Source: a virus
Length of the DNA stretch: 40,338 bases
Strand: one strand, 5' to 3'
Virus genome (UHGV): UHGV-0319604
In this document: positions 1 to 40,338 of the stretch, one piece after another
Layout of the letters: the number at the start of each line of letters is the position of its first letter
How positions within the stretch are numbered: the first letter of the stretch is position 1
Program-made: the position numbers and the translations under genes
The notes under the pieces: model-generated
The model's database searches: none
Seen by the model: the letters and a program-made list of their open reading frames with translations, nothing else
Told to the model about the DNA's origin: nothing

Positions 1-264
1 GAACATGCCGATAATCATCATACCGTCGATGCGGGTCAGCGGCGTGCCGTCCAGATGAATAAGCTTAAAGTAACCCCACTCCTCGGTATGTACGCCAGCG
101 AGCTGCAGCAGTTGCCCACCCCAGCGGGTGAATTCGCCGGTCACGGCCCAGAAGGTGCCGGTAATGCCGAAATAGTAGGTGGAAAGGATCCCCGCCGCGA
201 TGACGGCCGGTACTGGTGACCAGAACTTAACCAGGTAAGTCTGTTTGAAGTATTGCCATGACAT
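1..264 (-). CDS. yedE: YedE/YeeE-family inner-membrane protein, N-terminal part only (host flank; gene continues past window start)
   Basis: Minus-strand ORF starting at ATG 262-264 (MSWQYFKQTYLVKFWSPVPAVIAAGILSTYYFGITGTFWAVTGEF...), hydrophobic, closely resembling the N-terminus of enterobacterial YedE as recalled from memory; SD-like GAGG just upstream. Not in ORF track because it runs off the window. Confidence 0.6.
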   Translation of the reverse strand, partial: MSWQYFKQTYLVKFWSPVPAVIAAGILSTYYFGITGTFWAVTGEFTRWGGQLLQLAGVHTEEWGYFKLIHLDGTPLTRIDGMMIIGMF

Positions 265-331
265 GAGTAAGCCTCTGAACTCAGAAGGTGTATGTTGTTT
301 TAACGGTCTGGAATATATAACTTTTTTCCTT

Positions 332-364
332 TCTCCAAAACCTCTCCAAAACTTTTCTCCAAAA
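332..364. repeat. Three direct copies of TCTCCAAAA (332-340, 343-351, 356-364) between host gene and integrase; candidate integrase arm-type or att-region sites
   Basis: Seen directly in sequence ttctccaaaacctctccaaaacttttctccaaaat; location immediately outside the int gene. Confidence 0.35.
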
Positions 365-429
365 TACCTACCTTTTTTATGACCTCCATCAGGAATTAAT
401 CCTCTTCCCAGGAGCACTGCAGCGAAAAA

Positions 430-1548
430 TTAAATAGCAAGTTTGGTCCATTCCTTCCCGCGATCATCGTTGTATCTGTCAGTGGTTGACTGTGTTTTAT
501 GCCCCAGCAAAATTTTCGTATCGATCCCCTGGGCGCGGTAAAGTCGTTCGGACAATGAGCGCTGTTCGTGAAACGTTGTGGGTGTTTTTCCTGCAGGCGG
601 TACGATACCGGCTGCATCACGTGCCGCGGCAAACTCTTTGGAAACCAAAATCAGATTCACAGGTTTCGCCTTACTGTTCATTTTCCCGTGCAAGAGGTAG
701 GGACTGACAAACCTATCCCTACATTTCCGTATTACATCCTCCAGCGATAAGCCAATGGCTTCACAACGGAGGTTCAGCGGCAATGCAATACGTGCCCCCG
801 TTTTGCTTTGCTCGATGTGCAGATAGCCGTCCTTAATGTCTGAAAATTTCATGTTCGCAATATCCTCCCGGCGCTGACCAGTGACTAACGCAAGCAGCAT
901 CGCTTTATGCGAGTACCGATCCTCGGGTATTTGCGCCAGTATTTTTTTCCATTCGTCCAGAGAGAGGCGCGCACGTGTAACCTTCACCGAGGGTTTTTTT
1001 GTTGCTGCTGGTGGATTCCATCCAGGAGGCACCTCTCCTGCATGTTGTGCTTCAGTGAAAATATCCACCCATACCACCCGGTTACAGAGGGCACTGCTGG
1101 CATGTCCTGCATCCAGATATTCATCCAGTAACACGGCAAAATCCTTTACCTCCAAACTCTTCATTGGCCGGGAACCAAGCCGCCTGGAAAGCAACTCTGC
1201 CATGCGTTTTTTTTCTTTAAAGCGTTTCAGCGATAGCGATCCGGCATCCAGGCTTTGTGTCTGAATCTTCAGATATCGTTCTATCCATGCTTTGAGGCTG
1301 ATCCCGCGCTGTGCTGCTGCTTTTGGAGTATCATCAATTTGGCGCAAATAGTGCTCGGCTTCTGCTGCTGCAATTCTCTGATTTGCCGTTGTGGCTATTT
1401 TTTCCGCTTTCTCTCTGTCTGTTCCCAGGCCGTGGAACTTACCCGTTAAAGGGTTTTTATACTGGTAGTATGTTTTTGCTGTGCGACGATCAAACCGGGC
1501 ATACAGCCCGGAAATTGATACATTATTTTTTCGTGGCCTTGGTGACAT
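430..1548 (-). CDS. int: Phage integrase, tyrosine recombinase family
   Basis: 372-aa ORF; C-terminal catalytic-type motifs HEQRSLSERLY ... LLGH ... DRY (H-x-x-R and terminal Tyr); position at prophage end overlapping excisionase gene. Confidence 0.85.
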   Translation of the reverse strand: MSPRPRKNNVSISGLYARFDRRTAKTYYQYKNPLTGKFHGLGTDREKAEKIATTANQRIAAAEAEHYLRQIDDTPKAAAQRGISLKAWIERYLKIQTQSLDAGSLSLKRFKEKKRMAELLSRRLGSRPMKSLEVKDFAVLLDEYLDAGHASSALCNRVVWVDIFTEAQHAGEVPPGWNPPAATKKPSVKVTRARLSLDEWKKILAQIPEDRYSHKAMLLALVTGQRREDIANMKFSDIKDGYLHIEQSKTGARIALPLNLRCEAIGLSLEDVIRKCRDRFVSPYLLHGKMNSKAKPVNLILVSKEFAAARDAAGIVPPAGKTPTTFHEQRSLSERLYRAQGIDTKILLGHKTQSTTDRYNDDRGKEWTKLAI

Positions 1549-1795
1549 CGCTCAGGATCTCCCGCAAAATTTCGTCATCGTCACTGTGAATTTCTGGTTC
1601 GACTCCCGTCGCGCCTGGTCCGATATAAACTGCCTGTTCGTCTATACACCAACGATTTCCAATTTTAATCGGCCTCGGTTGTATGTATCCCAGTTTCCCG
1701 TGTTTCACCAGGCATGTGATTGTTATGGGGAAGTGCAATCTGCGAGCTTTCCAGTCACGCAGCGGTATCAGACTTTGTTCACTCATAGCTATCAC
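1523..1795 (-). CDS. xis: Excisionase-like small DNA-binding protein (Xis)
   Basis: Small ORF immediately upstream of and overlapping int start by 26 nt; typical size and position. True start may be the internal Met (MSEQSLIPL...). Confidence 0.55.
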   Translation of the reverse strand: MIAMSEQSLIPLRDWKARRLHFPITITCLVKHGKLGYIQPRPIKIGNRWCIDEQAVYIGPGATGVEPEIHSDDDEILREILSDVTKATKK

Positions 1796-1882
1796 TCTTG
1801 ATAGCCAGCTGCGATCATACGTGCTGCAGCTGGCGGATATTGAATCTCACGAATCAGTTAACCTTGGCTGGCATCGCCCAGG

Positions 1883-2176
1883 TCAATCGGGCGTGTTGAT
1901 AAACTTCCTCACCAGCGCAGACTCCATTCGCCTGATACAGTCGCGTATCCTTGTCATTTGCACTTCGGGAAACTGACTCCGCCCCATCTCTTCCAGTACG
2001 CTGACAAGATGGTGATCCTGGACTTTGGTCGCCAGTACGCGAGCGCATGCACGCAATGATTCTCCGATACGCCGTTTTTCTATGGCTGCAAATGCTCGGC
2101 ACAGCTCCAGAGTTACCAGCGTGTCGGGAAATTCTGCAAATCGGGTATTGGCGATAACTTCCTTTGCTTTGATCAC
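1883..2176 (-). CDS. Hypothetical early protein (97 aa), GTG start overlapping upstream stop (GTGA)
   Basis: ORF in track (1883..2218); likely start is GTG at 2174-2176 overlapping the stop codon of the upstream 626-aa gene, suggesting translational coupling. Confidence 0.4.
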   Translation of the reverse strand: MIKAKEVIANTRFAEFPDTLVTLELCRAFAAIEKRRIGESLRACARVLATKVQDHHLVSVLEEMGRSQFPEVQMTRIRDCIRRMESALVRKFINTPD

Positions 2177-4053
2177 TCTGCAATCTCCTGCTGACTGATA
2201 ACGCTGCTGGCAAGCCACACGGCCATACCCGGTAGATCATCGTACTGATTGCAGTATGCAGGGTTAGCACATAACCCCTGCAGCGCGGCGGCCGTCAGCT
2301 GCTGATGATAGGTAAGGGCGAATGTTGATGGCTCAGGTACGGAAGCAGGGCGCTGTTCTTCTGGTTTGGCTTCGATCTCTGGGGGAGGCAAAACCACAGC
2401 AACAGGTGCCTCTTCAGTTCCTTCCTGCCGATATTGTTCTAAAATGCGCGTGAGATAATCGAATCGTGTTTCAGGGTTGTCGCTCCATTCTTCGAGCGCA
2501 TTCCAGACCAGATATTCAACATCGTCATCATCAATAATTTCTGGGGTCTCGCCATTTTCCAAAGCAAAAATATCAGTCATGATCATCATTGCAATGTGCG
2601 ATGAATCATGGCCTGTATTGGAGATCAGAAGCTCTGCCTCTTCCTCGTTAAAATAGGCAGTTCTCCCTGCCAGGGTATTTTCTACCAGCGCCTTAATTGC
2701 CTCCTCTCGTGCTGACAGCACAGGTTGATCGTCATTTTTGGCAGATGTAAGCGATTCGACTGTGAAGACGCCGCCGCCCAAGTTCTCCACCCGCGGTTGA
2801 TCCCCGGTTTGATTTTCAGGTGCAGGGCTCTGAGCGAATGCCTCTTTGAGTTCTTTGTCGAGTTGCGCAGCTTTGCCAGGGCAAACTGCTGGTGGCAGAG
2901 TTTCGCCCGGTACAGTCGATTCGGTTTCATCATTTTCTTTTTTCTCAGCATTGGTGCGAGGTTTTGGACGGCAGGCCGTATCAATTGTTTTCTGGTCAGG
3001 GTGCGCGTGGTCAGATTCAACCAACTCGCGATTGATGTACTCCCGTAATTTGATCGGATTGAGCCAGATGTCTTCTGGTGCTGACTTGATCAGGGCGATG
3101 ATGGACGCACGCGAATAGTCCAAAATTCCAGGGGTGCCGCGTAGCTGCGCCCACCATGCAGTAAAACGAGGATCCTGTGCGGCTTCCGCCATTGCTTTCG
3201 CTGGAATCATGTATTTATTCGGGATCCAGTAAATGTCGATCTCGTCGTACATACTCAGAATGGCAATAGCCACTTCGATACGCAGCGTAGAGAGGTTATG
3301 AACCAGATCCGGGCTACGGTCTGTCTTGTTGCCACCACCCAGCGTGGAGCCGGTGTCTGTACGGTTTTCTTCTGTGGTTGTGGTAGACTGAGGACGCTTA
3401 TCAACTGGTGTATCGATCCATTTAGCGATCTGCTTTTTGATGTCCGGCCACTGCGCAGATCCTTTGGTGTTCTCACGTAACCAGGAGAGTAATTGCTCCT
3501 GGCGTTCCGGCGCCAACTCAAGCGCGCGGCGCTCTTTTGCAAGTGCTTCTGCAAGCTCGCGGGCAAAGCTGGGTTCATCGTCATTCCTCAAATCGACGAT
3601 CTGGCCATACTGCGCTGAAGTGATTCCAGGGACCGGGCCGAACAGTGCCAGACAAGCTGCGCGGGATGCCTGGTCGAGCTGCGCAACGATTTTAATTTCT
3701 TCCTGAGTCTTGTTGTCCTCCCATTCTTCCTTTGCTTCAGTCTCTGGCTTTGGTGCAGCAGCTGGTTCACCGCGGTTGGTATTCCAGATAACGTGATCAC
3801 CAAAGAAATCAGAGCTAAACACATCAAGCTCAGGGCAGGGGAGATCATCATGGTGTTCCCAGATTTTCACCTTAAAATAATCATCAATATGTTCAGGATG
3901 TTCTGCCGCCAGCTTACCGAAAATAACGGCTTCAGCGATGGCTTTTGTGGCCGCATTAACTGCGGTGGCAAGTGGTTTTAAATCGGGATGTTTTTTTAAT
4001 GCTTTATCTTTTGGGAAGTAAGCACCACCAAATACTTTTAACTCAACAGACAT
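2173..4053 (-). CDS. Large acidic early-left protein, possibly RecE-family (exonuclease VIII-like) N-terminal/middle region without an obvious nuclease domain
   Basis: 626-aa ORF; segment GGGNKTDRSPDLVHNLSTLRIEV...DIYWIP...LDYSRASIIALIKSAP...ESDHAHPDQKTIDTAC resembles my recollection of RecE; gene order (Zn-ribbon small gene, then large gene, then xis/int) parallels the Rac prophage. Family assignment is from memory only. Confidence 0.4.
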   Translation of the reverse strand: MSVELKVFGGAYFPKDKALKKHPDLKPLATAVNAATKAIAEAVIFGKLAAEHPEHIDDYFKVKIWEHHDDLPCPELDVFSSDFFGDHVIWNTNRGEPAAAPKPETEAKEEWEDNKTQEEIKIVAQLDQASRAACLALFGPVPGITSAQYGQIVDLRNDDEPSFARELAEALAKERRALELAPERQEQLLSWLRENTKGSAQWPDIKKQIAKWIDTPVDKRPQSTTTTEENRTDTGSTLGGGNKTDRSPDLVHNLSTLRIEVAIAILSMYDEIDIYWIPNKYMIPAKAMAEAAQDPRFTAWWAQLRGTPGILDYSRASIIALIKSAPEDIWLNPIKLREYINRELVESDHAHPDQKTIDTACRPKPRTNAEKKENDETESTVPGETLPPAVCPGKAAQLDKELKEAFAQSPAPENQTGDQPRVENLGGGVFTVESLTSAKNDDQPVLSAREEAIKALVENTLAGRTAYFNEEEAELLISNTGHDSSHIAMMIMTDIFALENGETPEIIDDDDVEYLVWNALEEWSDNPETRFDYLTRILEQYRQEGTEEAPVAVVLPPPEIEAKPEEQRPASVPEPSTFALTYHQQLTAAALQGLCANPAYCNQYDDLPGMAVWLASSVISQQEIAE

Positions 4054-4064
4054 AATAACCTCGT

Positions 4065-4274
4065 TTAATATTTGAAAAATGATGTTGAATGAAATGGCTT
4101 GCGGATGCCGCGTTTTACCTTTCTTAAAGCGTCACGCTTTTCTCTTTTTTCATTGCATTGCTCACATAAATAAATCGTGCGCTTAAAGGGATATATATCT
4201 GTTTTCCTTTCGTGCATTTCCGATTTTTTATATTCGTGGCAGCAAACAGCGCAATGACAAATGACGTCATCCAT
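4065..4274 (-). CDS. Small Cys-rich zinc-ribbon protein (YdaE-like position)
   Basis: ORF with CxC...CC...CxxC cysteine pattern (MDDVICHCAVCCHEY...LCEQCNEKREK); internal Met at 4274 gives tight packing with upstream gene. Confidence 0.45.
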   Translation of the reverse strand: MDDVICHCAVCCHEYKKSEMHERKTDIYPFKRTIYLCEQCNEKREKRDALRKVKRGIRKPFHSTSFFKY

Positions 4275-4275
4275 A

Positions 4276-4548
4276 TTAATTAAGTTGTTGGCGCTTATGA
4301 TCGTAATAGGACATGCCACAGAAGCTCTGCGCTTCTGCGAATTTCACAGATAGCAAACTAATGTGTTTGACAGCGCATGCAGGGCAATCGAACTCCCCGA
4401 GTACGTAGCCACCATCAATCACAACGGTAACAGGGCCAGAGGATGGCAAATGAACCACGCCTGAAATAGCACCGTTAACATTAAATGTTGCAAGGTCTTT
4501 ATTTACGATTGCAAGGCTCAATTCTACGGTGGTAATAGTTGCTTTCAT
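4276..4548 (-). CDS. Hypothetical early protein (90 aa)
   Basis: ORF in track (4276..4587), likely start MKATITTV at 4548; stop lies 2 nt from downstream start. Confidence 0.4.
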   Translation of the reverse strand: MKATITTVELSLAIVNKDLATFNVNGAISGVVHLPSSGPVTVVIDGGYVLGEFDCPACAVKHISLLSVKFAEAQSFCGMSYYDHKRQQLN

Positions 4549-4617
4549 TTTATGATCCTTAATTTGAGGTGTGAAAATCCCTGCCATTTAAGGCATCGAT
4601 TTTTTAAGTTAGGAAAA

Positions 4618-4803
4618 TCAAATAACGTTTAAACTATCGCGCCACTCCTGGCGGGGTTGGCGATGCACTACAAAATTTCTGTATTTACGTAATACTTTCC
4701 AGGCGGCATGACATCCGGCAACATCACGAAGAAACACTGATGTGACAAGTTTCCCCTGAGCCCATGCAATTTGCTGTTCCGGTGTTAATTGTGTTTTATT
4801 CAT
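4618..4803 (-). CDS. Hypothetical early protein (61 aa)
   Basis: ORF in track (4618..4860); probable start MNKTQLTPEQ at 4803. Confidence 0.35.
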   Translation of the reverse strand: MNKTQLTPEQQIAWAQGKLVTSVFLRDVAGCHAAWKVLRKYRNFVVHRQPRQEWRDSLNVI

Positions 4804-4891
4804 TACTGAATACCCCGCTGAGAAATTAATCCTAAAAAGGGCGGTATAATCATGGACCACGGGAAAGCATATACCGCCAAGCGATCAAATC

Positions 4892-5389
4892 TTATAGCAT
4901 CTGAAATAATTGCCGCTGAGTTAATCTCTTTTCCCATAATCGGAGGGCAGTTGCTTTTGCCCAGCGGTACCATTCGCGGCCAGCTTCTTTGTAAGAATTA
5001 CCGAGTCTAACCAGATCCCAGGTTTCCTGTGAGAAGTCGGGCTTTTTATTTGCGATATGTTGCCGGGCAGCGATCATGCTGTCGATTGCTTCGTTGATCT
5101 CCAGCGCTTCGGTGTGGTGAGATTCAATCATCTGCTCGATGGTCTTGCGGCTGTCGTGTTGATTAGCCCATTCATCCCACTGCTCATCTGCTTTCACTTC
5201 GTCGATCTCTGCGTTGAATTCTAGCGCTTCGGCGTGGTCACGTTCTGCCAGAGCTTTTAAAATTTTGTGCATCGTGTTCTCTGATTTCACTTCACGCAAT
5301 GTGCTGCAGTTATACGCGTTGAAGGTGCCATCTTCGCGTTGTTTCACGCTGTATACCGCTTTGCCGATGTTGATTTTGTGGCTGGTCAT
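4892..5389 (-). CDS. Hypothetical early protein (165 aa) with internal 40-residue duplication; first gene of leftward operon
   Basis: ORF in track; DNA near-repeat cgttgatctccagcgcttcggtgtggt (5092-5118) vs cgttgaattctagcgcttcggcgtggt (5212-5238), 120 bp apart, giving protein repeats HAEALEFNAEIDEV / HTEALEINEAIDSM. Confidence 0.5.
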   Translation of the reverse strand: MTSHKINIGKAVYSVKQREDGTFNAYNCSTLREVKSENTMHKILKALAERDHAEALEFNAEIDEVKADEQWDEWANQHDSRKTIEQMIESHHTEALEINEAIDSMIAARQHIANKKPDFSQETWDLVRLGNSYKEAGREWYRWAKATALRLWEKRLTQRQLFQML

Positions 5390-5468
5390 AGTGCATCCCT
5401 CTTTTTCACCCTTATCGCCGGGTAGGCGGAACGTTTACCTGTCGCACCTGTTGTGCTTCGATGAGTAG

Positions 5469-5539
5469 AGAATACAACATAAAGTAGATGTGTCAACACT
5501 AAAAGTAGAAGTTTAGAAGTGGCGTGCTACTTGTGGTAG
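5469..5539 (-). promoter_or_regulatory. Leftward early promoter (PL-like) with operator palindromes
   Basis: On minus strand, TTGACA (plus 5491-5496), 16-nt spacer, TATTCT (plus 5469-5474); palindromes ACATAAAGTAGATGT (5477-5491) and CTACTTGTGGTAG (5527-5539) share the CTAC/GTAG half-site with the operator at 6108-6120. Confidence 0.4.
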
Positions 5540-5551
5540 TGGTGAAAGGCG

Positions 5552-5591
5552 AAAAAAAACCCGGCATGTGCCGGGTTATTTGGGATTTTTT
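5552..5591. terminator. Rho-independent terminator at the 3' end of the repressor gene (hairpin flanked by A8 and T-rich runs; possibly bidirectional)
   Basis: cccggc-atgt-gccggg hairpin (5560-5575) preceded by aaaaaaaa (5552-5559) and followed by ttatttgggatttttttt; on the minus strand this reads hairpin + T8 directly after the repressor stop codon (5592-5594). Confidence 0.6.
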
Positions 5592-6083
5592 TTACTTCTG
5601 CGGGGTGTTGGCGTACTTCAGAAAGAAATCATAAAGCTGCTTATACCGCATTTCGAACGCCAGTAGCATGTTCTTGGCTTCGACGCTTGGGAACTGCCTA
5701 TACACTCGAAGCAGTCGCTTTTCGTCTTCACTTAAATCTCTGAATTCCGCATCGCTGTCAATGTCAGGATCTGTCGGCGGGAAGCCCGAAAACTCAGTTT
5801 CCGGAAGCTTGATGGGTACACTCTCGCCTTCGCCATAATCAAGCCATGCCGCTTGGACATTTAGCCAGTCAGCTATCTTTTGCAGTTTCTCATCGCGTGG
5901 CTTAGCCGTGCCCAGCGTATAACGACGAGCCATTTCGTATGTGACATCGCAAGCCTGGCTTAAATCCTTTACGGAACGGCGCTGTCTGCGCATTTCTTCG
6001 GTCAGCCGGTTAGCGAAATCCTGATGTTTATTCGCTTTTTCTACCATAGGTAGAAGAGTAAGGCACGGCGCGTTCATAGTCAT
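5592..6083 (-). CDS. Prophage repressor (CI-like; HTH N-terminal domain, no S24 LexA-like peptidase domain; RacR-like)
   Basis: 163-aa ORF; N-terminal HTH-type segment (VKDLSQACDVTYEMARRYTLGTAKP); divergent from a cro-like gene with shared operator region; C-terminal ~80 aa shows no Ser/Lys peptidase motifs. Confidence 0.7.
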   Translation of the reverse strand: MTMNAPCLTLLPMVEKANKHQDFANRLTEEMRRQRRSVKDLSQACDVTYEMARRYTLGTAKPRDEKLQKIADWLNVQAAWLDYGEGESVPIKLPETEFSGFPPTDPDIDSDAEFRDLSEDEKRLLRVYRQFPSVEAKNMLLAFEMRYKQLYDFFLKYANTPQK

Positions 6084-6092
6084 TTCTATTTT

Positions 6093-6126
6093 TCGTAGTT
6101 GTATTTTCTACTTTATGTAGTATATT
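6093..6126 (+). promoter_or_regulatory. Rightward early promoter (PR-like) with operator palindrome CTACTTTATGTAG
   Basis: TTGTAT (6099-6104), 16-nt spacer, TATATT (6121-6126); palindrome CTAC-N5-GTAG at 6108-6120 in the spacer; located in the 72-bp gap between divergent repressor and cro-like genes. Confidence 0.4.
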
Positions 6127-6155
6127 GCAGTCATCGACTCATTCAGGAGAACACG

Positions 6156-6425
6156 ATGACTACTTCATACAAGAACATAACGGAAAAGGCGGTGAGGTCG
6201 ATTGGTTCGGTTTCGGCCGTCGCCCGCAAATTCAACTTTAAGTCCTCACAGTCAGTAGCAAACTGGATTATCCGAAACCGAGTTCCAAGTGAGCGAGTGA
6301 TAAAGCTCTGTGAATTTGGCGGTTGGACTGTCACCCCGCATGAGTTACGTCCGGATTTGCATCCAACCCCTACCAGCGGAATTCCTGTTCAGGATATCCC
6401 ACGTGCGCAGAGGGAGTCTGAGTGA
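6156..6425 (+). CDS. Cro-like DNA-binding protein (YdaS family)
   Basis: Start ATG 6156 with SD CAGGAGA; small HTH protein (SVSAVARKFNFKSSQSVANWI) ending ...TPHELRPDLHP, resembling YdaS-type Cro proteins; divergent from repressor. Confidence 0.6.
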   Translation: MTTSYKNITEKAVRSIGSVSAVARKFNFKSSQSVANWIIRNRVPSERVIKLCEFGGWTVTPHELRPDLHPTPTSGIPVQDIPRAQRESE

Positions 6426-6874
6426 TGGAAATCAAAAAACTGGCATGTGAGCTGGAGTCCTGGGCGCAGGAAAAGGGCTGGAAGACGGTGACGCAGCTGA
6501 TAACCCCGCATCACTTTGGTGATCTGCTTCAGTCACTGGATGACGTTTCGGATCCGGACGAGTACGCGCGGCGGCTGCACAACAACAAGCAGATTATTCA
6601 GCGTGCGTTCCGCAACGATACACCTAACTACCTGAAACAGGCTGAAGCTCTGAGCTATGCCATCCGTACCGCGATTGATAACGAACTGGCGCAGAAGGAC
6701 TGCATGCACTACCGGGCGGCCAGGGTTAACAAAGAGTGTATTGAAGCCACCAATGCTGTCTTCACAGGCAAGCCGCAACCGGTAATCCGACGCGAGACTC
6801 TGGAAGCGATCGATGCGCTGGCGCAGATGGCTGGCGTGAAAGTCCAAATTATGCACTGCCATCGCGCAGCTTAA
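6425..6874 (+). CDS. YdaT-like regulatory protein (CII position)
   Basis: ORF immediately after the cro-like gene (start overlaps its stop, TGATGG); size and position match ydaS-ydaT pairs of Rac-like prophages. Family assignment from memory. Confidence 0.4.
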   Translation: MEIKKLACELESWAQEKGWKTVTQLITPHHFGDLLQSLDDVSDPDEYARRLHNNKQIIQRAFRNDTPNYLKQAEALSYAIRTAIDNELAQKDCMHYRAARVNKECIEATNAVFTGKPQPVIRRETLEAIDALAQMAGVKVQIMHCHRAA

Positions 6875-6890
6875 CGGTCTGGAGGCAACT

Positions 6891-7154
6891 ATGCGTACTT
6901 CTCAGGAATTAGCGAGCGCACTGGCAGAGCGCATGAAAAACGCGATGAAGACCCGACCCGCTCAGGAGCCAGTGGATCGCCGCGGTGAAATCATTCCAGG
7001 GAAGCAATACCGCGACGAACGCGGGCGCATGGTTACAGTTTTGCGTGCATCCCAGCTCCGCGTGTCATATCGCCGGGAGGGGTACACCGGCGTCAGTGAA
7101 ACAGGGCGCCGTGAGTTTGAAATGAAGTTCACCGAGGTGAAAAGTGAGTCTTGA
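6891..7154 (+). CDS. Hypothetical small protein (87 aa)
   Basis: ORF in track with ATG start; between ydaT-like and replication genes. Confidence 0.4.
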   Translation: MRTSQELASALAERMKNAMKTRPAQEPVDRRGEIIPGKQYRDERGRMVTVLRASQLRVSYRREGYTGVSETGRREFEMKFTEVKSES

Positions 7155-8178
7155 TGCCATGCGCTGGGCCAAAAAGGTCAAAACAGGGCGATCGTCTGCA
7201 AAGTCGGTCCTTACCTGGCTGGCTGATATGTGCGGAGCCGACTTAACGACATACCCGTCAATTGCCGCTCTGTCAGAAGCTACTGAGCTAGACAAAAAAA
7301 CAGTTCAGGCAAGCCTGCAGCATCTGATCGCTATGGGATTTATCCAGGACACTGGAGAACGTCGCGGGCGCACAAAACAAATCCCTGTCTACAAATTAAT
7401 CGGGGTGGAGGAAAGCATTGCAGATTCTGAACACACCCAAAAACGGGAACATTACCAAAAACGGGGTCGTTCAAAGGGAACCGAAAACGGGAGTGTTTCA
7501 GAAAACGAACCCAAAAACGGTGCTGTTAAAAAGGGTGAAACGATCCCGTTTTTTCCGTCAAACGATCCCAAAAACGGGATACGGAATCCCCCAGAGGAAT
7601 CTAAAGATCTAAACCCCACACATAGCGCGCGAGGGGAACTGGTTGGATCAGTCAGTGAAAGACCGGTTCCGGAATACCCTGGTCAGCCAGGCACGTTTTT
7701 CCCCGCCTCTCAGTTGCTCGGGAAATTTCCGATGAGCAAGGAGTGGAAACCATCTGCGGACTTTCGCAAACAGGCGAACCTCTGGGGGCGCCCTGTGCCT
7801 GAGAAACTAACTCCCGATGATTTACGCGCTGCACATGCCTGCTTTGTCGATTACTGGATCTCTGAGGGCAAGGCATTCAACCAGACGCAGTGGGAGCAAA
7901 AATTTGCTCTCCACCTGCAGAACACAAAGCCAACAAAACCGCGAGGTAATTCTCATGCAGGACTGGACCCAAACTCCACAGCAAACGCTGCTGTACAACG
8001 AGCGCGCGCAGCACGTGCAGAACAATTACGAGCTCGAGGAGAAGGCGTGGAAATTCTGGGAACTCATGCTGGAAATTTACTCCACCCGCTGGGAGACCAA
8101 AAACGGATCGGCTCCGTCGGACCTATGGATTGCGCAGATTGGGAGTTTGACCAGCGCCCAGACGACGAGCGTCTGTAA
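7144..8178 (+). CDS. Replication initiation protein (O-like: N-terminal HTH domain plus DnaT-like C-terminal region)
   Basis: N-terminal MRWAKKVKTGRSSAKSVLTWLADMCGADLTTYPSIAALSEATELDKKTVQASLQHLIAMGFI is a typical phage replication-protein HTH; followed by a low-complexity linker and a conserved C-terminal region. Last ~75 codons overlap the next gene out of frame. Confidence 0.6.
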   Translation: MSLDAMRWAKKVKTGRSSAKSVLTWLADMCGADLTTYPSIAALSEATELDKKTVQASLQHLIAMGFIQDTGERRGRTKQIPVYKLIGVEESIADSEHTQKREHYQKRGRSKGTENGSVSENEPKNGAVKKGETIPFFPSNDPKNGIRNPPEESKDLNPTHSARGELVGSVSERPVPEYPGQPGTFFPASQLLGKFPMSKEWKPSADFRKQANLWGRPVPEKLTPDDLRAAHACFVDYWISEGKAFNQTQWEQKFALHLQNTKPTKPRGNSHAGLDPNSTANAAVQRARAARAEQLRARGEGVEILGTHAGNLLHPLGDQKRIGSVGPMDCADWEFDQRPDDERL

Positions 8179-8605
8179 TGCGCTGGTGGCGCGCTGTAAA
8201 GCAGGTAATTCCTGGCCGCCGGATCTGGCTGAATTCGTGACGCTGGTGGCGGACATCAGCGGTAACGCTCTTGGGCTAAGAACGGCAGACGTGATGGCGG
8301 AATACAAGCGCTGGCGCAACGAGTCTTACCGCTATGACAGCTCAGAGGTATTTCCGTGGCGTCATCCGGTTTTGTATCAGATTTGCACCGAAATGCGACG
8401 CTCCGGTGTTGAGCGTCAAATGACCCAGACCGAACTGGAAGCACTCGCCGCCTCGCAGCTGGCGAAGTGGGAAAAACATTTGGCGGACGGGCATCCGATC
8501 CCTCCGGTGAGAAAACAAATTGCCGCGCCACGCCATGCTCCAGGACCGACCCCCGCGCAATTGCTTAAAGCGCAGGCCGAAGCAGCAAAATTAAACCGTA
8601 TGTGA
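7955..8605 (+). CDS. Replication protein P-like (helicase loader)
   Basis: Start ATG 7955 with SD GAGG; motifs WPPDLAEFVTLV, FPWRHPVLYQICTEMRR and ELEALAASQLAKWEKHLADGHPIPP align by eye with lambda P (PSPGQFVAWCRE, YPWKSNAHYWLVTNLYQNMR, ELRRKAADELVHMTARINRGEAIPEP) as recalled. Confidence 0.55.
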   Translation: MQDWTQTPQQTLLYNERAQHVQNNYELEEKAWKFWELMLEIYSTRWETKNGSAPSDLWIAQIGSLTSAQTTSVCNALVARCKAGNSWPPDLAEFVTLVADISGNALGLRTADVMAEYKRWRNESYRYDSSEVFPWRHPVLYQICTEMRRSGVERQMTQTELEALAASQLAKWEKHLADGHPIPPVRKQIAAPRHAPGPTPAQLLKAQAEAAKLNRM

Positions 8606-8612
8606 ACAGGAG

Positions 8613-9302
8613 ATGATTATGGAAACCGTACTGGATGCACTGAAAGCCATGAAAAAAGCGACATATCGCGAGGTTGCCGCCCGTCTTGATATCGAACCAG
8701 TAGAAGCGCTGAACATGCTGCGCGAGCACAAACAGCAGGGTTTGTGTGATTTCTTCGATGGGGCATGGTCAGTCGGTACCGCGAAAGAGCAGGCCAGGGA
8801 ACTGGCAAAAGCGCCAGCTGTGGCGCCAGTGCATCAGTCACCGCGTCTGAAAGGTGAGGAACCAGCACCGGTTGATGCTGAGGCCGTCCGCCAGATGCTC
8901 GGCAAGAACGGAGCTATGACCACCGCGGCACTGGCCGCAGCTGTAAACCGTAATGCCCGCGGCATGGTCTCAGTGATGCTGGCGTTTGAGCGCCAGGGTG
9001 TTGTTATCAAAAACGGCCTGGGGAAGGGCGTTACATGGTCTCTCCCTGTAACTGGCCAGACTGAATCAGACAGCACTGAAGCGGTACAACCTGAGCCAGG
9101 CAGTAAATCCCTGAATGAAATTATTGGGGATATTCCTGCGTTCACCGCCCGCCCTGATGACCTGATTATTCCGTCATCGCGCTTTATTTCGAACGAAATC
9201 CGCCGCACAAAAGCGAAGCTGTCAAACCTGCAGCGTCTTCAGGGTGCCGTTCGGGAGCTGCGTCGCCATAAACATCTGCTGGCAGGTATCAGCGATGAGT
9301 GA
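8613..9302 (+). CDS. Hypothetical protein (229 aa) with two winged-helix-like segments
   Basis: ORF with SD AGGAG; two internally similar helical segments (ATYREVAARLDIEPVEALNMLREHKQQGL and AMTTAALAAAVNRNARGMVSVMLAFERQGVVIKNG). Confidence 0.45.
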   Translation: MIMETVLDALKAMKKATYREVAARLDIEPVEALNMLREHKQQGLCDFFDGAWSVGTAKEQARELAKAPAVAPVHQSPRLKGEEPAPVDAEAVRQMLGKNGAMTTAALAAAVNRNARGMVSVMLAFERQGVVIKNGLGKGVTWSLPVTGQTESDSTEAVQPEPGSKSLNEIIGDIPAFTARPDDLIIPSSRFISNEIRRTKAKLSNLQRLQGAVRELRRHKHLLAGISDE

Positions 9303-9525
9303 TTTACCAAAATGCCCTGACTGCGGCCAGTCACCATCGATAAAGGTCCGTAGCCGGGGGATGAACTGGGGTTCTGCAGAAATTCGTTGTTCAAACGGAT
9401 GCTCTGCCTGGCGGGTGGGATTTTCGTTCCCATCCGGCGGTGAGACGGCAGCCCGTAAAGAACTTGAAGATAAATGGCAAAAGCTGGTGGGAGGGCTTAA
9501 CGATGCCAAGACCAAAAACGCATGA
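9295..9525 (+). CDS. Small zinc-ribbon protein (CxxC ... CxxxC)
   Basis: Start ATG 9295 overlapping upstream stop; PKCPDCGQ ... CSNGCSAW cysteine pairs. Confidence 0.4.
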   Translation: MSDLPKCPDCGQSPSIKVRSRGMNWGSAEIRCSNGCSAWRVGFSFPSGGETAARKELEDKWQKLVGGLNDAKTKNA

Positions 9526-9970
9526 CGAGCGCACCAGGATTATCAATCGGATTATCGATCTGGTGAAAGAACATGGGCGCATCACTACGAAAGATGTCGT
9601 TGCGATGTTCGATCTGCATCGCACAACCGCTGAGAAATATCTCCGCACCGCGATAGAGCAGGGAGGCCTTGTTCGCCACGGTCGCTGCGGTACGTTCGGC
9701 GATGTTGGTCCTGTTGGCCCACTAAAGCATCTGTCGAAAGAAGCTCTTGAAGCAGCAGCCGAACCTAATGATCTCAGTGAGTGGGCCGATATGCAGTTCT
9801 TGTTATGGGATGCCCAGCGCCGCGCTGGTATCAGCGATGGTGAAATCACTGCAGCGATGGAAGAAAAGCTAAAGGTGAATATGGCGCGACAGTGGCCTGA
9901 ACCGAAGGACGGAGAACCACGTCTGCATATCAAGACAGCCCCGTTGCAGGAGGTGAAACAGTGTACCTGA
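9503..9970 (+). CDS. Hypothetical protein with N-terminal winged-helix-like domain
   Basis: Start ATG 9503 after GGGAGGG; TRIINRIIDLVKEHGRITTKDVVAMFDLHRTTAEKYLRTAIEQGGLV. Confidence 0.4.
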   Translation: MPRPKTHDERTRIINRIIDLVKEHGRITTKDVVAMFDLHRTTAEKYLRTAIEQGGLVRHGRCGTFGDVGPVGPLKHLSKEALEAAAEPNDLSEWADMQFLLWDAQRRAGISDGEITAAMEEKLKVNMARQWPEPKDGEPRLHIKTAPLQEVKQCT

Positions 9971-10050
9971 TGGAGCTGTTATCAGGCGCAGTCTGGCTGG
10001 TAGTTTTAATCGTGCTGGTGGTGCTGGCTCTGAGAAGAATTGATTACTGA
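9970..10050 (+). CDS. Candidate small hydrophobic peptide (26 aa, MELLSGAVWLVVLIVLVVLALRRIDY)
   Basis: ATG overlaps upstream stop (TGATG); single predicted TM helix then RR; followed 12 nt later by a strong terminator. Below the 60-aa track cutoff. Confidence 0.3.
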   Translation: MELLSGAVWLVVLIVLVVLALRRIDY

Positions 10051-10061
10051 TTAAGCACTTA

Positions 10062-10081
10062 CCCGCTTCGGCGGGTTTTTT
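10062..10081 (+). terminator. Rho-independent terminator ending the early-right operon
   Basis: cccgc-ttcg-gcggg hairpin followed by tttttt. Confidence 0.6.
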
Positions 10082-10146
10082 GCCCTAGGCCAAAGCCCTT
10101 TAACATTTCGTGCTGTTAAACCGTTGATCAATTCCATGTGTGAGTG

Positions 10147-10166
10147 TACTGTATAAATATACAGTA
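10147..10166. promoter_or_regulatory. LexA box (SOS operator), perfect palindrome TACTGTATAAATATACAGTA
   Basis: Matches the CTGT-N8-ACAG LexA consensus on both half-sites; sits 20 nt upstream of the ATG at 10187 and overlaps a TATAAAT -10-like element. Confidence 0.8.
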
Positions 10167-10186
10167 ACATTGTGGAGGCGATCACC

Positions 10187-10510
10187 ATGGGTTTTCCATC
10201 ACCAGCAGCAGACTACGCAGAGCAAACCCTCTCAATTACCAGTATCTGCGGTTATGACAGCAACTGCCGCACCATCGAAACCTCTTCCGGTTACGCAATC
10301 ATCAACATTGCCAGAAAGGCGAAGATTGGCGACACGGTTCTCATTTCCTTTTGTGGAAAGCTGGACTTCGCCTCCGTTCAGGGGAAAGCACTCATCACGC
10401 CTGACGGAGAGGCGATTGAAGGTGATGCGCTGGACGATGCGACCGTTCTTGGAGTTGTTACATACCTTCTGAACAGCGTTACCGACACAGACGACAGGCC
10501 AGTGATATAG
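10187..10510 (+). CDS. UmuD'-like S24-fold protein lacking the catalytic Ser/Lys dyad (pseudo-peptidase), LexA-regulated
   Basis: SD GGAGG 7 nt upstream; begins MGFPSPAADYAEQ, matching the UmuD segment immediately after its cleavage site (CGFPSPAADYVEQ); C-terminal GDTVLISFCGKLDFA...ATVLGVVTYLL aligns with UmuD GDIVIAAVDGEFTVK...LDVFGVVIHVV, but the GDSM Ser position reads GYAI and the Lys position is Ala/Ser. UmuD sequence is from memory. Confidence 0.6.
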   Translation: MGFPSPAADYAEQTLSITSICGYDSNCRTIETSSGYAIINIARKAKIGDTVLISFCGKLDFASVQGKALITPDGEAIEGDALDDATVLGVVTYLLNSVTDTDDRPVI

Positions 10511-10556
10511 CAGAGCGTGCATGATTCCTGTGCATAAAGAGCCGATCGGTTACACA

Positions 10557-10578
10557 GATCAATTACGGTTAATTGATC
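10557..10578. repeat. Perfect inverted repeat GATCAATT-acggtt-AATTGATC (two GATC sites)
   Basis: Seen directly; 8-bp arms, 6-nt spacer, in the noncoding gap downstream of the UmuD'-like gene. Confidence 0.5.
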
Positions 10579-10695
10579 TATCTAACCTATTAGACGTTCA
10601 TGGCGATGGCTGCTTTAGTTACGTTCAGCGCGCAGGGAGAAAAGGGCCGCCCCCCGATTAGTCGGGGATGACTGAATTGAATAGGATTTTTCGTT

Positions 10696-10863
10696 ATGAA
10701 TGAGCAAGAATTAATCGCTGCCGTTCGCCCTGCTGGACGTTATGAGGTAGTGAGCCGGGAGGATGGCTCCTTTGTTGTAATCCCTGTACCTGCCGAAGCA
10801 ATACTCATCACCAGGGAAGCACTCAGACAATGCCTTGAGCGCTTCCGCAACCCTGACAACTGA
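10696..10863 (+). CDS. Possible small ORF (55 aa), no clear RBS
   Basis: ATG..TGA ORF MNEQELIAAVRPAGRYEVVSREDGSFVVIPVPAEAILITREALRQCLERFRNPDN; coding status uncertain. Confidence 0.25.
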   Translation: MNEQELIAAVRPAGRYEVVSREDGSFVVIPVPAEAILITREALRQCLERFRNPDN

Positions 10864-11002
10864 TTTATAATAATCAAGCTGGCCTGAACAACCAGCGCCT
10901 GTCGCACCATCACCGGAGAAAAGTGATGGCGCAAAGAACTACCCAGAATTATTCACACCGCCCATTCGCGCGCGGTGTTTCTGCTTATGCTGGTGATCCA
11001 GC

Positions 11003-11299
11003 ATGAAGAAAGCAGATAGCCTCCATCTTTCACGTGTGGCCGCGCTGGGCTGCATCGTGTGCAGAAACCAGAACTTGGGCGAGACGCCTGCGGAAATTCA
11101 CCATATCCGAACCGGTCAGGGCACCAGTCAACGTGCTGACCATCGGAAATCAATTCCCCTGTGCCATATGCACCACCGCAACGGCGGTTACGGTGTCGCG
11201 ATTCATGCTGGCCGCCGCGCCTGGGAAATGAAGTACGGCACTGAAGCTGAACTGCTGGTGCAGGTTCTCTATTTGCTGGGAGAGCCTGCCGATGAGTAA
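11003..11299 (+). CDS. Small HNH-motif zinc-binding protein (Ref/DUF1364-like)
   Basis: CIVCRNQ ... EIHHIR ... CHMHH pattern (CxxC, HH, CHxHH) typical of small phage HNH-like proteins. Confidence 0.45.
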   Translation: MKKADSLHLSRVAALGCIVCRNQNLGETPAEIHHIRTGQGTSQRADHRKSIPLCHMHHRNGGYGVAIHAGRRAWEMKYGTEAELLVQVLYLLGEPADE

Positions 11300-12953
11300 G
11301 CCAGTCAGTTACGGCTCAGTGTGCAGCGGCATCGAGGCCGCCAGCGTGGCATGGCATTGTTTGGGCTGGCAGCCAGCATGGTTCGCTGAGATAGAAAAAT
11401 TCCCCTCTGCTGTTCTGGCGTACCGCTGGCCGGACGTAAGCAATCTGGGTGATATGACGCAAATCCCCGCGGCAATCCGTGCCGGAAAAATCGAAGCGCC
11501 TGATGTGCTGGTGGGGGGCACCCCTTGCCAGGCGTTCAGCGTTGCGGGTTTACGTAATGGGCTGGCTGACGAACGCGGCCAGTTAACTTTGGCTTTTGTG
11601 GAGCTGGTTAATGCTATCGATGAACTACGCAGAGAACAGGGAAAAACTCCCGTCATCGTCGTCTGGGAAAACGTCCCCGGCGTATTCAGCAGCAAAGATA
11701 ACGCTTTCGGATGTTTTCTTGCAGGGCTTGCCGGCGAAAGCTGCGCGCTGGAATCACCAGGGAAGCGATGGTCAAACGCTGGTTATGTGCTGGGACCAGA
11801 AAGAGCTATTGCCTGGCGAGTGCTCGACGCTCAATTTTTCGGAGTGGCCCAACGACGCAGACGTGTGTTTGTTGTCGCAACAGCTCGAGGGGATATCGAT
11901 CCCGCAAAAATTCTTTTTGAGTCCGAAGGCCTGCGCCGGAATTCTCCGCCGCGCAGAAGTTCGCGGGAAGAAGTTGCCGGAACTTTTAAGGCTCGCGCTA
12001 ATTCAGGTGGCTGGGGACAAGATGTAGAACTTGCCGCAGGTGGCTATATGCAAGTTGTTGTTGGTAGTCACTGGGATAATCCATTGAACCCACACCCAAC
12101 ACTAAATCAGTCATTCAACACTGGTGGTATCGGTGCGAGTAACCAGGAATTATTCAGTCAGCGCGGAAGCGGGATTGTCGGAACGTATGTAAACACTAGC
12201 CGCACACTTTTGGGAAAACCTAACTGCAGCATGGCTGAAGACTTGGAAACTTTTGCCATACATGGAACCCAGGATCCGGATACTCTTCACGATATGGCAC
12301 ATGCCCTGGGGCGCAATCACGGGCAGAAAAACGCGGTTATTGCATTCAGTTCGAAAGATAGCGGCCATGATGCAGCCAGCGACATATCACCAACGCTTCG
12401 CGCAGGGAATAGCAGCAACAGCAATCAGAACGCTGGCGCACCGCCAGCAATAGCTTACGGCATTCCAGGAAACTGGATAGGCCGCGCTCCGCAAAACGGA
12501 GGAAATGCAGTAGAGCCTATGCATGATGTGTCTCCATGTCTGACCGTTGCGGATTGTCACGGCGTTGCATATGCCTTTAAGGCGGGGCAGGGTGCAAAAG
12601 CTAACGGCATAGGATACGCAGCCGAACAAGCCCCAACACTGACAAGCGCAAATAGCGGGAGCAATCAGGCTCCTGCAATCATGCAAAACATGGCCGTTCG
12701 CCGTCTGACTCCTGTCGAGTGCGAACGTCTGCAGGGCTTCCCAGATAACCACACCCTGATCCCCACACAAAAACGTAAGCAGCTCACCGCTGAAGAATAC
12801 GCCTACCTGCGCCACCACCGGCCAGAACTGACTGCAGAACAGGCTTACCGCCTGGCCGCTGATGGACCGCGCTATAAAGCGATCGGAAACTCAATGGCCG
12901 TACCGGTTATGCGGTGGATTGGTTCCCGCATACAGGAGGCGCTGCGTGCATAA
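11292..12953 (+). CDS. DNA (cytosine-5)-methyltransferase, orphan (no adjacent restriction gene), with long low-complexity target-recognition region
   Basis: C5-MTase motifs: GSVCSGIEAAS (motif I-like), GGTPCQAFSVAG (PCQ motif IV), ENV (motif VI), RRRVFVVA (motif VIII), RLTPVECERLQGFPDNH and AIGNSMAVPV (motifs IX/X). Confidence 0.85.
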   Translation: MSKPVSYGSVCSGIEAASVAWHCLGWQPAWFAEIEKFPSAVLAYRWPDVSNLGDMTQIPAAIRAGKIEAPDVLVGGTPCQAFSVAGLRNGLADERGQLTLAFVELVNAIDELRREQGKTPVIVVWENVPGVFSSKDNAFGCFLAGLAGESCALESPGKRWSNAGYVLGPERAIAWRVLDAQFFGVAQRRRRVFVVATARGDIDPAKILFESEGLRRNSPPRRSSREEVAGTFKARANSGGWGQDVELAAGGYMQVVVGSHWDNPLNPHPTLNQSFNTGGIGASNQELFSQRGSGIVGTYVNTSRTLLGKPNCSMAEDLETFAIHGTQDPDTLHDMAHALGRNHGQKNAVIAFSSKDSGHDAASDISPTLRAGNSSNSNQNAGAPPAIAYGIPGNWIGRAPQNGGNAVEPMHDVSPCLTVADCHGVAYAFKAGQGAKANGIGYAAEQAPTLTSANSGSNQAPAIMQNMAVRRLTPVECERLQGFPDNHTLIPTQKRKQLTAEEYAYLRHHRPELTAEQAYRLAADGPRYKAIGNSMAVPVMRWIGSRIQEALRA

Positions 12954-13302
12954 ATACATCATTACCCCAGTCGGAAAACCCCGCATGACCCGGGCTGATA
13001 AGTGGAAACAGCGCCCGCCGGTGATGCGCTATCGCATGTTCTGCGATGAAGCTAGGCTGCATGGAATCCAGGTGCCGGAGAGCGGCGCCCATATCACTTT
13101 CGTTTTGCCGATGCCGCAGAGCTGGAGCAAGAAAAAACGCGCAGCTATGGACGGCCAGCCACACCAGCAAAAGCCTGATCTGGACAACTTAACAAAATCG
13201 CTACTGGATGCCTTGTTTGAGGATGATTCCCACATTTGGGACGCCCGGACATCAAAAGTATGGGGCGAAACCGGAATGATAATTATCGAGGACATGAAAT
13301 GA
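12946..13302 (+). CDS. RusA-like Holliday junction resolvase
   Basis: GTG start after SD AGGAGG (12934-12939), overlapping the MTase stop; motifs PVGKPRMTRADKW and KPDLDNLTKSLLDALFEDDSHIWD resemble the RusA DLDN region. Confidence 0.55.
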   Translation: MHKYIITPVGKPRMTRADKWKQRPPVMRYRMFCDEARLHGIQVPESGAHITFVLPMPQSWSKKKRAAMDGQPHQQKPDLDNLTKSLLDALFEDDSHIWDARTSKVWGETGMIIIEDMK

Positions 13303-13904
13303 CACCACGCCAGAGACGCCAGTATTTTGAAGGGCTGGGAAAAACAGCAATGGCACCACGTAAGAGCTGGCTGGGGAAAAGTATTCTCCTGAATGATGTC
13401 CAGTCCGGTTGGATTAAATCTCTACTTACCGTGTGGGGCGAATGTGTTCGCGGCGGAACTGCCCCGGCGAAACCGTGTGGGCATTCGTGCTGGCAAGTGA
13501 TCAGGGGGAAGAACTGGTCAGATAAAGCGCTTGAACGTTTTACTGCAGCACTGAACCAGGCAAGGGAGGAGGGTTACCGCGGCGAACAGGCAATGCGGCG
13601 GGCACGCTCGATACTCTGGCCTGAACCATCGGCCAGCGTGATTGACGAGGCTATGAGTAATGATGATGCTGAGTTCATGGAGGACGTGGTGCTGCAGGCG
13701 TTTGATTTGAAGGATCCGGTTTATATCGTCGGGCGCCAGTATTACACCACCCGAAAAAAAATATCGGACATCACCAGAGATCTGCAGAGTATGGCGCCAT
13801 GGCTTACGGATAACGAGGCCAGAAAGCGGGTGCGCTGGTGCCTGGAGATATTCAGGGCAAAGGTTTTTCTGTCGGCGCGGAATGCCCTTAAAGAAAATTC
13901 ATGA
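13299..13904 (+). CDS. Putative late-gene antiterminator (Q-like)
   Basis: Position after RusA (ATGA overlap) and immediately before a promoter + short leader + terminator and the lysis cassette; Cys/His-containing ~200-aa protein. Assignment is mainly by synteny. Confidence 0.45.
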   Translation: MTPRQRRQYFEGLGKTAMAPRKSWLGKSILLNDVQSGWIKSLLTVWGECVRGGTAPAKPCGHSCWQVIRGKNWSDKALERFTAALNQAREEGYRGEQAMRRARSILWPEPSASVIDEAMSNDDAEFMEDVVLQAFDLKDPVYIVGRQYYTTRKKISDITRDLQSMAPWLTDNEARKRVRWCLEIFRAKVFLSARNALKENS

Positions 13905-13946
13905 AAATCATCTTTTAACAAAAAGTGCTATTTGTGCGATGAAACA

Positions 13947-13974
13947 TTGAAAACGGGCCAGAAAATCAGATAAT
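13947..13974 (+). promoter_or_regulatory. Candidate late promoter (PR'-like)
   Basis: TTGAAA (13947-13952), 16-nt spacer, GATAAT (13969-13974), in the 340-bp gap downstream of the Q-like gene. Confidence 0.4.
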
Positions 13975-14043
13975 CCATTCATGCTTGGCAGAGCTGCGCC
14001 ACGATGGCGGCGATGTAAAGCGACAATTTGAAAAAACTCTAAA

Positions 14044-14064
14044 CCCCGCCAGCCGGGGTTTTTT
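14044..14064 (+). terminator. Rho-independent terminator ~70 nt downstream of the late promoter (tR'-like; candidate Q antitermination target)
   Basis: ccccg-ccagc-cgggg hairpin followed by tttttt. Confidence 0.55.
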
Positions 14065-14170
14065 GTTATCCGGCGATACGACAGGGGTATTCGCGAAGGT
14101 GCATTGCACCAGTACCCCTGTCATATCGCCGATCTCACCTGAATTATTCAATCCAAACATCTTCTTTGAG

Positions 14171-14193
14171 GGCTGCCATCCGGCGGCCTTTTT
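14171..14193 (+). terminator. Second weaker hairpin + T-tract in the late leader
   Basis: ggctgcc ... ggcggcc imperfect stem (one G-U pair) followed by ttttt. Confidence 0.3.
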
Positions 14194-14243
14194 ATTTCCC
14201 CTCAATTTTTCTGAGAGGATCCACAGCAATAAGAGGGGGCTAA

Positions 14244-14648
14244 ATGTCCGCAGAACCAATAACTGCAACGGTAACGGCGGGCGTGGCTGCTGGTACTACC
14301 GGAGTCACATTCGCCACGCTTTTCCCAGAGGCTACGCCTGCGGTGATGGTCTGCTCCCTCGCTGGGGCGGCGCTCTATATCCTCAGCTCTGAGGATCACA
14401 AAATCTGGAAACAGATACTCTTTGCGCTCATTTCCTTTATCGGTGGCATTTACTGTGCCAGTACTGCTTCAGAAATTATCGCCGCCATTATCAACGCCGG
14501 ACTGAATCAGCTTAGCCCGCCAGTCACTATCAAGGTATCGCCCGCGATTGGCGCACTGGCGGCTTCAACGGTTTCCGTGACAATTCTGCTGCGCATTCTT
14601 GCCCGCTCTAAAACAGGCAATCTGCCCGGCGTGAAGGGGGAAGAATGA
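14244..14648 (+). CDS. Putative holin (multi-TM membrane protein)
   Basis: 134-aa ORF with several hydrophobic helices, first gene after the late leader and upstream of the endolysin. Confidence 0.5.
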   Translation: MSAEPITATVTAGVAAGTTGVTFATLFPEATPAVMVCSLAGAALYILSSEDHKIWKQILFALISFIGGIYCASTASEIIAAIINAGLNQLSPPVTIKVSPAIGALAASTVSVTILLRILARSKTGNLPGVKGEE

Positions 14649-14941
14649 CGTGGCTGCTGCTGAACTTTCCATGGCTGTTGCTTCACCTTAATGCACTGGC
14701 CTGCATCATGATTTCGTTCCGGCTGATGTTTTTCCGTAAGCGCAGTATGCGGCGGCGCCGGGTAATGGAGATTCTGGCCTACGGGCTGATTCTGGCTCCT
14801 GCATACACGGCTTTCCGCATCTGGCACGGCGATTATGTGCAGGTCGATTACGGTGAAATCCTCATTAATGTTGTTGTCTGCGTCGCTGTCTGGCGTGCTG
14901 GCGGCAATATCGCTCGCATTACAGGAGAGAGCACAACGTGA
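14645..14941 (+). CDS. Small membrane protein of the lysis cassette (holin/antiholin-like)
   Basis: 98-aa hydrophobic ORF with an RRRR cluster, overlapping stops/starts with holin and endolysin genes. Confidence 0.4.
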   Translation: MTWLLLNFPWLLLHLNALACIMISFRLMFFRKRSMRRRRVMEILAYGLILAPAYTAFRIWHGDYVQVDYGEILINVVVCVAVWRAGGNIARITGESTT

Positions 14942-15567
14942 ACCAAACACAATTTCAAAAGGCGGCAGGTATCAGCGCCGGGCTGGCTTCGCGCTGGTTT
15001 CCGCAGATTGACAAAGTGATGGAGGAATACGGCATTACCGCTCCGCTTGACCAGGCAATGTTTATCGCACAGATGGGACATGAGTCCACGGGCTTTACCC
15101 GGCTGGTGGAAAACCTGAATTACGCGGCTGAAAACTTAGTGCCCACATTCGGCAGGCACCGCATCACTCCCCAGCAGGCCGCCGCGCTTGGCAGAACGGC
15201 AACACAACCGGCCAACCAGAAAGCGATCGCCAATCTTGTCTACGGGGGAGAGTGGGGCAAAGAGAAACTGGGGAATCAGGTCCCAGGTGACGGCTGGAAA
15301 TATCGTGGCCGTGGGCTGAAGCAAATCACCGGCTTGAGTAACTATCGCGCCTGCGGCCGGGCGCTCAAGCTGGATCTGGTGACACAGCCTGAGTTGCTGG
15401 AAATCGATGAAAACGCCGCTCGTTCAGCTGCGTGGTTCTACGTTTCCCGTGGTTGTCTTCTGCATTCCGGCGATGTTGAACGCGTGACGCTGCTTATTAA
15501 CGGCGGTAGTAATGGCCTGGATAAACGCCGCGCGCTGTTTAACCTGGCAAAATCGGTGCTGGTCTGA
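14938..15567 (+). CDS. Endolysin, glycoside hydrolase family 19 (chitinase-like lysozyme)
   Basis: 209-aa ORF with conserved segments FIAQMGHESTGF, GRGLKQITG, YRACG, typical of GH19 phage endolysins. Confidence 0.8.
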   Translation: MNQTQFQKAAGISAGLASRWFPQIDKVMEEYGITAPLDQAMFIAQMGHESTGFTRLVENLNYAAENLVPTFGRHRITPQQAAALGRTATQPANQKAIANLVYGGEWGKEKLGNQVPGDGWKYRGRGLKQITGLSNYRACGRALKLDLVTQPELLEIDENAARSAAWFYVSRGCLLHSGDVERVTLLINGGSNGLDKRRALFNLAKSVLV

Positions 15568-15574
15568 GGTGGCT

Positions 15575-15853
15575 ATGAGCATTATCGAAAAGTTTTTAGG
15601 CGGTATTGCTGCGCTGGTGGTCGTCGCGCTCAGCGGTTTTGCTGCTGGCAAAGTTCGCGGTCGCGGAAAAGCAGAAGCAAAAGCCAAACAGCAACGCACC
15701 GAAGAGAACGCCGCGGCAACGGTCGCAGCGGCAGAACGTAAAGCGGAAGTCACGAAAGAGGCCAGTAATGTACAGCAGAGTGTTAACCATATGTCTGGCG
15801 ACGATGTTGATCGCGAGCTGCGTGACACGTGGAAGCGTCCCGGTGGTGGTTGA
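15575..15853 (+). CDS. i-spanin (Rz-like)
   Basis: ATG after SD GAGGTGG; N-terminal TM helix (IIEKFLGGIAALVVVALSGFAAG) then charged helical region; follows the endolysin. Confidence 0.5.
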   Translation: MSIIEKFLGGIAALVVVALSGFAAGKVRGRGKAEAKAKQQRTEENAAATVAAAERKAEVTKEASNVQQSVNHMSGDDVDRELRDTWKRPGGG

Positions 15854-16004
15854 TACCGCCTGTGACTGGGTAAAGCCAATCTACCTGACCGATCACGATA
15901 TCGACGTTATGGACCGCCAGACGAAGAAAGACATCCTGGCGCATAACAAAGCGTGGCAGGCGAACTGCCAACAACCAAACGTCATAACCCTCCCCAAAAG
16001 ATAG
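15768..16004 (+). CDS. o-spanin (Rz1-like lipoprotein), +1 frame, overlapping the 3' part of the i-spanin gene
   Basis: Signal peptide with lipobox LIASC (MYSRVLTICLATMLIASCVT...), short Pro-containing mature protein; starts inside and extends beyond Rz. Confidence 0.55.
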   Translation: MYSRVLTICLATMLIASCVTRGSVPVVVDTACDWVKPIYLTDHDIDVMDRQTKKDILAHNKAWQANCQQPNVITLPKR

Positions 16005-16105
16005 GCATTACAGCAGGCATTCACTGAGTGCCTGTGATAGTGCTTTTTAACGATGATATTTACGGGTAATCTGGTTTACTCTGAACAGCACTTAAGAGGG
16101 AACAT

Positions 16106-16378
16106 ATGCCTAATCTGTCAGCCTTGGATTCATGGTTAAAAGTAAGCACGTGGGATACACATCATCCGTTAGACCAACGGCGCTTTTTTAAGGCAGTGTA
16201 TCAGTTGATATCATCGAATGATAAACTTGTGGAACCGCAATATGTTCATGATTACATCGTTAATTATCACGGTGGGAATAAGAATGCTGAACATGTGGAA
16301 AACATCGCAACTATATACGCTGCAAAGTACGACGACATTTACAGTTTTATTTATGAGAACCAAATAGAACTTAACTAA
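16106..16378 (+). CDS. Hypothetical protein (90 aa), AT-rich moron
   Basis: ORF with SD AGAGGGA; visibly lower GC than flanking phage genes; own terminator downstream. Confidence 0.45.
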   Translation: MPNLSALDSWLKVSTWDTHHPLDQRRFFKAVYQLISSNDKLVEPQYVHDYIVNYHGGNKNAEHVENIATIYAAKYDDIYSFIYENQIELN

Positions 16379-16398
16379 ATTTTTTGCTGCTATTTGAA

Positions 16399-16426
16399 GC
16401 CATCTATATTCATAGGTGGCTTTTTT
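16399..16426 (+). terminator. Rho-independent terminator after the AT-rich moron
   Basis: gccatcta-tattca-taggtggc hairpin (one mismatch) followed by tttttt. Confidence 0.5.
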
Positions 16427-16454
16427 ATGCGCAGCACACATCAAAATACACATC

Positions 16455-16994
16455 ATGCAAACAATCATGTGCATCGGTAGCGGCCCGTCGCTGGCACCGA
16501 ATGACTGCTTGCGAGCTAACGATTCAGGTCTGCCAGTTATAGCCGTTAACAACAGTTGGGCTGCAGTGCCAGGCTGTCAGCACATTTATGCAGCAGACTG
16601 CTGCTGGTGGGAAGAATACGGCGCAGGCATAACATCCAACGCTGCCCGGTGGTGTGGTGATGAGTTCACGGCCAGGCGTTTTGGCATTAACTGGCTACCT
16701 TCTGCAATACCCGGTTCGTTTAATTCTGGTCAGCGAGCGATTGAGTTGGCGATCCACCTTGGCGCCAGCCGCGTTCTGTTGCTGGGCTATGACTGCTCAA
16801 TACGAAACGGCACCCACTGGCACGGCAACCACGCTCAGCTGTCCAACCCGGACAAATTCAGCGTAGCGCGCTGGCAGGATGAATTCTCCCGCCTCAGAGT
16901 TATTGCTGGTGGTGTCGAGATAATTAACTGCTCCCGCTTTACGCGGCTTACCTGCTTTCCCCGACAGTCCCTCGAGACTGCACTTTCTCTGTAG
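16455..16994 (+). CDS. Cst-II-like (GT42/DUF115-type) nucleotide-sugar transferase-fold protein
   Basis: N-terminal IMCIGSGPSLAPND resembles the GNGPSL motif at the start of Cst-II-type sialyltransferases; later FNSGQRAIELAIHLGASRVLLLGYDCS resembles the ITSG...IALGYKEIYLSGID segment of that family. Comparison from memory; start codon uncertain (16455 or 16467). Confidence 0.45.
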   Translation: MQTIMCIGSGPSLAPNDCLRANDSGLPVIAVNNSWAAVPGCQHIYAADCCWWEEYGAGITSNAARWCGDEFTARRFGINWLPSAIPGSFNSGQRAIELAIHLGASRVLLLGYDCSIRNGTHWHGNHAQLSNPDKFSVARWQDEFSRLRVIAGGVEIINCSRFTRLTCFPRQSLETALSL

Positions 16995-17001
16995 GAAACT
17001 T

Positions 17002-17868
17002 ATGAAAAGACGAAAGGTCTGCATCCGCGGGATGTATGGGCTTGGTGACTCTATTTACCAGCGGGCGTTTGTACGCCAGTTCCCCGGTGCGTTTCTGCGT
17101 ACACCCTGGCCGGAGCTTTACAGCGATCTCGATGTGAAATTTATTCGCTCTAATACTGCGCTCAGGACTCAGCGAAAAAACGAAGAGCAAACCAACGTGG
17201 AGTTTATTCCGGAACCATCGCGGCCGTCAGAGATACTGACAATTTTTTATGGCCCCGAAGAGCTGAGCAAAGGATCCATCATTGACGCCATGACCTGGCA
17301 ATTTGGCAAGATGGCCAGCGTTTTTGATCTGCCGTCATTCGGTGAATCGCCGGTACAGGTTGATAAGCCGGTTGCAGTAATCCGTCCGGCCACCGTTCGC
17401 AAAGAGTGGGCGAACCCCGCGCGAAATCCTGACCCCAAATACCTCGCGGAAGCCGCACGCGAGCTGCGTAAACATTTTTACGTTGTGAGCCTGGCTGATC
17501 TTGAAGAGGGTGAAGAGTGGCTGGTGGGTGAACTTCCGGAGGCCGATCTCTATCTGCACAAAGGCGAGCTGTCACTAACGGAAATGCTGGCGCTGGTGGA
17601 ACATGCCGCCGTTGTGGTTTCCGGGGTTGGCTGGGCGCTGCCAGCAGCTGTCTGCTACAAAACGCCTGTTTACATCGTTCAGGGTGGATGCGGGGCCCAC
17701 AATGCCCCTCACATCGTCACCGATCCGGAAATGGATCTTTCCCGCGTCGGCTGGGCGCAACCGGATGATTACTGCATGTGCGCGAGCATGGAGCACGACT
17801 GCAGCAAGCACATCACCGGTTTCCTCGATAAATTCAAAGGCTGGCTACATGACATTGTTCTCACATGA
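17002..17868 (+). CDS. Glycosyltransferase family 9-like (heptosyltransferase-like) protein
   Basis: N-terminal VCIRGMYGLGDSIYQRAFVRQF matches the GT9 I-R-x-x-x-LGD signature; C-terminal LSLTEMLALVEHAAVVVSGVGWALPAAVCYKTPVYIV matches the GT9 C-terminal donor-binding segment. Confidence 0.55.
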   Translation: MKRRKVCIRGMYGLGDSIYQRAFVRQFPGAFLRTPWPELYSDLDVKFIRSNTALRTQRKNEEQTNVEFIPEPSRPSEILTIFYGPEELSKGSIIDAMTWQFGKMASVFDLPSFGESPVQVDKPVAVIRPATVRKEWANPARNPDPKYLAEAARELRKHFYVVSLADLEEGEEWLVGELPEADLYLHKGELSLTEMLALVEHAAVVVSGVGWALPAAVCYKTPVYIVQGGCGAHNAPHIVTDPEMDLSRVGWAQPDDYCMCASMEHDCSKHITGFLDKFKGWLHDIVLT

Positions 17869-18499
17869 AATGCAAAACGGCCTTGTATGGCTGCCCGAGC
17901 TGGGCATTGGACGTTTTCCGGTACCACCAGAGCGGCCATACGACGCCAGTTATTTTGCAAAGTATCGGCAGATGGCGCAGACCAACATGGGGATTCAGCT
18001 GAATGCGGCACGTATCCAGCTGGTGGGCCGCCATCATCAGGGCAAAGTGCTCGACGTGGGGATCGGGTCCGGTCAGTTCGTGGAGACACGGCCTGATACA
18101 TGGGGTTATGACGTTAATCCTGAAGGGATCGCCTGGCTAAAAGCTGGTGGCCGCTGGGCTAACCTTTACGACCCTTATTTCCCTGACGATGATTTTCCTG
18201 CGCTGACGTTCTGGGATTCGCTGGAGCACATCGACGATCCAGAAGCAGCTGTTGCGCGTGCTGGTCAGTGGGTTTTTGTGTCTCTGCCTGTCTTCAAAAA
18301 TGCAGAACATATCCTGACGTCCCGGCATTACCGCAAGGACGAGCACATCTGGTATTTCACCGACGAAGGCATCCGGCGCTGGTTTGACGCGCAGGGTTTC
18401 GCCTGTGCTGAACACAACACCATTGAGAGCATGTTGGGGCGGGATGGCATCAGCAGCTATGCATTCCGGAGGGTCAGCAATGCCAGCAAGAACGCCTAA
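17849..18499 (+). CDS. Class I SAM-dependent methyltransferase
   Basis: Motif I-like KVLDVGIGSGQF, followed by YDVNPEG and FWDSLEHIDDP; start ATG 17849 overlaps upstream stop by 20 nt. Confidence 0.6.
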   Translation: MTLFSHEMQNGLVWLPELGIGRFPVPPERPYDASYFAKYRQMAQTNMGIQLNAARIQLVGRHHQGKVLDVGIGSGQFVETRPDTWGYDVNPEGIAWLKAGGRWANLYDPYFPDDDFPALTFWDSLEHIDDPEAAVARAGQWVFVSLPVFKNAEHILTSRHYRKDEHIWYFTDEGIRRWFDAQGFACAEHNTIESMLGRDGISSYAFRRVSNASKNA

Positions 18500-18848
18500 G
18501 GCATGTCGTAAGCGAGGTTGCAGGCAGACCACAACGGACCGCAGCGGATACTGCGATGACCACCGTGGCGAGGGCTGGCGACAGTACAAACCCGGCGTGT
18601 CACGTCATCAGCGCGGCTATGGTGCGTCATGGGATAAGACCCGTCTCCGTATTCTCAAAAGAGACCGGGGGTTATGCCAGGAATGTTTGCGCCGTGGCGC
18701 AATAACCGAGGCGACCAGCGTTGACCACAGGCTGCCGCTGGCGCACGGAGGCAGCGACAGTGACGACAACCTTGAAAGCCTGTGTACCCCATGTCATCGG
18801 GCGAAGACGGCGCGAGAGCGCCTGTCAGGCAGGCGGGGGGGAGGGTAA
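18480..18848 (+). CDS. HNH endonuclease (terminase-associated)
   Basis: CRKRGC ... CDDH ... CQEC ... VDHRLPLAHGGSDSDDNLESLCTPCHRAK; directly upstream of the small terminase gene. Confidence 0.8.
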   Translation: MPARTPKACRKRGCRQTTTDRSGYCDDHRGEGWRQYKPGVSRHQRGYGASWDKTRLRILKRDRGLCQECLRRGAITEATSVDHRLPLAHGGSDSDDNLESLCTPCHRAKTARERLSGRRGGG

Positions 18849-18956
18849 ATCTCTCCAGCCTTTGCCCCTCCGGACTGCCCGCCTCATCAAATTTTTACGC
18901 GCCCAAAATAAGAAACTTTTTTCCTGAAGGTTTCGCCTATTGAATTGGAGGTTTTA

Positions 18957-19394
18957 ATGGGTGGTGTTGTGCGATCTTCCGGTGGCGGCCGTAAGCGTAA
19001 TTTACCCTCAAACCTGAAGAGCAAACTGACCAGGATTACGCCGCCGGATGAATTAATGAGCGACATTGCGATCCGCATCTGGAAAACGCAGAGCAAAATT
19101 TTAATCGAACGTGGCGTCTTTGATCTGGAGGATGCGCCTCTACTCTTGGCGTACTGCAATGCGTTTCACCTGATGGTTGAGGCCGAAAAAGTCATCGCAG
19201 AAGACGGGCTGACAGTATCAAGCGAAATGGGGGGTGAGAAAAAGCACCCTGCAGTTAACGTCCGTAATGACTCCGTTTCTCAGCTCGCTCGTCTGGGGTC
19301 ACTTCTCGGGTTAGACCCGCTTAGCCGCATAAGAATGACCAGCGGTAAAAATGATCCGGACGATGAAGGGAATGAATTTGATGAGTTTGACTGA
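18957..19394 (+). CDS. Terminase small subunit
   Basis: ATG after SD GGAGG; ~145-aa protein directly upstream of and abutting the large terminase gene. Confidence 0.65.
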   Translation: MGGVVRSSGGGRKRNLPSNLKSKLTRITPPDELMSDIAIRIWKTQSKILIERGVFDLEDAPLLLAYCNAFHLMVEAEKVIAEDGLTVSSEMGGEKKHPAVNVRNDSVSQLARLGSLLGLDPLSRIRMTSGKNDPDDEGNEFDEFD

Positions 19395-21124
19395 TGGCTA
19401 CATATCCGAACGTCAATGCGGCGAACCAGTATGCGCGGGACGTCGTGAACGGGAAGATACTGGCCTGCCGGTTAACCATTCTTGCCTGTCAGCGACATCT
19501 GGACGACCTGGAACGCGCCAGAGATCCACGCTGGCCTTACCGCTTCGATAAAAATAAAGCAGAACGTTTCCTTCGCTTCTCCCAGAAAATGCCGCACACA
19601 TCCGGTGAGTGGGCTCGCCGGAAGCTGCGCATAGAGTTTGAGCCCTGGCAGAAATTTGCGCTTGGCGTGCCGTTTGGCTGGGTGCGTAAGGACAATGGTT
19701 TTCGTCGTTTCACTGAGATTTACATCGAGGTACCACGTAAAAACGGCAAATCTGCGATCGCGGCGGCCGTTGGTAACTATATGTTCTGTGCCGATGGCGA
19801 GTACGCAGCGGAAGTTTACTGTGGCGCCACGACGGAAAAACAGGCCTGGAAAGTCTTTGCACCTGCTCTGGCAATGGTGAAAAAGCTTCCGGCCCTGCGT
19901 CAGAAGTTCAGCATCAAACCCTGGGCGAAGAAAATGACGCGCCCGGATGGCTCCCTGTTCGCGCCTGTTATCGGCGACCCCGGCGACGGTGATTCACCCT
20001 CCTGCGCCATCATCGACGAGTACCACGAGCACGATACTGACGCGCTCTATACCACGATGACCACCGGGATGGGGGCAAGGGAGCAGCCCATCACGCTGAT
20101 CATCACCACGGCGGGTTTCGATATCGCCTCACCGTGTTATGAGAAGCGCACCCAGGTGGTCGAGATACTGGAGCGCATCAGAGAAGGTGGTGAAAACGAG
20201 GCAATTTTCGGGATCATCTATACCCTGGATGATGACGATGACTGGACACAGCCGGAAGCACTGATAAAAGCCAACCCGAATTACAACATTTCGGTGAAAG
20301 AGGGGTTCCTCAAGGCCAAGCAGCTGCTGGCGATGTCCACACCCAGCCAGACCAACAAAATACTCACCAAGCATTTCAATAAATGGGTGAGCTCTAAAGC
20401 GGCATTCTACAACCTTCAGAAGTGGATGGCTGCGGCAGATAAGACGCTCAAACTGTCCGATTTTGCGGGAGAAGAGTGTTATCTCGGCATAGACCTGGCA
20501 TCAAAACTTGACCTTAACGCAGTGGTGCCGGTCTTCCGCCGGGAAATCGCCGGGGTAAGCCATTATTACTGCGTTTCGCCTCTCTTCTGGGTGCCGGAAG
20601 ATACCGTCTATGCCACGGATCCGGCATTGAAAACGATCGCCGACCGTTACCAGTCCTTTGTTAATCAGGGCGTGCTGGTTCCGTCGGACGGGGCCGAGGT
20701 GGATTACCGCCTTATTTTCGAAGCGATCCTGAAATTACGTGAGACCGTGAAAATAGCTGCGAGCCCGATTGACCCTTATGGCGCCACCGGCCTTTCTCAT
20801 ATGTTGCAGGATGAAGGGCTTGAGCCCGTCACCATCACCCAGAACTACACCAACATGAGCGACCCGATGCGTGAAATTGAAGCTGCGATCGCTGCTGGCC
20901 GCTTCCATCATGACGGTAATCCGCTGATGACCTGGTGCATTTCTAACGTTGTCGGCAAGTATTTACCGGGTAGTGATGATGTTGTGCGTCCGGTGAAAGA
21001 GGGTGCTGGCAACAAAATCGATGGCGCAGTTGGCCTGATGATGGGTGTTGGCCGTGCGATGCTGAATGAGCCGAAAGACTTCCTTTCTAACCTCGATCCT
21101 GATGAGGAACTGTTATTCCTGTGA
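19394..21124 (+). CDS. Terminase large subunit
   Basis: 576-aa ORF; Walker A-like VPRKNGKS, acidic IIDEYHEH segment, C-terminal nuclease-like region; followed by the portal gene. Confidence 0.9.
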   Translation: MATYPNVNAANQYARDVVNGKILACRLTILACQRHLDDLERARDPRWPYRFDKNKAERFLRFSQKMPHTSGEWARRKLRIEFEPWQKFALGVPFGWVRKDNGFRRFTEIYIEVPRKNGKSAIAAAVGNYMFCADGEYAAEVYCGATTEKQAWKVFAPALAMVKKLPALRQKFSIKPWAKKMTRPDGSLFAPVIGDPGDGDSPSCAIIDEYHEHDTDALYTTMTTGMGAREQPITLIITTAGFDIASPCYEKRTQVVEILERIREGGENEAIFGIIYTLDDDDDWTQPEALIKANPNYNISVKEGFLKAKQLLAMSTPSQTNKILTKHFNKWVSSKAAFYNLQKWMAAADKTLKLSDFAGEECYLGIDLASKLDLNAVVPVFRREIAGVSHYYCVSPLFWVPEDTVYATDPALKTIADRYQSFVNQGVLVPSDGAEVDYRLIFEAILKLRETVKIAASPIDPYGATGLSHMLQDEGLEPVTITQNYTNMSDPMREIEAAIAAGRFHHDGNPLMTWCISNVVGKYLPGSDDVVRPVKEGAGNKIDGAVGLMMGVGRAMLNEPKDFLSNLDPDEELLFL

Positions 21125-21271
21125 AATCACTAATTATCGATGTGGCCGGGCTGGCAGGCTTCGGCGCGCTGGTGGGAGGTGTTTACCTCAAATTTGGCGC
21201 TGCGGTCGCCCTTATGGCTGGTGGCAGTGGCCTGCTGTTGTGGGCATTACTGGCGGCCAGGAGAACAAAAA

Positions 21272-22489
21272 ATGCTGATTGATGCCATTTTCAGAAGCAA
21301 CTCTCTGGAAAACCCAGCTGTACCGATCACTGTCGAAGCTGCCGAAAATGACGGGATTTTTAACGGTGACGTGATCGTAAATCCCCGGACGGCAATGAAA
21401 CTGGCGGCGGTGTATGCCTGTATCTACGTTATTTCGTCCAACGTTGCGCAGATGCCCCTGCACGTCATGCGGCGCACCGGGAAAAAGGTTGAAACCGCCC
21501 GTGATCACCCCGTTTTTTACCTGGTTCACGATGAGCCAAACGCCTGGCAGACCAGCTATAAATGGCGTGAGCTGAAGCAGCGACACATTCTGGGCTGGGG
21601 TAACGGCTACACACGTGTTAACCGCCATCGGCGAACGGGTGAAGTCACTGGACTGGAAGCCTGTATGCCGTGGGAAACAACGCTGCTGAACACCGGCGGG
21701 CGCTACACCTACGGTGTTTATAACGAAGAGGGGTCATTCGCCATCAATCCTGACGACATGATCCACGTCAGGGCGCTGGGCAACGATCAGAAAATGGGGC
21801 TCAGTCCGGTACTGCAGCACGCTGAAACCATCGGAATGGGCATGAGCGGGCAGAAGTATACGGAAAGTTTTTTCAGCGGTAATGCCAGGCCAGCGGGCAT
21901 CGTTTCAGTAAAAGGGGAGTTGAATGACAACTCCTGGAAAAGACTGAAAGAGATGTGGCAAAAAGCTACAGCGATGCTGCGCAGCCAGGAAAACAGGACG
22001 ATGCTGCTCCCGGCTGATCTGGACTATAAAGCGCTGACTGTCTCGCCGGTCGATGCCCAGCTCATCGACATGATGAAGCTCAACCGCTCGATGATCGCCG
22101 GGATATTTAACGTACCAGCGCACATGATAAACGACCTCGAAAAAGCCACCTTCTCCAACATCTCCGAACAGGCGATTCAGTTTGTCCGCTACACGATGAT
22201 GCCGTGGGTGACGAACTGGGAGCAGGAGCTTAATCGTCGGTTATTTACCCGCGCCGAACGGGCTGCAGGGTATTACGTGCGCTTTAACCTGGCAGGTCTG
22301 CTGCGCGGTACCGCCAAAGAGCGCGCTGAGTTCTATCACTACGCCATCACCGATGGCTGGATGAGCCGCAACGAGGCGCGCGCCTTTGAGGATATGAACC
22401 CGAAAGACGGCCTTGATGAAATGCTCGTCAGCGTCAACGCCTCCCAGCCAGTCAAAACCAAAACCCAGGAGAACACTCCAGATGAGTGA
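21272..22489 (+). CDS. Portal protein (HK97 family)
   Basis: ATG after SD AGGAG; ~405 aa; position between terminase and prohead protease. Confidence 0.85.
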   Translation: MLIDAIFRSNSLENPAVPITVEAAENDGIFNGDVIVNPRTAMKLAAVYACIYVISSNVAQMPLHVMRRTGKKVETARDHPVFYLVHDEPNAWQTSYKWRELKQRHILGWGNGYTRVNRHRRTGEVTGLEACMPWETTLLNTGGRYTYGVYNEEGSFAINPDDMIHVRALGNDQKMGLSPVLQHAETIGMGMSGQKYTESFFSGNARPAGIVSVKGELNDNSWKRLKEMWQKATAMLRSQENRTMLLPADLDYKALTVSPVDAQLIDMMKLNRSMIAGIFNVPAHMINDLEKATFSNISEQAIQFVRYTMMPWVTNWEQELNRRLFTRAERAAGYYVRFNLAGLLRGTAKERAEFYHYAITDGWMSRNEARAFEDMNPKDGLDEMLVSVNASQPVKTKTQENTPDE

Positions 22490-23084
22490 AAGAGAAATTC
22501 GCTGTTACAGCGGCGAGGTGCGCGCTGAAACGCGCGACAGCGAACCCAGCAGGATCATCGGATACGGTTCGGTTTTTGACAGCCGTTCCGAACTGATTTT
22601 CGGTTCGTTTCGCGAAATTATCAGGCCCGGTGCGTTTGATGATGTGCTGAAAGACGATGTCCGGGCGCTGTTTAACCACGATCCCAATTTTATCCTCGGG
22701 CGTACCCGCGCGGACACACTGGCACTGACCGTGGACGAGCGCGGCCTGCGTTATGACATCACCGCACCCGAAACCCAGACAATCCGTGATCTGGTGCTGG
22801 CACCAATGCAGCGCGGGGATATTAACCAGTCCTCTTTTGCTTTTCGCGTCGCCCGCGACGGGGAGGAGTGGTACCAGGACGAGGAAGGCGTGGTAATTCG
22901 TGAGATTACCCGTTTTTCCCGTCTGCTGGATGTCAGCCCTGTGACATATCCGGCGTACCAGGAGGCGGATTCCGCCGTCCGCTCAATGAAAGCCTGGCAG
23001 GAGGCGCGCGACAGTGGCGCGCTGCAGAAAGCCATTAACCAACGAATGGCGCGTGAGCGCGTCCTGACCCTTCTTAACGCGTAA
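22482..23084 (+). CDS. Prohead protease (HK97 family)
   Basis: ~200-aa protein between portal and major capsid genes; start overlaps the portal stop. Confidence 0.75.
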   Translation: MSEREIRCYSGEVRAETRDSEPSRIIGYGSVFDSRSELIFGSFREIIRPGAFDDVLKDDVRALFNHDPNFILGRTRADTLALTVDERGLRYDITAPETQTIRDLVLAPMQRGDINQSSFAFRVARDGEEWYQDEEGVVIREITRFSRLLDVSPVTYPAYQEADSAVRSMKAWQEARDSGALQKAINQRMARERVLTLLNA

Positions 23085-23093
23085 GGAAAAACC

Positions 23094-24323
23094 ATGAAAT
23101 TGCATGAACTGAAACAAAAACGTAATACCATCGCGACTGACATGCGTGCGCTGAATGAAAAAATCGGCGATAACACATGGACGGATGAACAGCGCACCGA
23201 GTGGAATAAAGCGAAGTCAGAGCTGGAAGCCCTCGATGAGCGCATTGCCCGCGAAGAAGAGCTGCGCCGTCAGGACCAGACCTACGTTGACGAAAACGAG
23301 GAAGAGCAGCGCAATAATCTGGACCCGGATAAAGACTCGCAGCAGGACGAAAAACGCGGGCTGATCTTTGATAAATGGATGCGTCACGGTGCCAGCGAGC
23401 TGAGTTCCGAAGAGCGCAAAGCCTTACGTGAACTGCGTGCGCAGGGTGTGGCACCGGACGAAAAGGGCGGCTATACCGTGCCTGATACCTTCCTGGCAAA
23501 AGTGGTCGAGCAGATGAAAGCCTATGGTGGCATTGCCAGCGTGGCACAGATCATCACTACGTCCGACGGCCGTACCATGGAGTGGGCGACCGCTGATGGC
23601 ACCGCTGAAGTGGGCGTGCTGCTGGGCGAGAACGAGGAAGCCGGGGAAGAAGATACCGAATTCGGCATGGATAGTCTGGGTGCAGTGAAAATGACATCCA
23701 AGATTATCCGCGTCTCCAACGAGCTGCTGCAGGATAGTGCGATCGACATGGAAGCCTATCTTTCCCGTCGTATCGCGGAGCGTATTGGCCGCGGTGAAGC
23801 ACGTTATCTTATTCAGGGTACCGGTACCGGCACGCCAAAACAGCCGAAAGGTCTGAAAACATCCGTAACTGGTACCACTCAGACGGCCGCCGCTACCGCC
23901 GTGAAATGGCAGGAAATTCTGGCGCTGAAACACAGCATCGATCCGGCATACCGCCGCGGTCCGAAGTTCCGCCTGGCGTTCAATGATAATACGCTGAAAC
24001 TCATCAGTGAGATGGAAGACGGTCAGGGGCGTCCTCTGTGGCTGCCGGATATTGTCGGCGTGGCGCCAGCGTCTGTGCTCAACGTTCCGTATGTCATCGA
24101 CCAGGAAATTGATGATATCGGCGCGGGGCAGAAATTTATGTACTGCGGCGACTTCGATCGCTTCATCATCCGTCGTGTGCGCTACATGATCCTGAAGCGT
24201 CTGGTTGAGCGTTACGCAGAATTCGACCAGACCGGCTTCCTGGCGTTCCATCGCTTTGACTGTATCCTCGAAGATACCTCTGCGATTAAAGCGCTGGTGG
24301 GCAAAGGCTCTGCAAGCAGCTAA
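23094..24323 (+). CDS. Major capsid protein (HK97 fold) with N-terminal coiled-coil delta domain
   Basis: 409-aa ORF; charged coiled-coil N-terminus (scaffold-like) then capsid domain; canonical position after the protease. Confidence 0.9.
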   Translation: MKLHELKQKRNTIATDMRALNEKIGDNTWTDEQRTEWNKAKSELEALDERIAREEELRRQDQTYVDENEEEQRNNLDPDKDSQQDEKRGLIFDKWMRHGASELSSEERKALRELRAQGVAPDEKGGYTVPDTFLAKVVEQMKAYGGIASVAQIITTSDGRTMEWATADGTAEVGVLLGENEEAGEEDTEFGMDSLGAVKMTSKIIRVSNELLQDSAIDMEAYLSRRIAERIGRGEARYLIQGTGTGTPKQPKGLKTSVTGTTQTAAATAVKWQEILALKHSIDPAYRRGPKFRLAFNDNTLKLISEMEDGQGRPLWLPDIVGVAPASVLNVPYVIDQEIDDIGAGQKFMYCGDFDRFIIRRVRYMILKRLVERYAEFDQTGFLAFHRFDCILEDTSAIKALVGKGSASS

Positions 24324-24349
24324 TAAACCTCATCACTGAACAAACCATG

Positions 24350-24369
24350 CCGCGTTAAGCGGTTTTTTT
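24350..24369 (+). terminator. Weak hairpin + T7 tract after the capsid gene
   Basis: ccgc-gttaa-gcgg followed by ttttttt. Confidence 0.4.
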
Positions 24370-24403
24370 GTGCCCGTCATCCGGCGGGCACAGGAGGATT
24401 TCT

Positions 24404-24730
24404 ATGTTGCTTTCTCCGGAGGAAATCAAGGCACAGCTCAGGCTGGATGAGGATTACACCGATGAAGACAACTTTCTTGAGCTGCTGGGGCGGGCGGTTC
24501 AGGCCAGGACAGAAAACTACCTGAATCGCAGGCTTTACGCGGCGGATGGTGGCGGGGTACCGGAAGAGGATCCGGAAGGGCTGATTCTTTCCGATGATAT
24601 CCGGATGGGGATGTTGCTGTTGCTGACGCATTTCTACGAAAACCGTTCTACCGTCACCGAAGTGGAAAAAGTCGAACTGCCGATGAGCTTTAACTGGCTT
24701 GTCGGTCCTTACAGGCACATCCCGCTATGA
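24404..24730 (+). CDS. Head-tail connector (gp6-like)
   Basis: ATG with SD AGGAGG; ~108 aa; first gene after the capsid gene. Confidence 0.55.
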   Translation: MLLSPEEIKAQLRLDEDYTDEDNFLELLGRAVQARTENYLNRRLYAADGGGVPEEDPEGLILSDDIRMGMLLLLTHFYENRSTVTEVEKVELPMSFNWLVGPYRHIPL

Positions 24731-25131
24731 AGCTCAGACAGGCGCAGCCCAGCGCAACATACCTTCTGCCCGACCCGGGCGAACTTGACCAGCGCATCAC
24801 TATTCGTCGGCGTGTCGATGTCCCGGCCGATGATTTTGGCGTGACGCCGACGTATCCGGAGCAGATCCGGACGTGGGCCAAAAAAACGCAACCCGGCGCG
24901 GCAGCGTATCAGGGGTCTGTGCAGGTAGAAAACAGGGTGACGCACTATTTCACCATCCGTTTTCGCCGCGGTATCACCGCCGATCATGAAGTGCTCCACG
25001 ACGAAATTTCGTATCGTGTCAAACGCGTCCGGGATCTGAACAGTAAACGCCGTTTCCTGTTACTCGAGTGCGAAGAACTGGGTACCGATAACGGGAGTGA
25101 CTATGTCGCAGAAAGCATTTTTACACGTTGA
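24727..25131 (+). CDS. Head closure / head-tail joining protein
   Basis: 134-aa ORF overlapping neighbours by 4 nt; canonical position. Confidence 0.5.
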   Translation: MKLRQAQPSATYLLPDPGELDQRITIRRRVDVPADDFGVTPTYPEQIRTWAKKTQPGAAAYQGSVQVENRVTHYFTIRFRRGITADHEVLHDEISYRVKRVRDLNSKRRFLLLECEELGTDNGSDYVAESIFTR

Positions 25132-25615
25132 TTTCGAACAGCCGGAAGAACTGGTGTTTAACCGGGCGAGGATGCGACGGGCGTTCGTCAAACTCGGTCA
25201 GGTTCACATGCGCGATGCGCGGCGACTGGTGATGAAACGTGGCCGCTCGAAGCCAGGCGAAAACCCGTCGTACCGGACCGGCCAGCTGGCGCGTTCTATC
25301 GGCTATTACGTGCCCCGCGCATCCAAAAAACGTCCTGGGCTCATGGTGAAGATCGCGCCAAACCAGAAAAACGGTGAGGGCAACCGGCATATCAACGGTG
25401 CTTTTTATCCTGCCTTTCTGTTCTACGGTGTTCGCCGTGGTGCGAAGCGTAAGAAAGGCCATCACCGCGGCGCATCCGGCGGCAGCGGCTGGCGTGTGGC
25501 ACCGCGTAACAACTACATGACGGAGGTTCTGGATAAACGCCGCAGCTGGACACGTTACGTGCTTTCCCGCGAGCTGCGTAAATCCCTCCGACCTCAACGC
25601 AGGAAGAAAAAATGA
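25103..25615 (+). CDS. HK97 gp10-like neck protein, basic C-terminus
   Basis: ~170-aa ORF with very basic C-terminal tail; position in neck module. Confidence 0.45.
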   Translation: MSQKAFLHVDFEQPEELVFNRARMRRAFVKLGQVHMRDARRLVMKRGRSKPGENPSYRTGQLARSIGYYVPRASKKRPGLMVKIAPNQKNGEGNRHINGAFYPAFLFYGVRRGAKRKKGHHRGASGGSGWRVAPRNNYMTEVLDKRRSWTRYVLSRELRKSLRPQRRKKK

Positions 25616-26172
25616 AACTAACCCCGATTATTGCGGCACTTCGCAGCCGTTGTCCGCTGTTTGAAAACCGTGTGGGTGGTGCTGCGCAGTTTAAAGCGAT
25701 ACCTGAAGCCGGAAAGCTCAGGCTACCCGCTGCGTATGTTGTGCCAGCCGAAGACGTCACGGGTGAGCAGAAATCGCAGACGGACTACTGGCAGGATTTG
25801 ACGGAGGGTTTTTCCGTCATCGTGGTACTCAGTAACGAGCGGGATGAAAAAGGGCAGTGGGCATCGTATGACGCCGTCCATGATGTCCGGCAACTTGTCT
25901 GGAAAGCGCTGCTGGGCTGGGAACCGGACCCGGAGGCGCATGAAATTCAGTATGCCGGCGGGATGCTTCTCGATCTGAACCGCCACGAACTGTATTACCA
26001 GTTCGACTTCACGGTGAAGTATGAAATCACCGAAGAGGACACCCGCCAGCAGGATGATCTGGACGGTTTACCCGACCTTAAAACGCTCAGTATTGATGTT
26101 GATTTTATCGAACCCGGTAGCGGGCCAGACGGCAACATCGAGCACCACACCGAAATAACATTTCAGGAATAA
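25612..26172 (+). CDS. Neck / tail completion protein (putative)
   Basis: 186-aa acidic ORF immediately upstream of the sheath module; by position only. Confidence 0.4.
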   Translation: MKLTPIIAALRSRCPLFENRVGGAAQFKAIPEAGKLRLPAAYVVPAEDVTGEQKSQTDYWQDLTEGFSVIVVLSNERDEKGQWASYDAVHDVRQLVWKALLGWEPDPEAHEIQYAGGMLLDLNRHELYYQFDFTVKYEITEEDTRQQDDLDGLPDLKTLSIDVDFIEPGSGPDGNIEHHTEITFQE

Positions 26173-26175
26173 ATC

Positions 26176-26346
26176 ATGTTTGTGAAACCCGCGAAAGGGC
26201 GATCCGTTCCGGATCCGGCCCGGGGCGATGTATTGCCTGCAAAAGGGCGAAACGTCGAAGCGTCCGCGTACTGGTTCCGCCGGAAAGCTGCAGGCGAAAT
26301 CGAAGTAATTCAACAAAAAGGGGTTAAAGATGACCGTAAGCTTTAA
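26176..26346 (+). CDS. Possible small protein (56 aa) preceding the sheath gene
   Basis: ATG 26176 to TAA 26344-26346, overlapping the sheath start by 17 nt; below track cutoff. Confidence 0.3.
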   Translation: MFVKPAKGRSVPDPARGDVLPAKGRNVEASAYWFRRKAAGEIEVIQQKGVKDDRKL

Positions 26347-27844
26347 TTACATCCCGGCAGATAACCGGGTACCGCTGTTTTATGCAGAAATGGACAACAG
26401 CGCCGCAAACACCGCGCAGGATAGCGGCCCATCCCTGCTGATTGGCATGGCATTGTCCGACTCTGACATGCCTGTGAACCAGCTGGTCATCATGCCGTCC
26501 AAAGACCTGGCAAAAAAAATGGCAGGGCGCGGAAGCCAGCTGGCGCGCATGGTGGAAGCATACCGCCGCGTTGACCCGTTCGGTGAACTGTGGGTTATCG
26601 CTGTGCCTGACAACGGGCAGGCGGCAACCGGTACGATCACTTTCTCCGGCACCGCGACAGACGCCGGTTCGGTAAACCTTTATATCGGTACCACCCGCGT
26701 ACAGGTAACAGTCGCGGCAAATGACACGGGAGCAGATACCGCCCAGGCTTTGCTGGCTGCGATTAACGGCAATCCTGATTTGCCTGTCACGGCGCAATAT
26801 AAAGTGACGTCCGCCGGGCCTGACCAGGGCACGCTGGAGCTTACGGCCGTGAATGGTGGTGTGAGCGGAAACAGCATCCCGTTATCCCTCAATTATTACG
26901 GCACGGCCAGCGGGGAAGAAGTTCCAGCAGGGTTAAGTATTCAGATCGGCAAAATGAGTGGCGGGGCGGGCGACCCGGATTTAACCGGAACGATCGCCGC
27001 GATGGGGGATGAGCCGTTCGATTATATTGGCCTGCCATTCAGCGACAGCGCCTCGCTGCAGCTGATGGCGACGGAGATGAACGACAGCTCCGGTCGCTGG
27101 AGCTATATTCGCCAGCTATACGGTCATGTGTACACCGCCAGAACTGGCACACTGTCTGAGCTGGTGGCCTACGGTGATACGTTCAATTATCAGCACATCA
27201 CCATCGCGGGCTATGAACCAGATGTACAAACCGGAGTTGATGAGCTGGTGGCGTATCGTCTGGCGCGTCAGGCCGTATTCTTACGTAACGACCCGGCACG
27301 ACCGACGCAAACCGGAGAGCTGACAGGTGCACTCCCGGCACCCACCGGCAAGCGTTTTACCATCACAGAGCAGCAATCATTACTGATGCATGGTATTGCC
27401 ACGGCGTACACCGAATCCGGTATTTTGCGCATTCAGCGCGACATCACGACCTATAAAACCAACGCCTACGGTGTGGCAGATAACAGCTATCTGGACAGCG
27501 AAACGCTGCATACCAGCGCTTACGTTCTGCGTCGCCTGAAATCGGTGATCACCAGTAAATACGGCCGCCACAAACTGGCGAACGATGGTACCCGCTTTGG
27601 CCCAGGCCAGGCGATTGTTACGCCGTCTGTTATTCGTGGTGAACTGGGGGCGGTATACCGCCAGCTCGAGCGTGAGGGGATCGTGGAAAACTTTGATCTC
27701 TTCCAGCAATACCTGATTGTCGAGCGCAACGCATCAGACCCGAATCGTCTGGATGTCCTGTTCCCGCCTGATTACGTCAACCAGCTGCGTGTGTTTGCTG
27801 TGCTTAACCAGTTCCGTCTGCAATACAACGAGGAGGCCGCATAA
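26330..27844 (+). CDS. Tail sheath protein (Mu-like contractile tail)
   Basis: 504-aa ORF directly followed by a ~118-aa tube gene, chaperone and tape measure; size and order typical of Mu-type sheath. Confidence 0.75.
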   Translation: MTVSFNYIPADNRVPLFYAEMDNSAANTAQDSGPSLLIGMALSDSDMPVNQLVIMPSKDLAKKMAGRGSQLARMVEAYRRVDPFGELWVIAVPDNGQAATGTITFSGTATDAGSVNLYIGTTRVQVTVAANDTGADTAQALLAAINGNPDLPVTAQYKVTSAGPDQGTLELTAVNGGVSGNSIPLSLNYYGTASGEEVPAGLSIQIGKMSGGAGDPDLTGTIAAMGDEPFDYIGLPFSDSASLQLMATEMNDSSGRWSYIRQLYGHVYTARTGTLSELVAYGDTFNYQHITIAGYEPDVQTGVDELVAYRLARQAVFLRNDPARPTQTGELTGALPAPTGKRFTITEQQSLLMHGIATAYTESGILRIQRDITTYKTNAYGVADNSYLDSETLHTSAYVLRRLKSVITSKYGRHKLANDGTRFGPGQAIVTPSVIRGELGAVYRQLEREGIVENFDLFQQYLIVERNASDPNRLDVLFPPDYVNQLRVFAVLNQFRLQYNEEAA

Positions 27845-28200
27845 TGGCAAAGATTGCGGGTACCACTTATTTCAAAATCGACGGGCAGCAGCTGTCCATC
27901 ACTGGCGGCATTGAAGTGCCGATGAACACCCGTGTTCGTGATGACGTGATCGGCCTTGCCGGTGATGTCGATTACAAGGAAACGCACCGGGCACCCTATA
28001 CGAAGGTCACAGCAAAGGTGCCCAAAAACTTCCCGGTGAACAAAATCACCACCGCCGACACCATGACCATCACCTCTGAACTGGCGAACGGTCAGGTTTA
28101 TGTCCTTTCAAACGCCTGGCTGCATGGTGAGGCAAACCATAATCCCGAAGAGGGCACGGTGGATCTGGAATTCCACGGTGAAGAAGGATTTTATCAATGA
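27844..28200 (+). CDS. Tail tube protein
   Basis: 118-aa ORF overlapping the sheath stop (TAATG); between sheath and chaperone. Confidence 0.65.
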   Translation: MAKIAGTTYFKIDGQQLSITGGIEVPMNTRVRDDVIGLAGDVDYKETHRAPYTKVTAKVPKNFPVNKITTADTMTITSELANGQVYVLSNAWLHGEANHNPEEGTVDLEFHGEEGFYQ

Positions 28201-28523
28201 CAAAAGAACTGGCCCTGAAAAAGCCTATTCTGGCGCATAACGAAAAGTTGCATGTGCTGGAGCTGCGCGAACCGACTTACGACGAAATTGAGGCGATTGG
28301 CTTTCCTTTTACCGTATCCGGTGACGGTGGGGTGAAGCTGGATAGTGCTGTTGCGTTGAAGTATATCCCGGTGCTGGCGGGGATCCCCCGGTCATCAGCA
28401 GCGCAGCTGGCAAAGCTGGATATCTTCAAAGCCTGCATGCTGATCCTGAATTTTTTTACCCAATCGGAGACGGATCCAACCTCAGACGACGATTCTACAA
28501 CGTCGCCTGGTTCTGGAAATTAA
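28197..28523 (+). CDS. Tail assembly chaperone (G-like)
   Basis: 108-aa acidic ORF immediately upstream of the tape measure gene; contains a T7 slippery run near its 3' end. Confidence 0.6.
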   Translation: MTKELALKKPILAHNEKLHVLELREPTYDEIEAIGFPFTVSGDGGVKLDSAVALKYIPVLAGIPRSSAAQLAKLDIFKACMLILNFFTQSETDPTSDDDSTTSPGSGN

Positions 28524-28615
28524 ACCCCCTTGAGCTACGGCGGACGGCCATATCTGACTTCCTGGAGCTGGAAGCGGAGGCCGTCCGCATTAACGAGGAA
28601 GTAAAGCATGGCTGA
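28451..28615 (+). other. Predicted -1 programmed frameshift site (TTTTTTT at 28451-28457) and -1-frame extension giving a G-T-like chaperone fusion
   Basis: 0-frame reads aat ttt ttt acc (N F F T); the -1 frame is open from the slip site to TGA at 28613-28615 (...FFYPIGDGSNLRRRFYNVAWFWKLNPLELRRTAISDFLELEAEAVRINEEVKHG), ending just after the tape measure start. Confidence 0.5.
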
Positions 28616-30584
28616 CAGTTTCCAGTTAAAGGCAATCATCACCGCCGTTGACCAGCTGACCGGGCCGATGAAGGGAATGCAGCGTGAGCTTAAGGGCTTC
28701 CAGAAGGAGATGGGCAGTCTTGCGCTGGGGGCGGCAGCCGCAGGAACTGCCATCCTCGGTGCGCTGGCGCTGCCCATTAATTCTGCGATCGGGTTTGAGT
28801 CAAAAATGGCCGACATCCGAAAGGTAGTTGACGGCCTCGATGATAAAAAAGCGTTTGCGCAGATGAGTGACGATATCCTGACGCTGTCCACGCAGTTACC
28901 GATGGCGGCGGAGGGGATCGCAGAGATTGTGGCGGCAGGCGGCCAGGCGGGGATCGCGCGTAGTGATCTGATGCAGTTCGCCAACGACGCCGTAAAAATG
29001 GGTGTCGCGTTTGACACCACAGCTGAAGAGTCCGGCCAGATGATGGCGCAGTGGCGAACGGCGTTCAAACTGACACAGGATGACGTGGTTGTTCTCGCTG
29101 ACAAGATCAACTATCTGGGGAATACCGGCCCGGCCAACGCGAAGAAAATATCTGAAATCGTCACCCGTATCGGTCCGCTGGGCAGCGTTGCGGGTGTTGC
29201 TTCGGGTGAAATTGCCGCCATGGGGGCCACGATCGCCGGGATGGGGGTAGAATCAGAAATAGCCTCAACCGGTATCAAAAACTTCATGCTGTCGCTTACC
29301 GCTGGAAAATCTGCGACAAAGTCTCAGAAGGAAGCATTAAGAGCCCTTCGGATAAACCCTTCTAAATTAGCTGCTGAAATGCAAAAAGACTCTAAAACCG
29401 CGATCCTCAAGGTTTTAGACTCTCTTTCAAAACTGTCAGCAACTGACAGACCTCAGATATTGACTCAGCTTTTCGGTAAAGAGTCGATAGGGGCTATCGC
29501 ACCGTTGCTGACCAACATGGATCTATTACGCACCAACTTTGAGCGCGTGGCAAATGCCCAGGAATACGGCGGCTCGATGCAGAAGGAATACGCATCCCGT
29601 GCGGCTACAACCGAAAACCAGCTGGTACTGCTGAAAAACAGCGTGAATGCGATTTCGGTGACGCTGGGGGACACTTTCCTGCCCGCCATTAACGAAGCTG
29701 CAGAAGCGGTCATGCCTTACCTGGAGCAGCTCAGAACTTTCGTTCGCGCGAATCCTGAACTGGTACAGACTGCGGCAAAATTTGGTGCGGCGCTGCTGGG
29801 CGTTGGCGTTTCTATCGGCGTGTTATCCCGTGCGATAAAAGTTCTGAATACGGTAATCAATCTGTCACCGGCCAAAGTTGCGATCGCAGCGCTGGCGGCT
29901 GGCGCCATGCTGATCATCCAGAACTGGGATGACGTTGCACCGGTAATAAAAGCTGCGTGGGTTGAGGTGGATAAGGTGGCTCAGGCATTTGGCGGATGGG
30001 AAACCGTACTGGGTGGCGTGGGCTTATATATGACAGGGGCGTTTACAGTTAAAACGATCGGTACCCTGCGCTCAGCGCTGACCCTGGCGACGCAGCTTTC
30101 CGGCGTTCTGGGGAAAATCGCCATGCTGGGAGCAACAACAGTACAGATTGCTGTTGCTATCTACATGTTTGAACAGCTGAAAGAGATAGCCGATGCGGCA
30201 AAGGAAGCGGATCAAACAGATTCATTCTGGGAGTCTCTTAAAAACCGCTGGAATTCTGGTGGCTGGTATAACAACCAGCAAAACCGCGAAATGGTAAAGC
30301 AGGATACAGCAGAGAATTTTCAGCTTCCTGAACCATTGAAAGCATCGATGTATGAGCCTGCAGTACCTTTGGTTCAACCTGTGCGGGTCAGTCCTCCTTC
30401 TTTAGAGTTGGGTAAGCAGCCAGTACTTGAGCGTGCTACCTCTCCGGTTACACAGCGCGGGGAGCTTAAAGTGACTTTCGATAACGCCCCTCCGGGAATG
30501 CGCGTGCAGGAGATCCCGAAAAGCGGTGACCCACTGATGAACATAACCCATGATGTGGGGTATTCTCCTTTCAGGAATAAATAA
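28608..30584 (+). CDS. Tail tape measure protein
   Basis: 658-aa ORF, Ala/Gly-rich helical with hydrophobic central segments; canonical position after the chaperone. Confidence 0.85.
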   Translation: MADSFQLKAIITAVDQLTGPMKGMQRELKGFQKEMGSLALGAAAAGTAILGALALPINSAIGFESKMADIRKVVDGLDDKKAFAQMSDDILTLSTQLPMAAEGIAEIVAAGGQAGIARSDLMQFANDAVKMGVAFDTTAEESGQMMAQWRTAFKLTQDDVVVLADKINYLGNTGPANAKKISEIVTRIGPLGSVAGVASGEIAAMGATIAGMGVESEIASTGIKNFMLSLTAGKSATKSQKEALRALRINPSKLAAEMQKDSKTAILKVLDSLSKLSATDRPQILTQLFGKESIGAIAPLLTNMDLLRTNFERVANAQEYGGSMQKEYASRAATTENQLVLLKNSVNAISVTLGDTFLPAINEAAEAVMPYLEQLRTFVRANPELVQTAAKFGAALLGVGVSIGVLSRAIKVLNTVINLSPAKVAIAALAAGAMLIIQNWDDVAPVIKAAWVEVDKVAQAFGGWETVLGGVGLYMTGAFTVKTIGTLRSALTLATQLSGVLGKIAMLGATTVQIAVAIYMFEQLKEIADAAKEADQTDSFWESLKNRWNSGGWYNNQQNREMVKQDTAENFQLPEPLKASMYEPAVPLVQPVRVSPPSLELGKQPVLERATSPVTQRGELKVTFDNAPPGMRVQEIPKSGDPLMNITHDVGYSPFRNK

Positions 30585-30600
30585 CATCTGGAGATGGAGT

Positions 30601-31053
30601 ATGAATAAAACATTGGTTGCTGCTTGTGTGATGGTTTTGTCTTTTCCTGTATTCGCAAAAAAATCACCTACAGCGGATTTCGTCAATGAAATTGAAACAG
30701 CAATAAACTCAACAGGAGAAGTCTCTACCTCTCTGGATATTACTTGTCCTGCACAATCTGCGAGCGGGCGGGTTTTGGTCACTCATGCCGATTATACTTA
30801 TGGATTGAGTAAGGGAGTCTTTGTCTTCAAAAACACAGATGATATTCCTGCAGAAATGAAAAGTATTATTCCCATCCATCCAAACAACGACATTACGTCG
30901 GATGTCATAAGCGGGTGGGATTTTGGTTTTATAATTCGCGGTGGTCAATTTTTCGTAACGGTTATGAAAAATGGTGTCGTGAAAGCAGGGATAAATAAAA
31001 ACGGCACAACCGGTGTTACGGAAATCAAATGTAAAGTGACAAAACCGCAGTAA
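30601..31053 (+). CDS. Secreted small protein (signal peptide, two Cys), AT-rich moron
   Basis: MNKTLVAACVMVLSFPVFA|KKSP signal peptide; low GC relative to flanks; own terminator downstream; inserted between tape measure and DNA-circulation genes. Confidence 0.5.
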   Translation: MNKTLVAACVMVLSFPVFAKKSPTADFVNEIETAINSTGEVSTSLDITCPAQSASGRVLVTHADYTYGLSKGVFVFKNTDDIPAEMKSIIPIHPNNDITSDVISGWDFGFIIRGGQFFVTVMKNGVVKAGINKNGTTGVTEIKCKVTKPQ

Positions 31054-31076
31054 TCGCTTTATCGACTACATAGAAG

Positions 31077-31100
31077 CCCGCTTAATGCGGGTTTTCTTTT
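31077..31100 (+). terminator. Rho-independent terminator after the secreted-protein moron
   Basis: cccgc-ttaat-gcggg hairpin followed by ttttctttt. Confidence 0.6.
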
Positions 31101-31109
31101 GGGGGCAAT

Positions 31110-32453
31110 ATGGCTTTTTTTTCTTCAACTGACTGGCGCGACAGGCTGCGTGATGCGTCGTTTCGTGGGGTACCTTTTTCAGTGGAGGATGATGAAGGCA
31201 CCTTTGGCCGCCGTGTCCAGGTGCATGAGTATCCAAACCGCGATAAACCCTTTACGGAGGATTTAGGCCGGGCCACGCGGAGAATGACGATCAACGCCTA
31301 CTTAATCGGGGATGATTATGCCGATAAGCGCGATCGTCTAATTGGTGCTGTTGAAACGGCCGGTCCGGGTACGCTTGTTCACCCCCAGTACGGGGAAATG
31401 CAGGGCAGTATCGACGGGCAGGTGAGAGTTACGCACAGCAATGCTGAGGGGCGTATGTGCCGCGTCTCTTTCCAGTTCGTGGAAAGCGGCGAACTGTCAT
31501 TCCCGGTGGCAGGTATGGCGACGGCGCAGCGGCTGAAACAATCCGGCGGCCTGTTTGATGATGCGATTGAAAGCATGTTCTCTGCGTTTTCGCTCTCCGG
31601 CATTGCTGACTTCATCCAGAATGATGTGCTGGCGGACGCGGCCGCGATGCTCGGCGATGTTGCCGACGCATTCCGGATGGTTGATTCCGGCGTCTCAGCG
31701 GCGATGCGTCTGCTGCAGGGCGATCTGTCGGTCATTCTTATGCCGCCAAGCGCGGCCAGTGATTTTGTGCGTGAGCTGCAAAAGGCGTGGCGCGCGGGCG
31801 ATCGGCTTACGGGCGATACGTCAGACCTTGTAACGATGATTAAAACGATGTCAGGCGTGACGCTTGATCCGGGGCTGGCGCCACGGGGAACCTGGCCGAC
31901 AGATTCCGGCTCTGTTGAGGTGCAAAAGGCCAGGAGTAATATGATTGCCGCGGTCATCAGATCTTCGGCAATCAGTACCGCGTCACAGGCGGTGTCCACG
32001 CTGGCGCAGCCCAAAACCATCGCGGCGCCGCAGGGGCAGGCTGGCAAGATTACTGGCGGCGCGGCCAGCAATGACATTATTAATATCTCTCATCCTGCGC
32101 TCGACGGCTCCGGTACCACAGTTGCGCCGGAAGACCCGCCGACGTGGGACGAATTAACCGAAATCCGCAGCGCACTGAATGCAGCCATCGACCAGGAGCA
32201 GCTGCGAATTACCGATGACGGAATTTTCCAGCAAATAACGGTACTGAGAACGGACCTCAACCGGGATATTTCCGCCCGACTTGCGCAGGTGGAAATCACT
32301 GCAGAGCGAACTCCTCCTGATGTGCTGCCAGCACTGGTGCTGGCGGCTAACTGGTATGACGATGCGGATCGGGAAAAAGATATTCTTTCGCGAAATCTGG
32401 TTCGTCATCCCGGGTTCGTTCCGGTTAAACCTCTGAGGGTGCCCGTGAGATGA
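31110..32453 (+). CDS. DNA circulation protein (Mu gpN-like)
   Basis: 447-aa ORF after the tape measure; N-terminal FRGVPFSVEDDEGTFGRRVQVHEYP typical of Mu N-type proteins. Confidence 0.7.
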   Translation: MAFFSSTDWRDRLRDASFRGVPFSVEDDEGTFGRRVQVHEYPNRDKPFTEDLGRATRRMTINAYLIGDDYADKRDRLIGAVETAGPGTLVHPQYGEMQGSIDGQVRVTHSNAEGRMCRVSFQFVESGELSFPVAGMATAQRLKQSGGLFDDAIESMFSAFSLSGIADFIQNDVLADAAAMLGDVADAFRMVDSGVSAAMRLLQGDLSVILMPPSAASDFVRELQKAWRAGDRLTGDTSDLVTMIKTMSGVTLDPGLAPRGTWPTDSGSVEVQKARSNMIAAVIRSSAISTASQAVSTLAQPKTIAAPQGQAGKITGGAASNDIINISHPALDGSGTTVAPEDPPTWDELTEIRSALNAAIDQEQLRITDDGIFQQITVLRTDLNRDISARLAQVEITAERTPPDVLPALVLAANWYDDADREKDILSRNLVRHPGFVPVKPLRVPVR

Positions 32454-33505
32454 ACAATACTGTTTTTTTACGTGTAAACGGCCGCGAGTGGGGCGGCTGG
32501 ACATCATCCCGAATCAGTGCTGGCATTGATCGCATAGCCCGTGATTTTAATGTTTCGATTACCCGGCAATGGCCTGGCAATGATGGTGTGCCTCAGATTA
32601 AAAATGGCGATCTCGTTGAAGTGACGATCGGGGATGACCTGGTCATTACCGGCTGGGTTGAAGCATTGCCGCTGCGCTACGATGCCGCGGCCATCACCAT
32701 GGGGATAGTGGGACGCAGCAAAACGGCAGATCTTATTGATTGCTCAGCTGCGCCAGCACAGCACAACGGAAAAAATCTGTTCCGCATAGCCAGTGCGCTG
32801 GCTAAACCGTTCGGCATTGACGTGGTTGATGCTGGTGCGCCTGCTACCGCCGTCATTGACGCGCAGCCGGAACACGGTGAAACGGTGGTGGACTGCCTTA
32901 ATCGTCTGCTGGGCCAGGTGCAGGCGCTGGCCTACGATGATGCGCAGGGGAGGCTGGTACTTGGAAAGCCGGGAAGCGAGAAAGCGGCCACGGCGCTGGT
33001 GCTGGGGGAAAATATTCTTTCATGCGATACAGAGCGCAGCGTCCGCGAACGCTTTTCAAGTTATCAGGTTACCGGCCAGCGCCCTGGTACCGATGATGAT
33101 TTCGGAGAAGCGACGATCGCCGCTATCCGGCAGAGCACGACTGATTCCGGCGTGACGCGCTACCGCCCGCACACCATGCAGCAGTCCGGCACGGCGACGA
33201 CCGACAGCTGCAAAGCACGGTGTGAATTTGAGGCCAGACAACGTGCTGCAAAAACCCGCGAAACCACATACACCGTTCAGGGCTGGCGGCAGGGTAACGG
33301 CGAACTGTGGCGGCCAAATCTCTCTGTCATTGTTTACGACCCGTTGAACGGATTCGATAACGAGCAGCTGGTGATCGCCGAGGTGACATACAACCAGGAC
33401 AACAACGGCACAATAGCTGAAATCCGCGTCGGGCCAGCTGATGCATACCTGCCGGAACCGACAGCACCGAAAAAGAAAAAGACATCGGGAGGCACAGAAT
33501 TCTGA
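32450..33505 (+). CDS. Tail/baseplate protein (Mu gpP-like)
   Basis: 351-aa ORF, overlapping stops/starts; canonical Mu-type order. Confidence 0.65.
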   Translation: MNNTVFLRVNGREWGGWTSSRISAGIDRIARDFNVSITRQWPGNDGVPQIKNGDLVEVTIGDDLVITGWVEALPLRYDAAAITMGIVGRSKTADLIDCSAAPAQHNGKNLFRIASALAKPFGIDVVDAGAPATAVIDAQPEHGETVVDCLNRLLGQVQALAYDDAQGRLVLGKPGSEKAATALVLGENILSCDTERSVRERFSSYQVTGQRPGTDDDFGEATIAAIRQSTTDSGVTRYRPHTMQQSGTATTDSCKARCEFEARQRAAKTRETTYTVQGWRQGNGELWRPNLSVIVYDPLNGFDNEQLVIAEVTYNQDNNGTIAEIRVGPADAYLPEPTAPKKKKTSGGTEF

Positions 33506-34038
33506 TGGCTGGATCTTCTCTTCAGAATATTGTCACGCGCGCTGTTATCACCGCGCTCGATACCGCAAAAAAATGCCAGGCCGCAGGGCTGAAGCTGATC
33601 GCCGGTGAACAAAAAGAAAACGTGGAGCACCTTGAACCGTATGGTTTTACGTCCGCAGCGCAGAACGGTGCAGAGGCTGTGATGCTGTTCCCTGGTGGCG
33701 ATCGCTCGCACGGTGTTGCCGTGGTGGTTGCTGACCGCCGGTACCGTCTGAAAGGTCTGGCGCGCGGTGAAGTGGCCGTTTATGACGACCAGGGGCAGTC
33801 TGTCACCCTGACACGCTCCGGAATTGTCGTTAATGGCGGCGGTAAGCCAATTATTTTCACCAATGCCCCAAAAGCCCGTTTCGAAATGGATATCGAGGCC
33901 ACCGGACAAATTAAAGATCTCTGCGATGGCGCAGGCAAAACGATGTCTGCAATGCGCACGACATACAACGGCCACACCCACAAAGAAAACGGTGACGGCG
34001 GCGGTACGACGGATAAACCCAACCAACCGATGAGTTAA
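33505..34038 (+). CDS. Baseplate assembly protein V / spike (Mu gp45-like)
   Basis: 177-aa ORF, Gly-rich C-terminus (NGDGGGTTDKPNQP); position. Confidence 0.7.
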   Translation: MAGSSLQNIVTRAVITALDTAKKCQAAGLKLIAGEQKENVEHLEPYGFTSAAQNGAEAVMLFPGGDRSHGVAVVVADRRYRLKGLARGEVAVYDDQGQSVTLTRSGIVVNGGGKPIIFTNAPKARFEMDIEATGQIKDLCDGAGKTMSAMRTTYNGHTHKENGDGGGTTDKPNQPMS

Positions 34039-34041
34039 ATC

Positions 34042-34455
34042 ATGATCCTCTATGTTAACGGGCTTCTGAAGGAGTCCACGGATCCGCTCGACCTTTTGAC
34101 GCGTTCTGTCGTGATCTCTCTTTTTTCCTGGCGGCGTGCCGAAAGTGACGACCGGACACCAGAACCTTATGGCTGGTGGGGCGATACCTGGCCGACGGTA
34201 CAGAACGACCGGATCGGCTCCCGTCTGTACCTGCTGAAACGCCGGAAACTCACCAACAAAACACCACAGGATGCCCGCGAGTACATGCAGCAGGCGCTGG
34301 CATGGATGACCGAGGACGGTGTGGCCGCGCGGGTTGAGGTAACTGCAGAACGAACGGGAATAGACGTGCTGGCGGCCGGGGTAACGATTTACCAGCGCGA
34401 CGGCACTATTCACAACATTACTTTTGACGACATCTGGAGTGAACTCAATGGCTGA
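34042..34455 (+). CDS. Baseplate protein (gp46-like)
   Basis: 137-aa ORF between the V-like and J-like genes. Confidence 0.6.
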   Translation: MILYVNGLLKESTDPLDLLTRSVVISLFSWRRAESDDRTPEPYGWWGDTWPTVQNDRIGSRLYLLKRRKLTNKTPQDAREYMQQALAWMTEDGVAARVEVTAERTGIDVLAAGVTIYQRDGTIHNITFDDIWSELNG

Positions 34456-35527
34456 CAGTCAATTTTCACGGCCTGAACTCCCGCAACTGATCGCCACCAT
34501 TCGCAGTGATTTGCTGACGCGCTTCCAGGAGGATGTGTTACTGCGCAGGATGGATGCAGAGGTTTACGCGCGGGCGCAGGCTGCTGCAGTTCATACCCTA
34601 TATGGCTATATCGATTATCTGGCACGCAACATGCTGCCTGATTTGTGCGATGAGGACTGGTTATACCGGCACGGCAGAATCAAGCGCTGCCCGCGCAAGG
34701 ATGCTGTGGCCGCGACAGGGTTTGTGCGATGGGATGGGCTAAGCGGTACCCCAACGCTGCCTGCCGGTACACAGGTGCAGCGTGATGACCAGGTGACCTT
34801 TACTACCACCCAGACCGTCAAAGCGTCCGGTGGCGTGTTGCGTGTGCCGGTGGTGGCCGATAACGCCGGGGCGGCAGGCAATACCGATGATGGTGTTGCG
34901 TTGCGTCTGGGTACGCCAGTCAGCGGCATCCCGTCAACCGGATACGCTGACACCGTGAACGGCGGTGATGATGTGGAGGAGCTGGAGACCTGGCGCGCCC
35001 GCGTTATGGAGCGCTACTACTGGATACCGCAGGGTGGTGCTGACTCAGATTATATCATCTGGGCGAAAGAGATCGCCGGTATTACCAGAGCCTGGACGCT
35101 GCGCCACTACAGCGGCATTGGTACCGTTGGCGTGATGGTGGCAACCAGTGACCCGACCCATCCCGCCCCGGGTGATGACCTTGTTCAGGCCGTCCGCGAT
35201 CATATTCTTCCGCTGGCGCCAGTGGCCGGGGCCGGATTGACGGTGTTCGCCGCCAGCGAAAAGGTTATCCCGATGACCATAGCTCTGGCAAAAGATACTC
35301 CCGAAATTCGTGCGGCCGTCACGGCGGAACTTAATTCCCTGATGCTGAGGGATGGGGTGCCATCCGGAAAAGTGTACCTGTCCCGCATCAGCGAGGCGAT
35401 CAGCCTGGCAACGGGTGAAGTCGCGCACCAGTTACGTGCGCCGGTGACAGATGTTGCGCTGGGCGAAACAGAATTACCCGTTGTCGGGACCATTACCTGG
35501 GCGACGTATACGGGGGTAAGCAGCTGA
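34448..35527 (+). CDS. Baseplate J-like protein (Mu gp47-like)
   Basis: ~360-aa ORF; canonical position and size. Confidence 0.75.
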
Positions 35528-36114
35528 TGGCACTGAATGATGAATATGAGCAGCTTCTCTATAAGCTGCTGCCACCCGGCCCGGCATGGGAGGGAGAGAA
35601 CCCGCTGATTGAAGGTCTGGCACCGTCTCTCACGCGCGTACATCAGCGTGCTAATGCGCTGATGAAGGAAATCGACCCGGCTCAAACGACAGAGCTGATA
35701 GACCGTTATGAAACCGTCTACGGCCTGCCCGATTCGTGTACTCCTGACGGCGTGCAGTCGCTACGACAGCGCCAGCAGCGTCTTGACGCGAAAGCCAACG
35801 TTGCGGGCGGGATTAACGAACAGTTTTACCGCAACCAGCTGGACGCGCTGGGCTACACCACGGCCACTATCGAACAGTTTCAGAACCTTGACAGCACCCC
35901 TGATCCGGAATGGGGGGAGTTCTGGCGCTATTACTGGCGCGTGAATATTCCGGCAGATGCCAATGTCAGCTGGCAGACCTGCACCAGCGCGTGCAATTCC
36001 GCAATCAGAACATGGGGCGACACGATCGCAGAGTGCGTCATTGAAAAACTGGCGCCATCGCACACCGTTGTTGTTTTCGCTTACCCGGAAGGAACAAACA
36101 ATGCATCGAATTGA
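35527..36114 (+). CDS. Tail protein (Mu gp48-like)
   Basis: 195-aa ORF immediately upstream of the tail fibre gene. Confidence 0.6.
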
Positions 36115-37480
36115 TACACCTACGGCACAGGCCGATAAATTTGGACCCGGCAAAAATGGTTTTACGAATGGCGACCCGGCGACCGGCCGCCGCGCTACCG
36201 ACCTGAACAGTGACATGTGGGATGCTGTTCAGGAGGAGATCTGCGCTGTAATTGAAAAGTCAGGGCTGGCCCTGAATAAAGATCAGCACGATCAGCTTTA
36301 TCAGGCGATCGTTAAAATTATCACTTCCAAAATTCCAGATGCTCTCCTGAAAAAAAACAACCTGTCTGACCTGACAGATAAAGTGCTGGCGCGGGCCAAC
36401 CTGCAGTTAAAGACGGCAGCGCAAAAAGATGTCGTCACCTCTAAAACTGACGTGACCGCTGATCGAGTTTTAACTACTGGCTGGATGAGTCTCGGTGGAT
36501 ACGGTACAGATAATATGATTGCGGGCGCTGATGCACTAAAACCGCTGAGAAACGGTTTTTACGGCGTACAGACTGAGCCTACATATGGAAACGCTGCGCT
36601 AATTAGCTTTGGCTATGACTCAGGTTCGCAGGTTCATATTATTGCGAGGCAGGGCGGGCAGGCTCCAGCACTGGGTGTATGTGGCTCCACGCCTCAAGGG
36701 GTGTTTGGTAACTGGGGAAAAATCTATACTGAATTTCAGAAACCCACTGCTGGGGATGTAGGTGCGCTGCCAATTGGGGGCGGAACTTTAAGCGGCGCTT
36801 TAGCTGTTGTTCAAAATGGCGCAGCAATAGCAGTCCAGAGCAGAACAGCATCTCAAGCGGTGTATATGATAGGTAAGGATTATGATGGCGCAAATTGCTG
36901 GTACGTAGGACGTGGAGGGGCTAATTACAGCATTGCACTTTATAACTATAAAGGTACTAACGGATTAAATATTAACGAAGATGGTTCAATAGCTTTAAAT
37001 CTGGCAAACGGGAAACCATTTACCATAAACGGGCAAGTGGTTCCTTCCAATTATACAAATTTTGATTCACGATATGTATTAACGGATGGAGCTACATACG
37101 CAGGATTTGTGAACGGTGATGCAACCCGGCCTTATATGCGCCATCGAGTTAGCAATGCAGTGGTGGAGCTGGCAAAAAAAGGGGATTCGTATACTAAAGC
37201 AGAGAGCGAAAGCCGCTACCAGCCAAAAGGAAATTACACCCCAGCAGGGCAGGCTTACACAAAGACTGAAAGTGATGCACGATATGTGCAAGGAGTACAG
37301 CTTGGCGCTCGGTCACTAAGTGCATCATCTAATGCTTCGGGAGGTAATCTTTATCTTCCTGCTGGTTGTGTAGCTACTGGATACACTTCGCCTGGTTCTT
37401 CTAACGCTAACGATGTGAGGTTTTACTATAAACCCATTCAGCGGAATATTAACGGAACGTGGGTAACAATCTCAGGCTAA
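36101..37480 (+). CDS. Tail fibre protein (conserved N-terminus, variable AT-richer C-terminal receptor-binding part)
   Basis: Start ATG 36101 ([29 protein letters not shown]...); tandem protein repeats [10 protein letters not shown] / [10 protein letters not shown]; GC drops in the 3' half. Confidence 0.75.
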
Positions 37481-37490
37481 AGGAATTATA

Positions 37491-38075
37491 ATGCAAAACA
37501 TTAAGAATTTTAAAGTCGTAAAACCAACACCTAAACAATTGGAACTGTATACTGCAATGGATGGAACAGTCCCTATATTCCTACAATCAGAAGACGGCAG
37601 AGATTGGTTTGAATGTCACGAATTGTTTTCAGATGAAACAGTGAAAATTATGTACGACAGCAACGGGATTATTTGCTCAGTCGTTGATGAACGAGTCCCT
37701 GAGCGAGGAAATATCTATGCGGTGTCGATGTTTTACCCTGAAAATATGAGCGTAGCTGAAGTAGCACTAAGCGATTATCCTGAAGGGGTGAATATTGACG
37801 GATCTTGGATGTATAGTGATGGGAAAATTGTTCCGGTTCCTGTTGACGTGGTTTCGGAAGCAGAAAAAGAGAAAGCGCAGCGATTAAGTGAAGCGGAGGT
37901 AGCGATTGCGCCACTTCAAAGAGCCGTAAAATACGGGATCGCTACTGATGAAGAAAAAAAATCGCTTGAAAAATGGGAAGTATACACTGTCATGCTAAGT
38001 CGTGTTAATGCTTCTCAGGCTCCGGATATTTTGTGGCCTGAGAAGCTAGGGGGAGAGACAGAAACTACAATGTGA
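37491..38075 (+). CDS. Tail fibre assembly protein
   Basis: 194-aa ORF directly after the fibre gene; C-terminal ...EKWEVYTVMLSRVNASQAPDILWP typical of Tfa chaperones. Confidence 0.7.
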   Translation: MQNIKNFKVVKPTPKQLELYTAMDGTVPIFLQSEDGRDWFECHELFSDETVKIMYDSNGIICSVVDERVPERGNIYAVSMFYPENMSVAEVALSDYPEGVNIDGSWMYSDGKIVPVPVDVVSEAEKEKAQRLSEAEVAIAPLQRAVKYGIATDEEKKSLEKWEVYTVMLSRVNASQAPDILWPEKLGGETETTM

Positions 38076-38081
38076 GGGTTC

Positions 38082-39194
38082 TTACCTTTTGGAACAATCC
38101 TCGTTACTATTCAAGCATTCATCAATCAAATCAAGTATAGGACTTACATCTGCATCCATAACGCGACGCTCTTTTAGTCTCACCTGTTTAGCTAATTTAT
38201 AGTTTGGCCCCCACACATCCGCATTATCTGCTGGGGCGACGAGTATTTTGAATGGGTAAACACAGATTAGCCTTTTCTGAAATGCTCTGGATACATGTAC
38301 AAAAGAAGTGTCTGGGGAAATAACTAGAGCGCTTTCTTTTATTATTTGTGCTGCGGAAAAGAATGACGGCGTAGTATTTTTAGTTACATTTTCTGAATCG
38401 GGGATAGATGCAATTTTATGCTGCTCCCCGAGGATGATCATGTGATACGAATTGGCGTGTTTAGCCATATGATTTGTTATGGTTTCAATTTGCGAGGCTG
38501 AAAAAAAGCGCTCGCTGACGCTACCATAAGGGATAAATGACACTATTATTTTATTAGTGGTCTTTTTAATAAATTCCTGTGCCGCATCAGCATCTTTTTT
38601 AGGAATGATAACAGAGTAATCATAATCTGTTACACTGATACCTAACCCTTCAAGCAGGTCGATGTACCGTGTGCTAATATGAGCCAAGGGATTTTTTATT
38701 TTAATGACTTCATCGTATATTCGATATTTGTTTGTAAATCCAATGGTCTTATAAGGCTTGGAGAGTCTAATTAAATTAAATGTATCAACATTAGAGTGAG
38801 TTACCTCATGCGAATCAATGAAAGTAAATGGATTGATTGCATTGAGCGCAGCAAGGAGCGGCTTTTTATTATTTGGTTCATATAAATATAACCCGTGTAA
38901 ATTTTTCCACTCTTTAAATAAAAAATAAGTTCTTTTATCTGCTATTACAGACACCCGGTAATTGTTTCTCACCAGTGTATCAATTACCCCTCCAATAACA
39001 ACAGCATCCCCAATACCTTTAGCGATGAAAGGTATTACCAAATGGTTTGTTCCCGAATCAAGCCTGTCTTTATTGCGGCGGGCGCGAGTAGCAATCTCAC
39101 TTAATAAACTCAATTTGAGCTTTAATTTTGCTCTTTTGAGATAATAATTTTTAGATCTGTTTGCTTTCCTAAGCCATTTGATCACTGTTTTCAC
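38082..39194 (-). CDS. Glycosyltransferase family 9-like (heptosyltransferase-like) protein, AT-rich moron
   Basis: 370-aa ORF; IAKGIGDAVVIGGVIDTL (GT9 N-terminal signature) and ALVISPDTSFVHVSRAFQKRLICVY (GT9 C-terminal segment); clearly lower GC than the phage backbone; opposite strand to tail genes. Confidence 0.55.
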   Translation of the reverse strand: MKTVIKWLRKANRSKNYYLKRAKLKLKLSLLSEIATRARRNKDRLDSGTNHLVIPFIAKGIGDAVVIGGVIDTLVRNNYRVSVIADKRTYFLFKEWKNLHGLYLYEPNNKKPLLAALNAINPFTFIDSHEVTHSNVDTFNLIRLSKPYKTIGFTNKYRIYDEVIKIKNPLAHISTRYIDLLEGLGISVTDYDYSVIIPKKDADAAQEFIKKTTNKIIVSFIPYGSVSERFFSASQIETITNHMAKHANSYHMIILGEQHKIASIPDSENVTKNTTPSFFSAAQIIKESALVISPDTSFVHVSRAFQKRLICVYPFKILVAPADNADVWGPNYKLAKQVRLKERRVMDADVSPILDLIDECLNSNEDCSKR

Positions 39195-39272
39195 CTTATT
39201 CTTTATATAATAATTTATCTTTATGCTAACTGAGCAGCCTCACTATATGCAATAGCGGGCTGCCCTGTGTTG

Positions 39273-39872
39273 TTAATGTTGCAGCCAGCGATCACGCGCT
39301 TGCCGTGCTATGGCGATCATTTTCTGTATCTCTCCGAGAGTGAATTTTTCTGCTTCATCACACGGCATGACCACATAGCCGGAACGGATCACATGTTCTA
39401 GGCACGAATCGGGGTTCATAACCACTTCGCCAGGCATAAGAGGGTGACAGGCCACGGGCAGGCCGTTTTCGAAATAGGTGATTACTGCGTAATTACCCTG
39501 GCGTGATGCTGCTGGGGCTCTCTTTTGCAGTTCGGCTTCCATCTGGTTAAAAGCTTTAATGTAATTGATCTTCCACTGGAGTGCTTTTTTGCCGGTGAAT
39601 CCCATGACGATTAGAGAGAAAGCATCACGGGTCATTTCGAATGCAGGTGCAGAGATTCTAGCTCCGCCGTTAGGATTTTCCCGCTCATAGTGCGTCTCCT
39701 TAAAATTCAGGAGACGCCATTCTGAGTCACACTCTGATATAACAGTTCTGATTTTTTCCATGACATTGTCATGCCGTTTTTGGAAGTAGTTGGCAACAGC
39801 AACAGATGTGGTGATCGCGCGGTTATCGCACACTTTCACTTCGGGGAGCAAGGGAGAGATTGAAGTAGTCAT
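39273..39872 (-). CDS. Rha-family phage regulatory protein
   Basis: N-terminal VCDNRAITTSVAVANYFQKRHDNVMEKIR matches the Rha-domain signature (...T.S..VA..F.KRHDNV...I). Confidence 0.6.
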   Translation of the reverse strand: MTTSISPLLPEVKVCDNRAITTSVAVANYFQKRHDNVMEKIRTVISECDSEWRLLNFKETHYERENPNGGARISAPAFEMTRDAFSLIVMGFTGKKALQWKINYIKAFNQMEAELQKRAPAASRQGNYAVITYFENGLPVACHPLMPGEVVMNPDSCLEHVIRSGYVVMPCDEAEKFTLGEIQKMIAIARQARDRWLQH

Positions 39873-39983
39873 GTAGACCTCAGCTAAGTTTTTTCGAATG
39901 ATGCCTAATGGCGCCGGGAGGTTCGAAACGGCTTAGCAAAACCGCGGACTTATTCCCCTTTCGGGTGTTGTATTAGTCGCCCT

Positions 39984-40022
39984 CCCGACCTTGATCGGGA
40001 TGCGTCCGCTAACTGCGTCCGC
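39984..40022. repeat. Hairpin cccga-ccttga-tcggg (39984-39999) plus tandem direct repeat TGCGTCCGC (40001-40009, 40014-40022) upstream of the Rha-family gene
   Basis: Seen directly in the 256-bp noncoding region upstream of rha. Confidence 0.35.
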
Positions 40023-40128
40023 GGAATGACAGGCATAAAAAATCCAACACTGACGGGGTTGGTTCTGGCCGTGCTAAAGAGGTTTCGACGCCTCGGTAGT
40101 CAGAAGGTAAGCCAGTGCTGGATTTTTG

Positions 40129-40338
40129 TCAATGTATTGAACCCAGAGGGAGCTGAAGTTTTTCGGTAACGCCTTTCCGGGCAACCATTACTGCATCAAT
40201 CCTTCCGGTGTCTGGATGAATAATTGCTGTGATTTCTGCATTCTGAGGTTTGGTCATACCGACGTCACGGAAAAAAGACTCCAGAGCATTATCGGAATCT
40301 GAGGGGGATAAAGATGCCTCGTTTTTCTTGCTATCCAT
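40129..40338 (-). CDS. Small ORF of unknown function; start coincides with window edge so it may be N-terminally truncated
   Basis: 69-aa ORF from track; downstream (minus-sense) hairpin ccaac-cccgtcagt-gttgg + T-rich run at 40036-40062 could be its terminator. Confidence 0.3.
   Translation of the reverse strand: MDSKKNEASLSPSDSDNALESFFRDVGMTKPQNAEITAIIHPDTGRIDAVMVARKGVTEKLQLPLGSIH

What the first reader, a model, noticed from the sequence alone, without database searches (positions are those of the whole stretch)
2173..4053. Large RecE-like early protein without recognisable nuclease domain and without a RecT partner
The 626-aa early-left protein resembles, from memory, the non-catalytic N-terminal/middle part of RecE, and gene order mirrors Rac. 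There is no RecT-like gene, and the large ORF is followed by a GTG-coupled 97-aa ORF instead. Either the recombination module has decayed, or this N-terminal RecE-like region has an independent function that is retained.
Basis: inference. Interest (0 to 1): 0.45.

Follow-up and report, generated by a model that had tools for sequence, protein, structure and literature searches.

The report
Nuclease-less RecE-like prophage protein
This prophage gene encodes a conserved relative of the recombination exonuclease RecE that keeps RecE's mysterious non-catalytic front two-thirds but carries an acidic helical domain instead of the nuclease, in a phage that has no recombinase of its own and is packed with host Chi recombination hotspots.

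Summary
Window 2173-4053 (-) is an intact 626-aa ORF with a good RBS in the early-left operon. A 97-aa DUF7740 ORF follows through a GTGA stop/start overlap. Residues 17-442 are colinear with residues 11-475 of true RecE (hhalign probability 100, E 2e-52). Residues 443-626 are an acidic, all-helical domain plus a conserved hairpin, with no nuclease fold, no conserved Lys and no PD-(D/E)xK motif.

This is not decay. The same ~600-640-aa architecture recurs down to 35% identity in Enterobacter, Cronobacter, Lelliottia, Citrobacter and Buttiauxella prophages. Overall dN/dS is 0.13-0.33. It always sits next to xis/int and never has RecT, Bet, Erf, Exo, Gam or Abc2 nearby.

The RecE-like front end is modular. 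It occurs with a PDDEXK nuclease (RecE), a DnaQ-like exonuclease, another C-terminus, or this helical domain.

The window carries 21 Chi sites, all on one strand (1.5 expected). This matches the published "no Rec module, Chi-rich" lambdoid class that relies on host RecBCD. A 2025 paper already mentions nuclease-less "RecE-2" proteins of unknown role.

The function is unknown. The best inference is a non-enzymatic scaffold or adaptor. Public "exodeoxyribonuclease VIII" annotations for this family are unsupported.

The parts
2173..4053 (-). 626-aa RecE-like protein without a nuclease domain (phrog_26058; 'RecE-2'-like)
   Evidence: ORF. Full-length match to phrog_26058, partial matches to RecE-type PHROGs. 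Homologues of 622-633 aa in Enterobacter and Cronobacter.
3754..4053 (-). aa 1-100: N-terminal alpha/beta domain, remote counterpart of the RecE N-terminus (PF06630 region)
   Evidence: AF2 pLDDT 78-91. Colinear hhalign with RecE from residue 11. phrog_2489 and phrog_2082 N-terminal matches.
3409..3696 (-). aa 120-215: second, helical domain
   Evidence: AF2 pLDDT 81-92. Aligned to RecE ~120-230.
2959..3378 (-). aa 226-365: GGGNxTDR loop plus helical 'middle' domain, the most conserved non-catalytic RecE region
   Evidence: 38% identity to K-12 RecE 238-412. tblastn hits to RecE of Gifsy-1/2, Rac and Klebsiella prophages. NF007259 positions 247-403.
2725..2958 (-). aa 366-443: acidic disordered linker ending in the ENLGGGVF(S/T)V motif, where homology to RecE ends
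   Evidence: pLDDT below 50. The hhalign alignment ends at aa 442. Alignment A1.
2410..2724 (-). aa 444-548: five-helix, very acidic domain (net charge -20) that occupies the place of the nuclease
2176..2319 (-). aa 579-626: conserved helical hairpin, motif YxQQLTxAALQGLCANPAY..DDLPxMAxxLA
   Evidence: Invariant L586 A589 A590 G593 C595 N597 P598 P608. pLDDT ~94. dN/dS 0.14-0.41.
1883..2176 (-). 97-aa basic ORF (DUF7740, phrog_11217), start GTG overlapping the stop of the large gene (GTGA)
   Evidence: Sequence. Pfam and PHROG. pI 9.3. Found downstream of the homologue only in L004, L005, L012 and L013.
4065..4319 (-). 84-aa Cys-rich ORF immediately upstream, conserved neighbour in several related prophages
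   Evidence: ORF. tblastn hits in L002, L003, L006 and L008, weaker in L005 and L012.
5469..5496 (-). pL-like promoter (TTGACA-16-TATTCT) downstream of the CI-like repressor gene, the likely start of the early-left operon
   Evidence: Consensus scan only. Repressor at 5592-6083.
430..1795 (-). integrase (430-1548) and excisionase (1523-1795) ending the early-left arm
   Evidence: Pfam and PHROG.
1007..34179 (+). 21 Chi sequences (GCTGGTGG), all on the + strand, none on the - strand. One (2888-2895) lies inside the RecE-like gene.
   Evidence: 21 found against 1.52 expected; the largest count among 100 shuffles was 5. Same polarity in related loci.

Best explanation
SHOWN. The gene encodes a functional, conserved member of the nuclease-less RecE-like proteins, which one 2025 paper calls 'RecE-2'. 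Its first ~440 residues are homologous, domain for domain, to the non-catalytic N-terminal and middle region of RecE. From residue ~444 the PD-(D/E)xK exonuclease of RecE is replaced by a very acidic five-helix domain and a conserved C-terminal helical hairpin.

The RecE-like front end behaves as a portable module. In different prophages it carries different C-terminal ends: a PDDEXK 5'-3' exonuclease in RecE, a DnaQ-like 3'-5' exonuclease, a phrog_7838-type end, or this helical domain.

The host prophage has no annealing protein, no exonuclease and no anti-RecBCD gene. It carries 21 co-oriented Chi sites.

INFERRED.
- The phage relies on host RecBCD-Chi recombination, as proposed for the 'no Rec module, Chi-rich' lambdoid class.
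- The protein is made early from pL.
- It acts without catalysis as a scaffold or adaptor. The RecE-like front end would bring it to whatever RecE's front end recognises (DNA ends, or recombination or replication intermediates or proteins). The acidic C-terminal module would bind a protein partner or mediate self-assembly instead of degrading DNA.
For: Homology to the non-catalytic part of RecE.

Absence of a nuclease:
- No Pfam hit, whereas RecE gives PF12684.
- All-helical, confident C-terminal model.
- No PDB or BFVD fold match.
- No conserved Lys or PD-(D/E)xK motif.

Conserved, selected architecture:
- More than 100 clusters of 622-633 aa.
- Full-length relatives down to 35% identity.
- 12 full-length loci in five or more genera.
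- No internal stops in the nine loci used for dN/dS, and overall dN/dS 0.13-0.33.

Modularity of the C-terminal end:
- P0170 has an Rv2179c/DnaQ-like exonuclease.
- P0163, P0165, P0201 and others have PF12684.
- P0147 combines a PF06630 N-terminus with this C-terminal domain.
- L014-L016 have a phrog_7838 end.

No Rec module:
- tblastn with RecT, the RecE nuclease, lambda Exo/Bet/Gam, P22 Erf/Abc1/Abc2/Arf and Mu Gam-like proteins finds nothing in the window or in L002-L013.
- Family scans of the ORFs examined across the early regions find none.

Chi: 21 on one strand and 0 on the other, against 1.5 expected.

Literature:
- The RecE N-terminal domain is of unknown function (PMC11611040).
- RecE-2 proteins lack a nuclease and their role is unknown; the Chi-rich Rec-less class is proposed to use RecBCD (PMC12315714).

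The protein is acidic throughout (pI 4.6), which argues against direct DNA binding by the C-terminal module.
Against: No experiment or structural match assigns any activity, so the scaffold or adaptor role is inference by elimination.

The function of the homologous region in RecE itself is unknown, so 'works like the RecE N-terminus' has little mechanistic content.

[quoted passage not shown] This protein therefore cannot be an essential part of the RecBCD-Chi strategy.

I could not confirm that the authors' 'RecE-2' set includes this subfamily, because the supplement is not held. No sequenced phage in the phage collection carries the N- or C-terminal domains.

One related locus (L006) has a premature stop ~30 codons before the end.
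Confidence: 0.6

Rival explanations
1. Decayed recET module: the ORF is the remnant of a RecE gene that lost its nuclease and its recT neighbour by deletion, and is on its way to becoming a pseudogene.
For: RecT is absent and no nuclease is present. Truncated copies do exist in degraded prophages, for example P0291, a 173-aa C-terminal remnant next to an integrase. L006 has a premature stop.
Against: The C-terminal 185 aa are not RecE sequence but a separate module, conserved and confidently folded. The full-length architecture is kept down to 35% identity in several genera. Overall dN/dS is 0.13-0.33 with saturated synonymous sites. The RBS is intact and the gene is coupled to its neighbours.
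Confidence: 0.03
2. Cryptic enzyme: the helical C-terminal domain, or the conserved GGGNxTDR loop and middle domain, is a new kind of nuclease or other DNA-processing enzyme that current profiles do not recognise.
For: Public annotation calls the family 'exodeoxyribonuclease VIII'. Conserved acidic residues D494, E499, D508 and D525 lie in the C-terminal domain. Relatives carry real nucleases in the same position.
Against: The annotation is not backed by the NCBIfam cut-off (103.8 against 1269 bits). The domain is an all-alpha bundle with no beta sheet. No structural match to any enzyme reached significance. There is no conserved Lys or His-metal motif.
Confidence: 0.07
3. Anti-RecBCD or end-protection factor: an acidic, helical, DNA-mimicking early protein that takes the place of Gam/Abc2 and shields linear phage DNA.
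For: It sits in the early-left position where lambda has gam. The protein is very acidic, with the C-terminal domain at net -20. No other anti-RecBCD gene is in the window. The phrog_2489-type relatives are directly followed by a Mu Gam-like gene, linking the family to DNA-end biology.
Against: The window has 21 co-oriented Chi sites. In the 314-phage survey, Chi abundance goes with absence of anti-RecBCD, and such phages are proposed to need active RecBCD (PMC12315714). Full-length RecE, which shares the front end, does not replace Gam in recombineering practice (my own knowledge, not tested here).
Confidence: 0.12
4. Competition or defence-related factor: a catalytically dead RecE look-alike that titrates partners of RecE/RecT-type systems of rival phages, or counteracts or triggers a host defence. 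That is, an accessory gene not involved in the phage's own DNA metabolism.
For: The gene is mosaic and fast-evolving. The N-terminal 100 aa are nearly identical to L003 (pN 0.025) while the C-terminal domain differs at half of the non-synonymous sites (pN 0.52), as is often seen in conflict genes. It is not universal in Rec-less phages.
Against: No PADLOC or defence context was examined. It lies in the pL operon rather than in a moron with its own promoter. No evidence of expression from the prophage state.
Confidence: 0.1

Closest known systems
RecE (exodeoxyribonuclease VIII) of the Rac prophage and the Gifsy-1/2 RecE proteins
   Same: Homologous and colinear over the non-catalytic N-terminal and middle region: window aa 17-442 match RecE 11-475, and the middle domain is 38% identical. 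Same place in the early-left operon near xis/int. Similarly acidic.
   Different: No PF12684 PD-(D/E)xK nuclease domain and no RecT gene downstream. The C-terminus is an unrelated helical domain. It fails the NCBIfam equivalog threshold by more than tenfold.
'RecE-2' proteins of lambdoid phages (Genome Res 2025, PMC12315714)
   Same: [quoted passage not shown] Both properties were found here.
   Different: That paper gives no family definition in the text held, and the supplement is not available. No phage record in the phage collection contains the N- or C-terminal domains of this protein. This Enterobacter-type subfamily (phrog_26058) may therefore differ from theirs, which is possibly phrog_2489-like.
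RecE-like proteins with a DnaQ-like 3'-5' exonuclease end (phrog_2082; e.g. P0170)
   Same: Share the RecE-type front end and middle domain. They show that the C-terminal position is exchangeable.
   Different: They carry a recognisable exonuclease (PF16473). The window protein carries none.
'No Rec module, Chi-rich' lambdoid phages (prototype LLS)
   Same: The prophage has no SSAP, nuclease, SSB or anti-RecBCD gene, and has 21/0 Chi sites. The published range for the class runs up to 25/0.
   Different: This is a property of the whole phage, not of the gene. The published class is said to have no shared early-left gene of unknown function.

Membership tests
RecE / exodeoxyribonuclease VIII (NCBIfam NF007259 equivalog) | C-terminal PD-(D/E)xK 5'-3' exonuclease domain (PF12684; RecE residues ~600-866) | tested here: not met
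   No Pfam hit at E<=0.1, whereas K-12 RecE gives PF12684 at E 4e-28. tblastn with RecE 588-866 finds nothing in the window. The C-terminus is all-helical. No conserved D..(D/E)xK.
RecE / exodeoxyribonuclease VIII (NCBIfam NF007259 equivalog) | Whole-protein score above the curated cut-off | tested here: not met
   103.8 bits against a cut-off of 1269. Only aa 229-382 match.
RecE / exodeoxyribonuclease VIII (NCBIfam NF007259 equivalog) | Non-catalytic N-terminal and middle region homologous to RecE 1-~475 | tested here: met
   hhalign probability 100, E 2.2e-52, 395 aligned columns. BLASTP E 6e-27 for the middle domain.
RecE / exodeoxyribonuclease VIII (NCBIfam NF007259 equivalog) | Adjacent, co-transcribed recT (annealing protein partner) | tested here: not met
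   No RecT, Bet or Erf by tblastn in the window or in 12 related loci. The downstream ORF is DUF7740.
RecE / exodeoxyribonuclease VIII (NCBIfam NF007259 equivalog) | 5'-3' dsDNA exonuclease activity | not testable with these tools
   Requires purified protein.
'RecE-2' (nuclease-less RecE-like proteins, PMC12315714) | [quoted passage not shown] | tested here: met
'RecE-2' (nuclease-less RecE-like proteins, PMC12315714) | No nuclease domain in a predicted structure | tested here: met
'RecE-2' (nuclease-less RecE-like proteins, PMC12315714) | Sequence membership in the authors' own RecE-2 set | not testable with these tools
   The supplementary tables are not held.
'No Rec module, Chi-rich' lambdoid phages (PMC12315714 class A) | No recognisable SAP, nuclease, SSB or anti-RecBCD gene | tested here: met
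   Family scans of the ORFs examined across the early regions. tblastn with eight reference Rec proteins. SSB was not searched with a reference sequence, but no PHROG SSB hit appeared.
'No Rec module, Chi-rich' lambdoid phages (PMC12315714 class A) | Eight or more Chi in one orientation, few in the other | tested here: met
   21 on + and 0 on -, with 1.52 expected.
'No Rec module, Chi-rich' lambdoid phages (PMC12315714 class A) | Growth aided by host RecBCD | not testable with these tools
   Needs plating on recB, recC and recD mutants.

The most novel reading that the evidence does not exclude
The non-catalytic two-thirds of RecE is a self-sufficient targeting module, directed for example to DNA ends or to a host recombination or replication protein. 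Phages would fit it with interchangeable C-terminal effectors. In Chi-rich phages without their own recombinase, the acidic helical effector found here would couple the phage genome to the host RecBCD/RecA pathway, recruiting or tuning it rather than inhibiting it. That would be a new kind of phage-encoded adaptor for host recombination, and it would at last assign a function to RecE's N-terminal region.
Probability: 0.15. Interest if true: 0.7.

Novelty: new member of a known kind. Interest (0 to 1): 0.45.

Why it matters
The role of the ~590 N-terminal residues of RecE has been open for decades. They are dispensable for classic ET recombination yet boost linear-linear recombination (PMC11611040).

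A family that keeps exactly this region under purifying selection, while discarding the nuclease and RecT, shows that the region has a function of its own. It also offers a clean genetic handle: delete or express it in Enterobacter prophages without confounding nuclease activity.

The family documents domain swapping at the C-terminal 'effector' position of RecE-like proteins.

It links a nuclease-less RecE relative to a prophage of the recently described Chi-rich, Rec-less type.

On the practical side, hundreds of database entries named 'exodeoxyribonuclease VIII' for this family are very likely misnamed.

Tried and rejected
- megablast of the region against phages and E. coli genomes: no useful match.
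- tblastn of the N-terminal 226 aa and the C-terminal 187 aa against 50,697 phage records: no match.
- PDB sequence profile search: only a chance hit to a designed binder.
- Foldseek against PDB and BFVD with the full model: nothing below E 0.06.
- The afdb50 library was not available.
- Idea that the 97-aa ORF is Rac RcbA/YdaC: no similarity.
- Idea that it is an obligatory partner: it is present downstream in only 4 related loci.
- Idea that the C-terminal domain and the hairpin are autonomous small proteins, which the representative search first suggested. Most such entries are contig-end fragments or 'partial' proteins. The one checked on long contigs (P0291) is a remnant in a degraded prophage. 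I therefore dropped the claim.
- Single-sequence word-index search with the C-terminal domain found only 4 proteins.
- One literature search was wasted because 'full-length RecE' matched 'receptor'. PF27430 is not mentioned in any held paper.
- Per-domain dN/dS is mostly not computable because synonymous sites are saturated.
Full report
**1. What is in the sequence**

The window is a complete ~40-kb lambdoid prophage. Reading from the left:
- integrase (430-1548, -) and excisionase (1523-1795, -);
- a leftward early operon;
- a CI-like repressor (5592-6083, -);
- Cro/CII-like, O- and P-like replication genes, RusA and Q;
- lysis, head and contractile-tail genes, rightward.

The flagged ORF (2173-4053, -) is intact and 626 aa long. 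It starts at an ATG preceded by GAGG at -7, 11 nt after the stop of an 84-aa Cys-rich ORF. Its TGA stop overlaps the GTG of a 97-aa ORF through a GTGA overlap. That ORF is a basic protein (pI 9.3) of family DUF7740 / phrog_11217. A pL-like promoter lies at 5496-5469, but this is a consensus match only. The observation as written is therefore correct.

**2. Relation to RecE**

Several independent comparisons show the same partial relationship:
- PHROGs gives a full-length match to phrog_26058 (unknown function). It gives partial matches to three families annotated as exonuclease or exonuclease VIII, always to their N-terminal or middle parts.
- NCBIfam's RecE equivalog matches only residues 229-382, at 103.8 bits against a cut-off of 1269.
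- BLASTP against K-12 RecE (fetched) aligns residues 231-404 with RecE 238-412 at 38% identity, E 6e-27.
- tblastn against 50,697 phage records hits only this middle region, in genes annotated RecE in Gifsy-1/2, Rac and Klebsiella prophages.
- A profile of 21 family members compared with a profile of 14 true RecE proteins gives probability 100, E 2.2e-52. The alignment is colinear over window residues 17-442 and RecE residues 11-475.

The whole front 70% of the protein thus corresponds to the non-catalytic part of RecE. A 2023 review still describes that part as being of unknown function (PMC11611040). Homology stops at the conserved ENLGGGVF(S/T)V motif.

**3. No nuclease**

- K-12 RecE gives PF06630 (2-178) and the PD-(D/E)xK domain PF12684 (615-850). 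The window protein gives no Pfam hit at E<=0.1.
- AlphaFold2 with a 21-sequence alignment (mean pLDDT 74.9) resolves five folded parts separated by disordered acidic linkers: residues 1-100 (alpha/beta), 120-215 (helical), 245-362 (helical), 445-546 (helical) and a hairpin at 580-625.
- A separate model of residues 440-626 with 36 sequences reaches pLDDT 86, about 96 in the five-helix domain, and contains no beta strand. A PD-(D/E)xK core needs a mixed beta sheet.
- No Lys is conserved in this region. The only D..(D/E)xK strings fall in the unconserved linker.
- The domain is extremely acidic, with net charge -20 over 105 residues.

**4. Not a decayed gene**

- The word-index search found more than 100 clusters of 622-633 aa at 74-97% identity in Enterobacter and Cronobacter.
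- The exhaustive representative search found the same full-length architecture (566-635 aa, aligned end to end) down to 35% identity.
- A genome scan returned 15 loci. Twelve have the same architecture, in Enterobacter, Lelliottia, Citrobacter, Buttiauxella and unnamed Enterobacteriaceae.
- In these the ORF is intact. The exceptions are L002 (cut by the contig end), L013 (linker deletion) and L006 (a stop ~30 codons early).
- Overall dN/dS against nine loci is 0.13-0.33, with synonymous sites near saturation.
- The gene is mosaic. The first 100 codons are almost identical to L003 (pN 0.025), whereas the helical C-terminal domain belongs to a different allelic type (pN 0.52).
- Truncated copies do exist, but the one examined is a remnant in a degraded prophage.

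**5. No partner recombinase, and the genomic setting**

In every locus the gene is followed by one or two small ORFs and an integrase. tblastn with the following queries finds nothing in the window or in L002-L013:
- RecT and the RecE nuclease domain;
- lambda Exo, Bet and Gam;
- P22 Erf, Abc1, Abc2 and Arf;
- a Mu Gam-like protein.

Family scans of the ORFs examined across the window's early regions find none either. The DUF7740 ORF follows the gene only in L004, L005, L012 and L013, so it is not a fixed partner.

The window contains 21 copies of Chi (GCTGGTGG), all on the + strand and none on the - strand. The expectation is 1.5, and the largest count among 100 shuffles was 5. Related loci show the same polarity.

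This is the signature of the 'no Rec module, Chi-rich' lambdoid class described in PMC12315714. That class has 68 of 314 phages, up to 25/0 Chi sites, and is proposed to depend on host RecBCD. The missing RecT is thus part of a whole-genome strategy rather than a local loss.

**6. Modularity**

Relatives that share only the middle or front regions are of several kinds:
- Classical RecE of 800-1089 aa, with PF06630 plus PF12684.
- Proteins ending in a DnaQ-like exonuclease: P0170 with PF16473, equal to the C-terminus of phrog_2082.
- Proteins of 700-790 aa with a phrog_7838-type end, followed by a Mu Gam-like gene (L014-L016).
- P0147, which joins a PF06630-type N-terminus to the helical domain found here.

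The RecE-like front end therefore behaves as a carrier for exchangeable C-terminal modules.

**7. What it most likely does**

Shown: it is a conserved, selected, non-nuclease RecE paralogue in a Rec-less, Chi-rich prophage.

Inferred: it acts as a non-enzymatic scaffold or adaptor. The front end would do whatever RecE's front end does. The acidic helical module and hairpin would bind a protein or mediate assembly.

The rivals are:
- Decay: contradicted.
- A cryptic enzyme: no structural support.
- A Gam-like RecBCD inhibitor: fits the charge and position, but conflicts with the Chi enrichment.
- A conflict or accessory factor: fits the mosaicism.

**8. Novelty**

PMC12315714 already notes 'RecE-2' proteins related to RecE that lack a nuclease domain, with roles unknown. 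New Pfam families PF27430 and PF27432 already cover the front end. This is therefore a new, better-delineated member of a known but uncharacterised kind, not a new category.

What this analysis adds:
- the full-length homology map;
- the replacement C-terminal module rather than a deletion;
- evidence for selection;
- the effector-swap pattern;
- the association with a 21/0 Chi prophage;
- the point that the 'exodeoxyribonuclease VIII' name is unsupported.

Noticed in passing
window 1007-34179, + strand (21 sites; list): Chi (GCTGGTGG) occurs 21 times on the + strand and never on the - strand, with 1.5 expected. The prophage has no recombinase, exonuclease or anti-RecBCD gene. It fits the published 'no Rec module, Chi-rich' lambdoid class that is thought to use host RecBCD.
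   Followed up: yes
window 2173-4053 and public homologues P0001-P0120: Hundreds of database entries for this family are named 'exodeoxyribonuclease VIII'. The NCBIfam RecE model scores 103.8 bits against a cut-off of 1269 and there is no nuclease domain, so this is very likely a systematic misannotation.
   Followed up: yes
P0170 (848 aa; representative search): A RecE-type N-terminus and middle domain fused to an Rv2179c/DnaQ-like 3'-5' exonuclease instead of the PD-(D/E)xK domain. It equals the C-terminal part of phrog_2082.
   Followed up: partly
L014 8112-8609, L015 8211-8780, L016 ~8205-8753: The 704-742-aa relatives of the phrog_2489 type share only the front ~345 aa with the window protein. 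They are directly followed by a Mu Gam-like end-protection gene, which the window-type loci lack.
   Followed up: partly
window 2410-2724 versus 3754-4053, compared with L003: Strong mosaicism within the gene. The first 100 codons are nearly identical to the Enterobacter mori copy (pN 0.025), while the helical C-terminal domain is a different allelic type (pN 0.52).
   Followed up: partly
L017-L019 4001-4522 (protein P0291): A 173-aa C-terminal remnant of the gene persists next to an integrase in a degraded prophage, beside a tail-fibre assembly remnant and a GT9 glycosyltransferase. The same arrangement occurs in 13 Enterobacter contigs.
   Followed up: partly
window 38082-39872, - strand (GC 0.38-0.46): Low-GC cargo at the right end, after the tail-fibre genes. 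It comprises a family-9 glycosyltransferase (heptosyltransferase-like, 370 aa), probably an LPS-modifying moron, and a Rha-family regulator (199 aa).
   Followed up: partly
window 11003-12953, + strand: An HNH-like ORF (98 aa) directly precedes a 553-aa C5 cytosine DNA methyltransferase, whose two methylase halves are separated by an insertion.
   Followed up: no
window 16416-18499, + strand: Between the lysis genes and the terminase lie three ORFs: a sialyltransferase-like / MptE-like ORF (192 aa), an unknown 288-aa ORF (phrog_6804) and a SAM methyltransferase. This may be a small modification cassette.
   Followed up: no
L006 ~7797: In one related locus (Bacterium BS0013) the homologous gene has a stop about 30 codons before the normal end, removing part of the conserved hairpin. 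It may be a pseudogene or a sequencing error.
   Followed up: no

What the first reader, a model, noticed from the sequence alone, without database searches (positions are those of the whole stretch)
5469..6425. Rac-like immunity switch: peptidase-less repressor with CTAC-N5-GTAG operators on both sides
The repressor has an HTH but no S24 domain, so induction cannot occur by RecA-stimulated self-cleavage. Palindromes CTACTTTATGTAG (6108-6120, inside the PR spacer) and CTACTTGTGGTAG (5527-5539), plus ACATAAAGTAGATGT (5477-5491), share CTAC/GTAG half-sites and flank the repressor gene like lambda OL/OR. A terminator (5552-5591) separates the repressor transcript from the leftward promoter. This defines a testable operator motif and implies a trans-acting induction mechanism.
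Basis: partly seen in the sequence, partly recalled or inferred. Interest (0 to 1): 0.55.

Follow-up and report, generated by a model that had tools for sequence, protein, structure and literature searches.

The report
Gifsy/Qin-type prophage immunity switch
This is the lysis-lysogeny switch of an Enterobacter prophage: a short repressor that cannot cut itself, flanked by its conserved binding sites and probably switched off by a small DNA-damage-induced partner protein, which is a known design rather than a new one.

Summary
Degenerate copies complete a lambda-like layout with OR1-3 on the right and OL1-3 on the left. In 81 related loci, all 217 exact sites lie in the immunity region at conserved positions, with fixed arms and a free spacer.

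The repressor has a 434-Cro-like HTH, a disordered linker and a C-terminal helical hairpin. Pfam, a PDB profile search and the AlphaFold2 model all find no S24 domain.

The repressor is not a RacR homologue. It belongs to the GtgR/DicA class of short repressors, which are known to be inactivated by antirepressors.

A candidate induction module lies 4 kb away. It consists of a terminator, a perfect LexA box (10149-10164), a UmuD'-like pseudo-peptidase and a 55-aa ORF (10696-10863). That ORF sits in the position of rem, the known DicA antirepressor gene, behind the same conserved leader. It co-occurs with this repressor C-terminal domain in 44 of 46 loci, whatever the HTH.

Verdict: a new member of a known kind. 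The operator set is well supported. The antirepressor identity is inferred.

The parts
5592..6083 (-). Repressor gene. The longest ORF is 163 aa. The probable true start is ATG 6047-6045 (M13, 'MVEK...'), giving 151 aa.
   Evidence: ORF list. HTH_3, DicA and PHROG 'transcriptional repressor' hits. 98% identical to an Enterobacter cloacae complex protein. M13 is invariant in the family.
5835..6023 (-). Five-helix Cro/C1-type HTH domain (residues 21-83). The recognition region VTYEMARRYT is nearly invariant in the family.
   Evidence: AF2 helices 21-83. Foldseek match to 434 Cro, TM 0.88 normalised to the target. PDB profile hits. Family alignment.
5610..5735 (-). C-terminal helical hairpin (residues 117-158; LSEDEKRLLRVYRQFPSVEAKNMLLAFEMRYKQLYDFF). 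It takes the place of the S24 domain and is the presumed oligomerisation and antirepressor-target domain.
   Evidence: AF2 helices 119-129 and 133-158. Aligns with the DicA and GtgR C-termini. Shared by repressors with three different HTH types.
6108..6120 (.). OR1: CTACTTTATGTAG, inside the PR spacer.
   Evidence: Exact site at -37 or -38 in almost all relatives.
6086..6098 (.). OR2: CTATTTTTCGTAG (one mismatch). It abuts the PR -35 and lies 2 bp upstream of the putative PRM -35.
   Evidence: Conserved as CTAC-N5-ATAG at -15 in the relatives.
6041..6053 (.). OR3: CTACCATAGGTAG. It contains the ATG of M13.
   Evidence: Conserved as CTACnTATGGTAG at +30 in 79 of 81 loci.
6099..6126 (+). PR: -35 TTGTAT (6099-6104), 16-bp spacer, -10 TATATT (6121-6126). 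It drives the cro-like and cII-like genes.
   Evidence: Read from the sequence. The -35 has only 3 of 6 matches, so the scanner missed it. The position is conserved.
6055..6083 (-). Putative PRM: -35 ATGACT (6083-6078), 17-bp variable spacer, -10 TACTCT (6060-6055). Transcription would start near A6047, giving a leaderless repressor mRNA.
   Evidence: In 51 distinct relatives the hexamers are ATGACN and TA(A/C)TCT. The spacer between them has low identity while its flanks are at least 90% conserved. This is an inference; the start site has not been mapped.
6156..6425 (+). Cro-like gene (YdaS family, 89 aa).
   Evidence: Pfam PF15943, 39.2 bits against a cutoff of 30. PHROG 35. 35% identical to E. 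coli YdaS, E = 5e-5.
6425..6874 (+). CII-like gene (distant YdaT/PHROG 163 family).
   Evidence: PHROG 163 'CII-like transcriptional activator', E = 6e-32. Pfam YdaT_toxin scores below the cutoff. No BLAST hit to E. coli YdaT.
5550..5577 (-). Intrinsic terminator of the repressor transcript: hairpin 5577-5558 followed by a U-tract.
   Evidence: A hairpin plus T-run is conserved after the repressor gene in the relatives.
5527..5539 (.). OL3: CTACTTGTGGTAG.
   Evidence: The position is conserved and the spacer is highly variable.
5496..5508 (.). OL2: minus strand CTACTTTTAGTGT (two mismatches). It overlaps the PL -35 by 1 bp.
   Evidence: It is an exact CTACTTTTTGTAG in the S24-type relatives.
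5475..5487 (.). OL1: minus strand CTACTTTATGTTG, inside the PL spacer.
5456..5468 (.). Possible extra site or half-site: minus strand CTACTCATCGAAG, just downstream of the PL -10.
   Evidence: Only the CTAC arm is conserved in distant relatives.
5469..5496 (-). PL: -35 TTGACA (5496-5491), 16-bp spacer, -10 TATTCT (5474-5469).
   Evidence: Promoter scan, 10 of 12 matches. Conserved in the relatives.
10061..10164 (+). Head of the SOS module: terminator hairpin 10061-10076, -35 TTGATC 10124-10129, and the LexA box CTGTATAAATATACAG 10149-10164 over the -10 region.
   Evidence: The same box lies about 545 bp upstream of the 55-aa ORF's homologues in the Enterobacter-group loci.
10187..10510 (+). 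[quoted passage not shown]
   Evidence: PHROG 3469, E = 1e-45. No Pfam S24 hit. It aligns from Gly25 of UmuD, with Ala in place of Ser60.
10611..10695 (+). Conserved leader upstream of the 55-aa ORF (AGCGCGCAGGGAGAAAAGGG plus a hairpin). It is homologous to the leader upstream of rem in E. coli Qin.
   Evidence: No Rfam family matches.
10696..10863 (+). The 55-aa ORF, the candidate antirepressor and positional counterpart of Rem.
   Evidence: PHROG 34610. Family found. Co-occurs with the repressor C-terminal domain in 44 of 46 loci. Weak N-terminal similarity to the Rem family.

Best explanation
The region 5456-6874 is the immunity region of a lambdoid prophage of the Enterobacter cloacae complex.

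The switch:
- A short repressor (151-163 aa) combines a 434-Cro-like HTH, a flexible linker and a C-terminal helical hairpin.
- It binds 13-bp CTAC-N5-GTAG operators arranged as in lambda.
- On the right, OR1 lies in the PR spacer and OR2 abuts the PR -35, so together they shut off the cro-like and cII-like genes. OR3 covers the repressor's own start and gives negative autoregulation.
- OR2 lies just upstream of a putative PRM, which probably produces a leaderless repressor mRNA.
- On the left, OL1 in the PL spacer and OL2 over the -35 shut off the early-left operon. OL3 lies 31 bp further upstream.
- A terminator stops PRM transcripts before they reach PL.

Induction:
- The repressor has no S24 domain, so it is not cleaved.
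- Instead, DNA damage removes LexA from a box at 10149-10164.
- This turns on an operon that encodes a UmuD'-like pseudo-peptidase and a 55-aa protein (10696-10863).
- That protein is proposed to bind the repressor's C-terminal domain and release it from DNA, as GftA does to GtgR and Rem does to DicA.

Shown here: the sequence anatomy, the conservation and the homology. Inferred: repressor-operator binding, the PRM start site, LexA control and the antirepressor role of the 55-aa protein.
For: Operators:
- The three exact sites are confined to the immunity region, against 0.16 expected. One-mismatch copies lie beside them.
- In 81 related loci with repressors 53-100% identical, all 217 exact sites fall in the immunity regions, which make up 7% of 868 kb. 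None lies elsewhere.
- Site positions are fixed at -37, -15 and +30 relative to the annotated start, and at equivalent positions on the far side of the gene. The arms are invariant and the N5 spacers vary.
- OR1 and OL1 occupy identical positions in the PR and PL spacers.
- A relative with a different HTH (L078) has no such sites.
- Cultured phages Phi06_2987 S and Providencia PSTCR8lys show the same layout around their cI genes.

No S24 domain:
-.

Family placement:
- Full-length alignment to GtgR (E = 5e-7) and to DicA (E = 1e-6; NCBIfam DicA E = 1.5e-8).
- An intermediate repressor type (seen in locus L091) links the three: E = 1.7e-29 to this repressor, 8e-21 to GtgR and 1.7e-12 to DicA.
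- GtgR-class repressors are not cleaved and are released from DNA by small antirepressors encoded in a LexA operon downstream of the replication genes (PMC3121763). Rem antagonises DicA (PMC10448788).

SOS module:
- A terminator plus a perfect LexA box over the -10 region. The cassette is conserved in the Enterobacter-group loci.

The 55-aa ORF:
- 44 of 46 loci with at least 9 kb upstream carry a repressor with this C-terminal domain. These span three HTH classes, and none is S24-type.
- In divergent phages it follows hok, a terminator and the same leader that precedes rem in Qin.
- Profile-profile match to the Rem family over the N-terminal 22 residues: E = 6.5e-4.
Against: - There are no binding or expression data of any kind.
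- The similarity of the 55-aa protein to Rem is weak (hhalign probability 27%). No BLAST hit to Rem, GftA or DinI was found in the window or the loci.
- In the divergent (Klebsiella/E. coli-type) loci, the homologues of the 55-aa ORF have no LexA box within 2.5 kb. SOS control is therefore specific to the Enterobacter-group cassette, and the family's general trigger is unknown, as it is for Rem.
- Two of the 46 loci have no detectable repressor with this C-terminal domain.
- The UmuD'-like protein or the Rha-family protein (39273-39872) could be the real antagonist.
- The PRM and leaderless-start model rests only on conservation. An in-frame ATG at 6083 is also conserved in all relatives, and no stop codon separates the two starts.
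- The Pfam HTH_3 score (21.9) is just under the gathering cutoff of 23.
Confidence: 0.7

Rival explanations
1. The switch and operators are as described, but the antirepressor is a different protein. It could be the LexA-controlled UmuD'-like pseudo-peptidase (10187-10510), a small unannotated ORF in 10510-10695, or the Rha-family protein (39273-39872). The 55-aa ORF would then have another role.
For: - The UmuD'-like gene is the first gene after the LexA box and is conserved with it.
- Rha-domain proteins sit in PHROG families annotated as anti-repressors.
- Gifsy antirepressor genes start at non-canonical codons and were missed by annotation.
- The homology of the 55-aa protein to Rem is only marginal.
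Against: - The UmuD'-like gene is limited to the Enterobacter group (plus one other locus). The 55-aa ORF follows the repressor C-terminal domain across three HTH classes and different genera.
- The repressor has no S24 domain that a UmuD'-like protein could pair with.
- No LexA box or operator lies near rha.
Confidence: 0.15
2. No dedicated antirepressor exists. The switch flips only through Cro/repressor bistability, repressor instability or proteolysis, or non-SOS signals. The LexA operon merely modulates the host SOS response.
For: - dicBp in Qin switches on spontaneously, and in response to urea or heat, independently of Rem.
- RacR-type switches have no known antirepressor.
- Homologues of the 55-aa ORF in divergent phages lack a LexA box.
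Against: - The module layout matches the proven Gifsy design: terminator, LexA box and small ORFs downstream of the replication genes, paired with a GtgR-class repressor.
- The 55-aa ORF co-occurs strongly with the repressor C-terminal domain.
- The prophage looks complete, running from integrase to tail genes, and so needs an induction route.
Confidence: 0.12
3. The CTAC-N5-GTAG palindromes are not repressor operators. They would be chance repeats, sites for the Cro-like protein only, or sites for a host factor.
For: No binding data exist. Cro proteins normally share operators with their repressor, so Cro binding is expected as well.
Against: - 0 of 100 shuffles reach the observed count.
- All 217 exact sites in the relatives lie in the immunity regions.
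- The sites track the HTH type of the repressor. They are present with S24-type repressors that share this HTH and absent with repressors that share only the C-terminal domain.
- They sit in the promoter spacers of both PR and PL.
Confidence: 0.03

Closest known systems
Gifsy-1/-2/-3 immunity systems of Salmonella (GfoR/GtgR/GfhR repressors with the LexA-controlled antirepressors GfoA/GftA/GfhA; Lemire et al. 2011, PMC3121763)
   Same: - A short repressor of about 140-160 aa with an HTH and a helical C-terminus, and no cleavage domain. It aligns full-length with GtgR and is linked through intermediate sequences.
- A separate module downstream of the replication genes made of a terminator, a LexA box and small ORFs.
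   Different: - The operators are different (CTAC-N5-GTAG).
- The first gene of the SOS operon is a UmuD'-like pseudo-peptidase, not dinI.
- No GftA/GfoA homologue is detectable. The candidate antirepressor is a different 55-aa family.
- The Cro and CII analogues are of the YdaS/YdaT type.
DicA-DicC-Rem of the E. coli cryptic prophage Qin (Ragunathan et al. 2023, PMC10448788)
   Same: - DicA-like architecture and C-terminal motif (NCBIfam DicA hit).
- The 55-aa ORF occupies the rem position behind the same conserved leader. In relatives it also lies behind hok, as rem lies behind hokD.
- Weak N-terminal similarity to Rem.
   Different: - The repressor is only about 20% identical to DicA.
- The Cro is YdaS-type, not DicC.
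- Here the rem-position ORF lies in a LexA-box operon, whereas the trigger for Rem is unknown.
- The 55-aa protein lacks the C-terminal half of Rem.
RacR-YdaS-YdaT of the E. coli Rac prophage (PMC9638921, PMC5700373)
   Same: - A peptidase-less repressor divergent from ydaS- and ydaT-like genes.
- Three inverted-repeat operators in the intergenic region. One lies in the ydaS promoter and one over the repressor start codon.
- The Cro is a member of the YdaS family.
   Different: - No sequence similarity to RacR.
- RacR operators are WTAGGC-n3-GCCTAW, and none occurs here.
- The CII-like protein is only a remote YdaT relative.
Lambda/434/P22-type CI repressors with an S24 self-cleavage domain
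   Same: - The HTH domain is 50-60% identical to the N-terminal domains of about 240-aa S24-type repressors.
- Those relatives (L079-L083, phage PSTCR8lys, Phi06_2987 S) use the same CTAC-N5-GTAG operators in the same layout.
- The tripartite OL/OR logic is the same.
   Different: The S24 domain is replaced after about residue 85 by a linker and a helical hairpin, so RecA-stimulated autocleavage is not possible.
SinR-SinI and the phage phi106 repressor-AimX pair (mechanistic analogues only)
   Same: An HTH repressor whose helical C-terminal domain is the target of a small antagonist protein. Foldseek aligns the model with 1b0n and 9sf2.
   Different: There is no sequence homology beyond the HTH. 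These are Gram-positive systems with different signals.

Membership tests
GtgR/GfoR/DicA class of short, antirepressor-controlled lambdoid repressors | N-terminal Cro/C1-type HTH DNA-binding domain | tested here: met
   Pfam HTH_3 E = 1.8e-4, with 21.9 bits just under the cutoff of 23. PDB profile hits to 434 Cro and P22 C2. AF2 five-helix domain matching 434 Cro with TM 0.88.
GtgR/GfoR/DicA class of short, antirepressor-controlled lambdoid repressors | About 135-165 aa with no S24 peptidase domain and no Ala-Gly/Cys-Gly cleavage site | tested here: met
   No PF00717 hit. The C-terminal half is modelled as a disordered linker plus two helices. No AG or CG dipeptide is present in the translation.
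GtgR/GfoR/DicA class of short, antirepressor-controlled lambdoid repressors | Sequence homology to GtgR/DicA that includes the C-terminal L-x3-E-x2-LL...LP-x2-E helical motif | tested here: met
   GtgR E = 5e-7. DicA E = 1e-6. An intermediate repressor type (seen in locus L091) links them: E = 1.7e-29 to this protein, 8e-21 to GtgR and 1.7e-12 to DicA.
GtgR/GfoR/DicA class of short, antirepressor-controlled lambdoid repressors | Repressor is not cleaved on SOS induction and is displaced from DNA by binding of a small antirepressor | not testable with these tools
   Needs a western blot after mitomycin C treatment, and EMSA or pulldown with the 55-aa protein.
GtgR/GfoR/DicA class of short, antirepressor-controlled lambdoid repressors | LexA-controlled transcription unit outside the immunity region, downstream of the replication genes and preceded by a terminator (Gifsy subtype) | tested here: met
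   Terminator 10061-10076 and LexA box CTGTATAAATATACAG 10149-10164. The cassette is conserved in relatives. Actual LexA binding was not tested.
RacR family (Rac prophage repressor) | Sequence homology to RacR | tested here: not met
   BLASTP E = 9.1.
RacR family (Rac prophage repressor) | WTAGGC-n3-GCCTAW operators in the repressor/ydaS intergenic region | tested here: not met
   No match in the window even with one mismatch allowed.
RacR family (Rac prophage repressor) | Divergent ydaS (cro-like) and ydaT (cII-like) genes | tested here: inconclusive
   YdaS family is met (39.2 bits against a cutoff of 30; E = 5e-5 to YdaS). YdaT scores below the cutoff in Pfam and gives no BLAST hit, but PHROG 163 'CII-like' scores E = 6e-32.
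LexA/CI S24 self-cleaving repressors | C-terminal S24 peptidase domain with a Ser/Lys dyad | tested here: not met
   Relatives with the same HTH do carry PF00717.
Rem/GfoA-type small antirepressors (for the 55-aa ORF, 10696-10863) | Detectable homology to Rem, GftA or GfoA | tested here: inconclusive
   hhalign of the 55-aa ORF family against the Rem family: E = 6.5e-4, probability 27%, 22 N-terminal columns. Against GftA: E = 0.05. No BLAST hits. The Rem Pfam model PF27490 is not in the local library.
Rem/GfoA-type small antirepressors (for the 55-aa ORF, 10696-10863) | Same genomic position and context as a proven antirepressor gene | tested here: met
   The same conserved leader precedes rem in Qin and the 55-aa ORF's homologues. 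hok lies upstream in divergent loci, as hokD lies upstream of rem.
Rem/GfoA-type small antirepressors (for the 55-aa ORF, 10696-10863) | Co-occurrence with a short, non-cleavable repressor | tested here: met
   44 of 46 loci carry a repressor with this C-terminal domain. Three HTH classes are represented and none is S24-type.
Rem/GfoA-type small antirepressors (for the 55-aa ORF, 10696-10863) | Binds the repressor and relieves repression | not testable with these tools
   Needs expression and binding assays, or a multimer structure prediction, which was not available here.

The most novel reading that the evidence does not exclude
The 55-aa ORF (the rem-position ORF) defines a distinct, unannotated antirepressor family.
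- It would recognise the conserved C-terminal helical hairpin of GtgR/DicA-class repressors rather than their DNA-binding domain.
- One antirepressor type could then induce heteroimmune prophages with at least three different operator specificities.
- Its expression would be governed by a conserved, structured 5' leader shared with rem. In the Enterobacter lineage this unit has been captured behind a LexA box and a UmuD'-like pseudo-peptidase. That would give a concrete answer to the open question of what triggers Rem-type antirepressors.
- The same HTH and operator set exists in nature fused either to an S24 domain or to this hairpin. This offers a natural domain-swap pair for comparing the two induction modes.
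Probability: 0.35. Interest if true: 0.55.

Novelty: new member of a known kind. Interest (0 to 1): 0.35.

Why it matters
The result gives a precise and testable operator map for a widespread immunity type of Enterobacterales prophages. The map covers seven sites, two lytic promoters and a probable leaderless PRM. This immunity type occurs in Enterobacter, Klebsiella, Citrobacter, E. coli, Salmonella and Providencia phages.

One DNA-binding and operator module is paired in nature with two different induction sensors: a self-cleaving S24 domain, or a helical domain controlled by an antirepressor.

The result also names a candidate antirepressor family and places it under LexA control. This bears on SOS- and antibiotic-triggered prophage induction in clinical Enterobacter, and on the unanswered question of what induces Rem in E. 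coli Qin.

The underlying principle is already established, so the value is incremental.

Tried and rejected
Searches that led nowhere:
- Megablast of 5390-6900 against E. coli genomes and the phage collection found nothing useful.
- The genome-contig scan returned only one locus.
- tblastn of Rem, GftA and DinI against the window and all fetched loci gave no hits.
- Pfam has no hit for the 55-aa ORF, Rem, GftA or the UmuD'-like protein. The Rem model PF27490 is absent from the local copy.
- Rfam found no family in 5300-11100.
- RNAalifold on the leader alignment did not recover the hairpin, because the groups align with different gaps. It proposed only a 3-bp GGG/CCC pairing. I did not pursue the structure further.
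- The YdaT-type site TTGATT-N6-AATCAA is not enriched: 5 matches against 2.1 expected.

Hypotheses rejected:
- Homology to RacR and RacR-type operators.
It is a shifted reading of OL1.

Left unresolved:
- M1 against M13 as the start codon. Both ATGs are conserved and no in-frame stop separates them in any relative.

- The search for related loci with the most diverse alignment of the 55-aa ORF family.
- Structure prediction with an alignment that contained DicA.
Full report
**What is in the window.** The finding lies in a lambdoid prophage.
- Integrase: 430-1548 (-).
- An early-left operon.
- Repressor: 5592-6083 (-).
- YdaS-family cro-like gene: 6156-6425 (+).
- CII-like gene: 6425-6874 (+).
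- DUF4222 protein, then O-like and P-like replication genes up to 8605, followed by late genes.

The repressor is 98% identical to a protein of the Enterobacter cloacae complex. No near-identical DNA exists in the E. coli genome or phage collections.

**Checking the observation.**
- Exact CTAC-N5-GTAG occurs three times in 40,338 bp against 0.16 expected, and 0 of 100 shuffles reach three.
- All three lie within 600 bp: 5527-5539, 6041-6053 and 6108-6120.
- With one mismatch, three further sites fall in the same region: 5456-5468, 5475-5487 and 6086-6098. A two-mismatch site lies at 5496-5508.
- The terminator is real: an 8-bp hairpin at 5558-5577 with its U-tract on the repressor strand.

**Anatomy of the switch, right side**.
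- PR is TTGTAT (6099-6104), a 16-bp spacer, then TATATT (6121-6126).
- OR1 (6108-6120) fills the PR spacer.
- OR2 (6086-6098) abuts the PR -35.
- OR3 (6041-6053, minus strand CTACCTATGGTAG) contains the ATG of Met13.

**Anatomy of the switch, left side**.
- PL is TTGACA (5496-5491), a 16-bp spacer, then TATTCT (5474-5469).
- OL1 (5487-5475) sits at exactly the same spacer position as OR1 and shares 11 of 13 bases with it.
- OL2 (5508-5496) overlaps the -35.
- OL3 (5539-5527) lies 31 bp further upstream, just after the terminator.
- Centre-to-centre spacings are 22 bp (OR1-OR2), 21 bp (OL1-OL2) and 31 bp (OL2-OL3). These put neighbouring sites on the same face of the helix.

**Comparative test of the operator model.** I fetched 80 IMG/VR loci and one Citrobacter locus that encode homologues 53-100% identical.
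- These loci hold 217 exact CTAC-N5-GTAG sites in 867,558 bp. All 217 lie in the immunity regions, which are 7% of the sequence.
- Positions are fixed: -37/-38 (OR1), -15 (OR2, always CTAC-N5-ATAG) and +30 (OR3). On the far side of the gene the order is terminator, OL3, OL2 over the -35, and OL1 in the spacer.
- The arms are invariant while the five central bases vary freely. OR1 has at least eight spacer variants and OL3 has more. That pattern is expected for 434/P22-like repressors.
- The recognition region VTYEMARRYT is nearly invariant in the family.
- Natural controls point the same way. A relative with a different HTH (L078) has no such sites. Repressors that share only the C-terminal domain also have none.
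- About 240-aa S24-type repressors that share the HTH do have the sites in the same layout. Examples are L079-L083 and the cultured phages Phi06_2987 S and Providencia PSTCR8lys.

The operator assignment is therefore well supported, although binding itself was not tested.

**A probable PRM.** I compared 51 distinct sequences of the region upstream of Met13.
- CAACTAC..AAAATAGAAATGAC and TA(A/C)TCTTCTACCTATGGTAGAAAA are at least 90% conserved.
- The 14 or so bases between them are only 35-70% conserved.
- This reads as a promoter: ATGACN (-35-like, 6083-6078), a 17-bp spacer, TA(A/C)TCT (-10-like, 6060-6055), then 7 nt to the A of the Met13 ATG (6047). It would give a leaderless mRNA, as for lambda cI.
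- OR2 would then lie 2 bp upstream of the -35, and OR3 would cover the start site.
- This would explain why residues 3-8 of the annotated N-terminus are variable.
- It remains an inference. The ATG at 6083 is also conserved, and no relative has an in-frame stop between the two starts.

**The repressor protein.**
- Pfam, NCBIfam and PHROGs detect only an HTH.
- A family profile hits only HTH domains in the PDB.
- The AF2 model (mean pLDDT 73) has five helices at residues 21-83, a disordered stretch at 84-118, and helices at 119-129 and 133-158. It has no beta structure.
- Foldseek matches 434 Cro with TM 0.88 normalised to the target, and finds no S24 fold.
- The sequence has no Ala-Gly or Cys-Gly dipeptide.

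**Family placement.**
- There is no similarity to RacR (E = 9.1). RacR operators (WTAGGC-n3-GCCTAW, PMC9638921) are absent.
- The protein aligns end to end with GtgR of Gifsy-2 (E = 5e-7) and with DicA of Qin (E = 1e-6; NCBIfam DicA E = 1.5e-8). The alignments include the C-terminal LxxxExxLL...LPxxE motif.
- Short repressors from other loci bridge the gap. The type seen in locus L091 scores E = 1.7e-29 to this protein, 8e-21 to GtgR and 1.7e-12 to DicA.
- Lemire et al. showed that Gifsy repressors are not cleaved. They are stripped from DNA by about 70-aa antirepressors encoded in a LexA-controlled operon 1.3 kb downstream of the replication genes, behind a terminator (PMC3121763).
- Ragunathan et al. 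showed that Rem antagonises DicA, and state that the signal inducing Rem is unknown (PMC10448788).

**The candidate induction module.**
- About 4 kb rightward of the repressor gene, after the replication genes, lies a terminator (10061-10076).
- It is followed by TTGATC (10124-10129) and a perfect LexA box, CTGTATAAATATACAG (10149-10164), over the -10 region.
- The first gene (10187-10510) is a 107-aa UmuD'-like protein (PHROG 3469, E = 1e-45). It begins at the equivalent of UmuD Gly25 and has Ala where UmuD has the Ser60 nucleophile. It has no Pfam S24 hit.
- Next come a conserved leader and a 55-aa ORF (10696-10863, PHROG 34610).
- The whole cassette is conserved in the Enterobacter-group relatives, with the LexA box about 545 bp upstream of the 55-aa ORF.

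**Evidence that the 55-aa ORF is the antirepressor.**
1. Co-occurrence. I fetched 62 IMG/VR loci containing homologues of the 55-aa ORF. Of the 46 with at least 9 kb upstream, 44 carry a repressor with this C-terminal domain, 3.9-9.3 kb away. Twenty-five have the CTAC-type HTH, and 19 have one of two other HTH types and no CTAC sites. None is S24-type. The ORF therefore follows the C-terminal domain, not the DNA-binding specificity.
2. Context. In the divergent loci the homologue sits behind hok, a terminator and a leader reading GGAATAGAATC...ACTTAAGTAGCGCGCAGGGAGAAGAGGGATGG plus a hairpin. The same leader precedes rem, behind hokD, in E. coli Qin. A recognisable version precedes the 55-aa ORF in the window.
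3. Weak sequence similarity. A profile-profile comparison with the Rem family aligns the N-terminal 22 residues (MNxxELxxxxxxxGxYxV) at E = 6.5e-4 and probability 27%. The single-sequence comparison gave E = 0.005.

Against this, BLAST finds no Rem, GftA or DinI homologue. The divergent homologues also lack a LexA box within 2.5 kb. I rate the antirepressor role of the 55-aa ORF at roughly 0.5-0.6.

**Modularity.**
- The HTH and operator set occurs with either an S24 domain or the helical hairpin. Sequence similarity between the two forms ends near residue 85-90.
- The helical hairpin in turn occurs with at least three HTH types.
- The structural analogues SinR-SinI (1b0n) and phi106 repressor-AimX (9sf2) also appear in the Foldseek list. 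They suggest a mechanism in which the small protein engages the helical oligomerisation domain. This is an analogy only.

**Verdict.**
- The system is a new member of the Gifsy/Qin class of antirepressor-controlled immunity regions.
- It has a well-defined, widely shared operator set and a plausible SOS-linked antirepressor in the position of rem.
- Nothing here is categorically new. The most interesting leads are the 55-aa ORF family and its conserved leader.

Noticed in passing
window 10187-10510 (+): LexA-controlled 107-aa UmuD'-like protein. It starts at the equivalent of UmuD Gly25 (GFPSPAADY), so it is a 'pre-cleaved' form. It has Ala in place of the Ser60 nucleophile and no Pfam S24 hit. 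It occupies the position that dinI holds in the Gifsy SOS operons. Its role is unknown; it may modulate RecA or the SOS response.
   Followed up: partly
window 10611-10695 (+); L002 3904-3990 (-), upstream of rem in E. coli Qin; L115-L146 upstream of the homologues of the 55-aa ORF: A conserved leader of about 85 nt, AGCGCGCAGGGAGAArAGGGAyGG, followed by a hairpin whose stem sequence differs between groups (CCCCGA/TCGGGG, CCCC/GGGG, CTCCTC/GAGGAG). It is shared by rem and by the genes of the 55-aa ORF family across genera. No Rfam family matches and the function is unknown. It could control antirepressor expression.
   Followed up: partly
L079-L083; L148 (Escherichia phage Phi06_2987 S); L149 (Providencia phage PSTCR8lys): S24-type cI repressors of about 240 aa share the HTH of this short repressor. 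They also share the same CTAC-N5-GTAG operator layout, including an operator over the ATG. This is a natural swap of the induction domain on a constant DNA-binding and operator module.
   Followed up: partly
window 10860-10877: CTGATTTATAATAATCAA lies directly after the stop codon of the 55-aa ORF. It is one mismatch from the YdaT site TTGATT-N6-AATCAA described for CP-933P. The pattern is not enriched overall (5 matches against 2.1 expected at two mismatches).
   Followed up: no
window 39273-39872 (-): A Rha-family regulatory protein (Pfam Phage_pRha) whose PHROG relatives are annotated as anti-repressors. It lies near the right end of the window, next to a family-9 glycosyltransferase-like gene (38082-39194). 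No LexA box or CTAC operator is nearby.
   Followed up: partly
window 9440-9970, 11003-11299, 11292-12953 (+): Accessory genes around the SOS module. One is a fusion of DUF977 with a dATP/dGTP pyrophosphohydrolase. One is a Ref-like RecA-dependent nuclease (PF16786). One is a 553-aa protein with C5 DNA-methyltransferase motifs (PCQ, ENV) visible in its translation.
   Followed up: no
window 10521-10661 (+): A 46-aa ORF between the UmuD'-like gene and the 55-aa ORF is conserved at 66-97% in close relatives. It overlaps the conserved leader DNA, so it may not be a gene. Gifsy antirepressor genes were likewise unannotated small ORFs.
   Followed up: no
window 2173-4053 (-): A 626-aa early-left protein matches PHROG 26058 at E = 0 and has weaker exonuclease VIII-like hits. 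It sits where recE lies in the Gifsy and Rac prophages.
   Followed up: no

What the first reader, a model, noticed from the sequence alone, without database searches (positions are those of the whole stretch)
9970..10081. Unannotated 26-aa hydrophobic peptide ORF with its own terminator, just upstream of the LexA-controlled gene
MELLSGAVWLVVLIVLVVLALRRIDY is a single TM helix with a basic tail, the architecture of type I toxins and small membrane regulators (TisB, Hok and Ldr are known examples of the class). Its ATG overlaps the upstream stop (TGATG) and a strong terminator follows within 12 nt. It falls below the 60-aa ORF cutoff, so automated annotation would miss it.
Basis: partly seen in the sequence, partly recalled or inferred. 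Interest (0 to 1): 0.45.

Follow-up and report, generated by a model that had tools for sequence, protein, structure and literature searches.

The report
Conserved 29-residue prophage membrane peptide gene
The tiny open reading frame is very probably a real, unannotated gene for a 29-residue membrane-spanning peptide at the end of a prophage early operon, kept by selection in many related prophages, but it does not look like a toxin-antitoxin toxin and its function is unknown.

Summary

**It is a real coding gene, on comparative evidence.**
- Relatives gave 35 distinct intact DNA versions (25 peptides), all 29 codons long with no indels.
- Variable sites by codon position are 13/8/22.
- 35 of 71 variants are synonymous in this frame, against 12 and 11 in the other two frames.
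- Replacements are hydrophobic-for-hydrophobic. L3, G9, W12 and the RRIDY tail never change.
- Six broken copies exist, including one lineage with several lesions.

**The start is probably GTG 9961 (29 aa), not ATG 9970.**
- GGAGGTGA lies at ideal spacing upstream of the GTG.
- One relative has ATG at that position. Another has lost the internal ATG.

**Context.**
- The upstream neighbour belongs to about ten or more unrelated families.
- The terminator, LexA promoter and UmuD'-like gene always follow the ORF.

**Not a type I toxin.**
- It has no promoter or 5' UTR of its own.
- No antisense promoter and no family match were found.

Best reading: the last, translationally coupled cistron of the early-right operon, encoding a single-pass inner-membrane peptide of a new, unnamed family. 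Translation and function are untested.

The parts
9949..9956 (+). Shine-Dalgarno sequence GGAGGTGA, inside the last codons of the upstream gene. Its GGAGG core ends 7 nt before GTG 9961.
   Evidence: Read from the sequence. An (A/G)(A/G)GG core is kept at this position in every intact relative, although the DNA further upstream is unrelated.
9961..10050 (+). Small gene, probably 29 codons plus stop: (M)YLMELLSGAVWLVVLIVLVVLALRRIDY. There is an alternative internal start at ATG 9970 (26 aa).
- 35 intact DNA versions, with no indels.
- Variable sites by codon position are 13/8/22.
- 35 synonymous versus 36 non-synonymous variants in this frame, against 12/59 and 11/60 in the other frames.
- pN/pS is 0.37.
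- Codon 1 is GTG in 34 versions and ATG in 1. Codon 4 is ATG in 34 and ATA in 1.
9976..10032 (+). Predicted transmembrane helix, residues L6-L24. It includes invariant G9 and W12, and is followed by R25 R26.
   Evidence: Kyte-Doolittle 19-residue mean of 3.04, the highest of 378 small ORFs in the window. All replacements in relatives stay hydrophobic or small. The topology (N-terminus out, C-terminus in) is inferred from the positive-inside rule.
10033..10047 (+). Invariant C-terminal tail RRIDY. Codons AGA AGA ATT (10033-10041) never change, not even synonymously.
   Evidence: codon table. The reason for the nucleotide-level invariance is unexplained.
10061..10081 (+). Intrinsic terminator that ends the early-right operon: ACCCGC-TTCG-GCGGGT plus T6.
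   Evidence: It is the only clean intergenic terminator with a full T-run on the + strand between about 6100 and 14000. In relatives the stem is invariant and the loop varies. It is kept in copies whose ORF has decayed.
9503..9970 (+). Upstream gene (DUF977 fused to a dATP/dGTP pyrophosphohydrolase domain). Its last 10 nt overlap the small gene.
   Evidence: In relatives this position is taken by about ten or more unrelated genes, all ending ..QEVKxC(T/I).
10124..10166 (+). SOS promoter of the next transcription unit: -35 TTGATC (10124-10129), a 17-nt spacer, and the LexA box 10147-10166 over the -10 region.
   Evidence: Read from the sequence. It is always 67 or 98-100 nt after the small ORF's stop.
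10187..10510 (+). LexA-controlled 107-aa UmuD'-like gene. It is the constant downstream partner of the small ORF but not part of its transcription unit.
   Evidence: phrog_3469. In 101 of 104 ORF-bearing loci it starts 105-140 nt after the ORF's stop.

Best explanation
Window 9961-10050 is a genuine but unannotated gene for a 29-residue single-pass inner-membrane peptide.

**How it is made.** It is the last cistron of the prophage's early-right operon, which carries cro/cII-like genes, O/P-like replication genes and nin-like genes. Ribosomes start at GTG 9961 using the GGAGGTGA that sits in the tail of the preceding gene. The 10-nt overlap with that gene gives translational coupling. The operon then ends at the terminator 10 nt after the stop.

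**When it is made (inferred).** The peptide would be produced when the early-right promoter is derepressed, that is during lytic growth or induction, not from the LexA promoter.

**What it does (inferred).** It inserts with a short acidic N-terminus outside and the RRIDY tail in the cytoplasm. The invariant G9 and W12 and the small residues S8 and A10 suggest a defined helix-helix contact. I therefore favour a peptide that binds and modulates a host or phage membrane protein over a pore-forming toxin.

**Status of each step.** Shown: the coding-type conservation, the conserved Shine-Dalgarno sequence and start, the operon position, and the linkage to the SOS module. Inferred: translation itself, membrane topology, timing and function.
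For: **Coding signature.** The set found without reference to the ORF gave 22 distinct DNA versions. Variable sites by codon position were 13/7/21. pN/pS was 0.37, against 0.60 and 2.25 in the other frames, which carry stops in every sequence. The full set of 35 versions gave 13/8/22 by codon position and 35 synonymous versus 36 non-synonymous variants, against 12/59 and 11/60 in the other frames. The synonymous excess holds for transitions (p=0.01) and transversions (p=0.01) separately. G9 is invariant while using all four Gly codons. One stop changed from TGA to TAA in place.

**Start signals.** A Shine-Dalgarno core is kept upstream of the GTG in every context. L120/L197 carry ATG instead of GTG. 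L149/L184 carry ATA instead of the internal ATG.

**Module boundary.** The upstream genes are unrelated: pyrophosphohydrolase, SAM methyltransferase, DUF3850 and several unknowns. All share the tail QEVKxCT, which is encoded by the junction.

**Decay when not maintained.** There are two nonsense copies, one +1 frameshift copy, and one lineage with GTG changed to GTA plus several further lesions. That lineage still keeps the terminator.

**Hydrophobicity.** It is the most hydrophobic small ORF in the window.

**No RNA explanation.** The fold z-score is -0.16. No Rfam family reaches threshold.

**Operon position.** The only clean + strand terminator after the immunity region is the one behind this ORF.
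Against: - There is no direct evidence of translation.
- All evidence comes from one tight clade, at least 76% amino-acid identity to the window peptide. The sequences are not independent and the counts overstate the number of events.
- About one in six distinct versions is broken, so the gene is dispensable.
- No homologue with a known function was found, so the proposed mode of action rests on sequence features only.
- The peptide could not be searched in the large protein databases because it is shorter than 40 aa.
- The start codon is inferred. Termination-reinitiation at the TGATG overlap could still give the 26-aa form.
- The nucleotide-level invariance of AGAAGAATT hints at an additional, non-protein constraint.
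Confidence: 0.78

Rival explanations
1. Type I toxin. The peptide is a membrane-depolarising toxin whose translation is held in check by an antisense or overlapping small RNA, as with TisB, Hok, Ldr or DinQ.
For: Its size, single hydrophobic helix and short charged tail fit the general description of type I toxins (PMC12648545, read). It lies in a prophage and next to an SOS promoter.
Against: - It has no promoter or 5' leader of its own. The Shine-Dalgarno sequence and start lie within the preceding coding sequence in every context.
- No promoter-like site lies on the minus strand across 9000-11200 or 5400-14500 near the ORF.
- Short-form relatives leave no unassigned space between the terminator and the forward promoter.
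- No Pfam, NCBIfam or Rfam match was found.
- The helix has no polar or charged lining residues.
- The LexA box lies beyond the terminator and serves the next gene.
Confidence: 0.05
2. Not a gene. The stretch is conserved only because it is a recently shared mosaic junction or part of the terminator unit, possibly a 3'-end-derived small RNA, and the open frame is incidental.
For: - The clade is tight.
- The 3' part, AGAAGAATTGAYTAYTGA plus spacer plus terminator, is almost invariant at the nucleotide level.
- The left end coincides with a recombination junction.
- There is a weak isrK-like Rfam hit over the terminator, at 17.5 bits against a threshold of 50.
Against: - The transmembrane part does vary, and it varies three times more at third codon positions than at second.
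- The synonymous excess is seen only in this frame.
- Length, start and stop are kept.
- The other frames are closed.
- The fold is no more stable than shuffled sequence.
- Relatives that keep the same terminator without the ORF have unrelated sequence right up to about 10 nt before the stem.
Confidence: 0.08
3. The act of translation matters, not the product. The ORF brings ribosomes to within 10 nt of the terminator hairpin, or stalls them at the tandem rare AGA codons. This would tune termination and read-through into the SOS-controlled operon.
For: - The stop lies a fixed 10 nt from the stem.
- The AGA AGA codons are invariant.
- The ORF is linked to the terminator and SOS promoter in 101 of 104 loci.
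Against: - The amino-acid sequence itself is under purifying selection, with conservative replacements along the whole helix. A pure ribosome-delivery ORF would not need that.
- No alternative antiterminator fold was found.
- The terminator is retained intact in lineages where the ORF has decayed.
- In the many relatives with no such ORF, other genes stop 9-25 nt from the same terminator.
Confidence: 0.07
4. Same gene, but the product is the 26-residue form. It would start at ATG 9970 by termination-reinitiation at the TGATG overlap.
For: The overlapping stop-start TGATG is a classic coupling arrangement. The ATG is present in 34 of 35 intact versions. IMG gene calls list the 26-aa form.
Against: - No Shine-Dalgarno sequence lies within 5-10 nt of the ATG.
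- GGAGGTGA is at ideal spacing for GTG 9961.
- Codon 1 is always a start codon in intact copies (GTG or ATG) and is GTA in the decayed lineage.
- One otherwise intact lineage has ATA at codon 4.
- TAC to TAT at codon 2 is silent in this frame but changes the upstream protein's last residue from T to I.
Confidence: 0.2

Closest known systems
Bacterial small membrane proteins that bind larger membrane proteins (AcrZ, MgtS, KdpF, CydX, PmrR; reviewed in PMC12648545)
   Same: Fewer than 50 residues, one very hydrophobic helix, a short charged tail, missed by annotation. Small residues and a Trp near one end of the helix could make a packing face.
   Different: There is no sequence relationship: a PDB profile search found nothing and Pfam and NCBIfam gave no hit. 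It is phage-borne and sits at the end of an early lytic operon. No partner is known.
Type I toxins TisB and DinQ (SOS-regulated) and Hok/Ldr/Ibs/ShoB
   Same: Length (TisB is also 29 aa, from my own knowledge), a single helix, and proximity to a LexA box.
   Different: It is not transcribed from the LexA promoter. It has no leader of its own, no antisense RNA locus was found, and it matches no family. Its helix lacks charged or polar residues.
Gifsy-type SOS locus of Salmonella prophages (Lemire et al. 2011, PMC3121763)
   Same: The surrounding architecture is the same. A Rho-independent terminator is followed by a LexA box and a small SOS operon, downstream of the replication genes, in a prophage whose repressor lacks a cleavage domain.
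   Different: That paper describes no small ORF in front of the terminator. The first SOS gene here is UmuD'-like rather than dinI-like.
Small early-operon membrane or host-interference peptides of temperate phages (for example lambda CIII and Kil; from my own knowledge)
   Same: Short products of early operons, made only after derepression and dispensable for growth.
   Different: There is no sequence similarity. Those peptides are not classical single-pass transmembrane peptides, and they lie in the leftward operon.

Membership tests
Type I toxin-antitoxin toxins | Small (<60 aa) hydrophobic peptide with one transmembrane helix | tested here: met
   29 aa. The 19-residue Kyte-Doolittle mean is 3.04, the highest of 378 small ORFs in the window.
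Type I toxin-antitoxin toxins | Sequence match to a described toxin family (Hok, Ldr, TisB, Ibs and others) | tested here: not met
   No Pfam hit at E up to 10. In NCBIfam only a meaningless 9.6-bit hit.
Type I toxin-antitoxin toxins | Own promoter and structured 5' leader that restrains translation | tested here: not met
   The Shine-Dalgarno sequence and start lie inside the 3' end of the preceding gene, which is a different gene in about ten or more contexts.
Type I toxin-antitoxin toxins | Antisense or adjacent small-RNA antitoxin gene | tested here: not met
   No minus-strand promoter-like site lies near the ORF. No Rfam family matched. In short-form relatives the 67 nt after the stop are filled by the terminator and the forward promoter. 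Caveat: these are consensus scans only, so a weak promoter could be missed.
Type I toxin-antitoxin toxins | Toxicity or membrane depolarisation on expression | not testable with these tools
   This needs an experiment.
Small membrane proteins (translated sORFs of 50 aa or fewer with a transmembrane helix) | Start codon with a ribosome-binding site, and a frame maintained by purifying selection | tested here: met
   GGAGGTGA lies just upstream of the GTG, with 4 nt between them, and is kept in all contexts. pN/pS is 0.37, with a frame-specific synonymous excess.
Small membrane proteins (translated sORFs of 50 aa or fewer with a transmembrane helix) | Demonstrated translation and membrane localisation | not testable with these tools
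   No ribosome-profiling or proteomic data are available here. A literature search on the peptide sequence found nothing.
Small membrane proteins (translated sORFs of 50 aa or fewer with a transmembrane helix) | Homology to a named small-protein family | tested here: not met
   Searches found nothing. Exact-sequence look-up found only unnamed IMG/Logan calls and one spurious 'Ephrin type-A receptor 2' label.
Leader-peptide attenuator | Alternative antiterminator and terminator RNA structures coupled to translation of the ORF | tested here: not met
   The fold of 9940-10090 is no better than shuffles, with a z-score of -0.16. The terminator persists where the ORF has decayed.
Leader-peptide attenuator | Regulatory codons in the leader | tested here: inconclusive
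   The tandem rare AGA AGA codons are invariant in 35 versions. The whole peptide is also conserved, which is atypical for a leader.
Gifsy-type SOS antirepressor locus (context only) | Terminator followed by a LexA box downstream of the replication genes, with a repressor that lacks a cleavage domain | tested here: met
   compared with PMC3121763.
Gifsy-type SOS antirepressor locus (context only) | A dinI homologue as the first gene, and a demonstrated antirepressor | tested here: not met
   The first gene is UmuD'-like (phrog_3469). Antirepressor activity cannot be tested here.

The most novel reading that the evidence does not exclude
The peptide is a functional partner of the SOS-controlled induction module it always travels with. 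It would be a membrane-anchored early product that feeds back on prophage induction or on the UmuD'-like/antirepressor operon. The feedback could work through the peptide itself, or through ribosome pausing at the invariant AGA AGA codons just before the insulating terminator. A further possibility is that this young gene was born de novo in front of that terminator.
Probability: 0.1. Interest if true: 0.6.

Novelty: new member of a known kind. Interest (0 to 1): 0.36.

Why it matters
Small membrane proteins are systematically missed by annotation, and few phage-encoded ones have any evidence behind them. This one has strong comparative support and a clear expression context: the last cistron of the early operon. 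It also has a well-defined set of natural knock-outs, two nonsense copies, one frameshift copy and one decayed lineage. That makes it a clean candidate for tagging and deletion in an Enterobacteriaceae lysogen.

It also marks a sharp mosaic junction. About ten or more unrelated genes have acquired the same seven-residue tail because the junction lies inside their 3' ends.

If the peptide modulates a host membrane protein during induction, it would add a new phage-host interface. If it has no phenotype, it remains an ordinary accessory gene.

Tried and rejected
- **Large protein database search of the peptide.** The representative-library search and structure prediction need at least 30 aa, so neither was run.
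- **Peptide searches in annotated collections.** tblastn against deposited phages and plasmids found nothing, possibly because of low-complexity masking. blastn of 9940-10200 against complete E. coli genomes and phages matched only the promoter part.
- **Structure and defence libraries.** The PDB profile search and PADLOC found nothing.
- **Literature.** Searches for the peptide sequence and for small ORFs in nin regions found nothing relevant.
- **Distant paralogues.** A profile HMM against all six-frame segments of about 300 fetched loci found only the one tight family. Scores dropped sharply from 46 bits or more for copies that keep the helix and tail, through 24-32 bits for the decayed copies, to 13 bits or less for everything else.
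- **Programmed frameshift fusing the helix to the upstream protein.** Rejected. The overlap has no conserved slippery heptamer (AAACAG, AAAAAG, AAAAAC and GGAAAA variants), and the upstream proteins are unrelated.
- **Overlapping gene on the other strand.** Rejected. No ORF of 20 aa or more crosses 9961-10050 on the minus strand.
- **Host species.** Not resolved. The single genome-contig scan, made with the upstream protein, returned no locus carrying the ORF.

Full report
**1. What is in the sequence**

The window is a lambdoid-type prophage. It carries:
- a lambda-like integrase at 430-1548 on the minus strand;
- an HTH-only repressor candidate at 5592-6083 on the minus strand;
- YdaS/cro-like and DnaT/lambda-P-like replication genes on the plus strand;
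- nin-like genes (RecA-dependent nuclease, C5 methylase, RusA);
- ST64B/SfV-like structural genes.

At the coordinates given, the ORF ATG 9970 to TGA 10050 encodes MELLSGAVWLVVLIVLVVLALRRIDY. Its ATG shares a base with the stop of the upstream gene. That gene (9503-9970) is a DUF977 plus dATP/dGTP pyrophosphohydrolase fusion.

A canonical intrinsic terminator follows 10 nt after the stop. It is ACCCGC-TTCG-GCGGGT plus T6, at 10061-10081.

Next comes a promoter with a near-perfect LexA box at 10147-10166. Then comes a 107-aa gene that really starts at ATG 10187.

The same frame also opens at GTG 9961, with GGAGGTGA at 9949-9956.

Among the window's 378 ORFs of 20-50 aa, this is the most hydrophobic by a clear margin.

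**2. Related sequences**

Three kinds of search brought in relatives:
- Exact-protein look-ups and protein-based scans with the upstream and the downstream gene.
- A terminator pattern.
- A degenerate pattern for the ORF itself, in IMG/VR (31 contigs) and in metagenomes (22 contigs).

The ORF is absent from 5,426 complete E. coli genomes, from deposited phage genomes and from PLSDB plasmids at the sensitivity used.

No gene was called at this position in the 20 contexts returned with called genes. An exact-sequence look-up shows it has been called only sporadically. IMG lists 26-aa forms, Logan and ENA list 29-aa forms, and one TPA record (DAL27374.1) carries a spurious 'Ephrin type-A receptor 2' name.

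**3. Is it coding?**

*Set found without reference to the ORF.* These are the loci found through the neighbouring genes. They gave 25 intact copies and 22 distinct DNA versions.
- Variable sites by codon position are 13/7/21.
- pN/pS is 0.37 in the ORF frame, against 0.60 and 2.25 in the other two frames. Those frames carry stops in every sequence.

*Full set.* With all loci there are 35 distinct intact DNA versions and 25 peptides.
- All are exactly 29 codons long with no indel.
- 35 of 71 distinct variants are synonymous in this frame, against 12 of 71 and 11 of 71 in the other frames.
- The synonymous excess holds separately for transitions and for transversions, with p about 0.01 each.

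*Pattern of replacements.*
- G9 is invariant while using all four glycine codons.
- L3, W12 and R25-R26-I27-D28-Y29 are invariant.
- Every replacement in the helix is hydrophobic or small.
- The stop moved from TGA to TAA once, without shifting position.

*RNA controls.* The RNA fold of the region is no more stable than shuffled sequence, with a z-score of -0.16. No Rfam family reaches threshold.

This is the signature of a translated, selected peptide, not of an RNA element or a chance frame.

*Broken copies.* Six broken versions exist:
- two nonsense copies (L279 and L221);
- one +1 frameshift, seen in L178, L224 and L275;
- three versions from one decayed lineage (L210, L213, L216, with L302 like L216), in which GTG became GTA and several further lesions accumulated, while the terminator stayed intact.

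The gene is therefore dispensable, and it decays when it is no longer maintained.

**4. Start codon and expression**

Similarity among relatives begins about 25 nt upstream of the GTG, at GCAGGAGGTGAAA. Further upstream the DNA is unrelated.

An (A/G)(A/G)GG Shine-Dalgarno core is kept in all intact copies.

Evidence on the two candidate starts:

| Position | Intact copies | Decayed lineage |
|---|---|---|
| Codon 1 (9961) | GTG in 34 distinct versions, ATG in 1 | GTA |
| Codon 4 (9970) | ATG in 34, ATA in 1 otherwise intact lineage | ATG retained |

No Shine-Dalgarno sequence precedes the internal ATG at a usable distance.

I therefore take GTG 9961 as the start, giving MYLMELLSGAVWLVVLIVLVVLALRRIDY. 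The 10-nt overlap with the preceding gene would give translational coupling. Reinitiation at the TGATG overlap cannot be excluded.

The terminator behind the ORF is the only clean plus-strand terminator between the immunity region and about 14 kb. The ORF is therefore the last cistron of the early-right operon.

**5. Genetic context**

*Upstream.* The gene in front of the ORF belongs to about ten or more unrelated families. They include pyrophosphohydrolase variants, a SAM methyltransferase, a DUF3850 protein and several proteins with no Pfam family. All of them end with the same tail..QEVK(Q/K/T)C(T/I), because the junction lies inside their 3' ends.

*Downstream.* The arrangement is constant.
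- In 101 of 104 ORF-bearing loci the UmuD'-like gene starts 105-140 nt after the ORF's stop.
- The exceptions are one locus where the contig ends, one with an insertion that puts the gene 1,484 nt away, and one locus (L271) with no downstream-gene hit in the 2.9 kb held after the ORF. In L202, from the same contig, the gene is preceded by IS66-like transposase sequence.

*The reverse does not hold.*
- About 294 IMG/VR loci carry the UmuD'-like gene, and only about 31 carry the ORF.
- Among ten contexts encoding the identical downstream protein, five have the intact ORF, one has the decayed copy and four have none.

The ORF is thus an optional left-hand addition to a terminator, SOS promoter and gene module.

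That module has the architecture described for Gifsy prophages: a terminator, then a LexA box, then an SOS operon with an antirepressor, downstream of the replication genes (PMC3121763, read). The HTH-only repressor here fits that scheme.

**6. What it is not**

*Type I toxin.* Only the generic feature, a small hydrophobic peptide, is met.
- There is no own promoter or leader.
- There is no antisense promoter-like site.
- Short-form relatives leave no room for one.
- There is no family match.
- The LexA box belongs to the next transcription unit.

*Leader-peptide attenuator.* This is unlikely.
- The product itself is under selection.
- No alternative fold exists.
- The terminator survives where the ORF has decayed.

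*Programmed frameshift.* Fusing the helix to the upstream protein is unlikely. No slippery site is conserved.

**7. Most likely mechanism**

*Shown:*
- a selected coding frame;
- conserved translation signals;
- the operon-terminal position;
- extreme hydrophobicity.

*Inferred:*
- The peptide is made from the early-right transcript after derepression.
- It inserts with the N-terminus out and the C-terminus in, by the positive-inside rule. The RR pair lies on the cytoplasmic side and E5 on the outside.
- It acts through a specific helix-helix contact, suggested by S8, G9, A10 and W12. Disrupting the bilayer seems less likely, because the helix has no polar lining residues.

The target and the phenotype are unknown.

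**8. Unexplained**

Codons 25-27 (AGA AGA ATT, 10033-10041) never change, not even synonymously. Of the other 24 codons that could vary silently, 21 do. This could reflect ribosome pausing at tandem rare codons just before the terminator, an RNA-level function, or chance in a related sample.

**9. Verdict**

- The 'type I toxin' part is not supported.
- It is a new, unnamed member of the broad class of small membrane proteins, carried by prophages of Enterobacteriaceae-type hosts.
- It is of moderate interest until a function is shown.

Noticed in passing
window 10187-10510: The LexA-controlled 107-aa protein begins MGFPSPAADYAEQ. To my knowledge this is where UmuD' begins after the Cys24/Gly25 cut of UmuD. 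Only residues 1-21 and 2-40 hit the HumD/UmuD NCBIfam models, below cut-off. The whole protein matches phrog_3469 'UmuD-like', and Pfam detects no S24 peptidase domain. It looks like a mimic of the UmuD' N-terminal arm on a different body. The exact protein is widespread, listed in 134 index blocks.
   Followed up: partly
window 10100-10119: An inverted repeat, TTAACA-N8-TGTTAA, lies just upstream of the -35 (TTGATC, 10124-10129) of the SOS promoter. It is conserved in the 'long-form' promoters of many relatives, including those without the small ORF, and absent from 'short-form' promoters. It may be a second operator.
   Followed up: no
window 5592-6083 (-) and 10696-10863 (+): The repressor candidate has only an HTH_3 domain and no S24 cleavage domain. 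Induction may therefore depend on a LexA-controlled antirepressor, as in Gifsy prophages (PMC3121763). The 55-aa second gene of the SOS operon (phrog_34610, unknown function) is a candidate.
   Followed up: no
window 9946-9970 and the same position in L120, L136, L139, L141, L142, L159, L183, L219, L225: About ten or more unrelated upstream genes all end with the tail ..QEVK(Q/K/T)C(T/I). It is encoded by the conserved module junction, which also carries the small gene's Shine-Dalgarno sequence. This is a mosaic recombination boundary lying inside coding sequence.
   Followed up: yes
window 10033-10041: The tandem rare Arg codons AGA AGA plus ATT are invariant at the nucleotide level in all 35 distinct intact versions, although most other codons vary silently.
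   Followed up: partly
L232-L236, 416 to 326 nt upstream of the UmuD'-like gene: A different 29-aa hydrophobic ORF, MSNVA(I/L)GTLGSVAVALINLMAVTVK(R/L)LGH, lies upstream of the same SOS gene in relatives that lack the small ORF studied here.
   Followed up: no
L202 / L271 (IMGVR_UViG_2751185913_000004): In L202 sequence resembling the end of an IS66-family transposase lies directly upstream of the LexA promoter. In L271, from the same contig, the small ORF has no UmuD'-like gene within the 2.9 kb that follow. This is the one ORF-bearing locus with room downstream but no such gene.
   Followed up: partly
window 10041-10081: A weak Rfam hit to isrK, the Gifsy-1 Hfq-binding RNA, scores 17.5 bits against a gathering score of 50, with E 0.26. 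It essentially covers the terminator hairpin and was not taken as evidence.
   Followed up: no

What the first reader, a model, noticed from the sequence alone, without database searches (positions are those of the whole stretch)
10147..10510. Perfect LexA box driving a UmuD'-like protein that has lost both catalytic residues
A textbook SOS operator (TACTGTATAAATATACAGTA) sits 20 nt upstream of a 107-aa ORF. The ORF begins exactly where RecA-cleaved UmuD' begins (GFPSPAADY.EQ) and keeps the C-terminal S24 beta-core, but the Ser of the GDSM motif and the Lys of the VKK motif are both substituted and about 12 residues around the active site are missing. So it is a ready-made, non-cleavable, non-catalytic UmuD' mimic expressed only on DNA damage. 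The prophage repressor in this window lacks an autocleaving peptidase domain, so this protein is a candidate SOS-coupled antirepressor or induction factor. Alternatively it could modulate host UmuD/UmuC/RecA.
Basis: partly seen in the sequence, partly recalled or inferred. Interest (0 to 1): 0.8.

Follow-up and report, generated by a model that had tools for sequence, protein, structure and literature searches.

The report
SOS-controlled, catalytically dead phage UmuD′ look-alike
A prophage gene switched on by DNA damage encodes a shortened, enzymatically dead relative of phage P1 HumD (a ready-made UmuD′), and comparison with related prophages indicates it is an SOS accessory protein, while the small gene just downstream is the better candidate for the switch that wakes the prophage.

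Summary
A near-consensus LexA box (10147-10166) sits 20 nt upstream of a 107-aa ORF (10187-10510). The ORF starts at the UmuD′ N-terminus, is predicted to have the S24 β-core, and lacks both catalytic residues: a 12-residue deletion removes Ser60 and Lys97 aligns to Ala. The family is real. It has about 294 sequence clusters in Enterobacteriaceae prophages, dN/dS about 0.1, and a LexA box conserved in roughly 90% of loci.

It is an offshoot of phage HumD, which is a pre-truncated UmuD′. It shares the N-terminal arm and a HumD-specific C-terminal tail (DDxPVI). It also replaces HumD in the same dinI/LexA/orf79 cassette and upstream of phd-doc.

The antirepressor reading is not supported for this ORF. 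Identical copies occur with different immunity types, and the gene also occurs in phages with cleavable S24 repressors. In contrast, the next small ORF (10696-10863) co-varies without exception (25 loci) with the class of the repressor's C-terminal domain. In a second lineage a comparable small ORF is present only when the repressor is non-cleavable.

Best reading: this is the first gene of a Gifsy-like SOS operon, and the protein acts on the host UmuD/UmuC/RecA* machinery. Whether it stimulates or blocks that machinery is unknown. It is a new variant of a known kind, of moderate interest.

The parts
10061..10083 (+). Intrinsic-terminator-like hairpin with a T-run. It insulates the SOS unit from the upstream early-right genes.
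   Evidence: Terminator scan. The Gifsy SOS loci have the same layout, a terminator followed by a LexA box (PMC3121763).
10124..10152 (+). Putative sigma-70 promoter: TTGATC (-35), 17-nt spacer, TACTGT (-10) overlapping the LexA box.
   Evidence: The hexamers and their spacing are conserved in about 40 divergent loci whose flanks differ. The site is below the scan tool's threshold, so it is inferred.
10147..10166 (.). LexA operator (SOS box), TACTGTATAAATATACAGTA.
   Evidence: One mismatch to the consensus, 0.00 expected by chance, and the only such site in the window. CTGT-N8-ACAG is kept in about 66 of 74 homologous loci while the spacer varies.
10187..10510 (+). 107-aa HumD-lineage UmuD′ look-alike without the Ser-Lys dyad (phrog_3469).
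   Evidence: dN/dS is about 0.10.
10548..10587 (+). Conserved imperfect palindrome or hairpin in the spacer between the two genes. A recombination breakpoint between modules lies just 3′ of it.
   Evidence: It is conserved mainly by sequence, with only 2 covarying pairs. Its function is unknown.
10696..10863 (+). 55-aa ORF (phrog_34610, allele X). It is probably co-transcribed and is the better candidate for the SOS-coupled antirepressor.
   Evidence: It co-varies perfectly with the repressor's C-terminal domain class in 25 loci. No terminator was detected between it and the upstream gene.
11003..11299 (+). Ref-like RecA-dependent nuclease (PF16786), the next gene in the same direction.
   Evidence: Pfam 50.3 bits against a cut-off of 26.9. 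It is conserved downstream in the relatives.
5592..6083 (-). Prophage repressor, 163 aa, HTH only. Its C-terminal LLxVYRxFPxVExxNML motif is related to that of Gifsy GtgR.

Best explanation
The ORF is the first gene of a LexA-repressed prophage SOS operon laid out like the Gifsy dinI-antirepressor operons. It encodes a member of a distinct, strongly conserved offshoot of the phage HumD family. HumD proteins are UmuD′ homologs made already truncated.

The protein is never cleaved. It has lost everything needed for RecA*-stimulated self-cleavage: the Ser60 loop, Lys97, the pocket that binds the RecA L2 loop, and the D91/E93 acidic patch. It keeps the invariant UmuD′ N-terminal arm (GFPSPAxDY), the S24 β-core and the HumD-specific acidic C-terminal tail. 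It has also gained a new invariant acidic motif, DGEAIEGDALDD.

When DNA damage inactivates LexA, the protein is made at once. It most likely acts on the host SOS mutagenesis and translesion machinery (UmuD, UmuC, RecA*) through the retained arm and tail. It could act as a dyad-independent UmuD′ surrogate that bypasses the slow UmuD-cleavage step. Alternatively it could be a dead partner that heterodimerises with host UmuD and prevents its intermolecular cleavage.

It is not the factor that inactivates the phage repressor. That role most likely belongs to the next gene (10696-10863).

Shown: the anatomy, the homology, conservation of the LexA box, purifying selection, and non-co-variation with immunity. 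Inferred: co-transcription, the host target, and the direction of the effect.
For: Homology and lineage:
- Family profile versus P1 HumD: probability 98.3%, E 1.8e-14, end to end including the tail VFGVITHVIN...DDCPVI. This is better than versus UmuD (97.1%, 5.7e-11).
- The tail is absent from E. coli UmuD.
- PHROG 3469 'UmuD-like' matches at E 1e-45.
- The predicted fold matches UmuD′ best.

Positional equivalence with HumD:
- HK140 carries dinI<-LexA->orf79->HumD->attP. mEp390 and Flotzy carry the same cassette with this variant instead, and phiES15 carries orf79->variant->attP behind its only LexA box. orf79 is about 82-85% identical between HK140 and mEp390.
- In a Citrobacter plasmid the variant sits upstream of a PHD antitoxin gene and a second small ORF, the position humD holds upstream of phd-doc in P1.

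SOS control is a family trait.

The protein is under selection: dN/dS about 0.10.

The losses map to residues used only for RecA*-mediated cleavage. Of the UmuD residues that contact RecA (Y52, L54, F94, D91, E93, F26, P29; PMC9926225), only F26 and P29 in the arm are kept.

Neighbouring genes act on RecA or SOS:
- dinI is adjacent in many loci.
- A Ref-like RecA-dependent nuclease lies two genes downstream.

Not the antirepressor:
- Identical proteins occur with different immunities.
- The gene is present in phages with S24 repressors.
- The downstream ORF, not this one, co-varies with repressor class: 25 of 25 loci.
- L039 and L042 (short repressors) have an extra small ORF after this gene, while L048, L051 and L055 (S24 repressors) do not.
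Against: - No experiment bears on this subfamily.
- No umuC lies near any locus, so a host partner has to be assumed.
- Identity to HumD and UmuD outside the arm and tail is only about 20-28%. The protein fails Pfam PF00717 and the NCBIfam HumD cut-off (30.5 bits against 120), so the UmuC-binding and dimer surfaces may not be retained.
- HumD itself keeps Ser and Lys. Loss of the dyad together with a new invariant acidic motif therefore suggests a change of function rather than simple streamlining.
- In the window and in phiES15 this operon holds the only LexA box of a phage with a non-cleavable repressor, so a contribution to induction is not excluded.
- Antirepressors can act across immunities (PMC3121763). 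This weakens the argument from identical proteins with different immunities when taken alone.
Confidence: 0.6

Rival explanations
1. SOS-coupled antirepressor. The UmuD′ look-alike binds the non-cleavable HTH repressor and removes it from its operators, so that LexA cleavage leads to prophage induction.
For: - The window's repressor lacks an S24 domain and carries the Gifsy GtgR-type C-terminal motif.
- The only LexA box in the window, and in UV-induced phiES15, drives this gene's operon.
- The layout of terminator, LexA box and small gene after the replication genes matches Gifsy.
- Antirepressors can act on heteroimmune repressors.
- A new, conserved acidic surface could serve as a binding face.
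Against: - The gene is present in phages with cleavable S24 repressors.
- It is interchangeable with genuine HumD in the same cassette.
- It does not co-vary with repressor class, whereas the next ORF does, in 25 of 25 loci.
- In the L039/L042 versus L048/L051/L055 lineage, the extra small ORF, not this gene, tracks repressor type.
- Uetakevirus BUCT554 has a second LexA-controlled 86-aa gene with weak similarity to an anti-repressor family.
- The ancestral UmuD′ arm is strictly conserved, which points to a host partner.
- There is no similarity to GftA.
Confidence: 0.1
2. RecA*, LexA or S24-repressor decoy. The dead S24 domain either docks in the RecA filament groove and competes with LexA, UmuD and CI, or forms mixed dimers with the S24 domains of LexA or CI. 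Either way it would tune the strength or duration of the SOS response, as DinI does, or affect the induction of co-resident prophages.
For: - The fold is that of RecA-groove binders.
- Arm residues F26 and P29, which touch RecA in the UmuD-RecA structure, are invariant.
- The gene recurs next to dinI, and it occupies the position dinI holds in Gifsy-type operons.
- A Ref-like RecA-dependent nuclease lies in the same gene string.
- The protein has a strongly acidic conserved motif, and DinI and UmuD use acidic patches against the basic groove of RecA.
Against: - The UmuD residues that form the L2-F203 pocket (Y52, L54, F94) and the D91/E93 patch are not conserved.
- No direct test is possible with these tools.
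- The HumD-specific tail points to a function shared with HumD, which is known to act as UmuD′ (annotation; otherwise from my own knowledge of McLenigan et al. 1999, not read here).
Confidence: 0.2
3. Decaying relic of humD with no function of its own, carried along in the SOS cassette.
For: It has lost the catalytic residues and 12 residues of the core. It has no Pfam match.
Against: - Median dN/dS is 0.10 over 146 pairs.
- There are 14 invariant positions and a new invariant motif across about 50% sequence divergence.
- About 294 clusters have intact ORFs of constant length.
- The LexA box and promoter are conserved.
Confidence: 0.03

Closest known systems
Phage P1 HumD, N15 gp26 and HK140 gp28 (HumD family: NCBIfam NF051876, phrog_811)
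   Same: - Made already truncated, starting at the residue equivalent to Gly25 of UmuD.
- LexA box upstream.
- Same N-terminal arm, S24 β-core and C-terminal tail (...IN...DDxPVI).
- Same genomic slots: the dinI/LexA/orf79 cassette next to attP, and upstream of phd-doc.
   Different: - HumD is 129 aa, passes Pfam Peptidase_S24 and keeps the Ser (DSH) and Lys (IKR).
- This protein is 107 aa, lacks the Ser loop (12-residue deletion) and has Ala for the Lys.
- It scores 30.5 bits against the HumD cut-off of 120.
- It carries a family-specific invariant motif, ITxDGEAIEGDALDD.
Bacterial UmuD/UmuD′ (accessory subunit of DNA polymerase V; peptidase S24)
   Same: The N-terminal 13 residues are nearly identical to the start of UmuD′. 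The fold and the C-terminal β-strand (VFGVV/VLGVV) are shared. Both are under SOS control.
   Different: - There is no propeptide and no cleavage site, so no RecA*-dependent activation is needed.
- The dyad and the residues that contact RecA L2 are absent.
- It is not encoded next to umuC.
- It has an extra acidic tail.
LexA-controlled antirepressor operons of Gifsy-1/-2/-3 (dinI-gfoA/gftA-irsA), 186 Tum, PSP3/Fels-2 and N15 AntC
   Same: - Operon logic: terminator, LexA box, an SOS-modulator gene, then a small immunity-matched protein, in a phage with a short GtgR-type repressor.
- L042 even keeps the irsA homolog.
- L034 and L039 keep dinI.
   Different: - The leading gene here is a HumD-type protein rather than DinI, or in addition to it.
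- The candidate antirepressors (phrog_34610, phrog_22673) show no detectable similarity to GftA.
DinI
   Same: A small SOS-induced protein placed at the head of phage antirepressor operons. It is frequently adjacent to this gene.
   Different: The fold is unrelated. DinI is known to bind RecA filaments, whereas no binding data exist for this protein.

Membership tests
Peptidase S24 (LexA/UmuD/CI autoproteases) | S24 β-barrel core fold | tested here: met
   The AlphaFold2 model (pLDDT 72.6) matches UmuD′, LexA C-terminal domain and CI C-terminal domain best, with TM 0.5-0.65. hhalign against UmuD gives 97% probability.
Peptidase S24 (LexA/UmuD/CI autoproteases) | Ser nucleophile (the Ser of the G-D/M-S-M motif) | tested here: not met
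   A 12-residue deletion removes UmuD 59-70, including Ser60. No Ser is conserved at either alternative alignment position.
Peptidase S24 (LexA/UmuD/CI autoproteases) | Lys general base | tested here: not met
   Lys97 aligns to Ala62. No Lys is invariant in 32 members.
Peptidase S24 (LexA/UmuD/CI autoproteases) | Passes the Pfam PF00717 gathering threshold | tested here: not met
   No Pfam hit even at E<=10. P1 HumD passes with 36.1 bits.
HumD family (pre-truncated phage UmuD′) | Translation starts at the UmuD′ N-terminus (M-GFPSPAxDY) | tested here: met
HumD family (pre-truncated phage UmuD′) | LexA operator upstream | tested here: met
   P1 and HK140 have the equivalent site. Binding itself was not tested.
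HumD family (pre-truncated phage UmuD′) | HumD-type C-terminal extension (IN..., acidic run, PV[IM]) | tested here: met
   Alignment A2 and hhalign.
HumD family (pre-truncated phage UmuD′) | Reaches the NCBIfam NF051876 equivalog cut-off | tested here: not met
   30.5 bits against a cut-off of 120. Only residues 1-21 match.
HumD family (pre-truncated phage UmuD′) | Substitutes for UmuD′ in UmuC-dependent mutagenesis | not testable with these tools
   Needs complementation of a umuD mutant.
LexA-controlled phage antirepressors (GfoA/GftA, Tum, AntC type) | Under direct LexA control, in a phage whose repressor cannot self-cleave | tested here: met
   True for the window. However, the gene also occurs in phages with S24 repressors.
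LexA-controlled phage antirepressors (GfoA/GftA, Tum, AntC type) | Matched to, and co-varying with, the repressor class it inactivates | tested here: not met
   Identical proteins occur with three or four immunity types. The neighbouring ORF co-varies in 25 of 25 loci instead.
LexA-controlled phage antirepressors (GfoA/GftA, Tum, AntC type) | Sequence similarity to a characterised antirepressor | tested here: not met
   No tblastn or BLASTP similarity to Gifsy-2 GftA. Tum and AntC were not compared.
LexA-controlled phage antirepressors (GfoA/GftA, Tum, AntC type) | Binds the repressor and relieves repression | not testable with these tools
   Needs pull-down, two-hybrid or reporter assays.

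The most novel reading that the evidence does not exclude
The protein is an S24 pseudo-enzyme that has changed function. It would be a dead UmuD′ mimic that uses the conserved arm and a new acidic face to form dead-end complexes with host S24 proteins or with RecA*. Examples are mixed dimers with UmuD that cannot be cleaved in trans, or mixed dimers with LexA or CI-type repressors. A damaged cell's SOS timing and mutagenesis, and possibly the induction of rival prophages, would then be set by the phage. This would be the opposite effect to that of the dyad-bearing HumD.
Probability: 0.25. Interest if true: 0.75.

Novelty: new variant of a known kind. Interest (0 to 1): 0.5.

Why it matters
Temperate phages of Enterobacter, Klebsiella, E. 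coli, Cronobacter and Citrobacter commonly carry this gene under SOS control, so it is expressed whenever DNA-damaging antibiotics are used. If it feeds or blocks polymerase V it would alter damage-induced mutagenesis, and so the evolution of resistance, in lysogens.

The comparison also separates two functions that are easily conflated in such loci. One is a general SOS accessory gene (HumD-type, like dinI). The other is a small, exchangeable, immunity-class-matched gene that probably triggers induction. This yields concrete candidate antirepressors (phrog_34610 and phrog_22673) for a widespread class of non-cleavable GtgR-type repressors.

The contrast between HumD, which keeps the dyad, and this dyad-less variant in the same cassette is a natural experiment on what the Ser-Lys site does in a protein that is never cleaved.

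Tried and rejected
- Pfam, NCBIfam and PDB sequence searches gave only the N-terminal arm match.
- A megablast search against complete E. coli genomes found nothing.
- The literature searches I ran (terms) found no characterisation of this subfamily.
- A look for umuC next to the gene found none in 80 loci.
- The window has no homologs of GftA, DinI, orf79 or the BUCT554 86-aa protein.
- Allele Y versus GftA by BLASTP showed no similarity.
- Rfam on 9900-11100 gave only a sub-threshold isrK hit on the terminator hairpin.
- The intergenic fold is not unusually stable (z = -1.28), and the hairpin shows little covariation.
- I first reasoned that this gene is the only one shared by all the LexA units in phages with non-cleavable repressors. 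That argument fell when BUCT554 showed a second LexA-controlled gene and when the downstream ORFs were examined.
- A linker-fused complex prediction was considered and not run.
- The relic hypothesis was rejected on dN/dS.

Full report
**1. The observation**

Sequence features:
- The window carries TACTGTATAAATATACAGTA at 10147-10166. This is one mismatch from the 20-nt LexA consensus.
- It is the only such site in 40 kb, and shuffled sequence gives 0.00 matches.
- A terminator-like hairpin with a T-run lies just upstream at 10061-10076.
- Twenty nucleotides after the box, behind a GGAGG ribosome-binding site, ORF 10187-10510 encodes 107 aa beginning MGFPSPAADYAEQ.

Homology and fold:
- phmmer against PDB sequences and hhalign of a 32-member family profile both align Gly2 with Gly25 of E. 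coli UmuD, the first residue of RecA-processed UmuD′.
- Pfam finds nothing.
- NCBIfam HumD and UmuD models match only the first 21-40 residues, far below their cut-offs.
- PHROG 3469 ('UmuD-like protein', 106 positions) matches end to end at E 1e-45.
- An AlphaFold2 model built on the family alignment (pLDDT 72.6) matches UmuD/UmuD′ structures best (8gmt_A, 1umu, 1ay9; TM 0.56-0.65). LexA and lambda CI C-terminal domains follow.

Catalytic residues:
- hhalign against UmuD (probability 97.1%, E 5.7e-11) places a 12-residue deletion over UmuD 59-70, which contains Ser60.
- The same alignment puts Ala62 opposite Lys97.
- No Lys, and no Ser outside the arm, is invariant in the family.

**2. The family**

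- About 294 clusters at 90% identity exist, all in Enterobacteriaceae: Enterobacter, Klebsiella, E. coli, Cronobacter, Citrobacter, Salmonella, Raoultella and Atlantibacter. None has a Pfam domain.
- 63 deposited phage genomes and 51 plasmid records carry the gene.
- Median dN/dS over 146 pairs is 0.10, so the protein is functional and not a relic.
- Fourteen positions are invariant. They include FPSPA-D in the arm and a family-specific acidic motif, ITxDGEAIEGDALDD.

**3. SOS control is a family trait**

Across 80 IMG/VR loci, roughly 66 of 74 have CTGT-N8-ACAG in one of two places:
- Class A: about 40 nt upstream of the start codon. The window belongs to this class.
- Class B: about 280 nt upstream, ahead of a 79-aa ORF (phrog_3893) whose stop codon overlaps the start codon of this gene.

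The spacer of the box varies while the arms are fixed. A TTGAC/TTGATC hexamer lies exactly 17 nt from TACTGT in otherwise divergent sequence.

**4. Lineage**

Alignment with P1 HumD and HK140 gp28 shows three shared features:
- the N-terminal arm;
- the β-core;
- a C-terminal extension, ...VFGVITHVINDARSGEFDDCPVI in HumD against ...VLGVVTYLLNSVTDTDDRPVI here. E. coli UmuD lacks this extension.

The family profile matches HumD end to end at probability 98.3% and E 1.8e-14, better than it matches UmuD.

HumD keeps the Ser (DSH) and the Lys (IKR) and passes Pfam Peptidase_S24. This family does neither.

The two are also positional equivalents:
- HK140 has dinI<-LexA box->orf79->HumD->attP. mEp390 and Flotzy have the same cassette with the variant, and phiES15 has orf79->variant->attP behind its only LexA box.
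- In a Citrobacter plasmid the variant sits upstream of a PHD antitoxin gene and a second small ORF, where humD sits upstream of phd-doc in P1.

**5. Is it the antirepressor?**

Evidence in favour. The window's repressor is a 163-aa HTH protein without an S24 domain. Its C-terminal motif resembles that of Gifsy-2 GtgR. GtgR belongs to a class of repressors shown to be inactivated by LexA-controlled antirepressors encoded after the replication genes, behind a terminator (PMC3121763).

Four comparative results go against it.

(a) The gene also occurs in phages with cleavable S24 repressors: mEp390 (Pfam S24), L048, L051 and L055 (GDSM present), and Flotzy, whose repressor is annotated CI-like. 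HK140 carries HumD in the same slot, and its repressor is annotated as similar to HK620 cI.

(b) Identical proteins occur with different immunities. The window (163-aa repressor) and L007 (139-aa repressor) encode 100% identical proteins. P0017 sits with both the 131-aa and the 139-aa repressors.

(c) The small ORF immediately downstream has two unrelated alleles.
- Allele X (55 aa, phrog_34610; window 10696-10863) is always paired with repressors whose C-terminal domain reads LLxVYRxxPxVExxNMLxAFxMRxKQLxxFF. These are 13 loci with the 163-aa type, plus a fourth immunity type of 109 aa in L092.
- Allele Y (72 aa, phrog_22673) is always paired with the 139-aa and 131-aa repressors, which share a different C-terminal domain.
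- There are no exceptions in 25 informative loci.
- The homology breakpoint between the window and L007 lies in the spacer about 85 nt after the stop codon of the UmuD′-like gene. The small ORF is therefore a separate, exchangeable module.
- It is matched to the repressor's C-terminal domain rather than to its DNA-binding domain. That is what an antirepressor active across heteroimmune phages should look like.

(d) A second lineage shares the same upstream neighbour.
- L039 and L042 have short GtgR-like repressors. They carry LexA->UmuD′-like->(dinI)->81-86-aa ORF, followed in L042 by an irsA homolog. This is the Gifsy operon layout.
- L048, L051 and L055 have S24 repressors. There the transcription unit runs from the UmuD′-like gene straight into ninB, with no small ORF.

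In addition, Uetakevirus BUCT554 has a second LexA box ahead of an 86-aa protein weakly similar to an anti-repressor family.

The UmuD′-like gene therefore occupies the place that dinI holds in Gifsy operons. The induction trigger is most likely the next gene.

**6. What it most likely does**

Lost features. The UmuD-RecA filament structure (PMC9926225) identifies the residues used for RecA*-stimulated cleavage:
- the Y52/L54/F94 pocket that receives RecA F203;
- the D91/E93 patch;
- the Ser-Lys dyad.

All of these are lost here. Of the residues that contact RecA, only F26 and P29 of the arm are kept.

Retained features. The protein keeps what a never-cleaved UmuD′ homolog shares with HumD: the arm, the core and the tail. 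HumD is annotated as complementing UmuD′ (the original study is cited from my own knowledge and was not read here).

The strict conservation of an arm inherited from UmuD, across phages with unrelated repressors, argues for a conserved host partner. My best reading is an SOS-induced protein that engages UmuD, UmuC or RecA*. Two mechanisms are possible:
- It supplies UmuD′ function without waiting for UmuD cleavage.
- It acts as a dead partner that blocks the intermolecular cleavage of UmuD.

HumD keeps the dyad and this family has gained a new invariant acidic motif, so a change of function is a live possibility.

The genomic company fits a RecA/SOS-directed role:
- dinI is adjacent in many loci.
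- A Ref-like RecA-dependent nuclease lies at 11003-11299 (PF16786, 50.3 bits).

No umuC is nearby in any locus.

**7. Novelty and score**

The family is already labelled 'UmuD-like' in PHROGs and in some phage annotations. mEp390's annotators noted the similarity to HumD. Existence and rough kinship are therefore known.

I found no description of three things in the literature searches I ran:
- the loss of the dyad and of the RecA-interaction residues;
- its status as a conserved, selected offshoot of HumD;
- its role as the leading gene of Gifsy-type antirepressor operons.

I rate it a new variant of a known kind, with interest 0.5. The by-product is arguably as useful: candidate antirepressors matched to the C-terminal domain class of GtgR-type repressors.

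Noticed in passing
window 10696-10863 (+): A 55-aa ORF (phrog_34610) just downstream of the finding. It has two unrelated alleles, 55 aa and 72 aa (phrog_22673), and these co-vary without exception in 25 loci with the class of the repressor's C-terminal domain. It is a strong candidate for the SOS-coupled antirepressor.
   Followed up: yes
window 11003-11299 (+): A 98-aa protein that matches Pfam PF16786, RecA-dependent nuclease (P1 Ref-like), at 50.3 bits. It is conserved downstream of the SOS unit in the relatives. A HumD-like and a Ref-like gene are therefore strung together here.
   Followed up: partly
window 10548-10587: A conserved imperfect palindrome of about 40 nt (GGTTACACAGATCAATTA-CGGT-TAATTGATCTATCTAACC) between the two genes. 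It is conserved mainly by sequence, with only 2 covarying pairs. It could be an RNA hairpin or a protein-binding site. The recombination breakpoint between modules lies just 3′ of it. A second GC-rich hairpin (about 10647-10662) precedes the small ORF.
   Followed up: partly
window 5592-6083 (-); L007, L001, L092, L039, L042, L084 (phiES15 gp11), L088 (Gifsy-2 GtgR): Heteroimmune short repressors have unrelated N-terminal HTH domains but share one of two C-terminal domain classes built around an LLxL[FY]xxLPxxEK-type motif. Gifsy GtgR carries this motif too. It is probably the surface that antirepressors recognise.
   Followed up: partly
L081 (mEp390) 20396-21308; L087/L089 (HK140); L091 (Flotzy); L084 (phiES15) 39118-39726: A recurrent cassette next to attP: dinI <- one palindromic LexA box -> 79-aa ORF (phrog_3893, function unknown) -> HumD or the variant. 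The stop codon of the 79-aa ORF overlaps the next start codon (TAATG/TGATG). The function of the 79-aa protein is unknown, and mEp390's annotation misses it.
   Followed up: partly
L090 (BUCT554) 27600-27899: Uetakevirus phages have a second LexA box (TACTGTACATATATACAGTG) ahead of an 86-aa protein. That protein is phrog_450 and is weakly similar to the C-terminus of anti-repressor family phrog_1760 (E 2.7e-6). It is a likely separate antirepressor for their double-HTH repressor, which has no S24 domain.
   Followed up: partly
C-terminus of the ORF (window about 10470-10507) and of HumD: The conserved acidic run ending in P-V-[IM] (DDRPVI, DDIPVM, DELPII) resembles the C-terminal tip of SSB (DDDIPF). 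It may be a short linear motif for a host partner. This is a resemblance recalled from memory and was not tested.
   Followed up: no
window 10041-10081 (+): A sub-threshold Rfam hit to isrK, a Gifsy-1 Hfq-binding sRNA (17.5 bits against a gathering score of 50; E 0.45). It falls on the terminator hairpin upstream of the LexA box and is probably just terminator similarity.
   Followed up: no
L085 (Citrobacter freundii 85.6-kb plasmid NZ_CP114569.1) 6001-6929: The variant lies directly upstream of a gene annotated antitoxin PHD and a second small ORF, mirroring the P1 order humD-phd-doc. Many 85-98-kb 'non-mobilizable' Citrobacter and Klebsiella plasmids carry the gene and may be phage-plasmids.
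   Followed up: partly
L095, L097, L100, L101 about 6070-7815; L094, L097 and L100 about 9800-12650: Related Enterobacter prophages carry AAA_15/AAA_21 ATPase plus RloB-like gene pairs, and DNA methylase plus AAA ATPase pairs, inserted just upstream or downstream of the SOS unit. These look like defence-system cargo at a hotspot.
   Followed up: no

What the first reader, a model, noticed from the sequence alone, without database searches (positions are those of the whole stretch)
11292..12953. Orphan C5-cytosine methyltransferase with an unusually long low-complexity variable region
All canonical C5-MTase motifs are present, but about 270 aa of Gly/Asn/Ser/Ala-rich sequence lie between motif VIII and motif IX, and no restriction endonuclease gene is nearby. 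It likely protects phage DNA from host restriction, possibly with multiple or unusual target specificity.
Basis: partly seen in the sequence, partly recalled or inferred. Interest (0 to 1): 0.5.

Follow-up and report, generated by a model that had tools for sequence, protein, structure and literature searches.

The report
Prophage cytosine methylase with shuffled recognition cassettes
An Enterobacter prophage carries a stand-alone DNA cytosine methylase whose long middle section is built from small, conserved, interchangeable cassettes, so it probably marks several different DNA sequences to hide phage DNA from host restriction enzymes, though this has not been tested.

Summary
The ORF is real: 11292-12953(+), 553 aa, a C5-cytosine DNA methyltransferase (Pfam PF00145, E=5e-38). 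The identical protein is already in nr from Enterobacter cloacae. It lies in the nin region of a lambdoid prophage and is translationally coupled to an HNH-like gene and RusA. I found no restriction endonuclease in the ORFs I scanned.

Motif VIII to motif IX spans 283 aa, against 111 in M.HhaI. Two details of the finding are wrong. The region is not low-complexity (entropy 4.05 bits, cores 4.02). Motif I is non-canonical (CSGIEA, Glu in place of the second Gly), a signature of the whole clade.

The region is a mosaic of about seven cassettes. 117 close relatives show about 75 architectures and spacings of 137-366 aa. Shared cassettes are under purifying selection (dN/dS 0.07-0.17). dS jumps along the gene, which indicates recombination. 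Cassettes m5, m6 and m7 are paralogous copies of the 'PTL' recognition-loop element.

The closest analogues are the multispecific Bacillus phage methylases, with spacings of 191-284 aa. Multispecificity is plausible (about 0.5) but untested. The long region is normal for this large clade. Verdict: new member of a known kind, moderate interest.

The parts
11292..12953 (+). Orphan C5-cytosine DNA methyltransferase gene, 553 aa
   Evidence: ORF. PF00145 E=5.2e-38. TIGR00675 above cut-off. phrog_116 E=7.5e-87. Identical to P0001, nr 'DNA cytosine methyltransferase [Enterobacter cloacae]'.
11319..11342 (+). Motif I, non-canonical (VCSGIEAA, residues 10-17), with Glu15 in place of the second Gly of F-x-G-x-G
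   Evidence: 241 of 256 family members have Glu here.
11514..11549 (+). Motif IV (GGTPCQAFSVAG, residues 75-86), with catalytic Cys79
   Evidence: Invariant in alignment A3.
11667..11675 (+). Motif VI (ENV, residues 126-128)
11850..11864 (+). Motif VIII (QRRRR, residues 187-191)
   Evidence: Q187, R189 and R191 are invariant.
11958..12062 (+). Cassette m1 (residues 223-257). Most relatives have a 16-aa linker here instead.
   Evidence: Profile similarity to cassette n3a is 89.9%.
12063..12179 (+). Cassette m2 (residues 258-296, contains HPTLNQ). Present in most architectures, so possibly a framework element and not a TRD.
   Evidence: dN/dS 0.00-0.08.
12180..12347 (+). Cassettes m3 and m4 (residues 297-352). 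They usually travel together but are separable in relatives.
   Evidence: P0111 has an insertion between them, and several relatives have m4 without m3. dN/dS 0.06-0.12 where it could be measured.
12348..12458 (+). Cassette m5 (residues 353-389, DISPTLRAG...PPAIAY), a paralogue of m7
   Evidence: Smith-Waterman z=3.8, reached by 2 of 500 shuffles. hhalign 95.8%, E=7e-9. dN/dS 0.08-0.13.
12459..12569 (+). Cassette m6 (residues 390-426, DVSPCLTVADCHGVA). It has a divergent allele, n6, in relatives.
   Evidence: hhalign m6~n6 97.2% and m6~m7 68.6%. aa identity is 0.86-0.89 even against relatives whose cores are 68-72% identical.
12570..12689 (+). Cassette m7 (residues 427-466, QAPTLTSANSGSNQAPAIM). 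It is the counterpart of the M.HhaI T250-L251 recognition loop. P0003 carries the alternative cassette n2b here.
   Evidence: Aligned to HhaI 248-272. Cassette replacement seen.
12699..12743 (+). Motif IX (RRLTPVECERLQGFP, residues 470-484)
12885..12908 (+). Motif X (GNSMAVPV, residues 532-539)
   Evidence: G532 and N533 are invariant.
11003..11299 (+). Upstream HNH-like gene (RecA-dependent-nuclease/DUF968 type, 98 aa). Its stop overlaps the MTase start (ATGAGTAA). It is a context gene, not a restriction partner.
   Evidence: PF16786 E=2.8e-13. Overlap read. Absent upstream of the relatives in L093 and L094.
12946..13302 (+). Downstream RusA resolvase gene. Its GTG start overlaps the MTase stop (GTGCATAA), and AGGAGG lies at 12934-12939.
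   Evidence: PF05866. Gene call in L001. Sequence read.

Best explanation
The gene encodes an AdoMet-dependent DNA C5-cytosine methyltransferase with no restriction partner. The prophage probably makes it during lytic growth, as part of the delayed-early nin operon and before packaging, so that progeny DNA is already methylated when it enters the next host.

One catalytic core does the chemistry: residues 1-222 plus 467-553, with nucleophile Cys79. Target choice lies in the 244-aa insert between the two core halves. That insert is not one domain. It is a string of small cassettes, each roughly 27-40 aa. At least three of them (m5, m6, m7) are paralogous copies of the 'P-T/C-L' recognition-loop element that monospecific enzymes such as M.HhaI carry once.

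By analogy with the multispecific Bacillus phage enzymes, each recognition cassette would pair in turn with the shared core and direct methylation of its own target sequence. Recombination between phages adds, removes and swaps cassettes and so re-tunes the set of restriction systems evaded. My estimate is about four active recognition units here (m3+m4, m5, m6, m7).

Shown: the identity and fold of the core, the orphan context, cassette modularity, purifying selection, recombinational mosaicism, and paralogy of m5, m6 and m7. Inferred: activity, expression timing, one-cassette-one-target, the number of active units, and the anti-restriction role.
For: Enzyme and core:
- PF00145, TIGR00675 and phrog_116 hits.
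- The AF2 core has pLDDT above 90, and Foldseek's top hits are M.HhaI and M.HaeIII at E=2e-11.
- The AdoMet-contacting acidic residues of motifs II and III (E33, D54) are conserved.

Orphan status and context:
- No REase was found in the scanned ORFs.
- Synteny is conserved and no REase appears in L001-L004 or L090-L094.
- The gene overlaps both neighbours, with a Shine-Dalgarno sequence before the RusA start.

Modularity:
- Cores are near-invariant while the VIII-to-IX spacing runs from 137 to 366 aa.
- There are about 75 collinear cassette architectures in 117 relatives. Every one of the six internal cassette boundaries of the query is a natural breakpoint in some relative.

Functional constraint:
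- dN/dS of the variable region is 0.07-0.17, against 0.15-0.30 for the N-terminal core.
- Cassette identity exceeds core identity in distant relatives, for example m6 0.89 against core 0.68.

Recombination:
- Against P0007, dS is 0.064 in the N-terminal core, 1.66 in the variable region and 0.19 in the C-terminal core.

Repeated recognition element:
- P[TC]L occurs 4 times against 0.046 expected; 0 of 20,000 shuffles reach 4.
- m5~m7 by Smith-Waterman z=3.8 and by hhalign 95.8%; m6~m7 68.6%.
- m7 aligns to HhaI T250-L251.

Analogy with Bacillus phage enzymes:
- The real M.SPRI, M.Rho11sI, M.H2I and M.SPBetaI sequences have VIII-to-IX spacings of 220, 284, 284 and 191 aa and carry tandem (S/A/H)-(P/T)-T-(L/I)-(T/S) modules.
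- BLASTP of the query against them gives E=9e-21 and 1e-22.
- PMC8936443 states that Bacillus phage MTases carry multiple TRDs in tandem, which give multiple recognition sequences.
- PMC8270828 states that SPbeta MtbP methylates GGCC before packaging to protect the genome in the next infection.
- PMC12707154 describes semi-specific orphan MTases that protect DNA to be exported.
Against: - There is no biochemical or methylome evidence for this protein or for any member of its clade in the literature I could search.
- Cassette homology to experimentally mapped Bacillus TRDs is weak. Cassette HMMs match only the SPTLT and D-x-HGVA motifs, at 0-10 of 2,000 decoys without multiple-test correction, and m1-m4 match nothing.
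- An independent 13-aa scan with Bacillus TRD cores was not significant (168 of 2,000 shuffles).
- m1-m4 show no detectable relationship to m5-m7, so they may be framework or linker and not recognition units.
- AF2 could not model residues 221-447 (pLDDT below 50 in both runs). There is therefore no structural support for discrete DNA-reading modules.
- Silent 'pseudo' TRDs are reported in Bacillus phage enzymes (from my memory: Lange et al., Nature 1991), so cassette number need not equal target number.
- Motif I lacks the second glycine. The effect on cofactor binding is unknown.
- Expression timing is inferred from synteny only.
Confidence: 0.5

Rival explanations
1. It is a monospecific orphan methylase with an oversized, decorated recognition domain. 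Only the cassette next to motif IX (m7) reads DNA. The other cassettes are structural padding, silent 'pseudo' TRDs, or platforms for DNA or protein binding that tune affinity or processivity.
For: - Only m7 aligns to a known recognition loop.
- m1-m4 are unrelated to m5-m7.
- Similarity to mapped Bacillus TRDs is not significant in the independent scan.
- Only 22 of 109 diverse family representatives carry two or more strict P[TC]L motifs.
- AF2 sees no ordered modules.
Against: - Padding would not be expected to show dN/dS of 0.03-0.17, as strong as or stronger than the N-terminal catalytic core, or to be more conserved than the core between distant relatives.
- A single cooperative domain should not tolerate about 75 natural presence/absence combinations of 27-60-aa pieces.
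- m5 and m6 are paralogues of m7 and keep the P-T/C-L element.
Confidence: 0.25
2. It is a low-specificity, high-frequency cytosine methylase (a very short or degenerate target). The cassette string acts collectively as a loose DNA clamp. This would be a C5 counterpart of non-specific prophage adenine methylases such as M.EcoGII.
For: - PMC12707154 describes semi-specific orphan MTases on mobile elements and the silent, toxic prophage enzyme M.EcoGII.
- The variable region is Gly/Asn/Ser/Ala-enriched and AF2 predicts it with low confidence, as expected for flexible DNA-embracing segments.
Against: - Strong conservation of individual cassette sequences and alternative alleles at one position (m6/n6, m7/n2b) look like discrete specificity determinants, not a generic clamp.
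- Known frequent C5 methylases such as M.SssI and M.MpeI have ordinary-sized single TRDs (established knowledge; M.MpeI structures are among the PDB hits).
Confidence: 0.12
3. It is an inactive or repurposed C5-MTase homologue. Either it is a decaying prophage gene, or it binds DNA or uses a different cofactor or chemistry because motif I has lost its second glycine.
For: - Motif I is CSGIEA, not F-x-G-x-G.
- No member of the clade has published activity.
- Decayed copies exist: P0057 lacks motif I through a deletion.
Against: - All catalytic residues (Cys79, Glu126, Arg189, Arg191) and the AdoMet-contacting E33 and D54 are conserved across 126 diverse sequences.
- The whole gene is under purifying selection.
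- The Glu is clade-wide (241 of 256), so it is a conserved feature and not decay.
- The clade holds more than 5,000 50%-identity clusters.
Confidence: 0.08

Closest known systems
Multispecific C5-MTases of Bacillus phages (M.SPRI, M.Phi3TI, M.SPBetaI, M.Rho11sI, M.H2I)
   Same: - They are phage-borne and orphan.
- They have one catalytic core with motifs in the usual order.
- Their variable region is long: VIII-to-IX is 191-284 aa, against 283 here.
- The region is built from short tandem modules, each carrying an (S/A/H)-(P/T)-T-(L/I) element followed by a hydrophobic strand.
- Natural relatives differ by presence or absence of modules.
- The core is recognisably similar (BLASTP E=9e-21 to 1e-22).
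- Their function is pre-packaging self-protection (PMC8270828, PMC8936443).
   Different: - Overall identity is only about 24%.
- The cassettes are not demonstrably homologous to the mapped Bacillus TRDs beyond short motifs.
- Motif I has Glu where SPR has Gly.
- The host is a Gram-negative lambdoid prophage.
- Cassette diversity is much larger (about 15 cassette types and about 75 architectures).
- There are no activity data.
M.HhaI and M.HaeIII (monospecific type II C5-MTases with solved structures)
   Same: - The catalytic fold is the same (Foldseek E=2e-11, about 200 aligned columns).
- Motifs IV, VI, VIII, IX and X match.
- Cassette m7 aligns to the HhaI T250-L251 recognition loop.
   Different: - The variable region is 283 aa against 111 aa.
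- There is no partner endonuclease.
- Residues 223-446 have no counterpart in any solved structure.
C-terminal C5 domain of P1/SJ46-type Dmt (Dam plus C5 fusion proteins)
   Same: - It belongs to the same clade. Salmonella phage SJ46 dmt matches residues 3-550 at 52.5% identity, variable region included.
- Many close relatives of the query are fused to PF02086 Dam domains, for example P0042, P0054 and P0068.
   Different: The query is a stand-alone C5 enzyme with no Dam domain. The activity of the C5 half of Dmt is, to my knowledge, uncharacterised; only the Dam function is cited (PMC12707154).
M.EcoGII-type promiscuous prophage methylases
   Same: They are orphan, prophage-encoded, presumably silent in the lysogen, and give broad protection of exported DNA (PMC12707154, PMC5778455).
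   Different: That enzyme is an N6-adenine enzyme of a different class and is truly non-specific. Here the chemistry is C5-cytosine, and breadth would come from several discrete modules.

Membership tests
DNA (cytosine-5) methyltransferase (Pfam PF00145 / TIGR00675) | Profile score above the curated cut-off | tested here: met
   PF00145 131.7 bits against 22. TIGR00675 126.2 bits against 100.65.
DNA (cytosine-5) methyltransferase (Pfam PF00145 / TIGR00675) | Motif IV Pro-Cys with the catalytic cysteine, motif VI ENV, motif VIII Q-x-R-x-R, and motifs IX and X in canonical order | tested here: met
   PCQ at 78, ENV at 126, QRRRR at 187, RRLTPVECERLQGFP at 470, GNSMAVPV at 532. These residues are invariant or nearly invariant in 126 sequences.
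DNA (cytosine-5) methyltransferase (Pfam PF00145 / TIGR00675) | Motif I F-x-G-x-G AdoMet loop | tested here: not met
   The motif reads C-S-G-I-E-A, with Glu15 at the second Gly. This is clade-wide (241 of 256). Motif II Glu33 and motif III Asp54 are present, so cofactor binding is still likely.
DNA (cytosine-5) methyltransferase (Pfam PF00145 / TIGR00675) | Class I MTase catalytic fold as in M.HhaI | tested here: met
   The AF2 core has pLDDT above 90. Foldseek's top hits are HhaI and HaeIII, E=2e-11.
DNA (cytosine-5) methyltransferase (Pfam PF00145 / TIGR00675) | Transfers methyl to C5 of cytosine in DNA | not testable with these tools
   This needs expression followed by bisulfite, EM-seq, nanopore or LC-MS.
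Orphan (solitary) phage methyltransferase | No cognate restriction endonuclease gene adjacent, and located in a phage genome | tested here: met
   The window is a lambdoid prophage running from integrase to tail genes. Its neighbours are an HNH-like gene, RusA and Q. No REase or defence model hit any scanned ORF. The same holds in nine related loci. Not every small ORF was scanned.
Multispecific phage C5-MTases (SPR / phi3T / rho11s / H2 type) | A single catalytic core with an enlarged variable region between motifs VIII and IX | tested here: met
   283 aa here, against 220, 284, 284 and 191 aa measured on the real SPR, rho11s, H2 and SPbeta sequences.
Multispecific phage C5-MTases (SPR / phi3T / rho11s / H2 type) | The variable region consists of several contiguous, independently removable TRDs | tested here: inconclusive
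   Natural presence/absence of cassettes with intact cores, purifying selection and paralogy of m5, m6 and m7 fit this feature. Independence of function has not been shown, and m1-m4 are of unknown role.
Multispecific phage C5-MTases (SPR / phi3T / rho11s / H2 type) | TRDs homologous to experimentally mapped TRDs | tested here: inconclusive
   Only short SPTLT and D-x-HGVA motif matches were found, at 0-10 of 2,000 decoys. The independent window scan gave 168 of 2,000 shuffles.
Multispecific phage C5-MTases (SPR / phi3T / rho11s / H2 type) | Methylates two or more unrelated target sequences | not testable with these tools
   No methylome or biochemical data were found for this clade.

The most novel reading that the evidence does not exclude
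A very large clade of phage C5-methylases, spread through Enterobacterales, Vibrio and Pseudomonas and into Beta- and Alphaproteobacteria, would work as plug-and-play multispecific anti-restriction enzymes. One conserved core would carry a recombining string of up to eight or nine small recognition cassettes. The clade has more than 5,000 50%-identity clusters and is marked by a Gly-to-Glu change in motif I. If this is right, it forms a natural combinatorial library of minimal (about 30-40 aa) DNA-sequence readers for C5 methylation. Until now such enzymes have been known only from a handful of Bacillus phage enzymes. A less likely extra possibility is that the motif I change reflects altered cofactor use or chemistry.
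Probability: 0.4. Interest if true: 0.65.

Novelty: new member of a known kind. Interest (0 to 1): 0.42.

Why it matters
If the cassettes are independent recognition units, this gene and its relatives would show that multispecific self-methylation is not a Bacillus phage curiosity. It would instead be a common strategy by which temperate phages of Gram-negative bacteria, including clinically important Enterobacter, Klebsiella, Salmonella and E. coli, escape several restriction systems with a single gene.

That bears on phage host range, phage-therapy design and horizontal gene transfer. The cassettes would also be a ready-made toolbox of very small sequence-reading modules for engineering targeted cytosine methylases.

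5mC is poorly detected by PacBio, so such activities would have been missed in most bacterial methylome surveys. If the enzyme turns out to be monospecific, the gene is an ordinary, already-annotated prophage methylase.

Tried and rejected
1. Structure of the variable region. Two AF2 runs were made, with 62 close and then 126 diverse sequences. Both left residues 221-447 at pLDDT below 50, so no structural inference was possible. Foldseek matched only the core.
2. Simple tandem-repeat origin. TRF was not run. The repeat finder found one weak 22-nt pair at the DNA level. Pairwise Smith-Waterman found only m5~m7. The region is therefore not a recent tandem array.
3. Transferring specificity from known TRDs. 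Cassette HMMs against the SPR, rho11s, H2 and SPbeta variable regions, and a BLOSUM window scan with their TL cores, gave marginal or non-significant results. No target sequence can be predicted.
4. Variable region against the PDB. It returned only one chance hit, E=1.9.
5. HNH-MTase as a functional pair or restriction-like system. I rejected this. The apparent fusion P0057 is a deletion that removes motif I. The HNH-like gene is absent upstream of relatives in other phages. It matches no PADLOC model.
6. 'Low-complexity' linker. I rejected this on entropy and on dN/dS.
7. dN/dS on the genome-contig loci. I did not attempt it because they are too divergent (38-68% aa identity). Close relatives fetched through the look-up of encoding contigs were used instead.
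8. Literature. Eight searches found no characterised member of this clade. The classic Trautner-lab papers (PMC450048, PMC457134, PMC1171429) and the P1 genome paper (PMC523184) are not held. TRD sizes and 'pseudo-TRDs' are therefore cited from memory only.
Full report
**What is there.** A single ORF runs from ATG 11292 to TAA 12953 on the + strand and encodes 553 aa. It scores far above the curated cut-offs of Pfam PF00145 (131.7 bits against 22) and TIGR00675 (126.2 against 100.65), and it matches phrog_116 'DNA methyltransferase' at E=7.5e-87. The identical protein is already in nr as 'DNA cytosine methyltransferase [Enterobacter cloacae]' and occurs on 12 contigs with the same neighbours.

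**Motifs.** Motifs IV (PCQ, 78), VI (ENV, 126), VIII (QRRRR, 187), IX (RRLTPVECERLQGFP, 470) and X (GNSMAVPV, 532) are canonical. Motif I is not. It reads C-S-G-I-E-A, so the second glycine of F-x-G-x-G is a glutamate. 241 of 256 family members share this, which makes it a clade signature and not decay. The acidic AdoMet contacts of motifs II and III (E33, D54) are conserved. With a diverse alignment, AlphaFold models the two core halves at pLDDT above 90. Foldseek's best matches are M.HhaI and M.HaeIII, at E=2e-11 over about 200 columns.

**Context.** The window is a lambdoid prophage. In order it carries:
- an integrase (430-1548, minus strand);
- a repressor, a cII-like gene, and O- and P-like replication genes;
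- a nin-type region;
- lysis genes, terminase and structural genes.

The methylase sits between a 98-aa HNH-like gene of the RecA-dependent-nuclease/DUF968 type and RusA, followed by Q. Its start overlaps the upstream stop (ATGAGTAA). Its stop overlaps the RusA GTG start (GTGCATAA), which is preceded by AGGAGG. This fits translational coupling within the delayed-early operon. No ORF I scanned matches a restriction endonuclease or a PADLOC defence model, and the methylase's best PADLOC hit is an orphan-MTase model. Close relatives show the same synteny. More distant ones sit next to RdgC or an MT-A70 methylase. None sits next to an endonuclease. An apparent HNH-MTase fusion, P0057, is a deletion that removes motif I, so it is not evidence of a functional pair.

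**Checking the observation.** The distance from Q187 (motif VIII) to R470 (motif IX) is 283 aa. The M.HhaI alignment gives 111 aa. 'Low-complexity' is not. Entropy of residues 201-468 is 4.05 bits, against 4.02 for each core, and Gly/Asn/Ser/Ala are only modestly enriched. 'Unusually long' needs qualifying. The clade is very large, with 5,352 50%-identity clusters at E<=1e-30. Among the 110 of the 149 newly returned representatives in which both motifs could be located, the median spacing is 262 aa and 35% reach 283 aa or more. The clade is unusual. This member is typical of it.

**Anatomy of the variable region.** Relatives whose cores are almost invariant have spacings from 137 to 366 aa. 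An iterative cassette catalogue of 117 relatives gave 15 cassette types and about 75 different, nearly always collinear, architectures. Examples:

| Protein | Architecture |
|---|---|
| P0102 | m2-n3b |
| P0084 | m2-n3-m3-m4-m7 |
| P0004 | m2-n3-m3-m4-m5-m6-m7 |
| P0007 | m2-n3a-n3b-m3-m4-m5-m6-n2a-m7 |
| Query | m1-m2-m3-m4-m5-m6-m7 |

Each of the six internal boundaries of the query is a natural insertion, deletion or replacement breakpoint in some relative. There is no DNA-level tandem repeat.

**Are the cassettes functional?** Nei-Gojobori estimates against five relatives gave the following:

| Region | dN/dS |
|---|---|
| Variable region | 0.07-0.17 |
| N-terminal core | 0.15-0.30 |
| C-terminal core | 0.03-0.11 |

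Individual cassettes score 0.03-0.17 wherever dS is not saturated. The exceptions are m1, which scores 0.31-0.33, and the low-identity, effectively non-homologous alignments against P0070 and P0007. Between distant relatives the cassettes are more conserved than the catalytic core, for example m6 at 0.89 identity against the N-terminal core at 0.68 in P0070. Synonymous divergence changes abruptly along the gene. Against P0007, dS is 0.064 in the N-terminal core, 1.66 in the variable region and 0.19 in the C-terminal core. The gene is therefore a recombinational mosaic of old, conserved cassette lineages on a recently shared core.

**Are the cassettes related to each other and to known recognition elements?**
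- The tripeptide P-(T/C)-L occurs four times in the variable region against 0.046 expected; 0 of 20,000 shuffles reach four. 'TL' occurs five times against 0.64 expected.
- The last copy, in m7, aligns to the M.HhaI T250-L251 loop.
- m5 and m7 are significantly similar by Smith-Waterman (z=3.8, reached by 2 of 500 shuffles) and by profile-profile comparison (95.8%, E=7e-9). m6~m7 scores 68.6%. n6 is a divergent allele of m6 (97.2%).
- The element that monospecific enzymes carry once is therefore present in at least three tandem paralogous copies.
- m1-m4 show no such relationship, apart from m1~n3a at 89.9% over 13 columns. m2 is present in most architectures and may be framework.
- The variable region alone hits nothing in the PDB. 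AlphaFold leaves residues 221-447 below pLDDT 50 in both runs.

**Comparison with the known multispecific enzymes.** I retrieved the real M.SPRI, M.Rho11sI, M.H2I and M.SPBetaI genes.
- Their VIII-to-IX spacings are 220, 284, 284 and 191 aa.
- Their variable regions carry tandem modules such as GLSPTITTNKGEGLKIAV, AVSHTLSAS...NAVVEV and EPAFTVNTIDRHGVAV. These have the same pattern as DISPTLRAG...PPAIAY, MAHALGRNHGQKNAVIAF and DVSPCLTVADCHGVAYAF in the query.
- BLASTP of the query against SPR and rho11s gives E=9e-21 and 1e-22, stronger than its PDB hit to HhaI (6e-10 by phmmer, a different method).
- PMC8936443 summarises that these Bacillus phage enzymes contain multiple TRDs in tandem, which give multiple recognition sequences. 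PMC8270828 says that SPbeta MtbP methylates GGCC before packaging to protect the genome in the next infection. PMC12707154 describes semi-specific orphan methylases that protect DNA to be exported.
- The cassette-level similarity is weak. Cassette HMMs hit only the SPTLT and D-x-HGVA motifs, at 0-10 of 2,000 decoys without correction, and m1-m4 hit nothing. A non-circular scan with Bacillus TL cores was not significant, at 168 of 2,000 shuffles. The resemblance is therefore one of architecture. It is not demonstrable TRD homology, and no target sequence can be predicted.
- Every multispecific C5 enzyme named in the literature I could search comes from Bacillus: SPR, phi3T, rho11s, H2, SPbeta, phiBssHII and M.BceSV (PMC8936443, PMC11347163). 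I found nothing on this Gram-negative clade.

**Verdict.** The 'orphan, anti-restriction, possibly multispecific' interpretation is the best-supported reading, and it now rests on more than length: cassette modularity, purifying selection, mosaic recombination and paralogy of the TL-loop modules. I put about 0.5 on the full mechanism of several independent recognition cassettes sharing one core. The main rival, at about 0.25, is a monospecific enzyme in which most cassettes are silent or structural.

The gene is already annotated and is a typical member of a very large clade, so as a finding it is a new member of a known kind. The more interesting point is that this whole Gram-negative phage clade may be a combinatorial multispecific system. 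That can be tested directly by expressing the gene and running a 5mC methylome.

Noticed in passing
window 11813-11846 (gene nt 522-555); L009 601-634: CRISPR arrays of three E. coli chromosomes (MS1170, MS1266, VTB97074v) contain a 34-nt stretch 100% identical to the conserved core of this methylase gene (around residues 174-185). E. coli has therefore acquired spacers against phages that carry this gene family.
   Followed up: partly
window 11319-11342: Motif I of the whole clade reads CSGIEA, with Glu in place of the second Gly of the F-x-G-x-G AdoMet loop (241 of 256 sequences). The consequence for cofactor binding or chemistry is unknown.
   Followed up: partly
window 16416-18499: A three-gene cluster lies between the lysis genes and the small terminase. 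It comprises an MptE-like/'sialyltransferase' protein (phrog_4603), an unknown 288-aa protein (phrog_6804) and a 216-aa class I SAM methyltransferase (PF13489, phrog_6564). It is a possible moron or second modification module, and its substrate is unknown.
   Followed up: no
window 2173-4053 (-): A 626-aa protein lies between the integrase and the immunity region. It has no Pfam or PADLOC hit. It matches phrog_26058 (unknown function) end to end and phage 'exonuclease' PHROGs in part.
   Followed up: no
window 4892-5389 (-): A 165-aa ORF next to the repressor has no hit in Pfam, PHROGs or PADLOC.
   Followed up: no
P0057 (Logan contig, relative of window 11003-12953): An apparent HNH-methylase fusion protein is a deletion joining HNH residue 74 to about residue 65 of the methylase. 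Motif I is removed, so this is a decayed or misassembled copy.
   Followed up: yes
L014, L015, L016 (Trabulsiella guamensis ATCC 49490): One genome carries three separate copies of this methylase family on different contigs, at 53-56% identity to the query. Several resident prophages therefore each bring their own version.
   Followed up: no
window 37000-39900: GC content drops to 0.38-0.43 at the right end. This stretch holds a minus-strand 370-aa glycosyltransferase-9-like gene (38082-39194) and a Rha-family regulator (39273-39872). It looks like a laterally acquired moron region.
   Followed up: no
L094 1995-2672 (relative P0070): In one related phage the C5 methylase lies two genes downstream of an MT-A70-type adenine methylase. 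Many other relatives are fused to a Dam domain (P0042, P0054, P0068). Pairing of C5 and N6 methylation recurs in this clade.
   Followed up: no
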